Of a DNA stretch of 64,000 bases, positions 1 to 64,000 are shown in pieces (position 1 is the stretch's first letter; each line of letters starts with the position of its first letter). This DNA comes from an uncultured Gemmatimonadota bacterium. GTDB taxonomy: Bacteria > JAAXHH01. The notes below the pieces were generated by a model. It had not been told where the DNA came from. It saw nothing but the letters and a program-made list of their open reading frames with translations, and ran no database searches. The stretch lies in assembly GCA_951812955.1 (NCBI GenBank), contig OX638340.1, positions 3,232,001 through 3,296,000 on the forward strand, written 5' to 3'. The translations under genes were made by a program, and so were the position numbers.

Positions 1-153
1 AGACGATCGAGGACCTTCGCGTGAGACTGATGGACTGGCGTATGTCCAACGAGGACGAGAGCCGGGTCAGTTGGACTTACGAACGCCGCCCCGGATTCGG
101 GCGCAATCCCTTCGTGGCGTGACCGATCTTCCCCACGAAGTACCGGAGCCGAG

Positions 154-1002
154 ATGAGCCGGCTGTTCTTCCTGGCAAGGAGATTCGTCGCGGGGGAATC
201 CCTCGAGGCCGCTGTAGACGTCGTCCGGTCGTTGAACGACGCGGGACTCGACGTGACGTTGAACATGCTCGGCGAAGGCACCCTGGAAAGGGAAAAGGCG
301 GAAGACGCAGTCAGGCAGTATCTCGTGATGCTGGATCTGATCCGGGAGGGTGCGCTCCAGGCCAATATCTCCGTCAAACTCACCCATCTGGGACTGGACA
401 TCGACGAAGCGTACTGCACGGATAACCTGAGCCGCATCCTGGAGGCCGCGAAGGAGCGGGACATCTTCATCCGGCTGGATATGGAAGGTTCGCCCCATAC
501 GCAGCGGACCCTCGACATCTTCTACACCCTGTACGACCGCTACAGGAATGCCGGCGTGGTGATCCAGGCCATGCTGCTGCGCAGTCCCCACGACATCTTC
601 GTGCTCAACAAAATCGGCGCCCGCGTGAGGCTGTGCAAGGGATCCTACCGTGAATCCTCCGAACTGGCCCTGCAGCGCATGCCCAACATCCGCGGCGCCT
701 TTCTGTCCATTGCGGAACAACTGCTCAAGGACGGCCGTTTCCCCGCCTTCGCGACCCATGACGACTATCTGATCGAAGGCGTGACCCGGAACGCCGAGCG
801 GCTGGAGGTCCCTCGGGACCAGTTCGAGTTTCAGATGCTGTACGGCCTGCGTCCCGGATTCCAGAAGGAGATGCGCGCAAGGGGCTTTCGCATGCGGATC
901 TACGTGCCCTTCGGAACGGAGTGGATGCCCTACTTCTATCGTAGGCTCAGGGAACGCAAGGAGAACGTGTGGTTCGTCCTCCGGAACCTGGTCAGACGCT
1001 GA
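154..1002 (+). CDS. FAD-dependent proline dehydrogenase (monofunctional PutA-like)
   Basis: 282-aa ORF with ATG start preceded by GGAG. The translation resembles the proline dehydrogenase TIM-barrel family (LGEGT...ISVKLT...YVPFGTEWMPYFYRRL C-terminus). Confidence 0.75.
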   Translation: MSRLFFLARRFVAGESLEAAVDVVRSLNDAGLDVTLNMLGEGTLEREKAEDAVRQYLVMLDLIREGALQANISVKLTHLGLDIDEAYCTDNLSRILEAAKERDIFIRLDMEGSPHTQRTLDIFYTLYDRYRNAGVVIQAMLLRSPHDIFVLNKIGARVRLCKGSYRESSELALQRMPNIRGAFLSIAEQLLKDGRFPAFATHDDYLIEGVTRNAERLEVPRDQFEFQMLYGLRPGFQKEMRARGFRMRIYVPFGTEWMPYFYRRLRERKENVWFVLRNLVRR

Positions 1003-1110
1003 GCTCGACGCCAGCCTGTATACGCCCGGACTCCTAATCTTTAATATGTAACATACATCTCCCTTGTGAAGTCGTAAGTAATAACCGTGATGACCGCATA
1101 CGCAATGTTC

Positions 1111-1138
1111 CACGGTAATCAACGCGCGGTAATCAACG
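1111..1138. repeat. 14-bp direct repeat x2 (c[ag]cggtaatcaacg) in promoter region of the following gene
   Basis: Two adjacent copies read directly, 35 bp upstream of the 1173 start codon. Confidence 0.5.
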
Positions 1139-1172
1139 AAAAAAATCGGTTTGCCTGCATGGGAGGTGTCGA

Positions 1173-2042
1173 ATGTTTACGCTCGCGTATAGGGTTTTTA
1201 CCATTGCCACGGTTCTCACGTTGCTGCCCGGCGGCTTGACGGGTTCTACCGGAGATGCGTTCGCAGAGGTCAGACATTATTCCAAATCGGTCGCATTCGA
1301 GCCGGGCGGCCACCTAGATGTCAAGACTCGACAGGGCAGTATTGACCTTACGACATGGGACCGTAACGAGGTGGAAATCGTTGCCCGAATCGAGTCACCT
1401 TTCGACATCGACGCCGACTACGCGAGAAAGATCGTATCGGCGCTGCAAATCGAAGTGGAGAGATCCGGGGGATCGTTGCGGATCCGGTCCGACTACGACG
1501 ATATTCCTGTTTACAAACGATGGTTTTTCAGTATGCGGCAACACCCCCTCGTCCATTACGAAATCCGAATGCCGAGGCGTACCCATCTTACATTGGAGGT
1601 CCGTCATACGGATACGACGATCCAGGGTGTGGAAGGCGCGATTCGTGTCAATGCGCATTACAGCACAGTAACGGGTGTGGGCTGGACGGGTCTCGTGCGC
1701 CTCGACATGGATCATGGTAAGCTCAGGCTGGAAAAACTTGAAGGCTCTGTCGAACTGGATGCGAAACATGCGGACGTGCGCATGGAAGCGATCCGGCTCA
1801 ACGGTGATACGCGAATACACGCGCATCGCGGTGAAACGGAATTGTACCTGCCGCGCCATCAGGGGCTCGATCTCTACTCCGATATCAGCCACGAAAGCGA
1901 ACTAGACTCCGATTTCAAGATTTCGTCAGGGGATTTCGAGCGCGGCGAAGGAATCATATCCGGCACGATAAACGGGGGCGGCTCTTTGCTCGAACTCCGC
2001 GGCGACCACACAAGATTCCGGTTGAGAACAAGCGGGTTGTAA
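1173..2042 (+). CDS. secreted hypothetical protein, DUF4097-like (putative adhesin beta-strand repeat) domain
   Basis: ATG preceded by GGGAGG; N-terminal hydrophobic signal peptide; repetitive beta-strand-like segments. The family assignment is tentative. Confidence 0.4.
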   Translation: MFTLAYRVFTIATVLTLLPGGLTGSTGDAFAEVRHYSKSVAFEPGGHLDVKTRQGSIDLTTWDRNEVEIVARIESPFDIDADYARKIVSALQIEVERSGGSLRIRSDYDDIPVYKRWFFSMRQHPLVHYEIRMPRRTHLTLEVRHTDTTIQGVEGAIRVNAHYSTVTGVGWTGLVRLDMDHGKLRLEKLEGSVELDAKHADVRMEAIRLNGDTRIHAHRGETELYLPRHQGLDLYSDISHESELDSDFKISSGDFERGEGIISGTINGGGSLLELRGDHTRFRLRTSGL

Positions 2043-2358
2043 TCCCGTTACACGCTTATCCCGATACAACCTGGCTCGTGCGGTCTACCCGACTCGCCCT
2101 GAAGTTCATCCATACCCATACTCGCCGGATCAGTACCGCGAACCTTACCGAATCGGCCGCACGCCACTACGGTACCCCGACCAAGCGTATTGTACGTGCC
2201 CGCCGTCATGCGGCGTACCGCAATCTCTGCGCCTCTTTCCGCCGTATAATCATTGACAACGTCAAGCCTGTGACATCATAATCTGGAAACCATTCGCGGC
2301 AGCATCATATTTCGTGGGTTCAGGACTACTGAAATACCCCGGGAGGGGAGGTTCGTTC

Positions 2359-2553
2359 GTGACGGACTTGACTTTTCCGTTGTGCCAGAAATGTAATGTG
2401 GGCGTGTTGATTCCGCTCTCCGACTACGGCCGTGACGGCGCGACGATCGAGTACAAGGCCTGGGCATGCACTAATCCCGATTGCGGATTCAACATCCGCA
2501 TCGACAACGGCGATATCAGTTACGGAAGACCCATGGCGCAGTCTCACAAGTGA
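2359..2553 (+). CDS. small zinc-ribbon protein (CxxC...CxxxxC), hypothetical
   Basis: GTG start with strong GGGAGGGGAGG Shine-Dalgarno 7 nt upstream; two Cys pairs (CQKC, CTNPDC). The ORF-track start at 2314 has no RBS. Confidence 0.4.
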   Translation: MTDLTFPLCQKCNVGVLIPLSDYGRDGATIEYKAWACTNPDCGFNIRIDNGDISYGRPMAQSHK

Positions 2554-2568
2554 GCCGAATGAGGCGCG

Positions 2569-3678
2569 ATGCTCATCCTCGGAATCGATACTTCCTGTGA
2601 CGAAACCGCGGCCGCCGTCGTGCGCGATGAAACGACCGTCCTTTCCAACGTAATCTCATCGCAGGGCATACATAATGAATACGGGGGCGTCGTTCCGGAA
2701 CTGGCCTCCCGGGCCCACCTGTCCCTTCTCCTGCCTGCAATCGAATCGGCCCTGCATCAGGCTTCCTGCGAACCGGACGGCCTGGATGCCGTCGCCGTGA
2801 CCTATGGGCCGGGCCTCGCGGGCTGCCTTTTGATCGGGCTTACCACGGTCAAGTCCATCGCGCTGGCCATGGACAAGCCCCTGGTCGGCGTGAATCATAT
2901 CGAAGGCCACGTGTTCGCGGGGCGCCTGGCGGACGGGGAACTCGACCCTCCGTTCATCGCGCTAGTCGTATCCGGCGGACACACGCAACTGGTGCACGTC
3001 GAGCGGTGGGGCACGTACCATATCCTGGGCAATACCCGCGATGACGCGGCCGGCGAGGCCTTCGACAAGGTAGCCAGGCTGATGCGGGTAGGGTACCCTG
3101 GCGGTCCCGTCATCGATCGGCTGTCCCGCGACGGCGATCCCGGTTTCCTGGACTTTCCCCGGACCTACCTGGATCCGGAGGGATTCGAGTTCAGTTTCAG
3201 CGGCCTCAAGAACGCCATGCGCATGTATCTTTCCAAACGGTCGGAAGCGGAGATCGACCGCGACCTGGCCCATATCGCCGCGGCATTCCAGGAAGCCGTC
3301 GTAGACGTGCTGGTCGACAAGTCCATGGCCGCCGCCGCGTCCGTCGGGGTGGACGCTGTACTGATCACGGGCGGCGTGGCGTGCAACGGCCGTCTGCGCG
3401 AGCGGATGACCGAAAGGGGCGCCGAACTGGGGTTCAAGGTGGTCTATCCCCCACCCATTCTCTGCACGGACAACGGGGCCATGATCGCGGCGGCCGGGGC
3501 CTACCGGTTCCGCCAGGGGCAACGGGACGGGCTTTCGCTTTCCGTCCAGCCTCGCGCGCGCCTGTCCGCTTACAACGGAGTCGGGCTGAACGGGCAGGCC
3601 GGGCAGGCCGGGCAGGCCGGGCAGTCCGCGAGAGTCCGGTCCGGCGGTCAGTCCTCAAACCGAAGCAGTGGACCATGA
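2569..3678 (+). CDS. tsaD: tRNA N6-adenosine threonylcarbamoyltransferase TsaD (Kae1/Gcp family)
   Basis: MLILGIDTSCDETAAAVV... N-terminus and HxxH metal-binding region typical of TsaD. The C-terminal ~30 aa are a low-complexity extension (GQAGQAGQAGQ). Confidence 0.9.
   Translation: MLILGIDTSCDETAAAVVRDETTVLSNVISSQGIHNEYGGVVPELASRAHLSLLLPAIESALHQASCEPDGLDAVAVTYGPGLAGCLLIGLTTVKSIALAMDKPLVGVNHIEGHVFAGRLADGELDPPFIALVVSGGHTQLVHVERWGTYHILGNTRDDAAGEAFDKVARLMRVGYPGGPVIDRLSRDGDPGFLDFPRTYLDPEGFEFSFSGLKNAMRMYLSKRSEAEIDRDLAHIAAAFQEAVVDVLVDKSMAAAASVGVDAVLITGGVACNGRLRERMTERGAELGFKVVYPPPILCTDNGAMIAAAGAYRFRQGQRDGLSLSVQPRARLSAYNGVGLNGQAGQAGQAGQSARVRSGGQSSNRSSGP
3592..3627 (+). repeat. 9-bp tandem repeat x4 (gggcaggcc) inside tsaD 3' extension
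   Basis: Read directly; encodes (GQA)n. Confidence 0.7.
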
Positions 3679-4988
3679 ACCTCATTGCGTCCTATTTCAG
3701 GTTCGAAGAGCGCAATACGAACTGGCGGGCCGAAGTCACCGGCGGCCTGACCACCTTCATGACGATGGCCTACATCGTCGCCGTAAACCCCGGCATCCTG
3801 TCTGAAGCGATGGGCCAGTCGTTGTTCGGGGAACTATTGTTCGCCACGTGCGTGTCCGCCGCGTTCGGCACGTTGCTGATGGCGCTGCTTGCGAACTATC
3901 CCTTTGCCCTGGCGCCCGGCATGGGACTCAACGCATTCTTCACCTACACCATCGTGTTGGGCATGGGCGTGGACTGGCGTATCGCCCTCGCCGTGGTACT
4001 CGCATCGGGTATTCTGTTTCTTCTGCTCACGTTTCTCCGGGTGCGGGAAGCGATAATCACAGCGGTTCCGGAACCGCTGAAGCGTGCGACCGCGGCCGGC
4101 ATCGGACTGTTCATCGCGTTCATCGGGCTCAAGAACGCCGGCGTCATCGTGGACGATCCGGCCACGCTGGTCAGCCTGGGCGACGTAAGGTCCTGGCCGG
4201 TTGGTCTGACCCTCGCGGGCATGTTGGCCATGGGCGTAATGCTGGCACGGGGAATGCGTGGTTCGATCCTGCTGGGTGTGGCCGGGGTCGCATTCCTGGC
4301 CATGGTATTCGGCGTGACGCCGTGGCCGGCGGGCGTAGCGAGCATGCCCACCTGGCCGTCGACCCTGTTCGGCGAGGCGGTCGTCAACCTGCCACTTGTC
4401 CTGGACTCGGCGATGCTGCACCTCGTGTTCGCCTTCCTGTTCGTGGACCTGTTCGATACCATGGGGACACTGGTCGGACTCTCGGAACGATCGGGTTTCC
4501 TGGACCGGCAGGGCCGGCTTCCCCGGGCTAACCGCGCGCTGCTCGCAGACTCCGTCGGTACGGTTTTCGGCAGTGTGATGGGCTCAGCGACCGTGACCAC
4601 ATACATAGAGAGCGCCACCGGCATTTCTTCCGGGGCGCGGACTGGATTCGCCAGCCTGGTGGTCGCCTTGCTGTTCCTCGGCACGTTGTTCCTGACCCCA
4701 CTGGTCGAATCGATACCAGTATTCGCCACCGCGCCCGCGCTGATTGTCACGGGTGTATTGATGATGGCTTCGGCGGCGCGGGTGAACTGGAGCGACGCGT
4801 CGGAAGCGGTACCCGTTTTTCTTACGTTGATTTCGATTCCGTTGACGTTTAGTATTGCCGACGGCCTGGCCGTCGGTTTCGTCGCCTATCCGGTCATCAA
4901 AAGACTGAGCGGCAGGGGCGGGGAAGTACATCCGCTCGTCGACGTCCTGGCGCTTGTCTTTATCGCACGATACGTTTTCATGACGTGA
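3675..4988 (+). CDS. NCS2-family purine permease (AzgA/GhxP-like adenine/guanine/hypoxanthine transporter)
   Basis: ATG at 3675 overlaps the tsaD stop (ATGA). MNLIASYF...GGLTTFMTMAYIVAVNP is the AzgA-family N-terminal signature, with multiple TM segments. The ORF-track 5' extension from 3381 overlaps tsaD and is rejected. Confidence 0.8.
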   Translation: MNLIASYFRFEERNTNWRAEVTGGLTTFMTMAYIVAVNPGILSEAMGQSLFGELLFATCVSAAFGTLLMALLANYPFALAPGMGLNAFFTYTIVLGMGVDWRIALAVVLASGILFLLLTFLRVREAIITAVPEPLKRATAAGIGLFIAFIGLKNAGVIVDDPATLVSLGDVRSWPVGLTLAGMLAMGVMLARGMRGSILLGVAGVAFLAMVFGVTPWPAGVASMPTWPSTLFGEAVVNLPLVLDSAMLHLVFAFLFVDLFDTMGTLVGLSERSGFLDRQGRLPRANRALLADSVGTVFGSVMGSATVTTYIESATGISSGARTGFASLVVALLFLGTLFLTPLVESIPVFATAPALIVTGVLMMASAARVNWSDASEAVPVFLTLISIPLTFSIADGLAVGFVAYPVIKRLSGRGGEVHPLVDVLALVFIARYVFMT

Positions 4989-5055
4989 TGTCTCGTTAAA
5001 GGGCCTGTACCCGTGCCCTCCAATCATCACCTGATTTCGTAGGGAGGTTTTCATT

Positions 5056-7890
5056 ATGCGCACTACGAGCGTGATATTGCTCTTGCTGTTCAGTGTATGG
5101 CCGGCGGCTGCCCAGGAGACCGGCAGCCTGGCCGGCAGGATCGCAGCCGATGACGGAATGGCGTTGTTCGGCGCCAATATCGTGATCGGGGGTGACGCGA
5201 TCGATGAATTGCGCGGAACGACGAGCGACGGCGAGGGGGCCTTTCGCGTCGACGGCCTGCCGCCTGGCGTATATGACGTGACGGCCTCCTTTCTTGGCTA
5301 TGAATCGGTCACCATGGCCGCCGTGGCGGTCCTGGGTGGCGAAACCACGCGGCTTGACATCGGCCTTGTGGCTACGACGCTGATCGGGCAGCAGGTCGTG
5401 GTTTCCGCGTCGCGTAAACAGGAGAAGCTGCTCGACGCGCCGGCTTCCGTATCCGTAGTCGAGCTGGACGAGATCATGAACCGGCCGTCGTTGTCGGTAA
5501 CCGACTATATCAAGGACCTGGGTGGCGTGGACCAGGCCAAGGTCGGCGTTTCCCAGAGCTCCACTGTGATCCGGGGATTCAACCGCACGTTTACCGGGTC
5601 CCTCCTGCAGATGGTGGACAACCGGATCGCGCGGATCGCCTCGCTCCGGCTCAACATGGGCAGTTCCATCCCCATCACTAGCGAGGACATCCAGCGCATC
5701 GAGGTCGTCCGCGGACCGGGTTCCGCCCTTTACGGTCCCAACAGCGCCAACGGGGTCATGCACATCGTGACCCGATCGCCCATCGGTTCGGAAGGCAACT
5801 CGTTGGCCGTGTACGGCGGGGAGCGCAGTCTGCGCAAGGCGACCTTCCGGCACGCCAGCAGTGTCGACGAAAAGATAGGGTTCAAGGTTTCGGGCGAGTA
5901 TTCGAAGGCCCGGGAATGGGAATACAATGACCCCGCGGAGGTCAGTCCCCGGGACTACGACAACGAACGCCTGCTCGGGGAGATACGAATCGACCTTCGT
6001 CCCACGGACGACCTGTCCATCATCGGCTCGGCGGGGTATTCCCGGATCAAAGCCATCCAGATGACCGGGCAGGGCGCGGCGCAGGCCGTCGACTGGTCCA
6101 CCCGGTTCTTCCAGGCGCGAACGCAGTACAAGGGCTGGTTCGCCCAGATCTTTCTCAACATGAACGACGCGGGCGAGACCAAGCTTCTCCGGACCAACCA
6201 GCCGATCGTGGATACCTCGAGATTGACCGTGGTGCAGCTTCAGCATAACTTCGGGCTGGGCGACCGGCAGCAGTTCACCTATGGCGCGGACATGTTGCTG
6301 ACCCGGCCCAACACTGGAAACACGACCCACGGTCAATACGAAGACCGCGACAATCTGGACGAGTATGGCCTTTACATTCAAAGCGAAACGAACCTGAACG
6401 ACCAGGTCAGCCTGATGCTGGCCGGCCGGCTGGACGAGCACAGCAAGAACGAAAACCCGGTGTTCTCACCCCGCGCGGCCCTGGTCTACAAACCTTCGAC
6501 GGAGAGCACGCTTCGGCTTACCTACAACCGGGCGTTCGGCACACCCAGTTCGGTGCATTACTTTCTCGATCTGATAGCGAGTTCCGACCCATACGGCCTG
6601 GGCATGAATTTCGGCGCCCTGGGTCTGGGATCGGACCGCACCATCGATTTGCGCACGCAGGGCGTCAACTCGCAGTTCACGTTTCGTCGGGGCGACAACG
6701 GCCTGCCCATGTACCGTTCGCCCTTCGCTCCCGTGGCGGGGCTGCCCGTGGACACCTATCTCCCCATGAACGATCCGGCCAGCACCAATCTCCTCTGGGG
6801 CGTGGCGCGCGGCGCAGTGCTTGCGCAGCTAACGCCGCAGCTCCAGGCGCTGGCGGTCCCCCTCATCACGCAGTATTTGATTTCGCTTGGGATTCCGGCT
6901 CAGAACGCGGGGCAATTGGCATCCCAGCAGGCGACGCAACTGGCCGCCGCGTTCCCGGGCGTCATCCCGTCCGCGCTTCCTGGGCTCACGAATTCACTGG
7001 GCATACTGGACACAGGTACAGGTACCTTCAATCCGGTCGATCCCGCATCGGTAAGGAACATCGACCCGATAAGACCGTCCATTACCGAGACGTTTGAAGT
7101 GGGATACAAAGGCGTCATCGACAACAAGCTGGTACTGACCGCGGATTTCTACCGGAACAAGATACACGATTTCATCAGCTCGATTCATATCGTGACGCCC
7201 AATGTCTTCCTCGATCCCGGACCGCTGAGCACGGCCCTGGGAGCGGGAATCGCGCAGCATCTGGCCGCGCCCGAGAACGCGCAATTGGCTGGTGCGCTCA
7301 ACGCGCTCGATGACCCGGCCGCGGGCGTAGGCGGCAACGGCAATGGAACGCCGGTGGACGAACTGACCGGTATATTCGTGAGTACTGCGGCCTCGATACC
7401 GTTTGGCACGGCGACCCCGGAAGAGGCTTCGGACCCCAACGCCGTGATGCTGACTTACCGCAACTTCGGAGAAGTTACGTACTACGGCACGGACATCGGG
7501 TTCTCCTATTATCCCAGCGACGTGTGGAACCTGTCGGGCAGTTATTCCTATATCAACACGAACCTGTTCGAGAACGTGGACGGCATCGACGATATACCAT
7601 TGAACGCGCCGCGTCACAAGCTATCCATGGCGATTGGGTTCAAGCCGTCGGGCACGCCGCTCACCCTCGGCGCCCGCGTGCGGTACCGCGGGCAATTCGA
7701 GATGGCCGATGGCGTGTATGTGGGGGACGTCGAGTCTCATTCCGTCGTAGACTTGAACGCCTCCTATGCGTTTTCGAATCTCACCCTGAGCGTAGAGGCC
7801 GGGAATCTGTTCAATAGCGAGTACCAGGCGTTTGTCGGAGCGCCAATGATCGGGCGCATGGTCATGGCGGGTCTTGCGGTGCGTTTCTGA
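5056..7890 (+). CDS. TonB-dependent outer-membrane receptor (CarboxypepD_reg-like N-domain + plug + beta-barrel)
   Basis: Signal peptide ending AAAQE; an N-terminal domain like GSLAGRI...DGLPPGVYDV; a C-terminal aromatic residue (…AVRF); 944 aa; GGGAGG RBS. Confidence 0.85.
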   Translation: MRTTSVILLLLFSVWPAAAQETGSLAGRIAADDGMALFGANIVIGGDAIDELRGTTSDGEGAFRVDGLPPGVYDVTASFLGYESVTMAAVAVLGGETTRLDIGLVATTLIGQQVVVSASRKQEKLLDAPASVSVVELDEIMNRPSLSVTDYIKDLGGVDQAKVGVSQSSTVIRGFNRTFTGSLLQMVDNRIARIASLRLNMGSSIPITSEDIQRIEVVRGPGSALYGPNSANGVMHIVTRSPIGSEGNSLAVYGGERSLRKATFRHASSVDEKIGFKVSGEYSKAREWEYNDPAEVSPRDYDNERLLGEIRIDLRPTDDLSIIGSAGYSRIKAIQMTGQGAAQAVDWSTRFFQARTQYKGWFAQIFLNMNDAGETKLLRTNQPIVDTSRLTVVQLQHNFGLGDRQQFTYGADMLLTRPNTGNTTHGQYEDRDNLDEYGLYIQSETNLNDQVSLMLAGRLDEHSKNENPVFSPRAALVYKPSTESTLRLTYNRAFGTPSSVHYFLDLIASSDPYGLGMNFGALGLGSDRTIDLRTQGVNSQFTFRRGDNGLPMYRSPFAPVAGLPVDTYLPMNDPASTNLLWGVARGAVLAQLTPQLQALAVPLITQYLISLGIPAQNAGQLASQQATQLAAAFPGVIPSALPGLTNSLGILDTGTGTFNPVDPASVRNIDPIRPSITETFEVGYKGVIDNKLVLTADFYRNKIHDFISSIHIVTPNVFLDPGPLSTALGAGIAQHLAAPENAQLAGALNALDDPAAGVGGNGNGTPVDELTGIFVSTAASIPFGTATPEEASDPNAVMLTYRNFGEVTYYGTDIGFSYYPSDVWNLSGSYSYINTNLFENVDGIDDIPLNAPRHKLSMAIGFKPSGTPLTLGARVRYRGQFEMADGVYVGDVESHSVVDLNASYAFSNLTLSVEAGNLFNSEYQAFVGAPMIGRMVMAGLAVRF

Positions 7891-7972
7891 TACGAAACCG
7901 GCGATAATTCGCTTGACAAATCCGCATATGTTCATATTCTATAAGTAATTATGCAGTGTGAACATCTTATCC

Positions 7973-8010
7973 GCGCCGACGCGAAATAACAACCGAAACC
8001 GCGTCGGCGC
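7973..8010. repeat. perfect 10-bp inverted repeat (gcgccgacgc/gcgtcggcgc) with 18-nt loop between the two receptor genes
   Basis: Read directly; no T-tract follows, so it is not a canonical intrinsic terminator. Confidence 0.5.
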
Positions 8011-8059
8011 CGGACCCTGGATTCCTAAAGACTCATACATGCAGGAAGGAACCGCTTAG

Positions 8060-10834
8060 ATGCGACTGGCAGGCATTTTGCTCGCCTTGATCATGACGGC
8101 GATCCCGGCGGCGGCACAGGAGACGGGCAGTCTGGGCGGCAGGATCGTATCGGACAGCGGAGAGTTTCTCTTCGGAGCCACCGTCGTGGTCAAAAGTCCC
8201 GCGATCGATGGGTTGCGGGGCTCGACGAGCGATGACAGGGGAATGTACCGCGTAGACGGACTTCCCGCCGGGGTGTACGAGGTCTCCGTTACTTTCCTGG
8301 GTTACGAGTCGTTTACCACGACCGGGGTCATGGTTCGCGGCGGTGCGCGCACGGCAAGGGATTTCGTGCTGGCCGCTTCGGTGCTCGTGGGCCAGGAGGT
8401 CGTGGTCTCGGCCTCCCGGAAGCGTGAAAAGGCCCTGGACGCTCCGGCGTCCGTCGAAGTGATCGAAATGCGGGACATCAAGGATTCCCAGGCGCTGGCC
8501 GTCAATGAACACATCAAGGACCTCAGCGGCGTCGATTACGCGAAGACGGGCGTCGTACAGGCCAGCACCGTGATCCGGGGATTCAACAAGGCGATATCGG
8601 GTCTCCTGCTTACCATGGTGGACAACCGGATCGCGCGGATCCCGTCGTTGCGTATCAACTCCTTTCAGGTCATTCCCATCACCAGCGAGGACATCGAACG
8701 CATCGAGATCGTCCGGGGCCCGGGTTCGGCGCTTTACGGTCCCAACAGCTCAAACGGCGTGATGCACATCATTTCGCGCTCCCCATTCGGGTCGGAGGGT
8801 AACTTCGTATCCCTTTCCGGGGGAGAACGCAGCCTGCGCAAGGCCTCCTTCCGCCATGCCAGCAGCGTCAATGACAAGATCGGACTCAAGATCTCCGGCA
8901 AGTACCTGAAGGCCCGGGACTGGGAATTCCACGATCCGGAGGAAATCGTGCCGCGGGATTTCGGTATCCAAGGCCAGTACGGAGAGATCAGGCTCGACTT
9001 GCGGCCTACGGAAGAACTGACGTTCATCACATCGGCCGGGTACTCCAAAAGCAGCAGCATCCAGATGACGGGACAGGGTTCGGCACAGGGCAAAGACTGG
9101 CTGTATACACATCTCCAGGGCCGCATGCAGTACAAGGGCTGGTTCGGCCAGTTCTTCTACAACAAGAGCGATGCGGGAGAAACCAGGCTGCTTCGCACCG
9201 ATGAAAGCATCGTGGACAAGTCGTCGCTGACGGTCATGCAGTTGCAGCACACCAGGGACATCGGCCAGCGCCAGCAGTTCGTCTACGGGGTGGACCTGCT
9301 GCTCACCCGTCCCCGGACCGAGGGGACCATTCACGGCGACAACGAGGACGATGACGAGACCAATGAATTCGGGGTTTACCTGCAGAGCGAGACCAGGTTT
9401 ACCGACCAGGTGAGCCTGATGCTGGCCGGCCGCCTGGACGAGCACAACAGGCTCGATAACGTTGTATTCTCGCCCAGGGCGGCGCTGGTACTCAAGCCCA
9501 ATCCGGAAAGCACCTTCAGATTCACCTATAACCGGGCGTTCAACACGCCGACGGTGACGTCGTTCTCGCTGGACTTGAAGGCGGTCAACGATGCCTTTGG
9601 TTTCGGCGCGCTTTTCGGCGACCAGGGCCTGGGTCCCGACAACACCATCGACATCCGGTCCTACGGCGCGGCCAACGCCTTCACATTCCGCCGGGACGAA
9701 GCCGGCCTCCCCATGTACCGGTCTCCTTTCGCCACGGTTTCCGGGCTATCGAGGGATACCTTCCTGCGTCTCGATGATCCGGTCGCGACCAACATGCTGT
9801 GGGGTGCGGCAAGGGAACTGTTCGTCACTGAGATGGTCAAGCAACTGGGTGAGGACAGCGGGGGCATCGTAACGCCGGAACTGGCCGCGGAGTTCACCAA
9901 CGTGATCCCTGTGCAGCTCTCGGGACTGAGGAACAGCCTTGGGCTGCTCAGTCCTGAAACGGAAGCCTTTATTCCTCTGGACGCATCATCCGTCCAGGAC
10001 TTAGACAAGATACGCCCGACCATCACGCAGACCTTTGAGGTCGGATACAAGGGCGTGATCAAGAACAAACTGGTTCTGGCAGCCGATTTCTACCGCACGC
10101 AGATGACCGACTATACCCTGCCTCTATGGATTTTCACGCCTTCCGTGTTTCTCGACGCCGAGTCTGTCCGAACCGCACTGAGACAGGGTATCGACGACTA
10201 TCTGGCCGCCCCCGAGAACGCGCTGCTTGCCAGTCTGATCGTTCTGCTCGACCAACCGGGTCTCGGCGGCAACGGGAACGGCGACCACGGGGATGAAATC
10301 AACGGATACATCGATCAGATCGCGGACGGCGCCGCGATGATCCCCTTCGGAACCATCACGCCGGAGCAGGTCTCCGATCCCACGGCGGTGGCGTTGACTT
10401 ACCGGAATTTCGGCGACGTCACGGTCTACGGCGCCGACATGGGGTTTTCCTATTTCCCCAACAGGTCCTGGAACATCACGGGCAGCTACTCCTTCATCAA
10501 CCAGAACCTGTTCGAGAACGTGGAAAGCCTCGGCGACGTTCCCCTCAACGCGCCGAAGCACAAGTTCAGCGGAGGCGTTACGTTCCGGCCGGCCAAATGG
10601 CCCCTGACTCTGGGTGGCAAGCTCAGTTACCGGGGCCCCTTCCCCATGCTGGACGGCGTGTACGGAGGGCCGATCGACTCCTATACGCTATTCGATGTAA
10701 ACGCCGCGTACGAGTTCGCGCCCCTTACCATCAGCGTGGAAGCCAGCAACCTTTTAAACAACCAATACCGTTCCTTCATCGGCGCGCCTGAAATCGGCCG
10801 GTTGCTTTCCGCCGGCGTGGCCGTACGTTTCTGA
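8060..10834 (+). CDS. TonB-dependent outer-membrane receptor, tandem paralog of 5056..7890
   Basis: 924 aa with the same domain order and many identical blocks (e.g. VVVSASRK.EK.LDAPASV, IRGFN, GPGSALYGPNS), ending ...AVRF. Confidence 0.85.
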   Translation: MRLAGILLALIMTAIPAAAQETGSLGGRIVSDSGEFLFGATVVVKSPAIDGLRGSTSDDRGMYRVDGLPAGVYEVSVTFLGYESFTTTGVMVRGGARTARDFVLAASVLVGQEVVVSASRKREKALDAPASVEVIEMRDIKDSQALAVNEHIKDLSGVDYAKTGVVQASTVIRGFNKAISGLLLTMVDNRIARIPSLRINSFQVIPITSEDIERIEIVRGPGSALYGPNSSNGVMHIISRSPFGSEGNFVSLSGGERSLRKASFRHASSVNDKIGLKISGKYLKARDWEFHDPEEIVPRDFGIQGQYGEIRLDLRPTEELTFITSAGYSKSSSIQMTGQGSAQGKDWLYTHLQGRMQYKGWFGQFFYNKSDAGETRLLRTDESIVDKSSLTVMQLQHTRDIGQRQQFVYGVDLLLTRPRTEGTIHGDNEDDDETNEFGVYLQSETRFTDQVSLMLAGRLDEHNRLDNVVFSPRAALVLKPNPESTFRFTYNRAFNTPTVTSFSLDLKAVNDAFGFGALFGDQGLGPDNTIDIRSYGAANAFTFRRDEAGLPMYRSPFATVSGLSRDTFLRLDDPVATNMLWGAARELFVTEMVKQLGEDSGGIVTPELAAEFTNVIPVQLSGLRNSLGLLSPETEAFIPLDASSVQDLDKIRPTITQTFEVGYKGVIKNKLVLAADFYRTQMTDYTLPLWIFTPSVFLDAESVRTALRQGIDDYLAAPENALLASLIVLLDQPGLGGNGNGDHGDEINGYIDQIADGAAMIPFGTITPEQVSDPTAVALTYRNFGDVTVYGADMGFSYFPNRSWNITGSYSFINQNLFENVESLGDVPLNAPKHKFSGGVTFRPAKWPLTLGGKLSYRGPFPMLDGVYGGPIDSYTLFDVNAAYEFAPLTISVEASNLLNNQYRSFIGAPEIGRLLSAGVAVRF

Positions 10835-10977
10835 AAGATCCCCACCGAGCGGGTTGTTAACCTTTTGAACACGGACAGCCGTTTATGACGGCGGACGCTT
10901 CCGGCGCCCGCTCTTTGCCTTTCCGCGCGGCGCGGGTACCTGCCTCGTCCATAAAATCGAAACTTTGTCCGGGGGTT

Positions 10978-11021
10978 TTTCGTGCAATCGAGTATGGACT
11001 TTCGTGCAATCGAGTATGGGC
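10978..11021. repeat. 22-bp direct repeat x2 (tttcgtgcaatcgagtatgg[ag]c) upstream of promoter
   Basis: Two perfect-adjacent copies read directly, 60 bp upstream of the -35 box; a candidate regulator binding site. Confidence 0.5.
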
Positions 11022-11080
11022 TTGTTCCGGGCGGGCATGTTCCGGTGCGCCGAACGGTTCCCTGAAGGTCCAATATTGGC

Positions 11081-11109
11081 TTGACACCAAGTGCGGCTTC
11101 CCGTAAGAT
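11081..11109 (+). promoter_or_regulatory. sigma70-like promoter TTGACA-N17-TAAGAT
   Basis: Consensus -35 and a good -10 with 17-bp spacing, 25 bp upstream of the AAGGAG RBS and the ATG at 11135. Confidence 0.5.
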
Positions 11110-11134
11110 GTGTCCATCTTCAAGGAGACTGAAA

Positions 11135-14100
11135 ATGCCACATAGGTTGCGGTTTATTCTGGCGTTCCTGTGCCTGCTGGCCATGCCTGCGGCAGCGTTC
11201 GCCCAGGGGGATTACTTCGGGCGGAACAAGGTCCAATACCGCGACTTCAAGTGGGAAATCATCTCCACGCCCCACTTCGAAATCTACTTCTACCAGGGAG
11301 AGGAAGAGGCGGCCTACGATGCCGCCCGGATGGCGGAACGGTCCTATAACCGTCTGAGCCGCATACTGCAGCACAGGTTTAGCGACAAGATCCCAATCAT
11401 CCTGTACGCCTCCCATACCGATTTCCAGCAGACCAACGTCCTGCCGGGCTTCATCAGCGAGGGCACCGGCGGCGTGACGGAATTCAACAAGAACCGCATA
11501 CTGCTGCCCTTCACGGGATCGTACGCGGAACTGGAGCACGTACTCACCCACGAACTCGTTCACGCCTTCCAGGGTGACGCGATCTACGGCGCCGGTCCCG
11601 GCGTCTCCATCCTGAATCCCATGGCCTTCATCGCCCCGCTGTGGTTCATGGAGGGCATGGCGGAGTACCTGTCCCTTGGCCGAATCGACGCCTATACCCA
11701 CATGTGGCTGCGCGACGCGGCGCTGCAGGGATACCTCCCAGCGTCCATCCCCGCCATGGACTACAGTTTCGGCGTCTACCGGTTCGGCCAGGCGCTCTTC
11801 GCCTACATCGGCGAACGGTACGGAGATCGCAAGATCGGCGAGATTCTCCGCAAGACCGGCCGCCTGCGAAACGTGAACGAAGCCTTCCGTTCGTCCATCG
11901 GTAAGGATATCGAGAAGCTTTCCGACGAATGGAACGAGCACGTGCGCCAGACCTACCTGCCACAGATCAAGGATTACGAAAAGCCGCAGGCCTTTGCCCG
12001 GCAACTGACCGACGTCAGGGAATCCCGGGCGGGTATACATCTCGCCCCGGCGATTTCGCCGCGTGGAGACAAGCTGGTTTTCATCTCAAATAAAAGCCTG
12101 TACAACGATATCTACCTGGCCTCCGCCATCAACGGCGAGGTGATCTCCAAGCTGGTCGAGGGCGAACGCTCGGCCGATTTCGAGTCCCTCCGGTTTTTCT
12201 CCACGTCCATTTCCTGGTCGCCCGATGAGCAGTACATCGCCTTTCCGGCCAAGGTGGGGGCGCGGGACGCCTTGTATGTCATGGACGTGAGGAAGAGGAA
12301 GGTCGTCCGGCGCATCAAGGTCGATCTCGACGGCGCCACGTCGCCGAGTTGGTCGCCCGACGGCAGCCAGCTGGTCTTCGTCGGCCTGCAGGGCGGACAG
12401 TCGGACCTGTACGTGATAGACGCCACGGGAGGGAACCTGCGCGCCCTGACCCAGGACCGGTACACCGATCGTGATCCCGTGTGGTCGCCCGACGGCAGCC
12501 AGATCGCTTTTTCCACGGACCGGGGCGACGTGACCAATTTCCGGACGCTCACTTTCGGTTATCAGCAATTGGCGGTATACGACCTGGCCACGGGGGAAGT
12601 CGATAAGATCCCCGACCAGATCGGAAAAAGCATCTCGCCTCAATGGTCCGCCGATGGCGAGAAGATCGCCTTCATATCGGACCGCACCGGTATTTCCAAT
12701 ATTTTTATTCGGGACATGAAATCAGGCGAGACCTACCAGATTACCAACATCCTCACCGGGGTGACCAACGTTACGGCCGCGGGTCCCGCCATAAGCTGGG
12801 CGCAGAAGGCTGACCGGCTGGTTTTTTCTTCCCTGTCCTGGGGCGGATTCGACCTGTTCTCCATCAGCGATCCGGTGTCGCTGATGAAAGAGCCCTACGA
12901 TCACGCAAAATCGGCGACGCCAGGCGCCTCTCCCGATGCAGCGCAACTGGCCCCTCCGCTCAGGACCGAACCTTCGGAAGAAACCGCCGACGGCGAGGAC
13001 GGCGATGGTACATCGCTGGACCCGGAAGTGGCAATCGACGGTATCGAGTCCGCGTCACCGGACTCAGACGCCGACTCCGACACGAGTCAGTCGATTTCAG
13101 CGCAGGACGACGAGAAGGTCACCGAGGAGAAGGTTACCGAGGAGAAGGATACCGAGGAGAAGGTCACCGAGGGGAAGGTTACCACGATCCAGACCGTACT
13201 TACGGAATCTCCCGATACGACGTCCACCACGAATGAAACCACACCGCGGGAGGAGCCGGAGGAGACAGGAAGTTCCGATCTTCTGCAGCAGCCGGAGTTT
13301 CCTTTCGGTCCCGTCACCAGAGGAATCGGGCCGGGTGGCGAATTGCCGGATACTACCGCATGGATCGACGGCACCTTCACGAAGAAGAAATACTCCCCCG
13401 ACTTCGGCCTCGACTATATCGGCGGGAATGCGGGTTACGCCACGAACGTCGGTCTGGTGGGAAGTTCCCTTCTTTCCTTCAGCGATATCCTGAATAACCA
13501 CAAGATTCTGGTGGGAGCCAACGTATTCGGTTCCCTGACGGACGCGAACCTGCTGCTTCAGTACACCAACCTGACTCGGCGCGTCAACTGGAGCGTGGCG
13601 GCTTTTCAGTACAGCTATGATCTGTTCTACAACTACCAGAGCCCCATCCTTACCCAGGTTACGACCCAGATCAATCGCGGCGTGCATCTCTTCGTAAGCC
13701 GGCCTTTCAGCAAGTTCAGCCGCTTGGAACTGGGTATTCAGGGGGTGCACAGGTCCCGTGAGCTGGTGGATGTGAGTTTCAATTACTTCGGCATCCGCCG
13801 GAACCGGCGCGGGAGCCTGGGCAGCGTGAATTTCGTGCAGCCCACCGCCGCCCTGGTCACCGATCACACGCTCTATGGCGTTACCGGACCGATCGCCGGC
13901 GCCCGGGGCCGCATCGAAATAACCCCGACTTTCGGCGAACTCCAGTACACGCGCGCCTTCATCGATTACCGAACGTACATCAACGTAATGCAGCGGTACG
14001 CCTTTGCCTTTCGCCTGTTCGGACTGGCCAGCGAGGGGCGCGACCAGGAACTCTTTCCCTTTGGCGGGCCCTATGATTTTCGTGGCGCCAACTACTGGTC

Positions 14101-14602
14101 CGTCTGGGGGAGCAAGGTCGCGATGGTCAACGCGGAGTTCCGTTTTCCTTTAGTCGATGTGCTGGCCATGGGGTGGCCGCTGCCGCTGGTCTTCCAACAG
14201 ATCCGGGGCTCGTTGTTCATCGACGCAGGCAGTGCTTGGGACCAGAACACAAGCGCCGTGCAGGCCAATCAGTATGCGGGCTATCCCAATGTGGGAGACT
14301 TCGTCGACGGGTCGCTGATGCGGGACAACGGGCTGGGGCCCGGCATGATGGAAGAACTGTCGGGCAGTCCGGTCGCCGTGGCCTACGGCATCGGTGCGCG
14401 GGCGCGTGTGGGTTTCCTGATACTGAAGTTTGATATAGCCCGTCAGTTCGACCTCGGTAAACGGCCCTCCTGGTACAACAACGAGAACCTTCCCACTGTG
14501 CCCAGGGGACTGGAGTCCGAGTTTCCAGGCACGCGTTCGTACCGTCTGAGGAATGCGCTGAACGATACCCAGTTCTTCTTCACGATCGGCGCCGATTTCT
14601 AG
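11135..14602 (+). CDS. multidomain outer-membrane protein: N-terminal HExxH metallopeptidase-like domain + TolB/PD40-like beta-propeller repeats + acidic repeat linker + C-terminal Omp85/surface-antigen-like beta-barrel
   Basis: Signal peptide MPHRLRFILAFLCLLAMPAAAFAQ. HELVHAFQ...MEGMAEY (HExxH+E). Repeated SPxxDGxxLxF propeller motifs (SPRGDKLVFIS, SWSPDGSQLVF, VWSPDGSQIAF, QWSADGEKIAF). EEKVTEEK repeats. The C-terminus ...FFFTIGADF is typical of outer-membrane barrels. The ORF-track start at 11081 is the TTG inside the -35 box and is rejected. Confidence 0.7.
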   Translation: MPHRLRFILAFLCLLAMPAAAFAQGDYFGRNKVQYRDFKWEIISTPHFEIYFYQGEEEAAYDAARMAERSYNRLSRILQHRFSDKIPIILYASHTDFQQTNVLPGFISEGTGGVTEFNKNRILLPFTGSYAELEHVLTHELVHAFQGDAIYGAGPGVSILNPMAFIAPLWFMEGMAEYLSLGRIDAYTHMWLRDAALQGYLPASIPAMDYSFGVYRFGQALFAYIGERYGDRKIGEILRKTGRLRNVNEAFRSSIGKDIEKLSDEWNEHVRQTYLPQIKDYEKPQAFARQLTDVRESRAGIHLAPAISPRGDKLVFISNKSLYNDIYLASAINGEVISKLVEGERSADFESLRFFSTSISWSPDEQYIAFPAKVGARDALYVMDVRKRKVVRRIKVDLDGATSPSWSPDGSQLVFVGLQGGQSDLYVIDATGGNLRALTQDRYTDRDPVWSPDGSQIAFSTDRGDVTNFRTLTFGYQQLAVYDLATGEVDKIPDQIGKSISPQWSADGEKIAFISDRTGISNIFIRDMKSGETYQITNILTGVTNVTAAGPAISWAQKADRLVFSSLSWGGFDLFSISDPVSLMKEPYDHAKSATPGASPDAAQLAPPLRTEPSEETADGEDGDGTSLDPEVAIDGIESASPDSDADSDTSQSISAQDDEKVTEEKVTEEKDTEEKVTEGKVTTIQTVLTESPDTTSTTNETTPREEPEETGSSDLLQQPEFPFGPVTRGIGPGGELPDTTAWIDGTFTKKKYSPDFGLDYIGGNAGYATNVGLVGSSLLSFSDILNNHKILVGANVFGSLTDANLLLQYTNLTRRVNWSVAAFQYSYDLFYNYQSPILTQVTTQINRGVHLFVSRPFSKFSRLELGIQGVHRSRELVDVSFNYFGIRRNRRGSLGSVNFVQPTAALVTDHTLYGVTGPIAGARGRIEITPTFGELQYTRAFIDYRTYINVMQRYAFAFRLFGLASEGRDQELFPFGGPYDFRGANYWSVWGSKVAMVNAEFRFPLVDVLAMGWPLPLVFQQIRGSLFIDAGSAWDQNTSAVQANQYAGYPNVGDFVDGSLMRDNGLGPGMMEELSGSPVAVAYGIGARARVGFLILKFDIARQFDLGKRPSWYNNENLPTVPRGLESEFPGTRSYRLRNALNDTQFFFTIGADF
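13112..13186 (+). repeat. 15-bp tandem repeat x5 (gagaaggtcaccgag) in-frame, encoding (EKVTE)n linker
   Basis: Read directly inside the 11135..14602 CDS. Confidence 0.7.
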
Positions 14603-14684
14603 GAAACTCCTCCAGCATCGGCCGCGGTCGGTCCATCCTTCGTTGAATCACCATTGCCCGAACGCGGAGATACGGCAGGTATAC

Positions 14685-15617
14685 ATGCATACGTCAGAAG
14701 AGATCAGAGCCTTAAGGGAGCAGCACTATAACGCCACACTTACCGAAATCCATGAACTGAATCCCGAACTCTGGATCATCCGGGTGAAACCGGACGAAGA
14801 TCTCCCGCCGTACCAACCCGGGCAGTACACCACCCTCGGTCTGGGTGACTGGGAACCCACCAACGATCCGGCCCATAACGAGGACGTAAACGAGAAACTC
14901 AAGAACAAACTCGTCCGCCGTGCCTACTCCATGTCCTTTCCCATGTATGAGGACGATCCCGGTCAATTGCTGGATCCGGCGGACATGGATTACTACGAGT
15001 TCTACATTACGCTCGTGGCCCGCGACGGCGAAGAAGGCCAGGATCCTTCTCTCACGCCCAGGCTGTGGATGCTGAAGGAGGGCGACCGGCTCTGGATGGG
15101 GCCGAAGGTGACCGGCCATTACACCCTGGAATACATAGCTCCGGACGACCAGGTCATTTTTGCGGCGACGGGCACCGGCGAGGCGCCCCACAACTGCATG
15201 ATCGCCGATCTGATGCGTAACGGCCACAAACCCGACATCATATCTTTGGTCTGCGTGCGATACGCCCGGGACCTGGGATACCAGGCCACCAACGAGCGGC
15301 TTGAGCGCCTGCATCCGAATTATTATTACATCACGCTCACTACCCGGGAAGCGCAGAACCTCAACCGCAAGGTGTATATACAAGACCTGGTAAGGACCGG
15401 GGAACTGGAGGAGCAGACCGGTATCGTCCTGGATCCGGAAAGGACCCACGTGTACATCTGTGGAAACCCGGACATGATCGGCGTGCCCAAATACACCAGG
15501 GAAGGCGACAAGTCCTATCCCTCGCCAACCGGCCTGGTCGAGCTGCTCGAATCGCGTGGATTCAAGGCGGATCATCGCAGGGACAAGGGCAACATACACT
15601 TCGAGGAATACTGGTAA
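14685..15617 (+). CDS. ferredoxin-NADP(+) reductase-type FAD/NAD(P)-binding oxidoreductase
   Basis: RAYS FAD-binding-type motif (LVRRAYSMSF) and a C-terminal NAD(P)-binding fold. ATG at 14685 is chosen because the ORF-track start at 14643 is a TTG. Confidence 0.6.
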   Translation: MHTSEEIRALREQHYNATLTEIHELNPELWIIRVKPDEDLPPYQPGQYTTLGLGDWEPTNDPAHNEDVNEKLKNKLVRRAYSMSFPMYEDDPGQLLDPADMDYYEFYITLVARDGEEGQDPSLTPRLWMLKEGDRLWMGPKVTGHYTLEYIAPDDQVIFAATGTGEAPHNCMIADLMRNGHKPDIISLVCVRYARDLGYQATNERLERLHPNYYYITLTTREAQNLNRKVYIQDLVRTGELEEQTGIVLDPERTHVYICGNPDMIGVPKYTREGDKSYPSPTGLVELLESRGFKADHRRDKGNIHFEEYW

Positions 15618-15652
15618 TCCATGGCCCGACCGGTCGGCGGAGGGATGCGCAG

Positions 15653-16684
15653 ATGACCCGCCTGCCGGTCCTGCCGATCGCTCCGTTCGCCCGAGCCGGT
15701 CCGCGCATTCCGTACAACGAAGAGGCCGCCATGCGGAAACAGACGCCGGACTCGGATGGAAGCCCCGGGGTATCCGGCAGCACCGTCCCTGCCTGCAACG
15801 ACCTGGAAGTGCTGGTGAAGGCACGGGCATGCGTTCTGCCGCACCGGGGTGCCGCCGGGATCAACATCGATCCGGCGCCGGATGCCAACGGCCGTCCCGC
15901 GACTTTCTGCAGGAGTTTTACGGGAATCATCGAGTCCTTCGGCGGGCGCGTGGAGTCGCTCAAGCAGGGCGACCGTGTCGTTGCCTGCCATACCGAAGGC
16001 GGCCTGTCGGAATACCATAGCGTACCCGCGTACCACATCGTAAAATTGCCGAACGGCATCAGTTTTGAAGAAGGCGCCATCTCTACCCTCATGCCGACGG
16101 TACTGAACGGCGTGGAACGCGCGCAGGTGAAAGGCAGATCGGTTTTCGTCAGCGGTGCGGGAACCACCGGGTTGCTGAGCACCCAGGTCGCGCGCCTATC
16201 GGGCGCCACGACCGTAATCGTGTCGGATCTGCACGCGACGCGCCTGCAGCGGGCGCGGAGTGCCGGGGCGGACACCGTGATCAATGCCTCGACGGAAGAT
16301 GTCCACCGGCGTGTCATGGAGAGGACCGGGGGCCAGGGCGTGGACGTATGCCTTGAATGCGCTGGCAACGAGGCTTCTTTCAGCCAGTGCGCGGCGATGC
16401 TGCGGCCGATCGGAAAACTCGTCGTCCTCAAAACCGTTACACACCCGATGTCCATCGATTTGGGGGATTGGTCGGAACGATCGCTCCAACTGATCATGGG
16501 CCGCGAGCAACCGCATGAAACGCCTTACCTGGTGGAGAAGGGATTGAGGCTGGCCGGCATCGAAGCCGTCAGGCTGCGTCCCCTTCTGACCCATGTGTTC
16601 CCCGTGCATCGCATTGCCGAAGCTGTCGAACTGATCGACGGCCATCCTAACCTGGCCGTTGAAGTCGCGCTGATATGGACGTAG
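15653..16684 (+). CDS. medium-chain dehydrogenase/reductase (alcohol/sorbitol dehydrogenase-like) oxidoreductase
   Basis: EVLVKARACVL...GDRVV GroES-like part and a GAGTTG Rossmann motif; canonical Zn ligands are partly substituted, so the substrate is unknown. Confidence 0.55.
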   Translation: MTRLPVLPIAPFARAGPRIPYNEEAAMRKQTPDSDGSPGVSGSTVPACNDLEVLVKARACVLPHRGAAGINIDPAPDANGRPATFCRSFTGIIESFGGRVESLKQGDRVVACHTEGGLSEYHSVPAYHIVKLPNGISFEEGAISTLMPTVLNGVERAQVKGRSVFVSGAGTTGLLSTQVARLSGATTVIVSDLHATRLQRARSAGADTVINASTEDVHRRVMERTGGQGVDVCLECAGNEASFSQCAAMLRPIGKLVVLKTVTHPMSIDLGDWSERSLQLIMGREQPHETPYLVEKGLRLAGIEAVRLRPLLTHVFPVHRIAEAVELIDGHPNLAVEVALIWT

Positions 16685-16795
16685 GGATCGGCCGGATACA
16701 GTGTCCTATAATGCTTGACACCCACGCCGGCGTGTTCATACTTTCAAGCCGCCGGGGAAGGGACACGAGTTCTTTCGAAAGGATATGAACGCGCT

Positions 16796-17494
16796 TTGTC
16801 ATCCGAAGTCAGTATCCTGAATCTGATTCTGGATTCGGGCACCGTCGCAAAGGTCGTCATTGTCGTCCTTCTGATCTTCTCCATCGTTTCATGGGCGATC
16901 ATGGCGGAGCGCTGGCGGTACTTTCGACGGGCCCAGGCGCAGTCTCGGCAGTTCCTCGCTTTCTTCAAGTCGCAGCGCAATTACAATCAGGTCTATACCG
17001 CCGCTTCAAAGTGGCCCTGCAGTCCCGCCGCCGTAGTGTTCCGGGCGGTGTACGAGAAGCATGCGTCGGCCTTTTCTCCCCAGGATGGAGAAGCTGACCG
17101 GTCCAGGGAGATCGACCAGGACCTGCTGGAATCCGTCTATCGCGACCTGCGTCTGGCCGCCCACCGGGAACTGGCCCGGTTCGAGAATAGACTGCCCGTA
17201 CTGGCCACTGCGGGAAGCGTGTGCCCGTTTCTCGGCCTGTTCGGAACGGTGTGGGGCGTCATGACCGCTTTTCTGGACATCAGTACCAAGGGCTCCACCA
17301 ACATCGTCGTCGTGGCGCCCGGTATCGCGGAGGCCTTGATCACGACGATCGCCGGCCTTGCCGTGGCCATTCCGGCCATGGTGGCGTACAACTACTTCGT
17401 GCAGCGATCGAGAGATCTGGGCCTGGAGCTAGAGGACCTGGCCACCGCGGTCTTGAACATCCTCCAGTTGCGGGGACGCCATGAACTCGTTTGA
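16796..17494 (+). CDS. tolQ: TolQ/ExbB-family proton-channel protein
   Basis: MotA/TolQ/ExbB core (ILNLILDSG, TM helices, ...VAPGIAEALITTIAGLAVAIPA). The start is uncertain: a TTG at 16796 with AAAGGA upstream is chosen, while the ORF-track TTG at 16715 lies in a promoter-like TATAATGCTTGACA string. Confidence 0.75.
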   Translation: MSSEVSILNLILDSGTVAKVVIVVLLIFSIVSWAIMAERWRYFRRAQAQSRQFLAFFKSQRNYNQVYTAASKWPCSPAAVVFRAVYEKHASAFSPQDGEADRSREIDQDLLESVYRDLRLAAHRELARFENRLPVLATAGSVCPFLGLFGTVWGVMTAFLDISTKGSTNIVVVAPGIAEALITTIAGLAVAIPAMVAYNYFVQRSRDLGLELEDLATAVLNILQLRGRHELV

Positions 17495-17903
17495 TTTCAA
17501 TAGCGCGGGTTCGCCCCGCGCCCTGTCTGAAATCAACGTGACGGCGCTGGTCGACGTGATGACCGTGCTACTGATCATCTTCATGATCACAACGCCGATG
17601 ATCCAGAGCGGCGTCCAGGTGGACCTGCCCAAGGCGACCGCGGCCGCGCCGGATCTGGCCGAAGGACTGGTTATCACGGTGACGAGCGAGGGTTCGCTGT
17701 ACCTGGAAGACCGGGAGCTTTCGATCAGTCAGTTCGACGGGGTGTTCCAGGCGATATTCGAGGAGCAGCAGGATAAACCGGTGTTTATCCGCGGAGACGA
17801 ACGGGTGCCCTACGGCACCGTTATTGCCGTGCTGGATAAACTCAAGGAGCACGGTGTCACCCAGATAGGACTGGCGACCAGTCTGAGACCGTCACGACAA
17901 TGA
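17481..17903 (+). CDS. tolR: TolR/ExbD biopolymer transport protein
   Basis: INVTALVDVMTVLLIIFMITTP motif; overlaps the tolQ end. Confidence 0.85.
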   Translation: MNSFDFNSAGSPRALSEINVTALVDVMTVLLIIFMITTPMIQSGVQVDLPKATAAAPDLAEGLVITVTSEGSLYLEDRELSISQFDGVFQAIFEEQQDKPVFIRGDERVPYGTVIAVLDKLKEHGVTQIGLATSLRPSRQ

Positions 17904-18523
17904 CACGCATGATCTGGGCTTCAGGCATCCTGCATATCGCGGCCATCGCCGGGCTCATCGGATGGAACACCTGGTGGCCCTCAACGGCGTCTTCCCGGGA
18001 TCAGCAGGTCTTCCGGGTCGACCTGGTAACGCTGGGCGAAACGCCATCGATTCGGCGTCCACCTCTGGTCGACGAGGACTACGAAGTCGTCTCGCGGAAG
18101 GAGGCCGCCGCACCGCAGGAGGAGGCGGCGCTGGCGCTCGAACGGACACCGCGCCTGGTGCCCGAACAACCGGATCCCGGTCCGGAAACGCCCCGGTCTT
18201 TCGAGACGGATTCCCCGGAAATCCGCCTGGACGAGCGGGACTTCGAGTTTCCATACTACCTCGGCATGATGCAGAGAAAGATACGGCAGCATTTCACGGT
18301 GCCCAGGATGCTGGGCGTTACGCACCTCGAGACGGTCATTTATTTCCGCGTGGTACGGTCGGGCCGGATTACCGGCGCCGTCGTTACGCACTCGTCTTCC
18401 AACCCGGTCTTCGACCTTGCGGCGCAGCGGGCGTTGAATGCGGCCGACCCGCTGCCGCCGCTGCCTGAAGGTTACCAGAAATCCTATCTGGGCGTGCATT
18501 TCGCCTTTCAATACGCGTTATGA
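17900..18523 (+). CDS. TolA/TonB-family energy-transducer (TonB C-terminal-like domain)
   Basis: ATGA overlap with tolR; N-terminal TM segment; Pro/Glu-rich spacer; C-terminal domain similar to TonB-C (…YPYYLGMMQRKI…VHFAFQY). It occupies the tolA position. Confidence 0.6.
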   Translation: MTRMIWASGILHIAAIAGLIGWNTWWPSTASSRDQQVFRVDLVTLGETPSIRRPPLVDEDYEVVSRKEAAAPQEEAALALERTPRLVPEQPDPGPETPRSFETDSPEIRLDERDFEFPYYLGMMQRKIRQHFTVPRMLGVTHLETVIYFRVVRSGRITGAVVTHSSSNPVFDLAAQRALNAADPLPPLPEGYQKSYLGVHFAFQYAL

Positions 18524-18557
18524 AGCAGGCGCGACCGTCTGAAATCTCCCAGCAGCC

Positions 18558-20045
18558 ATGATCGAATTCCTGTACAGTAAATCCGCGAAGAAAAGACCAT
18601 ACCGCCGGCCGGGTTGGGTCTGGCCGTTGCGGTTACTCCTTGCGGCGATCGTCCTGCCCTCCCTCGGCGAAAAGACCGTGTCGGGCCAGGACGAGGTCAA
18701 TCTCAGCGTACAGGCCCGCGTCTCCCCCCGCATACCGATCGCTTTCAAGCCCTTCTCGCCCGCGGATGGAACGGAGTTACACGCCGCCCTGCGGGACACC
18801 ATCAACCAGGTGCTCATGCGGGACCTCGCGTATTCCGGCGTGTTCGCCGTGCGGGACCTTTCCATCCCGGCCCGGGTCGGAGACGGCGGCGGCTCGCAGG
18901 TGCTGACGGACGTTTCCGGCGACACGACCTATGTGTTCCTGGATGCCGCCGGCGAGGTGGATCTCGAGTTGCTTCGCAAGCTGTCGGTGCAGGTCATGGT
19001 GTCGGGATCGTACGAAGTCTCGGGGTCCCAGGTGGAAATCGCGTTGCGGCTGGTCGACGTGGGTACCCGGCGAACGATCGTGGAGAAGGGGTACGCCGCC
19101 TTCGATCTGACCCTGAGGCGGATCGTACATCTCATGGCGGACGACATCGTATTCCAGTTGACCGGGGACCGGGGCATCGCGCAGACCCGCATCGTATTCG
19201 TCTCCCAGCGCAGCGGCGCGCCGGAACTGTACATATCGGACTACGACGGTTTCAATGTCCGCCAGTTGACCCGTGACCGATCCCGGAAATACTCGCCGAA
19301 CTGGTCGCCGGATGGCACCCGGATCGCCTACACGTCCTACAGGGACGGCCCCCACGAACTGTATTACCTCGACCTGCGGAGCGGTGAAACCAGCAAGGTT
19401 TCTTTCGATGGCAAAACGGTGTTGTCGCCACGCTGGTCGCCGGACGGACGGCACCTGATCCTGGGCTTGATCTCGGAGGGGCTTTCAAAGCTCTACATCA
19501 GCACGCTGAACGGAAACAGGCTGATCCCGCTGGCGACCGGTTACGGGATCAACGTTTCGCCGTCCTGGTCACCGCGGGGGGACCAGGTGGCATATATGTC
19601 GGACCGATTGACACAGAAGCACCTTTTCGTTATCAATATAGACGGTTCGAACGACCATCGGATCACCTTTGAAGGGGGTTACAACGGATCGCCCGCATGG
19701 TCGCCCCGGGGCGACCGCATCGCCTTCGTGGGCGGCGACCTGGTGCCAAGACGGCAGGGAGGCTCCGAACGGGTCTTCAACATCTACACCTGCGACGTCA
19801 ACGGCAGCAACATCGTGAAACTCACGGGTGTCCGCGGGCAGGAAGGCGACAACGTGAACCCGACCTGGTCCCCGGATGGCCTGCAGATCCTTTTCAGTTC
19901 CGACCGGACCCGCAGGAACGAGTACCACGTCTACCGCATGTATTGGAACGGGGGGGACGTCCACCCTGTCGTCACCGAGGGCAACAACCGTCAACCCAGT
20001 TGGGGACCGAGACCCGACGGCATCGTAACGGTCCTGGACGAATGA
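18558..20045 (+). CDS. tolB: Tol-Pal system beta-propeller protein TolB
   Basis: Signal peptide, N-terminal TolB domain and PD40 repeats (NWSPDGTRIAYTS, SPRWSPDGRHL, SPSWSPRGDQVAYMS, AWSPRGDRIAFV, NPTWSPDGLQILF). Confidence 0.85.
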   Translation: MIEFLYSKSAKKRPYRRPGWVWPLRLLLAAIVLPSLGEKTVSGQDEVNLSVQARVSPRIPIAFKPFSPADGTELHAALRDTINQVLMRDLAYSGVFAVRDLSIPARVGDGGGSQVLTDVSGDTTYVFLDAAGEVDLELLRKLSVQVMVSGSYEVSGSQVEIALRLVDVGTRRTIVEKGYAAFDLTLRRIVHLMADDIVFQLTGDRGIAQTRIVFVSQRSGAPELYISDYDGFNVRQLTRDRSRKYSPNWSPDGTRIAYTSYRDGPHELYYLDLRSGETSKVSFDGKTVLSPRWSPDGRHLILGLISEGLSKLYISTLNGNRLIPLATGYGINVSPSWSPRGDQVAYMSDRLTQKHLFVINIDGSNDHRITFEGGYNGSPAWSPRGDRIAFVGGDLVPRRQGGSERVFNIYTCDVNGSNIVKLTGVRGQEGDNVNPTWSPDGLQILFSSDRTRRNEYHVYRMYWNGGDVHPVVTEGNNRQPSWGPRPDGIVTVLDE

Positions 20046-20055
20046 AAGAGACAAG

Positions 20056-20862
20056 ATGAGCGTAAGGTCTTCAATGAACCGGGCCCGATGCATCCTGTCA
20101 GCCCTTTGCACCCTGGTTATTGCAGGCGCGTGCGGCGTGCAGTCCGACCTGACCAACCTGAAGAACGACACCACGCATTTGCGGGCCCAGATGCAGGTCA
20201 TGCGCGAGGAGGTCGCCCTCCAGGAGGACATCGACTCGCTGAAGGTCCACATCGGACGCCTTGAAACCCTGATGCGGGAACAGATGAACGAGATGTGGGA
20301 AATGCGGGCGGACCTGGGACAGCGGGTCAGCGGCCTGGAAAGCCAGTTGCAGATCCTCGCTACGCGTATATCGGAAAGCGACCGTCAGTTCTCGGCCCTG
20401 GTTCGCAGTCTGGAGAGGCTTCAGGCCCAGTGGAGCGCCACCGAACGGCCGGATACTACTTCCACGGAGCAGCCCCGATCCGTCGACCCCGGCGAACTGT
20501 ACGACCTCGCCTTGAGAGACTACCAGCAGGGCAGTTATGACGTGGCGGTCCGGCAGTTTTCCCAGTACATGGAGTATTTTCCGAACTCGGACCTGGCGGA
20601 CGACGCGCAGTACTATATCGGCGATTGCTATTATACGCAGAGTCTGTATACCCAGGCGCTAGACGCCTACGAGCAGTTGTTGAGCGCCTATCCGGACGGA
20701 AACAAGGTCCCTGCCACGCTGCTGAAGATTGCCTTCATCAAAGTCGCCAGGAAAGAACTGCCCGCGGCGAGGTCCTACCTGGAACGCGTCGTCGGTGAAT
20801 TTCCCGGTACCGAGGAGGCCCAGCTCGCAAGAATGAGACTGGATCTGATGTCGGACGAATAA
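20056..20862 (+). CDS. cpoB: Tol-Pal associated coiled-coil/TPR protein YbgF (CpoB)
   Basis: Signal peptide, N-terminal coiled coil and C-terminal TPR repeats (YDLALRDYQQGSYDVAVRQFSQY...YYIGDCYY). Confidence 0.75.
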   Translation: MSVRSSMNRARCILSALCTLVIAGACGVQSDLTNLKNDTTHLRAQMQVMREEVALQEDIDSLKVHIGRLETLMREQMNEMWEMRADLGQRVSGLESQLQILATRISESDRQFSALVRSLERLQAQWSATERPDTTSTEQPRSVDPGELYDLALRDYQQGSYDVAVRQFSQYMEYFPNSDLADDAQYYIGDCYYTQSLYTQALDAYEQLLSAYPDGNKVPATLLKIAFIKVARKELPAARSYLERVVGEFPGTEEAQLARMRLDLMSDE

Positions 20863-21074
20863 TTTGCTTTACTTTGGCAACCGAATCCGAGATTATGTTG
20901 TGGAAGTGAGGCAGGTTCAATCATACGTGATTTTGGTGAAATGGTAGCATCATGCCTGGTCTTTTACTGCGCTGCTGGATTGCCGCAATGGTTGAAACGG
21001 ATGTTAAGCGATGAACGGCAAGATTAACCCGAATTGCGCTGTATGGGTAACCTAACCATGGGAAGGAGTTCTAC

Positions 21075-21728
21075 ATGAAACGATGGAGCAACACGGCTTC
21101 GATGCTGGCGCTCTGTGTTCTGGTCGCCGCACCCGTGTGGATGGGTGCGTGCTGCGCCGTATCCCGGGGACCTTCCGCGGAGGAACTGGCCGCCATGGAA
21201 GCCGAGCGGCAGCGGGCCGTAGAGGATTCCCTCAGGGCGGTGCGCGCTGAAGAAGAAGCCCGGCTCGCGGCTGAAGAAGAGGCCCGGCGGATGGCAGAAG
21301 AGGAAGCTCGGCTCGCCGCGGAGGAAGAAGCCCGGCTCGCTGCCGAAGAGGAAGCCCGGCTCGCTGCCGAGGCGGCAGCCCTGCACGCAGAGAGGATGTC
21401 TCTGTCGACCATCTACTTCAATTACGACCGTTCCAATGTCCGGGAAGACCAGCGACCGGCTCTGGATGAGAACGCCCAAAAGTTGCGGGAGTACCAGCCC
21501 GAAGACATGGTGGTTGTCGAGGGCCACGCTGATGAGCGGGGTACGATCGAATACAACCTGGCGCTGGGCGAACGGCGCGCCCAGGCGGTCAAGACCTATC
21601 TCGTGGATGCGGGCGTGGCGGACAGCCGCATCGAAACCGTCAGTTTCGGTGAAGAGAAACCGGCGGTCATGGGCAGCGACGAAAGCGCCTGGTCGCAGAA
21701 CCGCCGAGTGGAGCTTATGCGGAAGTAA
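21075..21728 (+). CDS. pal: peptidoglycan-associated lipoprotein Pal (OmpA-C domain)
   Basis: GGAAGGAG RBS; lipoprotein signal (...WMGAC); OmpA-like C-terminal domain (IYFNYDRSNV...LEGHADERGTIEYNLALGERRAQAVKTYL...NRRVEL). Confidence 0.85.
   Translation: MKRWSNTASMLALCVLVAAPVWMGACCAVSRGPSAEELAAMEAERQRAVEDSLRAVRAEEEARLAAEEEARRMAEEEARLAAEEEARLAAEEEARLAAEAAALHAERMSLSTIYFNYDRSNVREDQRPALDENAQKLREYQPEDMVVVEGHADERGTIEYNLALGERRAQAVKTYLVDAGVADSRIETVSFGEEKPAVMGSDESAWSQNRRVELMRK
21249..21368 (+). repeat. 24-bp tandem repeat x5 in-frame inside pal (encodes EEEARLAA repeats)
   Basis: Read directly. Confidence 0.7.
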
Positions 21729-21760
21729 GCCGAAAGCACCACGGGTAACGTGTCGTACAG

Positions 21761-21790
21761 GGGCGGCCATGCACTGGCCGCCCTTTTTTT
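21761..21790. terminator. bidirectional rho-independent terminator (9-bp GC stem, T7 tract)
   Basis: gggcggcca-tgcac-tggccgccc followed by ttttttt. It sits between convergent pal (+) and amidohydrolase (-). Confidence 0.7.
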
Positions 21791-22682
21791 ATGCTTCCGG
21801 CAGGAACGCCTTCCAGTTTTCATAGATCATGTTGTGTATGGCCTCTTCCGGAAAAACGGGCAGGGATGTATTTTGCGTCAGGTCGTTCACCTTCCACTGT
21901 CCCGCTATGACCTGTGCCGGCGTTGCCGAGGGAAAATCGGAACCGAAGATCAACTTGTGCTCCACCCCATACTCCAGGGCGGACATGAATGCCATGTAAT
22001 GGCGCAGCGGACGGTAGTGCAGCGCCGATATGTCCGCGTAGAGGTTCGGATGCTTTCGGATCAGGACCACGCATTCGTCCTCCCACGGATGTCCCATGTG
22101 GGCAATCATCATCCGCAGGTCCGGGCACGCCACCGCGATGTCCTCGAGCTGAATAGGATTGGCCCACTTGAGGGGACCCGGCCGCACGAAGGACGTGCCC
22201 TGGTGCCAGATGACGGGGATATCCAGCGCTTCCGCTTTCCTGAACAGGGGCAGGTAAGCCGGGTCCTGGGGGTCGAAGTGCTGGTAGATCGGCGCGACCT
22301 TCAATCCACGCAGTCCGAGTTCGTTTACGTTGTATTCGAGCTGTTCGACGGCGTCCTCGTCATTGGGATCGACGGAACACCAGCCGATGAAACGGTCCGC
22401 GTTCTCCGCCACGAATCCCGCGACGAGTTCCTGGGGCACGTTCACCCCGCAATAAGGCGCCTTCAACCCGAACACCACAACCCTGTCGCAGTCCTCCGTC
22501 GCCTTAAGCAGCGTTTCGGGCGTGGAGTCGAAGGCGTTCTTGTACCGGTCTTCGTGACCCGCGTAGTAAACGTCGTCGGACAGGCGCATCTTGGCCTTCT
22601 TCGCCGCATAGGCGAATTCCACGAATTCATCGGACATGTGATCCGGGTACCACATCAGGTTGGTGTGGATGTCGACTAGCAT
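21789..22682 (-). CDS. amidohydrolase-2 family metal-dependent TIM-barrel hydrolase/decarboxylase-like protein
   Basis: MLVDIHTNLMWYPDH start (ATG at 22682, 1 nt after the upstream stop); conserved His/Asp pattern of amidohydrolase_2. The ORF-track 5' extension to 22820 overlaps the upstream gene and is rejected. Confidence 0.7.
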   Translation of the reverse strand: MLVDIHTNLMWYPDHMSDEFVEFAYAAKKAKMRLSDDVYYAGHEDRYKNAFDSTPETLLKATEDCDRVVVFGLKAPYCGVNVPQELVAGFVAENADRFIGWCSVDPNDEDAVEQLEYNVNELGLRGLKVAPIYQHFDPQDPAYLPLFRKAEALDIPVIWHQGTSFVRPGPLKWANPIQLEDIAVACPDLRMMIAHMGHPWEDECVVLIRKHPNLYADISALHYRPLRHYMAFMSALEYGVEHKLIFGSDFPSATPAQVIAGQWKVNDLTQNTSLPVFPEEAIHNMIYENWKAFLPEA

Positions 22683-24544
22683 GTCTCTTCTCCCCCGGGG
22701 TTCGTGTGGTCGTTTCCACGGCCTAAGCTCGCGCGGATCATGTCCGCGGCTTCTTCCAGATTGAAACAGCCGGGATCGACGGGAATCCCTGCCGCGTGGA
22801 CGGCGGTCATCAGATTGCATAGACCCGGCAGCCCGGGCCGCTCCGGCCTCTCGGGCCTCCCGGACCGCTCCGCCCGCCCCTGCGCGGACGCATCGACCGC
22901 GGCCTCCCGGGCGAACAGACGCTCCGGCGTGGTGTCCGCCGCAATGCCGCCGTTCTCCATGACCAGGACCCGGTCCGCCAGGCGGGAGACCAGGTCCATG
23001 TCATGGGTGATCAGGAAAAGAGTCGCCCCCCCATCCTTGCAGGCTTTGAAAATCGCCTCGACCTGTCGTACGCTTTGCGGATCGAGACCGGACGTGGGCT
23101 CGTCGAGGGCGAGGACGGATGGTTCCATGACCAGTATTCCGGCGATCGCGGCCCTGCGTTTTTCTCCGCCGCTTAGCGACAGGGGATGCCGATGCGAGAA
23201 CTGTGCGGGATCGAGGCGGACCCGTTCCAGCGCCCGGTTCACCAGGCTCTCGATTTTCGAATCTTCCGTGCCTGTTTGCCTGGGACCGAAGGCCACGTCG
23301 TCGAAAACGGTTTCCTCGAACAACTGGGCTTCCGGGAACTGGAAGACCAGCCCCACCTTCTGACGCAGCTTCCGCAGGTCGGTTTCCTTGGAGGTTACGT
23401 CCCCACCATCGACCCGAACCGTGCCCGAATCCGCTTTTAGCAGGCGGTTCATGTGCTGGATCATCGTGGACTTACCGGAACCGTTCGGTCCGGTCAGTGC
23501 GACGCAATCCCCGGGGTACACCCGCGTGGTCACACCGCGCAACGCCGAGATCGCCAGGGAAGTTCCGGGGGAATAGGTATGGCACACCCGGTCGAATTCG
23601 ATGATGGGCGGCGTGGCCGGAATCGCCCCCGCCGGCGGATCGACCGGTTTCTCAATAACCTCCGAACTTGCATCGGACGATGGCATGGTCCCCGGCATTA
23701 GGGACGGAGGCCTGGGCATCCTGCCAGAAAGCCACTGCACAAGGGAATCGGGATGGACGGTACCGGCCGGTACCGGAAGCCCGCGTGCGCGCAAGGCGTC
23801 CGACAGCCGCTCGGACAGCGGTGCCTCGAGTCCGTGTGCCGCGAGCCGTTCCGTATCCCGGAATACTTCCTCCGGCGTTCCCTCCGCTGCGACGGCCCCA
23901 TCCACCACCATCGCGATGCGGTCCATCCGGACGGCTTCCTCGGGAGACTGCGTGATGAAGACCACGCTGAGCCGGTATTCATCCACGATAGACAGGAGCA
24001 GGCCGAGGATGTCCTGCCGGTCGCCGGGGTCCAGTGACGAGGTGGGCTCGTCGCAAATGAGGTACCGGGGACGCATAGAGACCACGGAAGCGATAGCCAC
24101 GCGTTGTTTTTCGCCGCCGGACAGCCTGTGGGGCGGATAATGGCGGTACTTTTCCAGGTGGAACCGGTCGAGCGCCCACGCGACCCGCCGGTGGATCTCC
24201 CTCGATGGCAGGCCGAGGTTTTCGAGCCCGAAAGCCACCTCACGCTCGACCGTGGTCGAGACCAGCTGGTTGTCCGGGTTCTGGAAGATCATCCCGGTTC
24301 GCTGGTGGACCTGCCACGTGTTCGACGGTTCGGCCGTATCCAGGCCATCCACCAGGACCCGGCCGGACTGGGGTACGATCAACCCGTTTAAACAGCGGGC
24401 GAGGGTGCTCTTTCCCGAGCCGTTGGGGCCGATCACGGCCACGCTTTCGGATTCGCCGATTTCCAAAGACAGGCCTCGCAGCGTGGGGACCGCGTTTCCC
24501 GGCTGGACCCGGTAACTGAACGTTACGTCTTTGGCGATGATCAA
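22676..24544 (-). CDS. fused duplicated ECF-transporter ATPase (EcfA-EcfA' / CbiO-like), with ~60-aa C-terminal tail
   Basis: Two ABC ATPase cassettes: Walker A GPNGSGKST twice, LSGGEKQR / LSGGEKRR signatures, and Walker B DEPTS twice. TTG start overlaps the larC stop. Confidence 0.85.
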   Translation of the reverse strand: MIIAKDVTFSYRVQPGNAVPTLRGLSLEIGESESVAVIGPNGSGKSTLARCLNGLIVPQSGRVLVDGLDTAEPSNTWQVHQRTGMIFQNPDNQLVSTTVEREVAFGLENLGLPSREIHRRVAWALDRFHLEKYRHYPPHRLSGGEKQRVAIASVVSMRPRYLICDEPTSSLDPGDRQDILGLLLSIVDEYRLSVVFITQSPEEAVRMDRIAMVVDGAVAAEGTPEEVFRDTERLAAHGLEAPLSERLSDALRARGLPVPAGTVHPDSLVQWLSGRMPRPPSLMPGTMPSSDASSEVIEKPVDPPAGAIPATPPIIEFDRVCHTYSPGTSLAISALRGVTTRVYPGDCVALTGPNGSGKSTMIQHMNRLLKADSGTVRVDGGDVTSKETDLRKLRQKVGLVFQFPEAQLFEETVFDDVAFGPRQTGTEDSKIESLVNRALERVRLDPAQFSHRHPLSLSGGEKRRAAIAGILVMEPSVLALDEPTSGLDPQSVRQVEAIFKACKDGGATLFLITHDMDLVSRLADRVLVMENGGIAADTTPERLFAREAAVDASAQGRAERSGRPERPERPGLPGLCNLMTAVHAAGIPVDPGCFNLEEAADMIRASLGRGNDHTNPGGEETC

Positions 24545-25704
24545 GGCAGTTGATCCAGCGCCACGCGGCCGGCGGCTTCCCGGACGGCCGCATACACGTC
24601 GGCGAGCGGAACGCCGCTGCTGAGCGCAGCCTGGCGGCAGTCTTCGTATTCGGGGGTATATCGCCGGGAATCCCCGTGTTCCACGACCTTGATCCGGATC
24701 GCGCCGTAGGGGGTTTCAACGGTGGTTTCGCTACGGGGCAGCACGCTGCGTGAGACGGGGTAAGTTCTGAGGCCTATGGTCGTCGTTTCTCGGAAGATCA
24801 GCCCGGACAACCGCCCGGTCAATGCGGCCGGCGCAAGCACAGTGAGCAGTACGCCCGGCCGGTTTTTCTTCATGATCACCGGTGTAAGGAAGGCGTCCAG
24901 CGCGCCGGCTTCGAGCAGCAGGTCCACGACGTGGCCGTAGAACTGCGGATTCATGTCGTCGATCTGCGTTTCCAGGATCTGCACGGAACCTCCGCCGGCC
25001 ACTTCTCCAGCCACTTCGCCGGCCTCGCCCGTACACAGCCTGGCGACGTGCCCATCTCCCCGGTCATTGTCGTCCCCCCCGTAGCCCATGTTCCGCAGCG
25101 TGAAACCGGTTCTGATCATCGGTCCCGCCGACAAGGCGGTTAAAAAGGCGCATCCCGGCAGGTCGATGGGGGCGTGGTCGACGGGTTGTATTGCGGCGCC
25201 TCTCATCAGGGCGGCCTGGAGTGGCGGCGTGGATTCGATACCCGCGGCGAAGGGCAGTGCTACGTGGTGGAGGGATTCGATCCCGAGCAGGTGGAGGGCG
25301 TTGCAGAGGAGCAGAATGCGCAGGGCCGTGTGACGTCCGCCCAGCGCTTCCACGGTCGGCGCCTGGTCCTCCGTCCCCCGCAGTCCGTTTACGTTCTTTT
25401 CCAGGTGGTCGATCACCCTCGTGATGAGTACGGCGGCCGGTGAGTCCGCTCCGCCTCCCGGTATGGCACGGCAGGTCTCTGGCACGGACGCCTCGGCACA
25501 CGACAGCGAGGTGTACGTCACCCGGTACCCGGCGACAAGCCCCTCAGTAACGTTGATCCCGCAATCCACGCCATGATGGCTCTTCATGGCTGATTCAAGC
25601 GCGATCGGGTCCACTCCCGCGTCGATCATCGCGGCGAGCAGCATGTCCGCGGTAAGGCCGGACAACTGGTCGAAGTATCCTGCCAAAGCCATTGGACCCG
25701 CCAT
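24541..25704 (-). CDS. larC: LarC-family nickel insertion protein (DUF111; nickel-pincer nucleotide cofactor maturation)
   Basis: N-terminus (MA)LAGYFDQLSGLTADMLLAAMIDAGV is typical of LarC/DUF111, and the C-terminal LarC2-like region is present. The start may be the ATG at 25692. Confidence 0.75.
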   Translation of the reverse strand: MAGPMALAGYFDQLSGLTADMLLAAMIDAGVDPIALESAMKSHHGVDCGINVTEGLVAGYRVTYTSLSCAEASVPETCRAIPGGGADSPAAVLITRVIDHLEKNVNGLRGTEDQAPTVEALGGRHTALRILLLCNALHLLGIESLHHVALPFAAGIESTPPLQAALMRGAAIQPVDHAPIDLPGCAFLTALSAGPMIRTGFTLRNMGYGGDDNDRGDGHVARLCTGEAGEVAGEVAGGGSVQILETQIDDMNPQFYGHVVDLLLEAGALDAFLTPVIMKKNRPGVLLTVLAPAALTGRLSGLIFRETTTIGLRTYPVSRSVLPRSETTVETPYGAIRIKVVEHGDSRRYTPEYEDCRQAALSSGVPLADVYAAVREAAGRVALDQLP

Positions 25705-25706
25705 CC

Positions 25707-26459
25707 CTATTCGTGTTTCCGGTTGATGAGGCCGGCCGCGTAACCGGCGTTGAACCCGCCGTCGATATTCACCACCGTAACGCCCGAAGCGCAGCTGTTC
25801 AGCATGGCCAGGAGCGCTGCCAGCCCATTGAAACTGGCGCCATACCCGACGCTGGTCGGTACGGCTATCACCGGTCTGGAGACCATTCCGCCGACCACGC
25901 TGGGCAGGGCGCCCTCCATACCCGCCGCGACGACGAGCACCGATGCGTTCATGATGGCCTCATGGTGGGAAAGGAGCCGGTGGATGCCGGCCACGCCGAC
26001 GTCGTAGAGACACTCGACCCGATTGCCCAGTACCCGGGCCGTAACCGCGGCTTCTTCGGCCACCGGGATATCGCTCGTGCCCGCCGAGACGACCAGCACC
26101 TCCCCGATGCCCAGGTCCCGCCAGGAGTCCTGGACCACGATCGTCCGGGCCGCCTCGTGGTACTCCGCGCCGGGACACCGCGCCGCCACGGCGTCGTACA
26201 TGGCCGGAGTCGCCCGGGTGGCGAGCAGGTCGCTCCCAGACGCGACAATGCGTTCCGCGATACCGGCCACCTGGCCGTCGGTCTTCCCCGTGCAGAAGAT
26301 CACCTCGGGAAACCCGCACCGCATCGCCCTGTGGTGGTCCACCCGCGCGTAACCGAGATCCTCGAAGGGCAAGGACCGCAGCCTGCTCGACGCCTCGTCA
26401 ACCGACAGATCGCCGGCGCGGACCTGTTGGAGCAACTGCCTGATCTGCGATTCGTTCAT
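25707..26459 (-). CDS. larB: LarB (PurE-like pyridinium-3,5-biscarboxylic acid mononucleotide synthase, NPN cofactor biosynthesis)
   Basis: PurE-like C-terminal half (AGMEGALPSVVGGMVSRPVIAVPTSVGYGASFNGLAALLAMLNSC) plus the characteristic ~90-aa N-terminal extension. Confidence 0.8.
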   Translation of the reverse strand: MNESQIRQLLQQVRAGDLSVDEASSRLRSLPFEDLGYARVDHHRAMRCGFPEVIFCTGKTDGQVAGIAERIVASGSDLLATRATPAMYDAVAARCPGAEYHEAARTIVVQDSWRDLGIGEVLVVSAGTSDIPVAEEAAVTARVLGNRVECLYDVGVAGIHRLLSHHEAIMNASVLVVAAGMEGALPSVVGGMVSRPVIAVPTSVGYGASFNGLAALLAMLNSCASGVTVVNIDGGFNAGYAAGLINRKHE

Positions 26460-26526
26460 GAGTGGCTACAAGGTCTTCGGGGGCTGATTCGCTTACGGAG
26501 TTCCGCTGTGACACTCCATCTGGTCA

Positions 26527-26626
26527 TACGGTGACGCCCCTGACGGATTATATGGTGAAGGCCCTACCTGGTTGTGGTTGTACGGTGGCGCCCTTGCCTG
26601 GGTTGTGCGGTGACGCCATTGCCCCG
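26527..26626. repeat. three direct repeats of ~21 bp (t[ag]cggtg[ag]cgcc..tg.c.gg), two in tandem, in the larB upstream region
   Basis: Read directly between the larB start (26459) and the dipeptidase stop (26645); a candidate operator. Confidence 0.4.
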
Positions 26627-26644
26627 GGCCGGCGCCTGCCGCGT

Positions 26645-27928
26645 CTATTCCTCAATCGTAGTTTCTCCGTCCAGCACTTCGATGCGCGCGCCAGAGGCAT
26701 GGCGCGCCTGCTGCAGTCTTGCCGCCACTGCCTCCGCTTCACGCATCACGCGCAGCACGTTGCGCCCGAGGATCTTCAGGACATCCTCGTCCGAATAACC
26801 CCGCCGGATCAGTTCGGCCGTCAGCATGGGATAGGTGGACACATCCTCCAGTCCCACCGGGACCGTGGAAATGCCGTCGTAATCGCCGCCGATGCCGATG
26901 TAATCGATGCCGGCTACCTGCCGGATGTGATCGATATGGTCGGCCACCTGTGCCAGGGTGGCAGGCGGCGTGGGATTGGCCTCGTTCCAGGTGGCCATGC
27001 CTTCCGCCACCGATTCATCCGTACTGCCCGGCATCGCCGCGAGCCGCTCCCGCTCTTCGTTGCGCTTCACGCCGTGAAGGCGGGTTTCTTCCGAGATATA
27101 AGCAGGTACGAAGGTGACCATGACCACGCCGTTGTTATCGACCAGGCGCTCCAGGACGTCGTCGGGGACGTTGCGCACGTGGTTGCACATGGCCAGGGAC
27201 GAGGAATGGCTGAAGATGACGGGGGCCTCCGAAACGTCCAGGGCGTCCCGCATGGTCGCCGGGGAGACGTGGGACAGGTCCACCAACATGCCCAGGCGGT
27301 TCATCTCCCGGACCACCTCTTTTCCGAATTCCGTCAGGCCGTCGACCGCGACGGTGTCTGTAGCCGAATCGGCCCAGGGCACGTTGCGGCTGTGGGTCAG
27401 CGTCATGTATCCGACGCCCAGCCGGTGGAACATGCGGAGCGCGCCGAGGGAGGAGTCAATGGAATGTCCTCCTTCAATGCCCAACATGGACGCGATCCTG
27501 CCTGCCGCGAAGGCCGCTTCCACTTCGTCCGCCGTAGCGGCCAGTTGGAATGTGTCCGGATACCGGGCGGCCATCTGGTACACGATATCGATTTCCTCCA
27601 TGGTCGCGCGCACGGCTTCTTTTCCCTGCATGGAAGCGGGTACGTAAACCGACCAGAACTGGGCGCCGAGCATGCCCTCGCGCAGGCGGGGAATGTCGGT
27701 ATGCAGGTCCGGCTGCGATTCGGCGATGTCAATCGACCAGACGTCCCGGTTCGCCTTCCTGCGAATCTGCCAGGGAAGGTCGTTGTGCCCGTCGATCAGC
27801 GGGACTTTCGCGTGCAGTGCCCTGGCGCGTTCGACGGGATCTTCGGGCATGGGCTCTTCGGCCGGCGCACAGGCGGATGTCAGCGCGACGAGACATAGGC
27901 CAGTCAGCAACAGGATGAGTGAATGCAT
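26645..27928 (-). CDS. membrane dipeptidase (peptidase family M19, renal dipeptidase-like), lipoprotein
   Basis: ATG at 27928 with GGAGG RBS; signal/lipobox MHSLILLLTGLCLVALTSAC; IDGHNDLPW motif. Confidence 0.85.
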   Translation of the reverse strand: MHSLILLLTGLCLVALTSACAPAEEPMPEDPVERARALHAKVPLIDGHNDLPWQIRRKANRDVWSIDIAESQPDLHTDIPRLREGMLGAQFWSVYVPASMQGKEAVRATMEEIDIVYQMAARYPDTFQLAATADEVEAAFAAGRIASMLGIEGGHSIDSSLGALRMFHRLGVGYMTLTHSRNVPWADSATDTVAVDGLTEFGKEVVREMNRLGMLVDLSHVSPATMRDALDVSEAPVIFSHSSSLAMCNHVRNVPDDVLERLVDNNGVVMVTFVPAYISEETRLHGVKRNEERERLAAMPGSTDESVAEGMATWNEANPTPPATLAQVADHIDHIRQVAGIDYIGIGGDYDGISTVPVGLEDVSTYPMLTAELIRRGYSDEDVLKILGRNVLRVMREAEAVAARLQQARHASGARIEVLDGETTIEE

Positions 27929-28262
27929 GATTCCTCCGGGGTGAATCCAGTATATTGTAGGTCCAACTGTGTCAGGCCGAGGATTGGATATACGCACGGA
28001 AGGCTAAGAAAGCTGTATGCGCGTACCCATTCCTCGTGTAGTCAGTCTCCACTAAAATTAACGATATTCAGGTCAGGGCAAGGGATATTTGGGTGATTGC
28101 GCCGCTAGAACTCACCCATCCGGACGGTTCGTTGCACCCCATGGTACCTGGCATGATAGCGCTTTGAACCGCTGTCGAAATCTCATGTTGCCATTCCCAT
28201 GATACCGGGTTACTTTTCACTGGTCCAAGTGACCCGATACCCCCCCATTCCAAGGAGTCCGC

Positions 28263-29273
28263 ATGGCTCGATTTACCATTCTCGCGCCCGGCAATCCCGA
28301 TAATCCCGGTCCCAATCAGTATATCAGGGACGAACTGGAAACGATTGGCGCCGAGCTCAGGATACGTCCCTTCAGCACACTAGAGGAAATGCTGGAAGAG
28401 GCCCGGGACGTGGACGGCTTTACCCAGGGCGGCCTGACCTATAATCGGGAAACCGTGGAGCAACTGCCCGACCGCATACGCGTTGTGGGCGCGGGCGGGA
28501 TCGGCGTGGACTTCATCGACGTGGAAGCGGCCACGGAACGGGGGATCATCGTATACAACATCCAGGGCGTTTTCGAACGGGAGGTCGCCCAGCACGCCAT
28601 GATGCTGCTGCTTGCGTGCGCCCGCCGGCTGATGCCCATCAACCGGTCCATGATCGAAGGCACCCCCGTCAGCCGCGGCACCATTCAACCTGTATACGAG
28701 CAGACCCTCGGCCTCGTGTCCTTCGGGAATATCGGCCGGGCCATGGCGAAGATCGCCACCGGTTTCGATCTGCGTATCATTGCCTGCGATCCCTTCGTCA
28801 GCCAGGCCGCCGCCGATCCCTGGGGCGTGACGATGGTGGACCAGGAAACGCTGTTCAAGGAATCCGACTTCGTTTCGTGCCATGTACCCCTGACGCCCAG
28901 TACCCACCACATCATCGGGGAGCGGGATTTCCGGAACATGAAACCCTCCGCCTACTTCATCAACACGGGACGCGGCAAGGTCGTGGACGAAAAGGCGCTC
29001 ATCGAGGCGTTGCAGGAAGGGCGGCTCGCCGGCGCAGGGCTGGACGTGCAGGAGCAGGAGCCCCCGGCTCCGGACAACCCGCTGCGCAAGATGGATAACG
29101 TGGTCCTCACACCCCATTACGCTTCCGCGTCGGTTCGGGGTGGGATCGAGCGCGCAAGAAAAGCAGGCCAGCAACTGGTCACCATTCTCAGTGGCCGCTG
29201 GCCCGACGACGGCCTCGTAAATCCCGCCGTAAAGAAACTCGCCGCCGAAAAATGGGGCATGCCCGCAGAGTGA
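28263..29273 (+). CDS. D-isomer-specific 2-hydroxyacid dehydrogenase (NAD-binding)
   Basis: GxGxxG-type NAD site (FGNIGRAMAK) and the catalytic R/E/H arrangement of the family (…TGRG…, …TPHYAS…). Confidence 0.85.
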   Translation: MARFTILAPGNPDNPGPNQYIRDELETIGAELRIRPFSTLEEMLEEARDVDGFTQGGLTYNRETVEQLPDRIRVVGAGGIGVDFIDVEAATERGIIVYNIQGVFEREVAQHAMMLLLACARRLMPINRSMIEGTPVSRGTIQPVYEQTLGLVSFGNIGRAMAKIATGFDLRIIACDPFVSQAAADPWGVTMVDQETLFKESDFVSCHVPLTPSTHHIIGERDFRNMKPSAYFINTGRGKVVDEKALIEALQEGRLAGAGLDVQEQEPPAPDNPLRKMDNVVLTPHYASASVRGGIERARKAGQQLVTILSGRWPDDGLVNPAVKKLAAEKWGMPAE

Positions 29274-29303
29274 CCGGGTGACCGGCGAAGGCACGGATCC
29301 TCC

Positions 29304-30008
29304 ATGTTCTACGATACCGTGATTTTTGATGCGGCGGGTACCCTCGTCGGCCGGGATTCTCCGGATTTCTTCGAGGAGTTCTTCGTTGTCGCGGCCGGGG
29401 AGCTCGGGACCGAGGTGACACTGAACCAGGTGAAGGCCGCGCTTTCGAAATCCATGGAGGAACCGCGGTTCCGGCTTCGCGAAGGACGCATGAGCACGCC
29501 GGAGCAGACGCGCCGGTACTTTCTGGATCTCTACGCCCACGTGTTGAACGGAGCGGGCGTTGAGGGTGACCTGGCGCAGGGGTTACAGGCGTACTACGAC
29601 CGGTTCCAGGACGGCAGGTACCTGGACGTGTACAGCGACGTCCGGCCCACGCTGGAAGCGCTGAAGACCGGTGGCATGCGCCTCGGGGTGCTGTCGAACT
29701 GGTCGGAACACCTCGCGCTGGTCCTGGAGCGGCTCGACCTGGACCGGTACTTCTCCTTCCTCGTCGTTTCCGCCGAAGTCGGATGTGAAAAGCCCGACGA
29801 GGAGATCTTCCGCCTGGCCCTGGATCGTGCGGAAACCCCGATCGACCGCATCCTGTACATCGGAGACTACCCGGAGGAGGACATCCTGCCCGCCGAGCGT
29901 ATCGGGCTGGATGCCCTCCTCATCGATCGGTACGACAAGTACGGGCGATATCGCCTGCCCACCATCAACACATTGACGGATGTCCCCGGACTGATTGGCC
30001 TCTCATGA
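29304..30008 (+). CDS. HAD-superfamily hydrolase
   Basis: Motif I VIFDAAGTL; motif III/IV …YIGDYPEEDI…. Confidence 0.7.
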   Translation: MFYDTVIFDAAGTLVGRDSPDFFEEFFVVAAGELGTEVTLNQVKAALSKSMEEPRFRLREGRMSTPEQTRRYFLDLYAHVLNGAGVEGDLAQGLQAYYDRFQDGRYLDVYSDVRPTLEALKTGGMRLGVLSNWSEHLALVLERLDLDRYFSFLVVSAEVGCEKPDEEIFRLALDRAETPIDRILYIGDYPEEDILPAERIGLDALLIDRYDKYGRYRLPTINTLTDVPGLIGLS

Positions 30009-30019
30009 GGGAAGCGTCC

Positions 30020-30135
30020 TGAACGAGTGCGTCAAGAACGAAGGTGTGTCATGAACGAAGGCGAACCATGAACGAAGACGTGGCATGAACGAGTGCAAAC
30101 CATGAACGTAGGCGAACCATGAACATAGGCGAACC
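30020..30135. repeat. 17-bp tandem repeat x ~7 (catgaacgaaggcgaac) ending with the unit that contains the ATG of the next gene
   Basis: Each unit carries ATG; the last unit (catgacagagaaaccg) is the true 5' end of the 30136 CDS. Read directly. Confidence 0.8.
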
Positions 30136-31377
30136 ATGACAGAGAAACCGATCCGCGTAGGCGTAGTGGGCGTGGGCCGCGGGAAGAGTTTCGCGCAGAC
30201 CGCGTCCGGCGCCGTGGGCATGCAGCTCGTCGCGCTGTGCGACACCTGGGAGGAGCGGTTGCAGCAGTTGGCCGGGGAACTCTCCGTCGCCGCGTACACC
30301 GATTACGACGCATTCCTCACCCACGACATGGACGCCGTCGTCCTGGCCAACTACTTCCACCAACACGCGCCGTTCGCCATCAAGGCTCTGCGGGCGGGGC
30401 GGCACGTCATGAGCGAGACGGCCTCCAACGCCACCCTGGCCGAGGGGGTGGCCCTGTGCCGGACCGTTGAGGAGACCGGCCGGATCTACATGTTGGCCGA
30501 GAACTATCCGTACACGGTCTTCAATCAGGAGATGCACCGGTTGTACGGCGAGGGGGAGATCGGCGAGGTAACCTATGCCGAGGGGGAGTACAACCACCCC
30601 ATGGCCCGGGACGACAGCCTCCGCCTGTCACCGGGATTCGACCACTGGCGGGCGTGGATTCCCTCCACCTATTACTGCACCCACGCCCTGGCTCCGCTGG
30701 TATACATCACCAATACGCGGCCGGTTGGCGTGAACGCCCTTGCCATCGCGCGGCCCGAGCGCACCCTCACGCTCAGGAGAGGAGACCCGGGGTCTGTCAT
30801 CCTCTGCCGCATGGACAATGGCGCGGTGTTTCGGATCTTCGGACTCAGTATGCCGGGCCACAGCAACTGGTACCGCGTGCACGGCGAACGGGGCGCCATG
30901 GAGATCACGCGGGGACCGGGATACTTCGGACCGGGAGAGGTGCGGGTGTGGCATGAGCCGTGGCACCTGGAACCCGGCCAGGAAGCGGAACGGGTATACC
31001 GGCCGGACTGGCCCGAACACGGCGATCTCGCCCGCGAGGCTGGGCACGGGGGTGGCGACTTCTGGACCAGTTTCCATTTTGCCCGGGCCATCCGTTCGGG
31101 CGAACAGCCCTTCCTGGACGTCTACCGCGGCGTAGCCATGTCGTCGGTGGGCATCCTGGCCTGGAAAAGCGCGCTGGAAGACGGGCGCCCCTTCGAAGTG
31201 CCCGATTTCAGGGACGAGGACGACCGTAAATCCTGGGAGAACGACCACTGGTCGCCCTGGCCCGGACATGCCGGACCGGGACAGCCGCCTCCCAGCATAC
31301 TCGGCCGTCGCGACCCGGCTCCGGAACATATCCCATACGCCCGTCGCATATGGAAGGACATGGGTTACGAGGGGTAA
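30136..31377 (+). CDS. Gfo/Idh/MocA-family NAD(P)-dependent oxidoreductase
   Basis: N-terminal Rossmann IRVGVVGVGRG; C-terminal Gfo/Idh/MocA alpha/beta domain. Confidence 0.85.
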   Translation: MTEKPIRVGVVGVGRGKSFAQTASGAVGMQLVALCDTWEERLQQLAGELSVAAYTDYDAFLTHDMDAVVLANYFHQHAPFAIKALRAGRHVMSETASNATLAEGVALCRTVEETGRIYMLAENYPYTVFNQEMHRLYGEGEIGEVTYAEGEYNHPMARDDSLRLSPGFDHWRAWIPSTYYCTHALAPLVYITNTRPVGVNALAIARPERTLTLRRGDPGSVILCRMDNGAVFRIFGLSMPGHSNWYRVHGERGAMEITRGPGYFGPGEVRVWHEPWHLEPGQEAERVYRPDWPEHGDLAREAGHGGGDFWTSFHFARAIRSGEQPFLDVYRGVAMSSVGILAWKSALEDGRPFEVPDFRDEDDRKSWENDHWSPWPGHAGPGQPPPSILGRRDPAPEHIPYARRIWKDMGYEG

Positions 31378-31384
31378 AAAAGGC

Positions 31385-31413
31385 TTGCCTTTGGAAGTCC
31401 CGTTCCGTATTTT
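31385..31413 (+). promoter_or_regulatory. candidate promoter for tRNA-Glu (TTGCCT-N17-TATTTT)
   Basis: -35/-10-like hexamers with 17-bp spacing, 23 bp upstream of the tRNA 5' end. Confidence 0.4.
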
Positions 31414-31435
31414 AGGACGGCTTTTGAGGGTCCGC

Positions 31436-31510
31436 GACCCCATCGTCTAGCCTGGCCAAGGACACCGCCCTTTCACGGCGGCAACACGGGTTCAAATCCC
31501 GTTGGGGTCA
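31436..31510 (+). tRNA. tRNA-Glu (anticodon TTC)
   Basis: 7-bp acceptor stem GACCCCA/TGGGGTC; anticodon loop CTTTCAC; T-loop GGTTCAAATCC; near-identical to E. coli tRNA-Glu outside the D-loop; CCA not encoded. Confidence 0.9.
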
Positions 31511-31532
31511 TATGGAATAACCGGAAATGGCA

Positions 31533-31566
31533 AAGGGGATTGCGTGTGTGCGCAATCCCCTTTTTG
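31533..31566. terminator. bidirectional rho-independent terminator (aaaggggattgcg-tgtgtg-cgcaatcccctttttg)
   Basis: 12-bp stem plus T-tract; A-tract on the other side. It separates tRNA-Glu (+) and the convergent SBP gene (-). Confidence 0.65.
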
Positions 31567-31608
31567 CTTTCATGCCGTCCGGTTTGCTTTCTGTGCCGTC
31601 CGGGGGCG

Positions 31609-32898
31609 TCAGTGGACGAAAGGAACGACCCGGATGACTTCGATCGTACCTGCGGGAGTGAATTGCCAGACCGCCACGAATCCCGTGGCGAGGTCGCCGT
31701 TCTCGTCCCAGTCCAAAGGCATGGCCGCGCCTTCGTAGTTGATCAGGCCGCCGTCGGCCAAGATGCGTAACCCGTTCGCGATGCTGCTCGCCTCGGCAAT
31801 CACGAGTTCACCGGGCGGTCTGCCGATCGTTCGCAGCCGGTCCCGGATGGCCGCTCCCTCCAGGCTGCCCGCTGCCTGGGCCGCGAGGGCCAGGGCCACG
31901 GTGGCATCATAAGTCTGTTTCACATAGGGAAACGGGGGAGGGTTGCCATAGGCGCTTTTGTACCCGTTCTCCCAGGCCAGCGCCGATGGCGTGTCCTGCG
32001 CGGAGCCGGGAGAAGTACCGATCATGCCTGCGAGGTGTTCCGGACCGATTGAACGGAGCAGGTCCAGACTGCGGCCGGTGGGACCGAAGACAAACACTTT
32101 GTAGAGGCCGTGGTCCAGCGCTTCGCGCACGATGGTTTCCTGCTGTGGTTGAAAAGCGAGGACGACGAGCGCCTGCGTGTCTTCAAGGACGCCTTTGCTT
32201 TCTTTCAGTTCTTCTACCAGGGTAGTCTTTTCGGGATCCGCCGCGACCCTGATGAGCTTCCCCTCCCACGCGTTCTCGAAAGCGTCCGCGATGCCCCGGC
32301 CCCACACGTCGTCGCGGTAGATCATGCCCACGTTGCCGAATCCCAGTTCCAGCGTGATCTTCGCGAGGACCGGCCCCTGATCGTGGTCGGACAGGGTCGT
32401 GCGAAAGAGGAAATCGTTATCCATGGCGGTCGTGAGCATGGGAGACGAAGAAGCCGGAGAGATCATGGGAATGCCGGCATCCGCGACCACGTCTTCCACG
32501 ACCGCAAGCGTCGAAGAACTCGCCCAGGCGCCCACGATCGCGTGGACACCTTCATCTTCTACAAGGTCCATCGCCTCGGATACCGCGGTATCCTTGTCCA
32601 GCTCCGTATCGGCGACCAGACCCTCGACCGGTTCTCCGAGCACACCCGTCTCGTTGATATGCGAGATCGCCATTTCGAATCCCCGTCGCATGAGTATGCC
32701 GTGTTCCGAGCCACCCTCCGACAGGTCTATGAGCAGCCCGATCTTAAGCGCAGGCCGTTCGACCGGCTCCGGCGGTTCCGGAGGTTCAGGCGATACCGGA
32801 TCCTCTTTGCCGCACGCCAACGCCAGGGTCATCATCAGGACGATCGGCAGCCAGGATCCACGGGTAAAGATCGATCCTCGCATTCCACGCATTTTCAT
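31609..32898 (-). CDS. periplasmic substrate-binding lipoprotein (type-I PBP, Liv/branched-chain amino acid-binding-like), orphan
   Basis: Lipobox LALAC; PEPPEPPEP linker; PBP type-I fold motifs. No permease or ATPase gene is adjacent. Confidence 0.7.
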   Translation of the reverse strand: MKMRGMRGSIFTRGSWLPIVLMMTLALACGKEDPVSPEPPEPPEPVERPALKIGLLIDLSEGGSEHGILMRRGFEMAISHINETGVLGEPVEGLVADTELDKDTAVSEAMDLVEDEGVHAIVGAWASSSTLAVVEDVVADAGIPMISPASSSPMLTTAMDNDFLFRTTLSDHDQGPVLAKITLELGFGNVGMIYRDDVWGRGIADAFENAWEGKLIRVAADPEKTTLVEELKESKGVLEDTQALVVLAFQPQQETIVREALDHGLYKVFVFGPTGRSLDLLRSIGPEHLAGMIGTSPGSAQDTPSALAWENGYKSAYGNPPPFPYVKQTYDATVALALAAQAAGSLEGAAIRDRLRTIGRPPGELVIAEASSIANGLRILADGGLINYEGAAMPLDWDENGDLATGFVAVWQFTPAGTIEVIRVVPFVH

Positions 32899-33095
32899 GC
32901 CTCCTGCGCATCACAGCGCTTTCCTTCGGGTAGTTCCGGTTGCGGGTTACGAATCCGTACCAGAGTAGATATACTGCGTACCGTTTTCCCTGTCATCCCT
33001 TTTCTTATCTGTCGCGCCGACAACAACTTGAGTTGGCATTGGCCACAGGCTGAATTGCCTTGCCGCTTCCCTACCGGCGGCATACATTCAACCCC

Positions 33096-34481
33096 ATGCC
33101 CGACCATACCGCCGATTCCTCGAAACCGGCCGATAAAGAGGTCCCGCCTTCCCAGATCCTCCGTCACGTCTGGGCCATCGCCTGGCCCGTCGTGGTCGCA
33201 TCGCTGATCGACGCCACCGAAGGACTCGTAGACATCTACTTCGTGGGATTCCTGGGTCCCGCGGCGATCTCCGCCATCGGCATGAGCCGGCAGATCGTAT
33301 TCATCGTCATGGTCATGGCCATTTCGATCACCGGGGGAACGAGGACGCTGGTAGCCCAGTACTACGGGGCGGGCAGGCACGGCGACGTGAGCCGGACCGG
33401 CCAGCAGGCGATCCTGATGGGTATATACCTGGCCCTGGGTCTCGCGGCCGTCAGCATCGTGCTCACCCGGCCCGCGCTGGTCCTCCTCGGCGCTCCGGAA
33501 GAGGTGCTTGCCCACGGCATCCTTTTCCTGAGACTCTATTTCGCCGGCATGATCTTCATGATCCTCAACTACGTGATGAGCGCCATCTTCGGAGGCGTCG
33601 GCGACACCCGCACCCCGCTGAAGATCTCCGTCATCGTCATAATCGTCAAATGCGCGACGTCCTACGCGCTTATCTTCGGAACCTGGGGAATGCCCGCAAT
33701 GGGCGTGGCCGGCGCGGCCGTGGGCATGATCATCTCCCGGCTGGCGGGATGCGTCATCGGGATGGCGATCCTGATCCGGGGCCGCGGACAGGTACGTCTC
33801 TCGAGAAAATGGCGCTTGAAACCGGACTGGAGCATCATGTCCCGCATGCTCGACATCGGTCTTCCATCGGGCGCGTCGGGGTTCTTCAGAAACGGTGCCC
33901 GTGTGCTCCTGTACCGGGTGATATCGGGGGTGAACCGGCCCACCGCGGCCATCGCGGCCCTGACTATGGGTTTTCAGATCCGCCTGTTCGCGATCATGCC
34001 CGCCCTGGCCTTCTCTGTCGCGGCGACCTCCCTGGTCGGACAGAGGCTCGGCGGACGCCAGATCCGGTCGGCCGAGCAATACGGCGGGCAGACGATCCTG
34101 CTTTGCATGGTCATGATCGGGGCCGGTTCGGCCTTGATCTGGATATTCGCCCATGCGATCGCAGCCGTATTCACGACGGACGAGATGGTCCTAGGCATCA
34201 GCTCCGACATGCTGCGTTTCTTCGCCATCGCCCAGGTATTCTCCGCTCTGTCCATCGTGGCCAGCGGCGTGCTGGCCGGCGGCGGCGAGACCCGGCCGTC
34301 CCTGTACTACACGCTGTTCTCGCAGTGGGGCATCATGCTCGTGTTTTCCTACGTCCTCGCTTTTCCCCTCGGGCTGGACGTGACGGGCATATGGATCGCC
34401 TGGCTCGCCGCGGCCGTTTTGCAGGGCCTGCTTACGCTCAAGCGCTTTTTCAAGGGAACCTGGAAAAGGGCGGTAGTCTGA
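33096..34481 (+). CDS. MATE-family multidrug/sodium antiporter efflux transporter
   Basis: 12-TM protein with a duplicated MATE pattern; the ATG at 33096 is chosen (track start is 33060). Confidence 0.8.
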   Translation: MPDHTADSSKPADKEVPPSQILRHVWAIAWPVVVASLIDATEGLVDIYFVGFLGPAAISAIGMSRQIVFIVMVMAISITGGTRTLVAQYYGAGRHGDVSRTGQQAILMGIYLALGLAAVSIVLTRPALVLLGAPEEVLAHGILFLRLYFAGMIFMILNYVMSAIFGGVGDTRTPLKISVIVIIVKCATSYALIFGTWGMPAMGVAGAAVGMIISRLAGCVIGMAILIRGRGQVRLSRKWRLKPDWSIMSRMLDIGLPSGASGFFRNGARVLLYRVISGVNRPTAAIAALTMGFQIRLFAIMPALAFSVAATSLVGQRLGGRQIRSAEQYGGQTILLCMVMIGAGSALIWIFAHAIAAVFTTDEMVLGISSDMLRFFAIAQVFSALSIVASGVLAGGGETRPSLYYTLFSQWGIMLVFSYVLAFPLGLDVTGIWIAWLAAAVLQGLLTLKRFFKGTWKRAVV

Positions 34482-34508
34482 CGGTGAAACGGTGTTCGGG
34501 GGGAGAAC

Positions 34509-34527
34509 GTGGCGCCTGAGGTCAGGC
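34509..34527. terminator. GC hairpin (gcgcctga-ggt-caggcgc) between convergent MATE and rpe genes
   Basis: 8-bp perfect stem; no T-tract, so only a weak terminator candidate. Confidence 0.3.
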
Positions 34528-34528
34528 G

Positions 34529-35176
34529 CTACTCACGCAGCATCCGAATGCCATTTGCGATACCGTCCGGATGCTTGAATACGGCCGTGGCGGCCACCAG
34601 GATGTTTACGCCGGCCGACACGGCGTCGGGCGCGGTATCGGCGTTCACGCCGCCGTCCACCTCCAGGTCGCATTCGAGTCCCCGGTCCGTTATGGACCCT
34701 CGGACCTGCCGGATCTTCGGCAGTACGGAATCGATGAACCGTTGCCCCGAGAACCCCGGGTTGACGGACATGACAAGGACGAGGTCGAGTTCGTCGATAA
34801 TCTCGTCGAGGACGTGTGCCGGCGTGGCCGGATTCAGGGCGACCCCGGCCTGAATGCCCCGTTCCCTGACGGACTGCACCACCCTGTGTAGATGAGGCGT
34901 GTTCTCCTGGTGCACGATAATCACGTCCGCCCCGGCGTCCATGAATACTCCGACATACCGGTCCGGTTCCTCGATCATCAAGTGGGCCTCGAGCGGCAGG
35001 TCCGTGAGAGAGTCGATTGCCTCGACGATGAAGGGTCCCATGGAGATATTCGGCACGAACCGGCCATCCATGACGTCGATATGTATCCGGTCTGCGCCGG
35101 CGCGTTCCACCGCTCGGACCTCCTCGGCCAGCCGGGTGAAATCCGCCGACAGGATGGATGGCGAGATCTGGATCAC
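34529..35176 (-). CDS. rpe: ribulose-phosphate 3-epimerase
   Basis: GTG start (VIQISPSILSADF) with GGAGG RBS, overlapping the gnd stop (GTGA). The ORF-track 5' extension into gnd is rejected. Confidence 0.85.
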   Translation of the reverse strand: MIQISPSILSADFTRLAEEVRAVERAGADRIHIDVMDGRFVPNISMGPFIVEAIDSLTDLPLEAHLMIEEPDRYVGVFMDAGADVIIVHQENTPHLHRVVQSVRERGIQAGVALNPATPAHVLDEIIDELDLVLVMSVNPGFSGQRFIDSVLPKIRQVRGSITDRGLECDLEVDGGVNADTAPDAVSAGVNILVAATAVFKHPDGIANGIRMLRE

Positions 35177-36237
35177 GGTCCTCCCCCGTTCGGTTTCTGT
35201 TCCACGTGTCCTCCGAACTGGTGGCGCAGGGCCGAAAGCACCCGCGCCGCGTAGGAATCGTCCTGACGCGACTGGAACCTGGTGAACAGCGAGGCCGTGA
35301 GCACGTGGGCGGGCACGTCTTCCTCGATGGCCGTCTGCACGGTCCACCTGCCCTCCCCGGAGTCCTGCACGTATCCGGAATAGGCCGACAGGTCCCGATC
35401 CTCCCGCAGGGAAATCTCAAGAAGATCCAGCAGCCAGGAACTGACCACGCTCCCGTGCCGCCACACTTCGGCTATGTCATGCAGGTCCAGGTCGTACCGA
35501 TGGCGTGGGTCCACGCGGTCTGACCCGGATTCCCGGAGGATTTCAAGTCCTTCTGCAAAGGCCTGCATCATGCCGTATTCGATCCCGTTGTGGATCATCT
35601 TGACGAAGTGCCCCGCGCCTGCCGGTCCCACGTGTACATAGCCCTTCCGGGCGTTTGAGCCGTGAGCGTCCGCCGATCCCAGAGTGTCCGTCGAACCCGC
35701 AACGTCCGTCGGATCCGGAGCGTCCGTCGATCCCGACGCTTCGCGATTCTGCGCCTCGCCACCCTTCCCGGGACCGGGGGCCAGCGTCCGGAAAAGCGGG
35801 TCCAGGCGTTCGACGATCCCCGCGGGACCTCCGATGGTCATGCAATAGCCTCTCTCAAGGCCCCAGACGCCACCGCTGGTACCCACGTCGACGTAGTGCA
35901 GCTTGCGGGCGGACAGTTTCTCGGCGCGGGCGACGTCGTCCTTGAAATAGGTGTTTCCTCCGTCGATGACGGTATCGCCCGGAAACAGTGCTTCGGCCAG
36001 TTCGTCAATGGTCCGTTCAGTGACGTCGCCGGCCGGCACCATGACCCAGACCGCGCGGGGAGCGTGGAGACCGGCCACGAGATCGCACAGCGTGGATGCG
36101 CCGGTAGCGCCTTCTTGCTCCGCCCGGCCGATCGCTGAGCTGTCCCGGTCGTACGCGACGACTTCGTGGCCGCCGCGCAGCAACCGCCGCGTCATGTTGC
36201 CGCCCATCCGGCCGAGTCCGACCATGCCCAACTGCAT
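35173..36237 (-). CDS. gnd: 6-phosphogluconate dehydrogenase (decarboxylating), short Gnd-like form with a ~30-aa low-complexity insertion
   Basis: MQLGMVGLGRMGGNM Rossmann N-terminus; 6PGDH C-domain (GHFVKMIHNGIEYG). The insertion is encoded by 18-bp tandem repeats at 35664..35738. Confidence 0.8.
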   Translation of the reverse strand: MQLGMVGLGRMGGNMTRRLLRGGHEVVAYDRDSSAIGRAEQEGATGASTLCDLVAGLHAPRAVWVMVPAGDVTERTIDELAEALFPGDTVIDGGNTYFKDDVARAEKLSARKLHYVDVGTSGGVWGLERGYCMTIGGPAGIVERLDPLFRTLAPGPGKGGEAQNREASGSTDAPDPTDVAGSTDTLGSADAHGSNARKGYVHVGPAGAGHFVKMIHNGIEYGMMQAFAEGLEILRESGSDRVDPRHRYDLDLHDIAEVWRHGSVVSSWLLDLLEISLREDRDLSAYSGYVQDSGEGRWTVQTAIEEDVPAHVLTASLFTRFQSRQDDSYAARVLSALRHQFGGHVEQKPNGGGP

Positions 36238-36278
36238 GCGCGCCTCCCCTGGTCTCCGACGATAATTTCAGCAGGCGA

Positions 36279-37406
36279 TCAGGCCGGCTGCAGACGCTTT
36301 TGTTCTATGGCTTCCATCAGTTTCACGAAGGGGTCCACGAATTTCATCACCCCTTCTTCCACAAGCTGGTCGGATACCCGTTCCATCGAGATTCCGGCTT
36401 TCTCCACATTGGCCAGAACCGATCCGGCTTCGTCGATATTGGCTTCAAGGGTGTCGGACAGGCGCCCGTGATCGCGGAAAGCGCTCAGGGTTTCATCGGG
36501 CAGGGTATTGATGGTGTCTTTTCCGATCAATTCCTCGACGTACAGCACGTCCCGGTAGTCAGGGTTCTTGGTACTCGTGCTGGCCCACAGCAGCCGTTGC
36601 GGCCTGGCGCCTTTTTCGGCCAGCGCGTTCCAGCGCGGTGTCTCGTACAGCGCCTTGTACAGTTGGTAGGTCGTCTTGCCGTTGGCGATGGCTGTCTTGC
36701 CGATCAGGCCCCGGATCATGGCACGTACCTCCGGATCGTCGGCCTGCTCTTCCCGTTCCGCCAGCAATGCGTCGACGAGCGTATCGATCCGGCTGATGAA
36801 GAAACTGGCCACGCTCGCCGTGCCGCCGATCGCTCCCCCCGCGGCAAGGCGGTCCTCGAGCCCGCCGATGTAGGCTTCGGCCACGGTCTCGTACACGGCC
36901 CTGGAGAACAGCAGCGTTACGTTGATATTCAATCCCTCGCCGATCAACCGCCGAACGGCCGGTATGCCCGCCCGGGTCGCCGGTACCTTGATCATCACGT
37001 TCCTGCGGTCCACTTCCTCCCACAGCCGCCTGGCTTCCGCGACCGTTCCCGCAGTGTCATCAGCGAGTTCCGGCGATACCTCCAGACTCACGTAACCGTC
37101 GGCGCCTTCGGTGGCGTCATACACGGCGGAAAGCCGATCGGCGGCCTGCCGTATATCCGCAACCGCAAGTGCCTCGTAGATTTCCACGGCGTTGCGGCCC
37201 TGTGCCGCCAACAGCCCGATGTCGTCATCGTAATCCGTACTCCCCATGATGGCTTTCTCGAAAATGGCCGGATTCGAGGTCATGCCCTTCAGCCCGTCCT
37301 CATCGATCAGTCTGCTCAACCGGCCCGATGCGATCAGGTCGCGGCTGATGTTGTCCAGCCAGAAGCTCTGGCCGTGCCGTGCGAGTTGGACGAGAGGATT
37401 AGCCAT
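36279..37406 (-). CDS. tal: transaldolase (long form)
   Basis: SFWLDNISR...MTSNPAIFEKAI...NVTLLFS motifs. Confidence 0.9.
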   Translation of the reverse strand: MANPLVQLARHGQSFWLDNISRDLIASGRLSRLIDEDGLKGMTSNPAIFEKAIMGSTDYDDDIGLLAAQGRNAVEIYEALAVADIRQAADRLSAVYDATEGADGYVSLEVSPELADDTAGTVAEARRLWEEVDRRNVMIKVPATRAGIPAVRRLIGEGLNINVTLLFSRAVYETVAEAYIGGLEDRLAAGGAIGGTASVASFFISRIDTLVDALLAEREEQADDPEVRAMIRGLIGKTAIANGKTTYQLYKALYETPRWNALAEKGARPQRLLWASTSTKNPDYRDVLYVEELIGKDTINTLPDETLSAFRDHGRLSDTLEANIDEAGSVLANVEKAGISMERVSDQLVEEGVMKFVDPFVKLMEAIEQKRLQPA

Positions 37407-37508
37407 GGCGGATTCCTTTGTGCGCCGCGCAGCGGCGTGAACACGTGGTCCGTGCCGGCGCCAGGACGCCCGGTTCGGGCAGGCCGACGTACGGATCGTG
37501 CCGGTGGT

Positions 37509-38471
37509 TCAGGGTAACAGGACGATTTTCCCATATGCGCCCGGTTCCATCACGGCGACATGGGACTGCGCCGCTTCGGCCAGCGGCAACTCCTTGCCGA
37601 CCACCGGGTTGAGGGTTCCGTTTTCCAGTCCGGCGTACAACCCCGCGTGGATCGCGGCCAGGTCTTCCTCCGGGGCCAGCAGCAGGACCATGCCCAGGAT
37701 ACTGGCGTCGCGTGCCATGGCGTCCCGGGGGTTGATCTCGATCACGCCCCGGTTTCCGATGACGACGACTCTTCCGCCGAAGGCCAGCATGTTCAGGTCC
37801 CTGTCCAGATTGACGTTCGCCAACATTTCCATGATCACGTCGACGCCCCGGCCGCCGGTGAGATTCAAAATCTGATCCGTGTAGTCGGCTTCATGATGAT
37901 CGACCACGTGATGGGCGCCCTGTTCCGATACCAGGGCCGCGCCACGTTCGGAACCGGCCGTCCCGATGACCGTCATGCCGGCCGCCCGCGCGAGCTGTAC
38001 GGCCGCGATGCCGACTCCGCCACTGGCGCCGTGAACGAGTACGGTTTCTCCGGCCCGGCCCGACGCCCGCTGAAAAAGGCCGCGCCAGGCCGTCGCGTAG
38101 GGCACGTATACCCCCGCGCCTTGCGCGTAGGACACGTTCTCCGGCAGCGGATGGACCTGGTTCGCGGAACAAAGGGCCTGAGATGCGTAGGTACCGGTGA
38201 GCGTGCCGGCCAGGTACACCCGGTCGCCCACCGAGACGTGGGCGGTATCGTCACCGACCGCGGCCACGGTGCCGGCGCCGTCCATGCCCGGCGTGAACGG
38301 CAGGTCGGGTTTCATGGCGTAAGTGCCCGCGCGGATATAGGTGTCCACCGGATTCACGCCGGCGGCCTGCAGGTCCACCAGGATCTGCCCGTGGCCGGCC
38401 TGCAGGTCCGGGCAGGATTCGAGGTTCATAACGCCTGGTTCGCCGAACTCGTGAATTCGAATCGCTTCCAT
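37509..38471 (-). CDS. NADPH:quinone oxidoreductase (zeta-crystallin-like MDR)
   Basis: ATG at 38471 with GAGGAG RBS; MEAIRIHEFGEPGVM...; GASGGVG NADPH motif. Confidence 0.85.
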   Translation of the reverse strand: MEAIRIHEFGEPGVMNLESCPDLQAGHGQILVDLQAAGVNPVDTYIRAGTYAMKPDLPFTPGMDGAGTVAAVGDDTAHVSVGDRVYLAGTLTGTYASQALCSANQVHPLPENVSYAQGAGVYVPYATAWRGLFQRASGRAGETVLVHGASGGVGIAAVQLARAAGMTVIGTAGSERGAALVSEQGAHHVVDHHEADYTDQILNLTGGRGVDVIMEMLANVNLDRDLNMLAFGGRVVVIGNRGVIEINPRDAMARDASILGMVLLLAPEEDLAAIHAGLYAGLENGTLNPVVGKELPLAEAAQSHVAVMEPGAYGKIVLLP

Positions 38472-38493
38472 GTTACGTCTCCTCAATTCGGTG

Positions 38494-39807
38494 TCAGCCG
38501 CAGAGTGCTTCCATTACTTCGTAGAGCATCCTTGGGCCCCGTTCCATGTTCTCCACGGAGATGCGTTCGTCGTTGCCGTGGATACGTCGAAGTTCTTCGT
38601 CAACCAGCAGAAAAGGCATGAAGCCGTAGCAGTGTATACCCAGTTCGCGGAAGTAGTGGCTGTCCGTGAAACCCGAGAGAATGTTCGGTACGACCTCCGC
38701 GCGCTCATGGTGCCGGGATACGACGTCGCGCACCGCGTCGACCAGGTGCGAATCGAAGGGTGAGGACGTGTTCCCGAAGTTCAGTATGGTCTCCATTTCG
38801 ATCCCGTCGTCGCCGACCACGTTTTTCAAGTCCCGGACGAAGTCTCCGGGATCTTCACCCGGTAGCAGCCTGCAGTCCAGTTCGGCCGTCGCCGCCTGGG
38901 GTATGATATTGATTTTGTCGCTGCCCTGCAACATGGTTATCGAGATGGTATTGCGGAGAATCGCCGCGTAATGCTGGTTACGGAGCAGGTCCGACAGGAA
39001 CAGGCCGTCCCGGACGGACTCCCTTATATTCGAGAAGCGTTTGCGGTAACCGTCTTTCTGCAGGTGCGCGATGCCTTCGAAGTACCGCTCGGCCGCGTCC
39101 GTCACCTTGATCGGCGGCGTGTAGGCCATGATGGCATTCAGGGCGCGTATGAGCCGGTTAACGGCGGAATGGGGTTTCGGGCGGGAACCGTGGCCGGGTT
39201 CGCCGCGTGCGACCAGGCGGATCCAGAAAGGCGATTTCTCGGTGATGTCGATGGAATAGACGGCCCTGCCGTTTTCCAGTCGGCCCTTGCCGCTTTCGTT
39301 GATCAGAAACTCCGCGTCCGAGACGAGTTCCGGCCGGTTCCGGGTGATCCAGCGGGCGCCGGCCGCTCCGCCGGCCTCCTCGTCGGCGGTGACGAGAAAG
39401 ACGACGTCCCGTTTCAGGGGAAAATGGTTCCTGTGCAGCGCTAGAAACACCACCAGTTCGGCGATGCCCAGGTTCTTCATGTCCAGCGCGCCCCGTCCCC
39501 AGATGTATCCGTCCCGGACCAACCCGGCGAAGGGATCGACCGACCAATACGCGCGGTCGGCGGGAACCACGTCGCTGTGACTCAGCAACACGACGGCCCG
39601 TTTCGAATCGTCCCCTCTCAGCCTCGCGTAGAGGTTGGACCGGCCCGGAGCGGATTGGTGGACCTGGCAGTCGATGCCTTCTTCGGTAAGGACACGGTCC
39701 AGGAAGGCGGTCGCGCGGTCCTCGTTGCCTGGAGGATTCGTCGTGTCGATCCGCAGGTACTCGCTCAGCAGTTGTACGGCTTCCCGCCCCATCGCGTTCC
39801 AGTCCAA
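38494..39807 (-). CDS. M20-family metallopeptidase (ArgE/DapE/dipeptidase-like)
   Basis: HSDVVP...D motif, ...ADEEAGG..., and a C-terminal dimerisation domain. The start is either the TTG at 39807 or the ATG at 39792. Confidence 0.8.
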   Translation of the reverse strand: MDWNAMGREAVQLLSEYLRIDTTNPPGNEDRATAFLDRVLTEEGIDCQVHQSAPGRSNLYARLRGDDSKRAVVLLSHSDVVPADRAYWSVDPFAGLVRDGYIWGRGALDMKNLGIAELVVFLALHRNHFPLKRDVVFLVTADEEAGGAAGARWITRNRPELVSDAEFLINESGKGRLENGRAVYSIDITEKSPFWIRLVARGEPGHGSRPKPHSAVNRLIRALNAIMAYTPPIKVTDAAERYFEGIAHLQKDGYRKRFSNIRESVRDGLFLSDLLRNQHYAAILRNTISITMLQGSDKINIIPQAATAELDCRLLPGEDPGDFVRDLKNVVGDDGIEMETILNFGNTSSPFDSHLVDAVRDVVSRHHERAEVVPNILSGFTDSHYFRELGIHCYGFMPFLLVDEELRRIHGNDERISVENMERGPRMLYEVMEALCG

Positions 39808-39811
39808 AGTC

Positions 39812-40810
39812 CTAGCTGCTCCCTTCGGTTTGCACCGCCTGTTTGATCACGGCAATGGCGGCGAGATCGCCCACTTCGTCTCCCAGCCCGGCGGCTTCTA
39901 CGCGCACCGTGTCGTAAACCCGCTCCCAGGTTTCTCGCCGCAGGTAATCGCGAATGGGTTCCAGGAGCAGATCCCCGGCTTTGACCAGGATGGTGCCGAT
40001 TACGATGATTTCCGGGTTCAACACATTCACGATGTTGCCCAGTCCGGTGGCCATGTACCTTGCCGTCTCGTCCACGATTTGCCGCGCACAAGGGTCGTTC
40101 TTCCTGGCCGCGTCCATGACGGTTTCCGCCGTAATGCGGTCCGGGTCGCCGCCTGCGAATGCGATCAGGAGCGAGTCCGGCGCCGCTTGCGCCTTCTCCC
40201 GGGCCCGCCTGGCGATCGATGGTCCCGAACACAGGGACTCGAGGCAACCGCGCTTTCCGCAACCGCAGGCCGGTCCGTTCTCGACGATGGTCATGTGCCC
40301 CACTTCGCCGGCCGTGTCGTTCGGACCGCGGTAGAGCCTGCCGTCGAGTATGATGCCGCCGCCGATGCCGGTGCTCATGGTCATGTATACCATGTGGCGG
40401 AAGCCCCGGCCGGCCCCGAAGGACCACTCCGCGAGGGCGCACGCGTTGGCGTCGTTCTCGACGAATGCCGGCAGCGACAGCGCATCTTCGAGCCACGCTT
40501 TAAGCGGTACCTCGTCCCAGCCCGGTAGATTGGGCGGCGCGTAGACCACGCCGGTTTCCGTGTCCAGGGGGCCGCCGCAACTAACGCCGACACCGGCCAG
40601 GTCCGACGAGGAGAGGCAGGCGCGCGCCATGGCTTCGCGGGACATGTCCACCAGCGTCGCCACCACGGCTTCCGGTCCCCGATCGGCTTCCGTCGGCCGC
40701 CGGACTTTGTGCAGGATGTTCCCGTTCCGGTCGGCGATTACCACGGCCAGCTTGGTTCCGCCGACGTCGTGGCCCAGAAGGTAAGGGGCGTTCCGGTCTG
40801 GCTGGGACAT
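39812..40810 (-). CDS. ROK-family sugar kinase (glucokinase/N-acetylglucosamine kinase-like)
   Basis: HDVGGTKLAVV ATP motif; ROK zinc motif CGCGKRGCLE. Confidence 0.85.
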   Translation of the reverse strand: MSQPDRNAPYLLGHDVGGTKLAVVIADRNGNILHKVRRPTEADRGPEAVVATLVDMSREAMARACLSSSDLAGVGVSCGGPLDTETGVVYAPPNLPGWDEVPLKAWLEDALSLPAFVENDANACALAEWSFGAGRGFRHMVYMTMSTGIGGGIILDGRLYRGPNDTAGEVGHMTIVENGPACGCGKRGCLESLCSGPSIARRAREKAQAAPDSLLIAFAGGDPDRITAETVMDAARKNDPCARQIVDETARYMATGLGNIVNVLNPEIIVIGTILVKAGDLLLEPIRDYLRRETWERVYDTVRVEAAGLGDEVGDLAAIAVIKQAVQTEGSS

Positions 40811-40909
40811 GGTCGCGGGTCAGGGAATGGATCCGGCAGTTAAAAAACCGCCTTCCGGTTTTGCAGGAAAGCATGCAGTAATTATAGCGCGCGGGCGTCT
40901 TATGTCAAC

Positions 40910-40955
40910 TGCTTTCAATCGGTTGTCACGCGTGCTTTCAATCGGTTGTCACGCG
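40910..40955. repeat. 23-bp direct repeat x2 (tgctttcaatcggttgtcacgcg) in divergent intergenic region
   Basis: Two perfect adjacent copies between ROK (-) and the 41109 gene (+). Confidence 0.5.
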
Positions 40956-41108
40956 GTTCGGCGCAGTCAAAAACAGATTGACAGCAACGGTCCGAACCGG
41001 GCATTTTGCAGGAGTCTGCAGGCCGCTGACCAACACGTGCGGCCTCGACCTCGACGCACGGATCCGCGGCCGTTCGACGGTCCGCTCAGGAATGGGAGGA
41101 AGACGGTT

Positions 41109-41609
41109 ATGCTGTTTGATACCAAGATACTGTGGATGTGGCTGCACGTACTGGGCGTCGTACTCTGGGCGGGCGGTTTCTTCTACGTCCTCGTCGCGCT
41201 CACCCCGGCGCTCCGGTCGGGCAGGGCATCGGAGGAGCGCGTGGAGATCATGCGCAGGACCGGCGCCATATTCCGGCGCGTTTCCTGGACGGCGATCATC
41301 ATCCTGGTCGTGAGCGGTTCGTTCAGCCTGTACAACCGGATCATGGATGGGTTAGCCGCCCGGGCGATGTCGTCCCAGCCGGAGCTTTATCCGCTGCTTC
41401 CCCCGGGCTACGAAGCGCTGATGACCGTCAAGCTCCTGATCGTCATCGCGCTGATCGTGCACCACGCGGTCAGGCTGCTGGAACCCCGGGTCCTCGATGA
41501 CGGCAGTATCGGTTTCAAGTCCAGGGCGTCGGGTATCGTGGGCGCCGTGCTTTTCGCTGCGGCGGTGCTGTTAGGCCTGATCCTGCTGACCATGAACGTC
41601 TCTGTCTGA
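41109..41609 (+). CDS. hypothetical 4-5 TM membrane protein (possible cytochrome oxidase assembly/CopD-like)
   Basis: Hydrophobic helices with conserved His residues; the context is upstream of ctaB and DUF420. No family is recognised. Confidence 0.4.
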   Translation: MLFDTKILWMWLHVLGVVLWAGGFFYVLVALTPALRSGRASEERVEIMRRTGAIFRRVSWTAIIILVVSGSFSLYNRIMDGLAARAMSSQPELYPLLPPGYEALMTVKLLIVIALIVHHAVRLLEPRVLDDGSIGFKSRASGIVGAVLFAAAVLLGLILLTMNVSV

Positions 41610-41737
41610 ATCTGCGAACGAGAGCCCCGGGCATGCCGCGGGACGGAGAACGGGCCGGACGCCGCTTCCATCTTAAGGGCTTCGGCGCTGCAGTTCACCG
41701 TTGAAGCGGCCATCCATCAGGCCAGGGAGGCCTGTCC

Positions 41738-42583
41738 ATGAAGGACTTCATCGCCCTGACCAAGCCCGGCCTGGTCATCATGCTGGTTCTGACCACCTGC
41801 GTCGGGTTCTACCTGGGTTCCGACGGACCGGTGGACTGGCTGCTACTGCTGCATACGCTGGCCGGAACCGCCCTGGCGGCCGGGGGCACGCTCGCCCTGA
41901 ACCAGTTCATTGAAAGAGACCGGGATGCGCTGATGCGTCGAACCCGGTCGCGTCCGCTCCCCGCGGGGAAGTTGCGGCCCGCGCAGGCCCTCGGGTTCGG
42001 CGTGGCCATCACGGCCGCGGGCCTGCTGTACCTGGCGCTGGTGGTCAACCTGCTGAGCTGCTCGGTCACCGCGGCGATTACCGCCACCTACCTTTTTCTA
42101 TACACGCCGCTCAAACACCGCACGACGCTGTCGACCGTATTCGGCGCGGTCCCGGGCGCGTTACCCCCGGTAACGGGATGGGCTGCGGCCCGGAACGACC
42201 TGGGGCTGGAGGCCGGCGTCCTCTTCGCCATCCTCTTTCTCTGGCAGATGCCCCACGCCCTCGCGCTGGCCTGGCTCTTCCGCGAAGACTACGCCCGCGC
42301 AGGATTTCAACTGTTGCCCGCCGTCGATCCCGAAGGCAGGTTCACAAGCGTGCAGATCCTGATCAACTGCCTGGCACTGACCGCTTTCAGCCTGGTCCCG
42401 ACCATACTCGGCATCGCCGGTGTCCTTTATTTCTACGTCGCGCTCGCCGCCGGACTGGGACTGCTCGCTTTTGCCATCCACCTGACCGTGACCCGGACCC
42501 TGGCTTCGGCCCGGACCCTGTTCTTCGCGTCCCTGGTGTTCCTGCTCGTCCAGTTCTCGGTGATGGCCTATGACAAGGTGTGA
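41738..42583 (+). CDS. ctaB: protoheme IX farnesyltransferase (heme O synthase)
   Basis: UbiA-family motifs (…DRDALMRRTRSRPLPAG…, second Asp-rich motif); 9 TM. Confidence 0.9.
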   Translation: MKDFIALTKPGLVIMLVLTTCVGFYLGSDGPVDWLLLLHTLAGTALAAGGTLALNQFIERDRDALMRRTRSRPLPAGKLRPAQALGFGVAITAAGLLYLALVVNLLSCSVTAAITATYLFLYTPLKHRTTLSTVFGAVPGALPPVTGWAAARNDLGLEAGVLFAILFLWQMPHALALAWLFREDYARAGFQLLPAVDPEGRFTSVQILINCLALTAFSLVPTILGIAGVLYFYVALAAGLGLLAFAIHLTVTRTLASARTLFFASLVFLLVQFSVMAYDKV

Positions 42584-42586
42584 AGC

Positions 42587-43009
42587 ATGCTGGAAATCTC
42601 CGACCTCCCCCTGGTGAATGCCTGCCTGAACACAATCAGCGCATCTTTTCTGGTCGCGGGCTATATCAACATCAGGAAACGCAGAATTTCCGCACACAGA
42701 GCGTGCATGCTGGGCGCGGTCGCGGCATCGGTCCTGTTCCTCACGACCTATCTGATTTACCACTTCTATCACGGAAGCACGCCCTTCACCGGCGAAGGTT
42801 GGACGCGTTACGTGTATTTCACCATCCTGATCAGCCATACGATCCTGGCGACAGCCATCGTGCCCATGGTCGTGCTGACGCTGCGGCACGCGCTGACGGG
42901 TCGTTTCGAGCGTCACGCGCCACTGGCGAGGTGGACCCTGCCGATCTGGCTTTACGTGTCCGTCACCGGTGTGCTGGTCTACCTGATGCTGTACCACTGG
43001 CAGGGATAA
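42587..43009 (+). CDS. DUF420-family membrane protein (often linked to heme-copper oxidase operons)
   Basis: 4-TM 140-aa protein with the pattern LVAGYINIRKRR...H..Y.; it lies 3 bp after ctaB. Confidence 0.55.
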   Translation: MLEISDLPLVNACLNTISASFLVAGYINIRKRRISAHRACMLGAVAASVLFLTTYLIYHFYHGSTPFTGEGWTRYVYFTILISHTILATAIVPMVVLTLRHALTGRFERHAPLARWTLPIWLYVSVTGVLVYLMLYHWQG

Positions 43010-43023
43010 GCGGGATGGCCGCT

Positions 43024-43557
43024 ATGAACATTACAATCCGGAAGATGACGCTGGCCGCGTTGATGATCGCGCTCATGACGCTGGCGACGCTGATCATTCG
43101 GATCCCCAATCCGGCTACGCAGGGATACATCAATCTGGGCGACGCCATGCTCATGACCATCGCCCTCCTCTTCGGCTGGCGTATCGGCGGCCTCGCGGGC
43201 GGTGTCGGTTCCGCCCTGGCAGATGCGCTGGGCGGCTACTTCATCTGGGCGCCGTGGACGCTCGTCATCAAGGGGATCGAAGGGATTCTGGTCGGAGTGA
43301 TCGCGGCATGGGGCTTCCGTGAAGGGTCCGGTCCCCGCCGGATCGCGGCCTTCGCCGCAATGGTCTCGGGCGGCGCATGGATGGTATTCGGGTACTACAT
43401 GGCCGGATCGGTACTGTTCGGAGGCGTCGCCGCGCTGACGGAGATCCCGGGGAACCTGACGCAGGCCGGGGTGGCAGTGGTGGTGGCCCTTCCCCTGTCC
43501 GTCCTATTGAGAAACGCCTTGAAACGGAGCGATTATGGAACTCTCGCACCTCGATGA
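43024..43557 (+). CDS. ECF-transporter S (substrate-capture) component, substrate unknown
   Basis: ~177-aa 5-6 TM protein with an S-component-like core (…NLGDAMLMTIALLFGWRIGGLAGGVGSALADALGGY…). Its 3' end overlaps moaC by 23 nt. Confidence 0.55.
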   Translation: MNITIRKMTLAALMIALMTLATLIIRIPNPATQGYINLGDAMLMTIALLFGWRIGGLAGGVGSALADALGGYFIWAPWTLVIKGIEGILVGVIAAWGFREGSGPRRIAAFAAMVSGGAWMVFGYYMAGSVLFGGVAALTEIPGNLTQAGVAVVVALPLSVLLRNALKRSDYGTLAPR

Positions 43558-44026
43558 AAAAGGACGTGTCCGCATGGTGGACGTGACGGAGAAACCGGTA
43601 ACGGAAAGGCGTGCGGTGGCCTACGGGGAAATAAGGGCCGCAACCGACACCATCCGGAAGATCTCCGCCGACGAAATGGGCAAGGGCGACGTGCTGACCA
43701 CCGCGAAGATCGCGGGCATCTCGGCGGCCAAGCGTACGGGCGACCTCATTCCCATGTGCCATCCCATCCCGCTGGACCACGTGGAGATCGACATTTCTCT
43801 GGACGAGGATGCGGCCAGGATCGGCATCCTTGCCACGGCGTTGTCATCGGGGAAGACCGGGGTGGAAATGGAAGCCCTGACGGCCGTCTCCGTGGCCGCC
43901 CTGACCATCTACGACATGTGCAAGGCCGTGGACCGGACCATGGAGATCGCTTCCATCCTGCTGGTGGAAAAGGAAGGCGGCCGTTCCGGAAGGTTTATTC
44001 GGCCGGGGTGGGAGGGGCCGGGGTAG
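43535..44026 (+). CDS. moaC: cyclic pyranopterin monophosphate synthase MoaC
   Basis: LSHLDEKGRVRMVDV...IPMCHPIPL...EMEALTAVSVAALTIYDM. Confidence 0.9.
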   Translation: MELSHLDEKGRVRMVDVTEKPVTERRAVAYGEIRAATDTIRKISADEMGKGDVLTTAKIAGISAAKRTGDLIPMCHPIPLDHVEIDISLDEDAARIGILATALSSGKTGVEMEALTAVSVAALTIYDMCKAVDRTMEIASILLVEKEGGRSGRFIRPGWEGPG

Positions 44027-44429
44027 TTTTCCTTATAGTGTTTTGAGACTGGCCCAGAACTATATTCGTAGCGCAGTAGTTGACTGTCTTGTTTACATAA
44101 TGAGCAAGGCACATACATGCCAATTTCGTCCTGATTGCAATAAGGATATATGATCTAAAATGTTTTCAGATAGCCCGTTCTAGGAGGTTTTCTAAACTAC
44201 CATTATCGAATTCTTAAAGATGGTTTCGCTTCCAACAGTTCGTGAGCGTATCGGATTCCAGACCTTCGACTCTTCCAACCCCCTTTAAAATCAGTCATGT
44301 ACTTCAGTTTCAAGAATTCCACTCTTTCGCCATACACATTTGGTTTTTCATAATCCCTCCAAAACATCCAACTTTCCAATTCCGACACGTCTTGATCCAG
44401 AAGATGATTTCTGGAAATATAGAGTTTGC

Positions 44430-44819
44430 CTACACCATCTTGTATCGAGCAGGTCCTTTCTTCCGAGCGGGAGGCAGTTTGGTTACAAAGCCCTGTTTGA
44501 CCAACCAGTTCATTGAAGCATGAACCAAGCTTCTTGACGATCTTTTGGGGTCGGCTTTTGTTTCCAACAGTCCGTTGGTTCGTAACATATGGAGTTCCTT
44601 GCAGAGATCGTCGGTATCCAATACCGAGCCGGGATGGGCAATAAACATCCGGCGGATACACTCTGTTGGGGTTTCTCTTTCAAAAAGTGTATTATCTGTT
44701 TCTGTGGACCGTGTGGCTTCATACTCCTTGTTCAATTCAAGGACGCCATTTAAACGATCTATCTCTTTCTCGAGCTCGGAAACTCTCTGTTTTACCCACG
44801 ATAAAAATGATTCATTCAC
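44430..44819 (-). CDS. hypothetical protein (N-terminal coiled coil), island-borne
   Basis: 129-aa ORF with AAAGGTGA RBS 6 nt upstream of the ATG and AT-rich codon usage; it overlaps another -strand ORF (44203..44661) in a different frame. Confidence 0.3.
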   Translation of the reverse strand: MNESFLSWVKQRVSELEKEIDRLNGVLELNKEYEATRSTETDNTLFERETPTECIRRMFIAHPGSVLDTDDLCKELHMLRTNGLLETKADPKRSSRSLVHASMNWLVKQGFVTKLPPARKKGPARYKMV

Positions 44820-44841
44820 CTTTCACCCCCGTGGAAAAGGA

Positions 44842-44870
44842 TTGACATAGATGACCAAACAAGATATCAT
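44842..44870 (+). promoter_or_regulatory. near-consensus sigma70 promoter TTGACA-N17-TATCAT
   Basis: Read directly; it points rightwards into the tRNA-like fragment and is divergent from the 44819 gene. Confidence 0.45.
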
Positions 44871-44893
44871 AATAGGCAGTTGGGAGTGAAACG

Positions 44894-44925
44894 AGGAAGC
44901 CCCGCCGGGAGTCGAACCCGGACCT
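44894..44925 (-). other. tRNA-derived 3' fragment (T-arm CCGGG-TTCGACT-CCCGG + acceptor 3' strand), no matching 5' half
   Basis: The plus strand shows ...gagtcgaacccgg..., the reverse complement of a canonical T-loop. The upstream sequence cannot pair as an acceptor or anticodon stem, so this looks like a partial att-site-like tRNA copy rather than a gene. Confidence 0.35.
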
Positions 44926-44996
44926 CACCCTTCGTGTGCAGTGGCTCTTTCCTTTAAGCTACGAGGCCCCTCGCTCTCAAACCTTCCAGCTACATC

Positions 44997-45039
44997 GGGT
45001 TGCCCTAGATCCTCCCAGATCAACGTACAGGGGCAACCC
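44997..45039. repeat. 9-bp perfect inverted repeat (gggttgccc...gggcaaccc) with 25-nt loop
   Basis: Read directly. Confidence 0.5.
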
Positions 45040-45672
45040 GACCTTCTAATATACATAACGACCATAAGATTGTCTGTCAACAGTTATTTCGTCGAGACAG
45101 TATAGAATTGCCTGTCCACACTGTTTACAGTAGACAACAGGCGTAATATCACAATAGCAAAGAAAAAGCGCAAGCAAAACAGTCAAGAGTGTTCACTGGG
45201 CAGAATCGGGGCAGAATCGTGAAAGATATCTGCCCGCACCGGCTACACCGGAACAGGTGGGAGTGTATCGTCCAAGAATAGGGCTTTGGAATAATGTCGT
45301 GAGACATGAGGACAAGAAAAATGGGTAAGTCGGTTAACCTACGAACGCTTGAGATTGATTACCTTAAGGCGGTAAATGACCGGGATCTAGCCGATCAGCG
45401 TGTAAGGGACCTAAAGCGTATCGCCCTACACCCCGTTCGTTGGCGAATTCATTCACAGCGAAATTGATGGCGTGGAATGGGAAACGAACTGGCAGCTACG
45501 GACACCCCGCTTGGCGGTAACTCGGAGGTCTATGCACTATGGTAGAAAAGTTGCCCGAGCAGTCTACAGAGGTGCTCACCAACTCTACCAACTAAGTAAA
45601 ACGGGCTTGGGCTGGACATGATTAGGAAGGCACATATCTCCTAAAGAACAGATCGATAGGCGATGTTTTTTC

Positions 45673-45700
45673 TTGACGTACTTTTAATCTTGCCTATATT
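45673..45700 (+). promoter_or_regulatory. argR promoter candidate TTGACG-N16-TATATT
   Basis: Good -35/-10 hexamers, 60 bp upstream of the argR ATG. Confidence 0.45.
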
Positions 45701-45705
45701 GCGTC

Positions 45706-45756
45706 CGTGCATGAATGGAATAATAATTCCTAATTATGGATAAATATTCATCGAAC
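45706..45756 (+). promoter_or_regulatory. ARG-box-like operator(s) (TGAAT…ATTC palindromes) overlapping argR 5' UTR
   Basis: tATGGATaaatATTCAt (45735..45752) matches the 18-bp ARG box consensus TNTGAATWWWWATTCANW with one mismatch. An upstream tgcATGAATggaataATaATTCC half-site-rich stretch is also present. Confidence 0.45.
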
Positions 45757-45761
45757 CGAGC

Positions 45762-46238
45762 ATGAACGCCAAGCACCAGCGCCAGGGAACCATACGATCA
45801 CTTATCGAGCGGGGGCACTTCCACACGCACAAGGAGGTGATCGCAGCGTTGCGCACGGAAGGGATCGACATCAACCAGGGCACACTGTCCAAGGATTTCA
45901 AGGAACTGCATGTAATCAAGATCCGCCTCGCCGACGGTCAGTACAAGTACGTGCTGCCGCGCTATTACTCGGTAGAGACGCAGGACGAACTGGTCGAACG
46001 GGAGATCCGGGATTTCGTCGTCAGCGCGGACGACGCGATGAATCAGGTCGTCCTGCACACCTCCGCCGGTCACGCGTCGGGGGTGTGCGAGGCGATCGAC
46101 CGGGCGGAATGGCCCGAGATCATAGGCAGCGTCGCGGGTGAGAATACGATTCTCCTGGTCACCAAATCGACCGATCAGGCCGGGAAGACGCTTAAACGCA
46201 TCAAGAGTATCATGAAGGAAAAGAGGGAAGGCACATGA
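45762..46238 (+). CDS. argR: arginine repressor ArgR
   Basis: Winged-helix N-domain (RQGTIRSLIERGHFHTHKEVIAALRTEGIDINQGTLSKD) and arginine-binding C-domain. Confidence 0.9.
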   Translation: MNAKHQRQGTIRSLIERGHFHTHKEVIAALRTEGIDINQGTLSKDFKELHVIKIRLADGQYKYVLPRYYSVETQDELVEREIRDFVVSADDAMNQVVLHTSAGHASGVCEAIDRAEWPEIIGSVAGENTILLVTKSTDQAGKTLKRIKSIMKEKREGT

Positions 46239-47254
46239 TTAAACTGGGTATCATCGGCGCGACGGGATATACCGGAATGGAATTGTACCGGTTGGCGTCG
46301 CGTCATCCCGGCATCGAGGTCGTTTTCGCCACGTCGGAACAGTATACCGGGCAAAACCTCGGAGAGGTCTTTCCCCGGATCGATCCGGACCGGGACACTA
46401 CGCTGAGATCCCTGGATGAAATTGCCGCCGTACCCGCGGACGTGGTCTGTTTCTGCACGCCGGACGGGGTGGCCATGGACCGGGTCGGTGCCTTCCTGGA
46501 GCGAGGCGTGCGCGTCGTGGACGTCAGTTCCGATTTCCGGTTCGACGACCCCGATGTATACACGACCTGGTACAGCCGTCCGCACACGGCGCCGGAACTG
46601 CTCGATTCGGCGGTCTACGGGATTCCCGAATTGAACCGGGACCGCATACGGACAGCCGATCTCGTTGGCAATCCGGGCTGCTATCCCACGGGCGTGATCC
46701 TCGGACTGGCCCCGCTGCTCGAAGCGGACGCCATCGACGCCTGTCAGGTCATCGTGGACGCCAAGTCGGGCGTCAGCGGCGCCGGACGGGGCCTGAAGCT
46801 GCGCAATTTATACGTGGAAGTGAACGATAGCATCACGCCGTACAACATCGGCCACACCCACCGGCACGTAGGTGAAATCGAACAGGAATTGTCCAGGTTC
46901 TCCGACGAGCAGCCCTATGTCGTCTTTTCGCCCCACCTGACGCCCATGAGCCGGGGCATTCTGGCAACCACATACGTGCGGGTGAAGAACGGCGCGGCCA
47001 ACGGCGATCTGGCGGACCTGTACGAGCAGCGTTACAGAGGGGAACCCTTTATCAGGCTGTCCCGGTCCGGCTATCCCGAGACACGGTTCGTGACCTGGAC
47101 GAATTACTGCGATCTTCGGATCGACCGGGTGGACGGATCGGACCTGGCCATCGTCACTTCCGCCGTCGACAACCTGGTCAAAGGCGCGGCCGGCCAGGCG
47201 CTCCAGAACGTGAACGTCATGTTCGGCCGGGACGAGACGACCGGGCTGATCTAA
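46235..47254 (+). CDS. argC: N-acetyl-gamma-glutamyl-phosphate reductase
   Basis: IIGATGYTG Rossmann; catalytic GNPGCYPT motif. Confidence 0.9.
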   Translation: MIKLGIIGATGYTGMELYRLASRHPGIEVVFATSEQYTGQNLGEVFPRIDPDRDTTLRSLDEIAAVPADVVCFCTPDGVAMDRVGAFLERGVRVVDVSSDFRFDDPDVYTTWYSRPHTAPELLDSAVYGIPELNRDRIRTADLVGNPGCYPTGVILGLAPLLEADAIDACQVIVDAKSGVSGAGRGLKLRNLYVEVNDSITPYNIGHTHRHVGEIEQELSRFSDEQPYVVFSPHLTPMSRGILATTYVRVKNGAANGDLADLYEQRYRGEPFIRLSRSGYPETRFVTWTNYCDLRIDRVDGSDLAIVTSAVDNLVKGAAGQALQNVNVMFGRDETTGLI

Positions 47255-47300
47255 GGAACGACCGGGCTGATCCAGGAACGACGGGCTGATCTATGGAACG
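47234..47300. repeat. ~21-bp tandem repeat x3 (g[ag]aacgaccgggctgatct[ac][ag]) = triplicated 3' terminus of argC including stop codon
   Basis: Copy 1 is the end of argC (…ACGACCGGGCTGATCTAA); copies 2-3 follow immediately, trailed by degenerate copies. Confidence 0.8.
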
Positions 47301-47384
47301 TCGCGGCACGACGCGGTAGGACAAGAAGCGGCACGACTCGGTATGACATGAGCAAATGCAGCACTGCGATCGATTGGGATCATT

Positions 47385-48173
47385 ATGGAACGAAGCATTG
47401 TGGTTAAGCTGGGTGGCGCGACGATCGAACAGGCCGGCGTGATCGAAGAGTTGGCCGCCGACCTTCGGGGCATGCCGGACGTCTTCCCGATCATCGTCCA
47501 CGGCGGCGGCTCGGAGATCGGCCGGTACCTTGAACTACTGGGCAAGGAGTTCACCTTCGTGAAGGGACTGCGGGTGACGGACGGCGACATGGTCGAAATC
47601 GTGGAAATGGTCCTGTCCGGCAAGATCAACAAGGAACTGGTTTCGCGATTCCAGCACAACGGAGTGAACGCCCTCGGCGTTAGTGGCAAGGACATGGGCC
47701 TGCTGCGGGCGGAACGTTACCGGAAGGACGGTGTGGACATCGGTTTCGTAGGTGAGATCGTGGAGGTGAATACCGCCCTGTTCGAACTGTGCGCGTCGAA
47801 CCGCGTCACGCCGGTTGTCTCTCCCATTTCAGGGGGCACGAACGGGGAAACCTACAACGTCAACGCGGACCACGCCGCGCTGGATATCGCCCGGGCTGTC
47901 GCCTGCGAGGACGTCATCTTCATTTCGGACGTGGCCGGCATCTACCGTTCAGACGGCCGTGCGCTGAGGATGCTTACCCCGGAACTGGCCGACGCGCTGA
48001 TCGAAGCGGGCGAGATCACCGGAGGGATGATTCCCAAGGTCCACTCCGCGCTGGAATGCCTGTCGCACGGCGTCGGACGGGCCCGCATCATCGCTTGGCA
48101 CGGACCCGGGACGCTGCAGAAGGAACTGGCGTCGGCAGAGAGTGTTTTTGGTACGGTAGTTACGACTGGATAA
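47385..48173 (+). CDS. argB: acetylglutamate kinase
   Basis: VVKLGGA...HGGG... amino-acid kinase motifs. Confidence 0.9.
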   Translation: MERSIVVKLGGATIEQAGVIEELAADLRGMPDVFPIIVHGGGSEIGRYLELLGKEFTFVKGLRVTDGDMVEIVEMVLSGKINKELVSRFQHNGVNALGVSGKDMGLLRAERYRKDGVDIGFVGEIVEVNTALFELCASNRVTPVVSPISGGTNGETYNVNADHAALDIARAVACEDVIFISDVAGIYRSDGRALRMLTPELADALIEAGEITGGMIPKVHSALECLSHGVGRARIIAWHGPGTLQKELASAESVFGTVVTTG

Positions 48174-48191
48174 TCGGTAGTCGTTACTGGA
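48154..48191. repeat. 17-bp tandem repeat x2 (cggtagt[tc][ag][ct][gt]actgga) spanning argB stop codon
   Basis: The 3'-terminal 17 nt of argB are re-copied 4 nt after the TAA. Confidence 0.7.
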
Positions 48192-48226
48192 AGACGTGAA
48201 GTTACCACAGGAAGAAAGGATACAGC

Positions 48227-49420
48227 ATGACCACCGAAGAGATCATCGCCCTGGAGGAACAGTACATCGCGCCGACCTACGTGCGCCCGCCCGTCGTGTT
48301 CGACCGGGGCAGCGGCGTCTACGTCTACGATCTCGAGGGCCGGCGGTATCTCGATTTCCTCGGCGGTATCGCGGTGAATTCCCTGGGCCACGGGGTGCCC
48401 GAGGTCATCGGCGCCGTGGCCCAGCAGACCGCGAAACTGATGCACATTTCCAACCTGTACCACACCGAGCCCCACGTGAGACTCGCGAAGTTGCTCGTGG
48501 ATAATGCCTTCCCGGCCAGGGTGTTCTTCTGCAACAGCGGGTCGGAGTCTATCGAGGCGGCCCTGAAATTCACCCGCCGCTGGGCGTCCGAGGCGGGCGG
48601 GGAAGCGAAGCACGAGATCGTGACTTTCGAGAATGCCTTTCACGGCCGCACGTACGGCGCCGTCAGCGCCACGGCCCAGCCCAAGTACCACGAGGGCTTC
48701 AAGCCCATGGTACCCGGCATGGTATACCTCCCGCTCAACGAGATCGAACCCCTCGAGAAGGCGATTACGGAGGAGAAGACCGCGGCCGTCATGGTGGAAC
48801 CTGTCCAGGGCGAGGGAGGCGTCAATCCCGCGCACGTGGAATTCCTGCAGCATCTGCGCAAGTTGTGCGACGAACGCAAGGTCGCCCTGATTTTCGACGA
48901 AATACAGTGCGGGCTGTGCCGCACGGGCAAGCTCTTCGCCTACCAGCATCACGGGATCGAACCGGACGTCATGACCCTGGCCAAGCCGCTAGCCGGCGGT
49001 CTGCCCATCGGCGCGGTCATCATGAAGCCGCACATCGCCGAGGTCCTCAAGCCGGGCATGCACGGTTCCACGTTCGGTGCGAACCCGGTGGCCTGTCACG
49101 TAGCCCACGCCGTCGTCAGCAAGATGATCGAAGAGGGACTGGCCGACCGGGCCGTGGAAATGGGCGGGATGCTGACGGACGGTATAAGGGCGCTGGCCGA
49201 AACCCACGGCGACATCAAGGACGTCCGCGGCGCCGGGTTGCTGATCGGCGTGGAATTCGAGGGCAAGGTCGACGCCATCCTGGGCGCCTGCCGGGAGGCG
49301 GGCCTGATCATCGGGACGGCCGGCGAGAACGTGCTCCGCTGCGCGCCGCCTCTGGTCATTGAACAGCAGCACGTGGACGAAGCGCTGGGGATCATCGGCG
49401 GGGTACTGGACGCGCGGTGA
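48227..49420 (+). CDS. argD: acetylornithine aminotransferase (class III PLP aminotransferase)
   Basis: …FDEIQCGLCRTGKLFA… PLP-lysine region; GxSGSEAIE motif. Confidence 0.9.
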   Translation: MTTEEIIALEEQYIAPTYVRPPVVFDRGSGVYVYDLEGRRYLDFLGGIAVNSLGHGVPEVIGAVAQQTAKLMHISNLYHTEPHVRLAKLLVDNAFPARVFFCNSGSESIEAALKFTRRWASEAGGEAKHEIVTFENAFHGRTYGAVSATAQPKYHEGFKPMVPGMVYLPLNEIEPLEKAITEEKTAAVMVEPVQGEGGVNPAHVEFLQHLRKLCDERKVALIFDEIQCGLCRTGKLFAYQHHGIEPDVMTLAKPLAGGLPIGAVIMKPHIAEVLKPGMHGSTFGANPVACHVAHAVVSKMIEEGLADRAVEMGGMLTDGIRALAETHGDIKDVRGAGLLIGVEFEGKVDAILGACREAGLIIGTAGENVLRCAPPLVIEQQHVDEALGIIGGVLDAR

Positions 49421-49473
49421 GCCAGCCGCGGAGGGTTAGCGGTGCCGCGGTGAGTTGCCTTCGCCGCGGTGAG
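49411..49473. repeat. 11-bp repeat x3-4 (gccgcggtgag) = re-copied 3' terminus of argD including TGA
   Basis: cgcgcggtgag (gene end) is followed by ccgcggagg, gccgcggtgag and gccgcggtgag with short spacers. Confidence 0.7.
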
Positions 49474-49514
49474 TCACCTGCGAAGCGTAGAGCATCTAAT
49501 AGAATGGGAAAGTC

Positions 49515-50879
49515 ATGACCGACAGCCGGGACATAGCACTCAAGCAACTGATGGACGATTTCCATGCTTCGATCGACGTGGACCGCCGATTGTTTCGGGT
49601 GGACATCCGGGGCAGCATTGCCTATGCCCGGGGCCTGGTACGCATCGGTGTGCTCACCGGTGAGGAAGGCCGGACGATCGAAGATGCGCTGGCGGAGATC
49701 GAAGGTGAGATCGCGAGCGGCGCTTATGCGCTGACCCGCGATCTGGAAGACATCCACATGGCGGTGGAGAAACGCCTGATCGAGAAGGCGGGTCCGGTGG
49801 GAGGCAAGTTGCACACGGGCCGGAGCCGCAACGACCAGATCGCCACGGACGAGCGCCTCTATCTACGCGAGGTGGTGGACGACATCGCCGGGCGGATTAG
49901 AGGTTGCCAGGAAGCCCTGCTGGCGCTGGCCGAGCGCACGGTGGACGTCGTCTTCCCCGGGTACACCCACCTGCAGCAGGCGCAGCCGATCCGGTTCGCC
50001 CATTACGCGCTCTCCCTGTTTTTCGGACTTCAGCGCGACCGGGAGCGCCTGGCGGACTGCCGGAAACGGATCAACATCCTGCCCCTCGGCGCCGGAGCGA
50101 TGGCGGGCAGCGCCTTTCCCATCGACCGGGCGTTTCTGGCCGAAGAACTCGGTTTCGACGGGTTGTCGCCCAACAGCATCGACGCGGTGAGCGACAGGGA
50201 CTTCATCGCCGAATTCCTCGCCGTCTGCACGATGTTGATGATCCACATCAGCCGGGCGTGCGAGGATCTGGTCATCTGGTCATCCACGGAATTCGGATAC
50301 ATCACGCAGCATCCCCGGCTGGCGACGGGCAGCAGCATCATGCCGCAAAAGAAGAACCCGGACGCCGCCGAACTGCTCCGGGGCAAGGCCGGGCGCGTCG
50401 TGGGCGACCTGGTTTCCCTCGTCACCATGCTCAAGGGCCTGCCCCACGCGTACAACAAGGATATGCAGGAAGACAAGGAACCGCTCTTCGACGCCATCGA
50501 CACGGTGACCGTCGCGCTGACTGTCTACACTGCGATCTGGGAGACCTTGGAAGTCAGGGAGGCACGCGTAAACCGGAGCATGGACGACGCCATGCTGGCC
50601 ACGGACCTGGCGGACTTCCTGACGCGATGCGGCGTGCCCTTCCGCGAGGGGCACGGTACCGTGGCCGCGCTCGTGGACGAGGCCGCAAGCAGGGGTTGCA
50701 GCCTGCGGGATCTGCCGCTCGCTTTGTACCAGCAGTATTCGGAACACTTTGATGAAGCCGTGATCGGGCAGCTCAGGTTCGACGACAGCACCGACATGCG
50801 CGCCTTACCCGGCGGAACCGGAAGGAACTCCGTGCTGCGCCAGTTGGAACAAGCCCGCGATATCCTGGCGGGCGGATAA
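49515..50879 (+). CDS. argH: argininosuccinate lyase
   Basis: Fumarate-lyase signature region (GSSIMPQKKNPD). Confidence 0.9.
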   Translation: MTDSRDIALKQLMDDFHASIDVDRRLFRVDIRGSIAYARGLVRIGVLTGEEGRTIEDALAEIEGEIASGAYALTRDLEDIHMAVEKRLIEKAGPVGGKLHTGRSRNDQIATDERLYLREVVDDIAGRIRGCQEALLALAERTVDVVFPGYTHLQQAQPIRFAHYALSLFFGLQRDRERLADCRKRINILPLGAGAMAGSAFPIDRAFLAEELGFDGLSPNSIDAVSDRDFIAEFLAVCTMLMIHISRACEDLVIWSSTEFGYITQHPRLATGSSIMPQKKNPDAAELLRGKAGRVVGDLVSLVTMLKGLPHAYNKDMQEDKEPLFDAIDTVTVALTVYTAIWETLEVREARVNRSMDDAMLATDLADFLTRCGVPFREGHGTVAALVDEAASRGCSLRDLPLALYQQYSEHFDEAVIGQLRFDDSTDMRALPGGTGRNSVLRQLEQARDILAGG

Positions 50880-50901
50880 GCCCTGGAAGCAAAGGAGCGG
50901 G

Positions 50902-51495
50902 ATGGCCATGAATAAAAAAGACATGTCCGGGATGCCGGAGTCGAACGGTAGCGAAACAATCATCCGCCCGGCCGTGATCGGGGACGTTCCCGAAATCATG
51001 GAAATCCTCGAGCCCTACATCGAAGAGGATATCCTCCTGCCTGTGTCGGTCTACCGCCTCTTCGAGCACATCCGGTACTTCGTCGTCGGCGAACGCGATG
51101 GCCAGGTGATCGGATGCGGATCCCTCGTGATCATATGGCACGACCTGGCGGAGGTACGGTCGCTGGCCGTCCGGAGAGGCTGCCATGGCGGCGGCATCGG
51201 CGGGCGCATCGTCGATGAACTGATCGCCGAGGCGGAGGAGCTGGGTGTCGCCCGGGTCTTCGCCCTGACCTACGAGACCGGTTTTTTCGGCCGCCACGGG
51301 TTCGAGGTAGTCGACCGTGATACGCTCCCGCACAAGGTATGGAAGGACTGTACCAACTGCGCCCGTTTTACCCACTGCGACGAAATCGCCGTGGCCCGGA
51401 CGCTGATCCCCGAGGACCAGCGCGCGCCCGAACCGGCCTTGCCGGCCATGCAGCAGGATCCCACCCTGATCATGCCTTCGCCCGCCCCGCGGTAA
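50902..51495 (+). CDS. GNAT-family N-acetyltransferase (short-form N-acetylglutamate synthase candidate)
   Basis: GNAT acetyl-CoA motif RRGCHGGGIGGRIVDEL; located directly after argH. Confidence 0.55.
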   Translation: MAMNKKDMSGMPESNGSETIIRPAVIGDVPEIMEILEPYIEEDILLPVSVYRLFEHIRYFVVGERDGQVIGCGSLVIIWHDLAEVRSLAVRRGCHGGGIGGRIVDELIAEAEELGVARVFALTYETGFFGRHGFEVVDRDTLPHKVWKDCTNCARFTHCDEIAVARTLIPEDQRAPEPALPAMQQDPTLIMPSPAPR

Positions 51496-51498
51496 CCT

Positions 51499-52716
51499 GT
51501 GATTAAGCGCCAGAAAGTGAACGCGTCCGGACGGCTTCCCATGTCGAACCACGTGATCGAAGCGGCGGCACAGCTCAGGTGGTGGCTGCGGCTTCCCCCG
51601 ACCAACCTCATCGACCGGGGCGACCACGTCCGTTTCCGGTACGCCCTCTACCTGATGATCCACCAGGTCGCCACCGTGCTCTACGGCATAAACGGGCTGC
51701 CCGAAAGTATGTACTATCCCTCGCGGCTCGAGGGTGCACGAAACCGCCTGGACGGGTTGACCCGGGCGCCGGAACACGCGGGCTCAATCCTCTGGACACT
51801 GGCGACCGAACGCGATCCGGAGAAAGCGTGGGCGGCCGCGGCAGGACTGATGCGGGATACCCTGGCATTGCTGGAAGAATCAGCGGATGGGCGTGGTTCA
51901 ATGGGTTGGGAAGTCGAGGAAGGATCATTCAAGCCGGATCAGTCTCGGAATCCCGATGATCTATACGCACTGGCCGCCGAAATCGCTGAGCGGCTTCGCC
52001 TCCTCGAGAAAGCAAGCGCCGTGGCTCTGGGCGGATCCCTGGGGAGGGGTTACGCAGACCGCCAGTCGGATATCGATCTGCTCTTTTTCGGGCCGAGCAT
52101 TCCCCGTGAGGTCGATCGCCGCCGGCTGATCTCGGCCTGGCCGGACATTCAACATGGACCCCTGGTCGAACCGGCCTGCGACAGCGTGGTGCTCGATGGG
52201 GCGATGGTCCATATACGCTACTGGACCAGGCAGACCGTGGAAGACATGCTGGCGGCAATTCCCAGGCCACCGGTACAGCGGATCCTTGCAGAAGAGTTAC
52301 AGAAATGCCACGTCTTGATCGATCCGGACGGAAGGCTTCTCGCGTGGAAAGGCGTTTTGCATCACATTCCATCGGAATTGGTCACGGTTATTTACGAAGA
52401 AGCGCGGGGAAGGCTGCCCGCTTTTCGTAAGCAGTGGCAGAAGGCGCAGGAGTCCGATGACCGGATCCATCTCTACTGCCTGGCCAACCAGGCCGTGAAC
52501 GATTTCCTGATTGCGCTGTATATCCGGAATGGGCGGTTTCTGAGCACGCCCAGATGGATTCACCTTGATACGCACGCGTTCGATGTCGGTCTGCCGGAAC
52601 TGGAATGCAGATTGGCTTCGTTTGTGGACGGGATAGACGACCGGAAAGATACTGCGGCGAGATGGCGCGCGCTTGAGGTTTTGTGGGGGAAGTTGGCGAG
52701 TTTGCCGCCTTCATAG
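51499..52716 (+). CDS. nucleotidyltransferase-domain protein (Pol-beta-like NTase fold + helical C-domain)
   Basis: ALGGSLGRGYADRQSDIDLLFF is the minimal NTase GS…DxD motif. High-GC, host-like composition; this is the last host-composition gene before the AT-rich island. Confidence 0.5.
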   Translation: MIKRQKVNASGRLPMSNHVIEAAAQLRWWLRLPPTNLIDRGDHVRFRYALYLMIHQVATVLYGINGLPESMYYPSRLEGARNRLDGLTRAPEHAGSILWTLATERDPEKAWAAAAGLMRDTLALLEESADGRGSMGWEVEEGSFKPDQSRNPDDLYALAAEIAERLRLLEKASAVALGGSLGRGYADRQSDIDLLFFGPSIPREVDRRRLISAWPDIQHGPLVEPACDSVVLDGAMVHIRYWTRQTVEDMLAAIPRPPVQRILAEELQKCHVLIDPDGRLLAWKGVLHHIPSELVTVIYEEARGRLPAFRKQWQKAQESDDRIHLYCLANQAVNDFLIALYIRNGRFLSTPRWIHLDTHAFDVGLPELECRLASFVDGIDDRKDTAARWRALEVLWGKLASLPPS

Positions 52717-53471
52717 GCCTTATGGTCGTCCGTGGTTGAGATTCGAAATGCTCTGCGCACATCTCGGAAATTACATCGTCTACGCGAAGGCTGAGATACG
52801 GCTATCTAAGGCGAGTCTGCTTCTGGAACAAAATAGACTTCGAGATTCAGGTTGAGAAATCGACTAATACCAGTAAGCAAGTTCCATGTAGGTATCCGTT
52901 TGACGTGTTCGGCTCTTGCGTTTGATCCACGCGTATTGTGCATTGCTACAATCATCGATCATCGGATTGCCTCTTATCGGGGCTGGATCGAATCCACGAC
53001 ATCGATCGAAGGAGTGGATTTCATGGGATGGCTCTATGAAGCCAAAAAGAGACGGCACAGGGTAGAAGGACGTGCTGAGGGCCGGAGAGAGTGACCAGGC
53101 CTACAGGGAGTGGATCAACAGGGAACAAGAGGCTGGTATGCTTGGCACACCGAAGCAAAGTCCTCCGCCGTTTCTTGATGATAGAATCTGCGATCAGGCC
53201 AACGGCTCGGATCATTGACACGGCTGGTTTTTCGATAGTCTCGGAAATCCGGGTATTGGCCTTTGGGGGACAGGATGGTTTGGCCAGTCGGATCCCCAGG
53301 ATTATTAGTAACGAATTCGGCAATGAGTCGTTTCTACGTCTGGCTCTGAACTTGCCCTATCCGGCTCAGATGTGACTACCACGTATACTGTCCTCCCCTC
53401 ATGCGAAATCGCTCGACATCGACCCGAACCTCTTCCAGAGCCTTCGCGATTCCAACCTAAAGGATGGGGCG

Positions 53472-53627
53472 CTATAAGTATGATTTCCGTTCTATTTTGT
53501 CCAGATAGGTTTCGGTCAGCATCGACCCGTTGGTGACGATCGAGGTGGTCATCCCATATCCTTTCACCATTTCAATCAGATCCGCCAACTAGGGACAGAG
53601 CGTTTGTTCGCCACCTGCGAAACTCAT
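53472..53627 (-). pseudogene. radical-SAM enzyme fragment (MoaA/QueE-like GGE-motif region) with in-frame stop
   Basis: Minus-strand translation [45 protein letters not shown] resembles the radical-SAM FxGGEPLL…TNG region. There is no CxxxCxxC upstream, and stops flank the fragment. Confidence 0.35.
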
Positions 53628-53941
53628 TTCTTCGGTCCTTGCGTTCTGCAACGTTGCCATTAGTGGCGGCATTGTTGGCTATAGAATGGACATCTACGTA
53701 GTACGGGGTTACGGCAGTCGAGGGCACGGCTCCGTTCTTCGGTCGGAAGCAAACGAGGAACCATCTAGTCGCTATTAAGGCTGAGGTGGCATTTTCAATG
53801 GCGAGCCGACACGCGGACTGGATGAAACAGGGTCGGCGAGATTATGAATACTACATCCGTGCGGAAGCGAAATGCGCACTGGCGAACGCCGCGCAGGTCA
53901 TCGACTTCTGTGAAGGTATTCTGGCTGGACCGCTCTCGACT

Positions 53942-54257
53942 GATGGAGCGTCTCAATCGAGCGGTCCGAACGCTGGGTGACCGCCACCCCGAAATCGAAT
54001 CGATCTATCTGTCCGGCTCGTTGGCGCGGGGAGACGCTGTACCCGGCAGCGACAGCGACGCGGACCTGCTGATCTTGGTGAGTCATGCCACCGAGCCGTT
54101 TCGGGATCGACCGGTCTGTTACCACACGACGGGTATGGGCGTGGACGTCGACGTGGTGGTTTACACGCGAGAGGAACTGGACGCGCTGCTGGAGACGGAC
54201 AACGAATTCGCACGGCGGGCATTGCGTGAGGGTGTCCGGTTGTTTCCGGTTCGCTGA
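53942..54257 (+). CDS. minimal nucleotidyltransferase (MNT/antitoxin-like NTase)
   Basis: MERLNRAVRTL...IYLSGSLARGDAVPGSDSDADLLILV is the classic MNT GSxxRG…DxD motif. ATG at 53942. Confidence 0.55.
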
Positions 54258-54425
54258 AGCGACCGGATACCGTGGTCTTTCTGGCCATGGTGGCAGTAAA
54301 CGGTTCGATCTTTCGGAGTTTGGGCGTTACGCGCTTTCAATCGAGATGGCCTTCGATTACGTTATAGTCGACAAGCTGTCAGGCGTCCCCAAAGGGATAA
54401 TCGCCCTGGATCTTGGAGGCGTTCG

Positions 54426-54829
54426 ATGATTAAGAATGAAAGGCAGTATTTGATTACGAAGGCTCAGGCTGCACGGTTCGTCCGCACTCTTGAAAGCCTG
54501 GATGGCGATGACGGTGTACATGATGTCATTCATAAAGCGCAACGGGATGCCGTACGAAGCCAGATCTCGGATATGAAAGCAGAGATTTCTGAGTACGAAT
54601 CGTTGAAGGCAGGGAACTCAAACCAGATCAACTTAAAACAGTCAACGAATTACCGGTGCTGCTAATCAAAGCGAGGATCGCTCAAGGCTTAAGCCAGAAA
54701 GATCTGACCGATCGGCACGGCTTAAAGGAACAACAAATACAGCGATATGAAGCCACGGACTATGTCTCCGCCGACTACCGCGACTCAGGGAGGTCGTCGG
54801 GGCCTTGGGAATCGAAGGAAAAACAATGA
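54426..54829 (+). pseudogene. HigA-like antitoxin (N-terminal domain + XRE helix-turn-helix) disrupted by a frameshift near 54620
   Basis: Frame A gives MIKNERQYLITKAQAARFVRTLESL…AEISEYESLK and stops at 54665. Frame +2 continues with PDQLKTVNELPVLLIKARIAQGLSQKDLTDRHGLKEQQIQRYEA (an XRE HTH) to the TGA at 54829. Confidence 0.5.
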
Positions 54830-54982
54830 ATTAGAATGAAACAGTCTCCGCATCTTAGTGGCCACATCAATCAATTTAACATGTTTCAACCGGTATACAT
54901 TCACACAAATATGCAAGCCATGTATCCAATGAAACAGTAGAGCCGTGGCTACCACAGCGAGCAGCAACTAGATTTGTTTAGG

Positions 54983-57900
54983 TTAGGCCATTAGATGCTC
55001 CAAAAGATTGTGGCTAACAGACCTGACTGTTCCCGTAGAAAGATCTAAAGCAACCTCCGCCATACCCACACCTTCGGATTGGGCGTTTATCTCTGAGCGC
55101 ATCCAAGCTCTTAGCCGTTCCGGCTGTTCATAGGTATCCAAAAGAAAGGAAGGGTAATTCAATTTTTCGAAGCTTGTGGGTTGGGTTTCTAGTCGGTTGA
55201 AAGCAAGCTCACGTACTTTCTTGTCACGTGTGAAACGGGCAGCTACGGCGCGCAAGCACGAAGGCAAAAACTCCCAGATATCACCACGGAGGTTCGACAT
55301 TCTCGTCTCAACTCCGATTACGAATTCATTCGGAGATGCGATTGCGGCTAACAATTGTATCTGAGCCGGAAGCAGGAGTTTAGGTTTTTCAGCTTGAACA
55401 CGGGTTCTCAGTTCTTTCCATGCTTGCGAGTCTGGCCAGCCTGCACTAAGGGCGATAACAAGCGCATTCGAATTGTCATCTAGAGTTACACAAGACTTTA
55501 GAACTTCGTAAGTTTTGGTATCGTTGGAAAATTGTTCAGCGAGAATTTCTGCAGCTACTATGCCAGGAGCAGTTTCGATCCAACTGCCTACATGGTGATA
55601 TTGAACTAAGGGGAGGCAAAGCTCGCGTAGTTGTTTCGTATTTCGCAATTGACTAGAATAAAGTTGTAGCATTGGTGCAGTCGTCATACTCTGACTAGCT
55701 TGTTCAACAATCTCGTCTGCTTTATCAGAATCTGTGGCGTGGGCAGCCATTTCCGTTAGGAATTCATCCGACATCCATCCTATTTGTTCCCAAATACTAT
55801 CACCGAACGCCTGAGTTATCCTATTCCAATGGCTGACCAAGTGTTCGGCTAATCGTAGGTTAGTGCTATGGACTACGCCAAAGCCTCGGTCATTTGTCTC
55901 ACATTCTGACCACACAGTTTTTACGATGTCAAGTCGGTCAAGCTCAAGAAGTACGGAGAAGGCCGCTTGGCGCCGGTCCCCGTAATCCGGTCCTATAACA
56001 AGCAACCCCTTTGTCAGTTTTTCAAGAAGTTCAGATGAGAGTTCATCTCGTTGAATGACTGATGCTGCGAAGCCGATTGCAGCTGCCGTTTTAACATTTA
56101 CATCTATATCTTCATCATAATCTGACAGAAGTTTATATGCGAAATCATCGTCTGGACCTAAGCGTGCAAGTCGATCGACGACAGTCAAACGGAGTTGTAC
56201 GGGGAGTGGACTACTTAGTTTGAGCAGTTCACAACGTATCTCATCACAATTTAGGTAGGCATTTGCAACGGTATTCAAGTCCCCTGCACGATTCCGTAAC
56301 TGATGAAAAGACAAGTCACGTACCTTGGGATGATTAGGAAAGTGTTTAATCAAGTCACTTACGCCCCAGTATGGTACGCCTGATGGTACCTCCCCCGAGT
56401 ATTTCTCTATAGCTGCTGGCACTACTTCCTCGTCATGCTCCTTTACTCCAAGATTGACCAATCCTATCAAAGCACCTCGGGCTGTTGAACCCGATTCATT
56501 GTTAAGAATCTCTAGTAAACGCCGCCGACATAGTACTTTATCGAGAAGAATCTCTGGCAGAAGATGTGCGGCCTTTATCGCAACATCACTATCAGCAAGA
56601 TTTAACAAAGCAGTAGCAACTTCTTTATCCTCCATACCCCATCCTAGTAACAACCACCGAGCTTGGTCCTTTGATATAACACCAGTATCCTCGTCCGGTT
56701 TAAGCAAAATACCCTTTGCCTGTTCTGATCGAGAGATGAGGCAAAGTTCGAAATCCCAAAATAACCTTCCGTTTTCTTTTTTAATTTTCCGCTCTAGCCA
56801 GTCGTCAACGGCTAGTCCTAATATCTGATGACCAGCGAATGCCTCAACGAGCGGTCCCCAGTTACCGCCAAGGCCAATTAAATGGCTAGGATAGTCTTCA
56901 GTCCGAAACAAACCTGCAATGGCCTCAGCAACCTCATCATCTTGCGGAAAACCTTCCAGCAGAATGATTCCGACGGCTCCAGAATCAACTATTACTTTAT
57001 CACCATTTCGTTCGATACTCCGTATCGCACTGTTTTTGACTCCAATGTCACCTGGCCAACCCTTGAGAAGAGCCCGAATTCGGTCGTCTTTCCAGCACCA
57101 TGATGCAAAGTGAAAATCTCGTGCAAGTTCTACTAATGTCTCGTAGTCATCCACATCCTGTTCTTTGCGTTTCACTCGATGAATTAGTGCGACACTTTGT
57201 AATGCAACATCGGCAGATGACCGCGCGTGCTTCAAGATTTCAGGAAGCCGATGATTAGTTTCCCAACCAAGGCAAAGCGCATGCAAGGAGCAGGCAAGCA
57301 GTCGCGGTTCAGAAGGAATCAATAGTAAGTCAAACAGCCATTCTGCAACAGAAGGATCACCTCCGTAAGCTCTTGCGAGTGATTCTGCTGCTATTCGTTG
57401 ATTCCAAGCTTCTTCATCAATAAAGCCACGCATTAATATCGCTTGGCCCTCGCTAGAAATACCCCATTTCGAGGCGGACTCATACATTCCGTGACGATAT
57501 TGATGTCGCAAGGGAAACCAGCGTTGAATACGGGACTCTACATGTGATCGCAGTATCTCGGATTCAAGTCCATCAAGTGCAAACTCAATAAGTCGTTCTC
57601 GAGTACCCGTGCGAACTCCGGTTTCTACAATCTCAAACGTCTCTTCCGCCAGTTTTCTGGCGACACTTGGCGAACAATGGAGATCACCAAAGGCTACTTC
57701 GGCAAGAAAGCTTTGCCGAGATAACTCCATTTCAGCCGCTAGTGGCATACTTTCGATAATCGCGACGAATTCATCCACCTCACCATACCGCGAGTTAAGA
57801 TGGCACAGGCACAAAAACACATCGTGCCACTGAGGATTCTTAAATCGTTTCTTCAATGCTTCCTTTTGCTGTTCAAATGGGAGATTAGATAGGTGTTTTG

Positions 57901-59872
57901 CAGCGAGGAATTCTTGTAAAGAGCGATGTAGAAAGCCGATCTCTATTGGTGATTTCTCGATGAGAACCCCAACTGCCTCGGTACCAATAGTGAGTAATTC
58001 TTCTGCTATACTATGTGCACCTTCCGGTTTTTTATGTAGGTGAGTTGAACAAAATCCCTGAAGCACATCCTTAGCAATGACTCTATCTAGAGCATCGCTC
58101 CCCGCTGAATCGTGGGTTTCCCAAGCCAACCTAGCCAATGCCCGTTCACGTGTTTCCTGTTGCAAATGTGAGTTGGTCCCGCGTGCGTGAACTGACTTTT
58201 CACGTCGCTTGGGCTGTTCGTCTAGCAGCAGACGTGCTAGTTCCTCGTATGCTTTGAATCTGCTGCGGGGAAGGCTCACTTTCTGAATGGCAAGAGCAAT
58301 TAGGCCATTAAGTAGTAAAGGCACCTTTGCCAGGCGGGATATCCGTAAATCACGGTGAAGGTCTTGTATGAATTGGGTGGCTTCGGATTTCGCCCTTTTG
58401 TGTCGCATGGCGATAGAGTCGCTATCTTCGCCAGGTACAGCAAGTGTGTAGGACCGATGCATGAACCATCGTTCAGCCAAGATTCCTTGTTGTTCATCTG
58501 TCAACCCAGAAAGCTGGGCTACACGCCACCTACTGCTTAGTCCACCGATCCGCGTATAACCTAGAGGACGACTGCTGACGATTGCTGGTACATTCCGTTC
58601 TCCCACGAATTGTTCGAGCAAACCAAGCGCCGTCCGAGCATCCGTGCCGTTACTCCACTCATCAAGGCCATCTACAAATAGCATTAATCTCGAATCTTCC
58701 AAAGCCTGCTGAACCAATGTAATTAGAGCTGTCTCAGCGGAAACTTTTTGAAGCCAAGCAGTGAGAACATTTGCTAACGAACACCCTGTTTCAGATTCGC
58801 TGACAAGTCGCGTCCACATGGCAAACGGAACCCAAACAGGTAAATATTGTCCCCAACGAAGAGCACTTGCCTCATAGCGCGGATCGGTACTAAGTAGATC
58901 AAGTAATACACAACGAAGCAAGGTACTCTTGCCGATACCTGGGTCTCCAAGTACAACCGACTGATCGGAGTCTGCAAGCCAGTCAATCGCTGAGCGGCGA
59001 ACTAGCGAGGGTCGAGGCAAAACTTGCGGTCTGCGGGATTGAGTAGAGTCTTCGTTTCCATCGGTGCGGAGTCGTCCTTTATTTTGATCTTCTATCGATT
59101 GATTAGTTGTTTCAATGTGGGCAGCTTGTTGTTCTTCCAGAATATCGGGAGGCACAAATCGATCGGCTAAACTGAGGGGCTGAAAGTCAGGTTTTATGGA
59201 ACCTGTTACGGACGGGATACCGGGATCGGAAATCTCGAAATGGTGAGTATAGCAACGCCGAAGAAGCTGTCGCAGTTGTACGACCTGACCAGGTTTTAAT
59301 CGGCGACTCGACAGTTTGGCAGCAGCTTCTTCGCCACAGAATTCCTGCACCCACTCGCGTCCAAAGAAGTCGTCTACTAAATCTGGATGGTTTTTTAGAT
59401 GTTCAGAAATCTGCGTGACACCAAGTGGTAGGAATTGGATGTTGCGTTCACGGAGGCGATCGCCTTGTGATTCTAATTCTATTGCAAGCTTTTTTTCTTC
59501 GGTCTTCACCGAAACTGCTAGTACAAACTTATCGGTTTTAGGTGCCCATGAGCCTTTTAAAAAACCAGTAACCGCAATGTCGATGAGATCCGAGCTGAAT
59601 TCCTTGTATCTTTTGCACTGCCAAACAGTATATCTGGATGATTCCAATGTGCGTACGTAGATATCTATACCTTCTTGATCCTGACCTGGAATCCCATACT
59701 CTTGACATCTTTCCACTTTTCCACCGCGCTGTGCGAGGCGAGCACAAAGTCTTTGAAAGAAGTTCCACGGTAAGAGGTTTAGTGGGAGTTCCTGTAATCT
59801 AGTTCTAATGGGATGAGAGACAAATGATTCAGATGGTACCCACACACTTGTGTTTTTTTTTGATTCTTCCAT
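54983..59872 (-). CDS. NACHT-domain STAND NTPase (bacterial NLR-like) with N-terminal Mrr-like PD-(D/E)xK restriction-endonuclease domain and long C-terminal alpha-helical repeat region
   Basis: ATG at 59872 with AAGGAT RBS (track TTG at 59875). The N-terminal domain matches the Mrr_cat pattern (FFQRLCARLAQ…GQDQEGIDIYV…TVWQCKRY…LIDIAV). Walker A VVLGDPGIGKSTLL, Walker B LMLFVDGLDEW and the NACHT-specific AIVSSRP motif are present. ~1,100 aa of helical repeats follow. AT-rich composition. Confidence 0.8.
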   Translation of the reverse strand: MEESKKNTSVWVPSESFVSHPIRTRLQELPLNLLPWNFFQRLCARLAQRGGKVERCQEYGIPGQDQEGIDIYVRTLESSRYTVWQCKRYKEFSSDLIDIAVTGFLKGSWAPKTDKFVLAVSVKTEEKKLAIELESQGDRLRERNIQFLPLGVTQISEHLKNHPDLVDDFFGREWVQEFCGEEAAAKLSSRRLKPGQVVQLRQLLRRCYTHHFEISDPGIPSVTGSIKPDFQPLSLADRFVPPDILEEQQAAHIETTNQSIEDQNKGRLRTDGNEDSTQSRRPQVLPRPSLVRRSAIDWLADSDQSVVLGDPGIGKSTLLRCVLLDLLSTDPRYEASALRWGQYLPVWVPFAMWTRLVSESETGCSLANVLTAWLQKVSAETALITLVQQALEDSRLMLFVDGLDEWSNGTDARTALGLLEQFVGERNVPAIVSSRPLGYTRIGGLSSRWRVAQLSGLTDEQQGILAERWFMHRSYTLAVPGEDSDSIAMRHKRAKSEATQFIQDLHRDLRISRLAKVPLLLNGLIALAIQKVSLPRSRFKAYEELARLLLDEQPKRREKSVHARGTNSHLQQETRERALARLAWETHDSAGSDALDRVIAKDVLQGFCSTHLHKKPEGAHSIAEELLTIGTEAVGVLIEKSPIEIGFLHRSLQEFLAAKHLSNLPFEQQKEALKKRFKNPQWHDVFLCLCHLNSRYGEVDEFVAIIESMPLAAEMELSRQSFLAEVAFGDLHCSPSVARKLAEETFEIVETGVRTGTRERLIEFALDGLESEILRSHVESRIQRWFPLRHQYRHGMYESASKWGISSEGQAILMRGFIDEEAWNQRIAAESLARAYGGDPSVAEWLFDLLLIPSEPRLLACSLHALCLGWETNHRLPEILKHARSSADVALQSVALIHRVKRKEQDVDDYETLVELARDFHFASWCWKDDRIRALLKGWPGDIGVKNSAIRSIERNGDKVIVDSGAVGIILLEGFPQDDEVAEAIAGLFRTEDYPSHLIGLGGNWGPLVEAFAGHQILGLAVDDWLERKIKKENGRLFWDFELCLISRSEQAKGILLKPDEDTGVISKDQARWLLLGWGMEDKEVATALLNLADSDVAIKAAHLLPEILLDKVLCRRRLLEILNNESGSTARGALIGLVNLGVKEHDEEVVPAAIEKYSGEVPSGVPYWGVSDLIKHFPNHPKVRDLSFHQLRNRAGDLNTVANAYLNCDEIRCELLKLSSPLPVQLRLTVVDRLARLGPDDDFAYKLLSDYDEDIDVNVKTAAAIGFAASVIQRDELSSELLEKLTKGLLVIGPDYGDRRQAAFSVLLELDRLDIVKTVWSECETNDRGFGVVHSTNLRLAEHLVSHWNRITQAFGDSIWEQIGWMSDEFLTEMAAHATDSDKADEIVEQASQSMTTAPMLQLYSSQLRNTKQLRELCLPLVQYHHVGSWIETAPGIVAAEILAEQFSNDTKTYEVLKSCVTLDDNSNALVIALSAGWPDSQAWKELRTRVQAEKPKLLLPAQIQLLAAIASPNEFVIGVETRMSNLRGDIWEFLPSCLRAVAARFTRDKKVRELAFNRLETQPTSFEKLNYPSFLLDTYEQPERLRAWMRSEINAQSEGVGMAEVALDLSTGTVRSVSHNLLEHLMA

Positions 59873-60376
59873 CAATGTAAATCCTTAAACCGATCGTCGA
59901 TGATGTTACCTCGATTTCGTGGACGATTTACCATTTGGGATTCAGGCTGTTTGCTTGAAGCTCCTTTCGTAGGTTGATGGTGAGAGATATCCGGGGGAAG
60001 AGTGCTTTCTCCAAGTATTGTAGAAGTCCTCGATGTATTCGAACAGTGCGAGTCTAGCCTCGGTCCCTGATTCGCTAGACCGACCGTATGTTGCAAGTGG
60101 AGAAACCTGAGAAAGTTATAGGTAGGGTTGCAAATACTATAATAAACATAGGCAATCACTACGTGGATTCGCCATCTGCACACAACCAAGGCACGCGTTC
60201 GAACGGGTTTTGGTTTCCAGTGATTAAACGATTCTTATATCGTCCTCGATATTCGAATTTCCGCAACAATATCAATTCGATATACCACTGACTTAGGCGT
60301 AAAGAATCCAATAGTGCATCCATCGAAATGTGACCATGCCTACGTTCAGGGTGAACGATATCATTACGAATCTTTG

Positions 60377-61444
60377 TTATCGCGGTCGGACCGTCCGTCC
60401 ATCCCTTCTTTTAGCAATCGCTTCCAAGTGTTTGCAGTGTGACGGAATTTTTGCTTCGATTTCTAATTCTTCGAGTGTCTTTTTTAACGATTTACCGAAA
60501 GAATACACCGTTTCCTGATTGATAATGTAGGACAGAGATTCTAGGGCAGCCTGAGTAAGAACGATTCCCACGTGAATGGCGCTGCCAGCACTATTCACAT
60601 ACCAATCTATAGCCCGACGAATGGCATCTTTCCATTCTTCCTTGGTATACAATTCCCAGAACCCACGAAAAGATCCGGAAAGACTGCCTCCCCCGTCATG
60701 TTTCGCGAGCCACGTGTGCCTGCTTTCTTGCCAGTGAGTTACGTACTTCGTTCCCCATAGTATGGACTGCTCCCCTCCACTTACATCAATTCCTTTTACA
60801 GATGTAAGACCACACGCCGTGCCACGAGCGAATGAGAAAAAGGTCCCTAATCCGTCTATTAAGGGTAATACGTCACCCACGGTAAACACTTTGTTGTTCA
60901 GAGAGTAAATTGCTCCAGTGTGGGTTATGGCATATCCTCCACTTTGTTTTAGGATCTTCTGATTCTCAAAAAAATTGCGATTTTCTTTAATCTCAATCCG
61001 CCAATGATCGACTTCTAGGATTGCGAACCCAAGTCGTCGATATACTCCATCTATTTCTATGTGTTTATCTTGTGCACCATAAAACGTTATGAAATTGAGT
61101 ATACCGAATCGCACAGATTTAAGTCGGACATCGGACCGAGCTACTGTACAAGGACTCTGAACAGGGCCTAAGGAACCTTTGAATCCAATTACTGAATCCT
61201 TATTGAGACTACATGACTTCAGCTTTACTCGAATCCTTCCGCCGCTCTTCAAGGAAATAAAAAAAGGTTCATACATAAATCTCTGTCGCATAAACAATGG
61301 ATATTCATCGGAATCGATAGAAAACTGTAATCTGGGCGACAGTCGAAGAACCGCGCGAACCTTACAAGGCGTGGATAGACATTGGTCTTGTATGTGAGTG
61401 ATACTTGTATCGTCAAGAACAACTGGTTCATTCGGTTTGCACAT
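60377..61444 (-). CDS. hypothetical 355-aa protein, co-directional between the methyltransferase and NACHT genes (possible nuclease/effector)
   Basis: ATG at 61444, 44 bp downstream of the MTase stop. AT-rich; no recognisable family. A weak D…E-x-K-like pattern (IEIDGVY…LEVDHWRIEIKE) is present. Confidence 0.45.
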   Translation of the reverse strand: MCKPNEPVVLDDTSITHIQDQCLSTPCKVRAVLRLSPRLQFSIDSDEYPLFMRQRFMYEPFFISLKSGGRIRVKLKSCSLNKDSVIGFKGSLGPVQSPCTVARSDVRLKSVRFGILNFITFYGAQDKHIEIDGVYRRLGFAILEVDHWRIEIKENRNFFENQKILKQSGGYAITHTGAIYSLNNKVFTVGDVLPLIDGLGTFFSFARGTACGLTSVKGIDVSGGEQSILWGTKYVTHWQESRHTWLAKHDGGGSLSGSFRGFWELYTKEEWKDAIRRAIDWYVNSAGSAIHVGIVLTQAALESLSYIINQETVYSFGKSLKKTLEELEIEAKIPSHCKHLEAIAKRRDGRTVRPR

Positions 61445-61487
61445 AACCTACCGATTATCCTTCAATCACCGTGAAAAGATTCTTAAA

Positions 61488-63977
61488 CTACTCCATCGCC
61501 ATAATGATTCTCGCAATCCGCCTAGCGGTTTCCGTAAAGTACTTAATCTCTTGGGGATTGAGCGCACGCCCGATCACATTGAACTCGCGGTAGGATAGCC
61601 ATTTCTTAAGTACCTGATAGCCGCCAAGCTTGTAGTTCCAGATTTTGGTGGGTACGTTATGCCAGAAGGCGCGGTCGTTCAAATACACGTCCACAGTAGT
61701 TGCACCTAGTGCGGAAATCGCCGTACCTAGGACGGCGCGTTCGTCAGCCGTGTATTTGCGTTCGACGATGCGGCCTTTGCCCGGCATTACCGTGTCGCCC
61801 CGTCCGTAGTGACCCCACCTCGCAGTCACTGCGAAATCATCATCGGTCATATTGCTACCGTGGCTAGTTGTAGGCACGGCAAGCGAAGCGATCTCAGGTG
61901 GTATCGCACCCTGAGTAACGCCCGGTACCGGGGTGTCGGGATCAAATAGACAGGCTAGTTCACGACCCCGGTCGGCCGATTCAGCGAATAACTCAGCGGC
62001 ATTTTTGGTATCCCCATTGGGCCAGCCCGGTAGTGGTATACGCGGCCAGTCCATTGCAAGCGCCCCGGCATTAGCTTCACGATATGTCGGATTGTGGAGG
62101 ATGGTAAGGATGTTGTGGAATAAGTCCTCAGGACTCGCTCGTATACGATGGAGATAGCGTTTGCCAGCCTCAGATAAGTTTGGTAGGTAATGTAATACGT
62201 TGTCACCAGCCCCAAGGACGTCGTTGTTAAGATAGATGGGGAACCATATCGCAGTACGTTCGATTAAATGCATAGCACCAAAGTGTCGGGTAACAATGGT
62301 CTGTGCCTCCGTTACGTCCTTACGAAGATGCTGAGCTGCACACAGCCACAGGTTTTCCTCGAACACCTGTCGCTTGTAGTCGGCACGCTTGTCGTTAAGG
62401 AGTTTAGTCTCTGCTTCCCAGTAAAGCCATCGGATATCGAAGGGGCGGTACGCGAAGCGAATGAACCCGCCTTCGTTCGGTCCGCCGCGTGCGAGTAGTG
62501 TTTCGCGCACAGAGTGAGCGTCAAAATGCCTCGCGGTTTTCATGATAATAGGATATCGCTGGGCAATCTCGTTGTGGCTCAAATTCACGTCGAAATAATC
62601 GGAGACGCGGGCCATTAGTCGATCAAGGTCGATATCGACAAGAAACGAGTCCCGGTTGGTCTTTGCTCCAGGAAATGAGATCGGATAAATATCGGGTAAC
62701 GTAGGCCAGTTGAACCAGCCCTCACTCACCGCCGTACGCACGAACGGCAGGCCAAGCGGCAAAGATGGCTCGATGCGGTCATAAAGTACGTTTGGTTCCG
62801 CATGCGCCGTCGCCATCAGTTCCTTGCGCTTTGTACGTCCCCACAGATGGCGAAATCCGATCTCCACTGCGGGGGTATGATTGTACTTACGTACCAGAGT
62901 TGCAATGGCCGTACCCACCTGAATGCCAACCGGATTGTCCGGCGTCGAAAAGATACTTGGGTCTGGCGAGCCATCGGGAGCGACCTTTCCGGTCTTATAT
63001 TTGTCGCCATTTAAGCAGTCGATCCGAATCGAGTCGAAAACCTTGAGGAAGCGCTCCCTCATACCAGCGAACGACAGCCCGTCGAGCCAGGAATAATTGG
63101 AAATGAAACAGATTACCCCCTGACCGGTTCGCCCAGCAATCCGTCTTTCAGCCATACGGAAGAATCGGATGTATAGATCGATCAGTCCCTTGCTTTTTTC
63201 CATCCGTACTTTGCTTGTCTTACGATAGGCTTCGAAGAGTTCGCGTTCTTCATCAATCGTTACACCGGCAAAGGCATTATAGGGTGGATTACCCAAGATC
63301 ACCAAAACCGGAGTCTCCTGCTTCACTCTCTCGGCCCGGTCACGCTCTTCCTCCAATTCAGGGAACGGCAGCACATTCTTAGTTCGCGGCTCCCATCCAG
63401 TCAGAGCGTTTGTTAGGAAGACTTGGGCTCGTTCCATCCCGTCATCGGAAAACGTCGCATCAAGTGCCTGCATGGTCAACCCGATCTGAAGATGCGATAC
63501 GACAAAAGGCGCGGGCATGATCTCGAAGCCAAACACCCGTTCTAATGCCGCCTGCTTTACCTGCGAACCGACAAGCGCACCGACTCCTTTGTTTTCAAGA
63601 TTGGAAGCAATATTGCGTAACACTTCTGCCAGATAGGTTCCGGTACCGCAGCATGGGTCGAGCACATATACGTTTTCCGCAGCTAGTCCATCTGGAATCC
63701 CCAGATCGTCTTTGAGCGCTTTGTCCACTCGTGTAACCATATAGCGCACTACTTCGATTGGTGTGTACCATACGCCTAGTTGCTTACGCAACCCAGGGTC
63801 GAATGCCTGTAGAAAGGGCTCGTAGAAATAGGTTACCGCTTCGCCTTCATTGAATCGGGTGAAGAAGGTAGTGCGGTCCACACGGTTAAGAGCAGCGGAT
63901 GTCCAATCCAACACTTCCACTAGGCCTAGAGGCTCAAGGCGAGCAGGCTGTGAGAGTTGCTGGAACAGAGATTGCAT
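61488..63977 (-). CDS. gamma-class N6-adenine DNA methyltransferase, PglX/MmeI/Eco57I-like (no N-terminal nuclease domain)
   Basis: YFYEPFLQAFDPGLRKQLGVWYTP (motif X), VLDPCCGTGTYL (motif I, FxGxG) and ILGNPPYN (motif IV, NPPY) in gamma order, with a ~550-aa C-terminal target-recognition region. The start is 23 bp from the window end, so any upstream partner genes are not visible. Confidence 0.8.
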   Translation of the reverse strand: MQSLFQQLSQPARLEPLGLVEVLDWTSAALNRVDRTTFFTRFNEGEAVTYFYEPFLQAFDPGLRKQLGVWYTPIEVVRYMVTRVDKALKDDLGIPDGLAAENVYVLDPCCGTGTYLAEVLRNIASNLENKGVGALVGSQVKQAALERVFGFEIMPAPFVVSHLQIGLTMQALDATFSDDGMERAQVFLTNALTGWEPRTKNVLPFPELEEERDRAERVKQETPVLVILGNPPYNAFAGVTIDEERELFEAYRKTSKVRMEKSKGLIDLYIRFFRMAERRIAGRTGQGVICFISNYSWLDGLSFAGMRERFLKVFDSIRIDCLNGDKYKTGKVAPDGSPDPSIFSTPDNPVGIQVGTAIATLVRKYNHTPAVEIGFRHLWGRTKRKELMATAHAEPNVLYDRIEPSLPLGLPFVRTAVSEGWFNWPTLPDIYPISFPGAKTNRDSFLVDIDLDRLMARVSDYFDVNLSHNEIAQRYPIIMKTARHFDAHSVRETLLARGGPNEGGFIRFAYRPFDIRWLYWEAETKLLNDKRADYKRQVFEENLWLCAAQHLRKDVTEAQTIVTRHFGAMHLIERTAIWFPIYLNNDVLGAGDNVLHYLPNLSEAGKRYLHRIRASPEDLFHNILTILHNPTYREANAGALAMDWPRIPLPGWPNGDTKNAAELFAESADRGRELACLFDPDTPVPGVTQGAIPPEIASLAVPTTSHGSNMTDDDFAVTARWGHYGRGDTVMPGKGRIVERKYTADERAVLGTAISALGATTVDVYLNDRAFWHNVPTKIWNYKLGGYQVLKKWLSYREFNVIGRALNPQEIKYFTETARRIARIIMAME

Positions 63978-64000
63978 GATAGGAGCACGTAAATGCCACA

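Follow-up and report, generated by a model that had tools for sequence, protein, structure and literature searches.

The minus-strand genes at the right-hand end of the window, a stretch of 64,000 nucleotides from an uncultured Gemmatimonadota bacterium, are best explained, with moderate confidence, as a two-gene defense module, made of a restriction-modification (R-M) enzyme and a HEPN gene, accompanied by an unrelated NACHT neighbor. The original prediction had correctly placed three co-directional minus-strand open reading frames (ORFs) in this region (Table 1), but it had described the first as a nuclease-less methyltransferase and the second as a protein without a family, and neither description held.

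Table 1. Positions of the genes, motifs, and blocks discussed in the text
Feature	Position	Strand	Description
Single-chain Type IIG/IIL R-M gene, 3' ~75%	61488..64000	-	Gamma-class N6-adenine methyltransferase and Type_ISP_C target-recognition domain
Methyltransferase ORF from first ATG	61488..63977	-	829 aa
Methyltransferase motif YFYEPFL	63810-63830	-	
Methyltransferase motif GVWYTP	63759-63776	-	
Methyltransferase motifs I and IV	63279..63659	-	Motif I DPCCGTG, 63639-63659; motif IV NPPY, 63279-63290
YopA-family, ApeA-like HEPN gene	60159..61444	-	428 codons with frame restored; interrupted by a 1-nt deletion
Annotated 355-aa ORF	60377..61444	-	44-bp gap after the R-M gene
Frameshift site	60403..60415	-	Window GCTAAAAGAAGGG, L027 GCTAAACAGAAAGGG; one base missing in or beside an A-run
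HEPN catalytic motif R-N-D-I-V-H (Rx4H)	60351..60368	-	Downstream of the frameshift
rve_2 transposase/integrase core, degenerate C-terminal fragment	59945..60094	-	Pfam rve_2, 9.5e-7; rve_3, 1.9e-4
STAND NTPase, NACHT gene	54983..59875	-	1,630 aa, 4.9 kb; weak Mrr-like N terminus, NACHT domain, long helical C terminus
Possible degraded HTH gene	54426-54829		
Low-GC block, 8.8 kb	52697..61512	.	HEPN gene, rve remnant, NACHT gene, small NTase and HTH genes

A Type IIG restriction-modification gene cut by the window edge

The methyltransferase reading frame continues, still open, to the edge of the window. No in-frame stop is present between the ATG at position 63977 and base 64000, and the seven codons preceding this ATG align to residues 277 to 283 of a 1,114-aa homolog, the first six of them (WHLRAP) being identical to its residues 277 to 282. 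When these codons are included, the ORF shows 67% identity to residues 277 to 1111 of the same homolog, and nearly all of the best 120 homologs have a length of about 1,110 to 1,140 aa. The absence of an upstream stop, the conservation of the residues before the ATG, and the size of the homologs (about 1,113 aa) indicate that the ORF is cut by the window and that its ATG encodes an internal methionine, and not a start codon located 23 bp from the window end, as had been proposed. Around 276 N-terminal codons, which in the homologs correspond to the nuclease region, are predicted to fall beyond base 64000. This additional N terminus carries in the homologs a conserved GHPDFGL...GVVEVK, a nuclease-type motif of the PD...EVK form. 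The claim that the methyltransferase has no fused nuclease domain is not supported: the family consists of single-chain R-M enzymes, and the 5' end of this gene is outside the window.

The visible 2.5 kb of the ORF is uninterrupted and contains all four methyltransferase motifs noted before, with motif I preceding motif IV in the directly read translation, including the D/E-P-x-x-G-x-G and NPPY signatures of gamma-class N6-adenine methyltransferases. Pfam identified N6_Mtase (2.3e-8) and, at residues 429 to 803 of the ORF, Type_ISP_C (4.4e-37). Among PDB sequences, the methyltransferase and the target-recognition domain (TRD) match DrdV (7lo5; 7e-35), LlaGI, and LlaBIII, and the DrdV match runs through the TRD, which is fused at the C terminus. 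The nuclease-methylase-TRD layout fits two curated Type IIG profiles of PADLOC, REase_MTase_IIG PDLC03610 (1.3e-82) and PDLC03631 (2.4e-70), both aligned from about position 267 to 271 onward (from about 267 of 1,096 positions in the case of PDLC03610). By its sequence, the gene encodes a DrdV/Type ISP-like Type IIG/IIL R-M enzyme in one polypeptide, which differs from Type ISP enzymes in having no helicase module.

A PglX/MmeI lineage had been suggested for this gene, which is nearer to DrdV and Type ISP. It belongs to the same broad gamma-class m6A methyltransferase clade as PglX of BREX systems, but an identity as PglX was rejected, as NCBIfam BREX_2_MTaseX scored 20.7 bits, far below its cutoff of 400, and PADLOC PglX matched at 1.2e-8. 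Neither pglZ, brxC, nor brxL was found downstream in the window or on either side of the R-M gene in a syntenic locus (L032), which confirms the earlier views that PglZ and BrxC are absent downstream and that this is not a BREX locus. Membership in the MmeI family, which requires five domains, was also rejected: the only one detected was MmeI_Mtase, which with 22.9 bits stayed below its cutoff of 27, whereas the genuine MmeI partners of HEPN genes in loci L003 to L006 match all five (MmeI_N/hel/Mtase/TRD/C). The N-terminal nuclease region is also a distinct sequence family, since a profile comparison of the family N terminus with MmeI_N (hhalign) was not significant (probability of 2%).

A frameshifted HEPN gene of the YopA family

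The 355-aa ORF is the N-terminal part of a 428-codon HEPN gene interrupted by a 1-nt deletion, as revealed by comparison with the closest relative (L027). The remaining 83 codons, at the C-terminal end, continue undamaged in a different frame, from 60410 to 60159, and the Rx4H motif, lying past the frameshift, is not in the frame of the 355-aa ORF. Homologs of the complete protein have 413 to 461 aa, and the R, N, and H of the R-N-x3-H motif are invariant across 22 family members. The protein carries the Rx4-6H motif in a four-helix fold typical of the HEPN superfamily; its N-terminal half is beta-rich, and it has no ATPase domain.

Far from having no recognizable family, the protein belongs to one cataloged in Pfam. 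Precomputed matches to YopA_M (PF26308) and YopA_C (PF27216) were found in 28 of the 29 homologs, including one 100% identical to the window protein (P0001), the lone exception being a 229-aa fragment with YopA_M alone (P0019). The family is homologous to YopA of SPbeta, a Bacillus subtilis prophage: a tblastn search with one family member (P0021) matched yopA of SPBc2 (7e-25), the homology covering about 80% of their length. The relation to ApeA is looser. The Pfam profile ApeA_NTD1 has a gathering threshold of 25.5 bits, which P0007 alone barely passed (25.9 bits; 8e-6), while P0002 reached 21.5 bits and the window protein 13.1; for HEPN_Apea, P0002 scored 0.025 (15.5 bits versus 24.4). The window protein is accordingly a relative of ApeA and not a strict member, and searches by sequence and by fold gave no match to ApeA PDB entries. 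We found in the literature no biochemical or genetic data for any YopA-family protein, and no functional study of SPbeta YopA. The HEPN protein is most likely an R-M-linked abortive-infection RNase. Of the roles previously considered for it, cognate endonuclease or new effector, that of an effector, as opposed to a housekeeping protein, is kept, and that of a DNA endonuclease is not, given its RNase-like HEPN type.

The 1-nt deletion, which removes the HEPN motif, and the annotation of the R-M product in the source at just 810 aa (P0030) indicate that the copy of the module in this genome is probably decayed; the annotated length suggests that the R-M gene, too, is disrupted in its 5' part. 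The chances are about equal that the locus is a nonfunctional relic, with the nuclease part of the R-M enzyme lost or split, a HEPN pseudogene, and at most an orphan methyltransferase, a reading compatible with either interpretation of the intact genes. A possible degraded HTH gene in the same region fits such a relic, and so does the state of the assembly, which is not generally indel-rich, considering that all nine host ORFs tested in the window have complete domains. Nevertheless, decay is not certain, because the missing base could reflect a mistake in the assembly: it falls within or beside an A-run, a classic site of long-read indel errors, and the sister contig L027, whose name ends in "_3x" (read as about 3x coverage), has obvious assembly indels, three of them within 300 bp. 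Moreover, the NACHT ORF (4.9 kb) and the visible part of the R-M ORF are intact.

Linkage of HEPN and restriction-modification genes

We defined as a close subfamily the relatives with at least 37% identity to the window HEPN protein. In all seven of its loci with a visible upstream gene, the HEPN gene lies directly 3' of a co-directional Type IIG enzyme, which is of the ISP_C type in L001 (33-bp gap) and of the MmeI family in L003/L007 (4-bp overlap), L006 (68 bp), and L008; the other Type IIG enzymes are those of L027 (48 bp), L004, and L005. In L028/L029, the HEPN gene is part of a Type I operon, where it is flanked by hsdS and hsdR and shares 4 bp with the latter, and on an Escherichia coli IncY plasmid a distant YopA member adjoins hsdM-hsdS. 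The pairing of HEPN and R-M genes recurs beside several kinds of restriction systems. The composite module that the original prediction had drawn from the methyltransferase and its downstream gene survives as this recurring pair, without the NACHT part.

Distant family members (24 to 35% identity) are mostly devoid of adjacent R-M genes; SPbeta yopA, for instance, is flanked by genes for an HTH protein and a RES-domain protein and not by R-M genes. Conversely, most R-M homologs have no YopA neighbor (more than 8,000 R-M versus 29 YopA in a word-indexed search). The coupling is thus not obligatory and may amount to no more than co-location, in which case the YopA-like gene would be a stand-alone, ApeA-like abortive-infection gene embedded beside or inside R-M loci without functional coupling. 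This would be in line with the action of canonical ApeA as a single gene, with the distant YopA members that stand alone in mobile or defense islands (L030, L031, and L035-L037), and with the interchangeable type of R-M partner (MmeI, ISP_C type, or Type I). Furthermore, the HEPN gene belongs to an 8.8-kb indel block set beside the resident R-M gene, and unrelated defenses are commonly embedded in R-M loci (bioRxiv 10.1101/2024.01.29.577857). We nevertheless consider such independence rather unlikely. At every locus of the close subfamily with visible flanks (the seven with Type IIG enzymes plus L028/L029), the R-M gene is on the same strand, at a distance of -4 to 68 bp, and the YopA-like gene always comes right after a TRD-carrying gene, in at least five independent genomic contexts. 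Such placement is tighter than loose co-location in islands.

The NACHT gene as a separate neighbor

The NACHT gene does not follow the 355-aa gene directly: a 284-bp spacer, common to the window and L027 and containing the rve_2 remnant, separates it from the HEPN gene. Its product matches Pfam NACHT (4.6e-10), with an N-terminal Mrr_cat match below cutoff (0.005); PADLOC gave no match for this protein, and NCBIfam EruA scored 31.5 bits, its cutoff being 1000. Among the 33 loci examined, a homolog was found in L027 alone. The window and L027 share the 8.8-kb low-GC block with the HEPN gene and the NACHT gene, which is missing from L032, the orthologous locus of a Gemmatimonadetes MAG, as seen by blastn synteny, gene table, and GC profile; in L032, about 120 bp lie between the aligned R-M segment and the aligned DUF4037 segment. 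The surroundings are a variable defense hotspot beside arginine-biosynthesis genes.

The transposase remnant in the spacer, the restriction of the homolog to L027, and the lack of the block in L032 argue for the NACHT gene being a separate neighbor, an independent STAND-type defense gene outside the R-M/HEPN module, which would have arrived in the same block as the HEPN gene. The three-gene system originally envisaged, namely the joint action of a NACHT sensor, a methyltransferase without a nuclease, and an unknown protein serving as effector or endonuclease, is very improbable and has largely failed the test set for it in the original prediction, given the absence of the trio from other genomes: although the genes are co-directional with short gaps and the trio recurs in the same order in L027, that contig shares 80% DNA identity with the window over 9.1 kb and is thus the same island, giving no independent support; the trio is missing from L032 and from the nine other distinct YopA contexts examined, in none of which the YopA-like gene has a NACHT gene with it; a nuclease region is already present within the methylase family; and the "unknown" protein is of the HEPN type and not a DNA endonuclease.

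Proposed function and comparison with known systems

In the two-gene module, the R-M enzyme would comprise an N-terminal PD-(D/E)xK-type nuclease (beyond the window), a gamma-class m6A methyltransferase, and the Type_ISP_C TRD. By analogy with its family, it would methylate its own recognition sites and cut unmodified incoming DNA. The HEPN protein may be a latent RNase, its likeliest targets being tRNA anticodon loops or other RNA, as for ApeA and PrrC, and would be coupled to the R-M enzyme, adding a second layer of defense that acts by abortive infection. Two triggers can be envisaged. In a PrrC-like model, the R-M enzyme would hold the HEPN protein inactive until a phage block of restriction releases it; in an ApeA-like model, a small-molecule or DNA-breakdown signal would switch it on.

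The PrrC anticodon nuclease sits in the EcoprrI Type Ic R-M locus (hsdM-hsdS-prrC-hsdR). Both prrC and the window gene, whose RNase role is predicted, are HEPN-type genes in physical linkage with R-M genes; in L028, the relative has exactly the hsdS-hsdR position, and the window gene follows its R-M gene at 44 bp. In contrast to PrrC, the window protein has no ABC-ATPase N-domain and carries instead a beta-rich, ApeA-like N-terminal half, and its partner is a single-chain Type IIG enzyme, while that of PrrC is a Type I complex. An analogy to PrrC has been proposed for R-M-linked HEPN genes, as a second-line abortive response once restriction is neutralized, and the ApeA family was reported to be embedded in R-M operons in epsilonproteobacteria (PMC3710099).

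ApeA and the window protein share an N-terminal domain followed by a C-terminal HEPN domain with the Rx4H motif, and several YopA family members give weak, ordered Pfam matches, ApeA_NTD1 and then HEPN_Apea. ApeA (Ec1/Ec2ApeA) is reportedly one of the defense systems of Gao et al. 2020. The two proteins differ in length (about 428 aa for the window protein versus about 600 aa for ApeA) and in their Pfam families, the window family being filed separately. ApeA has been described as an Abi nuclease that cleaves tRNA anticodon loops and is activated by a ligand, for which it has a regulatory pocket (bioRxiv 10.64898/2026.01.26.701840).

Implications

For the window itself, the region is corrected to an R-M gene truncated by the window, a HEPN gene with a frameshift, and, next to them, an independent STAND gene. 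The R-M-linked HEPN pairing is a variant of a known theme, and one that is probably decayed in this genome. We suggest, tentatively, that YopA-family HEPN proteins could act as "guards" dedicated to restriction enzymes or as their second-stage effectors, sensing R-M inhibition or the DNA-breakdown products made by restriction and then shutting down translation. Such guards would carry the PrrC paradigm beyond Type I complexes, to single-chain Type IIG/IIL enzymes belonging to two unrelated families. If HEPN and R-M genes are truly coupled, Type IIG/IIL enzymes, among them the MmeI-type enzymes that serve as molecular tools, would gain a dedicated RNA-targeting backup comparable to PrrC, and YopA, a large uncharacterized family (about 3,800 representative clusters), would gain a testable function.

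The restriction-modification gene

The sequence bears out the three minus-strand ORFs of the original prediction and the 44-bp gap between the first two (see the table), and every methyltransferase motif quoted there is present. The first ORF carries an N6_Mtase domain and a strong Type_ISP_C target-recognition domain (Pfam, 4.4e−37). Its best PADLOC models are Type IIG restriction-methylase fusions (1.3e−82 and 2.4e−70), with the alignment beginning at about profile position 267, and the nearest solved structures by sequence are DrdV (Type IIL, 7e−35), LlaGI, and LlaBIII. The PglX/MmeI lineage originally proposed was not retained: the curated thresholds of both families were missed.

Judged from its reading frame, this ORF runs off the window edge, and the start once placed 23 bp from the window end did not hold up. 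The minus strand has no stop between the window edge and the ATG at 63977 (tgg cat tta cgt gct cct atc). The residues WHLRAP, encoded just ahead of this ATG, recur unchanged at positions 277 to 282 of a 1,114-aa protein from a Latescibacterota MAG, and with all seven pre-ATG codons the window protein is 67% identical to residues 277 to 1111 of that protein. A database search gave at least 8,000 homologs at E ≤ 1e−30; among the 119 best, the source genome's own copy left out, 106 are 1,100 to 1,149 aa long. The extra ~276 N-terminal residues of the full-length homologs contain a near-invariant GHPDFGL...GVVEVK, by inspection a motif of the PD-(D/E)xK type, which makes a nuclease the likely identity of the family's N terminus. 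The claim that the methyltransferase has no fused nuclease domain is thus not supported. We hold the assignment at likely, short of proven, because a profile-profile comparison with the N-terminal nuclease domain of MmeI, which placed EVK opposite EQK, was not significant (probability of 2%). In the source genome's annotation, the gene (P0030, 100% identical) has only 810 aa, implying some interruption in its 5′ part beyond the window.

Features of the window
Feature	Coordinates	Strand	Description
R-M ORF from first ATG	61488-63977	-	829 aa
Annotated HEPN ORF	60377-61444	-	355 aa; no Pfam match
Integrase/transposase core, degenerate C-terminal fragment	59945-60094	-	rve_2, 9.5e−7; in the 284-bp HEPN-NACHT spacer; common to L027
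NACHT gene	54983-59875	-	1,630 aa; NACHT, 4.6e−10 (Pfam)
N-terminal 300 aa of NACHT protein	58976-59875	-	Weak Mrr_cat/Mrr_cat_2 similarity (0.005/0.011), below cutoffs
Two overlapping small ORFs in different frames	54426-54829	+	Maybe halves of one XRE-type HTH regulator/antitoxin gene
Minimal nucleotidyltransferase	53844-54257	+	137 aa; NTP_transf_2, 3.8e−9; strand opposite to the defense genes
Second low-GC dip	44001-46000		GC of 0.455-0.489; small ORFs only, plus the tRNA call below
ARAGORN "tRNA-???"	44895-44968	-	Four-base anticodon

The downstream gene encodes a YopA-like HEPN protein

A word-indexed search with the 355-aa protein, described earlier as having no recognizable family, returned 29 homologs, mostly of 413 to 461 aa. 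At their C termini they carry an almost invariant I-R-N-x-x-V-H block plus a helical tail, neither of which the window ORF has. The missing C terminus is intact in another frame (KKGWTDGPTAITKIRNDIVHPE...VPWLCADGEST, ending at 60159), and the protein with the frame restored has 428 aa, equal in length to the homolog P0002. Precomputed Pfam matches assign the homologs to YopA_M (PF26308) and YopA_C (PF27216), yopA of the SPbeta prophage is homologous (7e−25), and a search with the family profile reached 3,780 representative clusters at E ≤ 1e−3.

HEPN domains with an Rx4-6H motif are metal-independent RNases. The R, N, and H of the C-terminal block are invariant in 22 members of the YopA-like family, several of which show weak, correctly ordered matches to ApeA_NTD1 (8e−6 for the homolog P0007, just above the threshold) and HEPN_Apea (0.025 among the members). 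AlphaFold models P0002 with confidence (pLDDT, 91.7; pTM, 0.91), the N-terminal half being β-rich and the C-terminal half helical; AF0298, AbiA, the sacsin HEPN, an AMPylated HEPN toxin, Csm6, and MtlR were named beside it in the family assignment. We conclude that the C-terminal domain is of the HEPN RNase type and that the protein is related to ApeA without belonging to that family in the strict sense. Foldseek found no significant match in PDB and BFVD, and the YopA alignment profile matched no ApeA among PDB sequences, where its sole match below an E value of 0.001 (8ga6, "THR6") was judged spurious. There was no match in PHROGs, and PADLOC gave only weak PDC-S58 matches (0.008). The suggestion that the 355-aa protein is the cognate restriction endonuclease was rejected, since the protein has both the motif and the fold of a HEPN domain and the R-M family brings a nuclease region of its own. 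The family also includes an alternative effector architecture: in P0152 (768 aa, from the profile search), YopA-like residues 374 to 762 are fused to an N-terminal Tle1-like phospholipase domain (PF09994, 1.5e−77).

Frameshift and probable decay of the island

In a DNA alignment with the closest relative, the island L027, the lesion in the HEPN gene is one missing base (GCTAAA[C]AGAA in L027, GCTAAAAGAA in the window, 60403 to 60415). We lean modestly toward real decay over an assembly artifact. The lesions, namely, the HEPN frameshift, the 810-aa R-M call, and possibly a split HTH gene, cluster in the island, whereas nine abutting host ORFs tested in the window all have complete, distinct domains, with no split genes and many long ORFs intact. 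An artifact is nevertheless plausible: the lesion lies in or next to an A-run, and such assemblies clearly do contain single-base indels like this one. At its R-M gene 5′ end (857 to 1160), L027 shows three of them in 300 bp, and an early TGA, relative to the intact ortholog in the Gemmatimonadetes MAG locus L032. We take these as probable assembly errors, the annotated 1,068-aa product being probably an artifact of a gene of ~1,114 codons; the name of the contig ends in "_3x," which we read as about 3x coverage. The notion that the L027 R-M gene lacks the PD motif was accordingly dropped, since its codons 1 to 81 lie in another frame (tblastn) and the DNA alignment shows the three indels. The window copy of the module is probably inactive, and its R-M part is cut by the window edge.

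The second half of the small-ORF pair has only subthreshold HTH_3 and HTH_25 matches, cut off at profile positions 31 to 35, and the pair is possibly another lesion of the island.

The NACHT gene is a neighbor in a putative variable hotspot

The stretch between about 52.7 kb and the end of the window has a GC content of ~0.45 to 0.52, down from ~0.63. The methylase-unknown-NACHT trio, originally proposed as a composite system whose co-occurrence could be checked across genomes, was found elsewhere only in L027, which matches the window at 80% DNA identity along 9.1 kb that reach from the window edge through the NACHT gene. This is the same island and therefore not independent evidence for the trio. 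No NACHT homolog was found in any other YopA context examined, and the integrase remnant separates the NACHT gene from the HEPN gene; the former is a neighbor and no component of the R-M/HEPN module, which leaves the composite system unsupported.

The window shares synteny with L032 (GCA_009842485.1) on either side. Its R-M gene is 78% identical, and its positions 11419 to 18429 match window positions 45655 to 52716 (DUF4037/NTase, acetyltransferase, argH, argD, argB, argC, and argR) at 78 to 86% DNA identity. Where the window has 8.8 kb (61513 to 52696; the YopA-like gene, the rve remnant, the NACHT gene, and small genes), L032 has ~120 bp, so the R-M gene is resident and the block is an indel; no direct or inverted repeats flank it. 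Upstream of the full-length R-M gene (3866 to 7859), L032 encodes a 540-aa unknown protein, an AAA_21/SMC_N ABC-type ATPase (351 aa), and a Schlafen AlbA_2 plus HATPase_c_4 protein (395 aa), which may be further defense genes of the same hotspot. Taken as a proxy for the region upstream of the window's R-M gene, they include no BREX gene, and the BREX thresholds were missed, in agreement with the original view that this is not a BREX locus. The synteny suggests a related Gemmatimonadota genome as the origin of the window and, for the R-M locus next to the arg genes, a variable defense hotspot.

The weak Mrr similarity of the NACHT (STAND) protein's N terminus, with its "GIDIYV...WQCKRYKEF" stretch, suggests a PD-(D/E)xK nuclease effector. 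PADLOC has no family for this protein, and PHROG 18297 (unknown function) matches its residues 514 to 684. No HEPN partner ORF was identified adjoining the 137-aa nucleotidyltransferase; L027 has a 96-aa NTP_transf_2 gene at the same relative place. L032 lacks the second low-GC dip in its syntenic part. Scans for promoters and terminators were uninformative, with fewer sites than in the shuffled controls.

YopA-like genes follow different restriction-modification genes

All relatives with at least 37% identity and visible flanks are codirectional with, and directly 3′ of, a gene for a restriction target-recognition domain. The upstream gene is an ISP_C-type Type IIG gene of 1,114 aa in L001 (33-bp gap) and an R-M gene of the window's type in L027 (48-bp gap). 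It belongs to the MmeI family in L003/L007 (all five Pfam domains, 4-bp overlap), in L004, L005, and L006 (68-bp gap), and in L008 (TRD and C domains, contig truncated; gap of 18 to 51 bp, as the start codon is not fixed). The MmeI-type partners keep the D-x9-E-x-K nuclease motif. The Type I operons of L028/L029 have the order hsdM, small gene, NTase::hsdS fusion, YopA-like gene, and hsdR, with a 4-bp overlap with hsdR, so that the YopA-like gene occupies the position of prrC in the Escherichia coli prr locus. In L028 (1083 to 3238), the operon also has an NTase_sub_bind gene (137 aa), and the NTP_transf_2::HsdS fusion has 581 aa.

A distant homolog (26.6% identity) lies just upstream of hsdM-hsdS on an E. 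coli IncY plasmid (L034; NZ_CP061756.1, 5944 to 13239), where the next genes along its strand are a small "transcription factor" gene, a Type I hsdM, hsdS, and two DUF262 (GmrSD-like) genes. Distant members (24 to 35% identity) mostly stand alone in integrase, TA, or SIR2/TIR islands or in SPbeta, and most homologs of the R-M enzyme, e.g., that of L032, have no YopA neighbor. The linkage thus characterizes a subfamily and is not obligatory for the R-M enzyme.

A candidate second layer of defense

The general theme of R-M-linked HEPN genes is already published, and YopA is a cataloged Pfam family. Linkage to R-M systems has been described for at least 16 HEPN clades, "ApeA/BMEI1217" was noted as embedded in R-M operons of epsilonproteobacteria, and a PrrC-like rationale was put forward for such embedded genes (PMC3710099). 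Literature searches, including YopA with SPbeta and MmeI with HEPN, found no description of YopA function or of a Type IIG/MmeI-type enzyme paired with a HEPN gene.

EcoprrI keeps PrrC latent until the T4 Stp peptide releases it (PMC3710099). ApeA is an abortive-infection tRNA anticodon nuclease with a regulatory pocket, which in Ec2ApeA binds 5′-phosphorylated deoxydinucleotides from DNA degradation (bioRxiv 10.64898/2026.01.26.701840), and it can also cut RNA-phage genomes (bioRxiv 10.64898/2026.03.20.713152).

The main rival explanation is plain hitchhiking, in which the YopA-like gene is embedded beside the R-M gene without functional coupling to the enzyme. Beyond the gene identities, motif conservation, and conserved adjacency observed here, we propose instead that the YopA-like protein would be a latent RNase, providing a second layer of defense tied to the R-M enzyme. 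It could be activated by a diffusible signal, e.g., DNA cleavage products, or by a coevolving contact with the target-recognition module. The partners come from three R-M architectures, and either trigger therefore fits better than one fixed interface.
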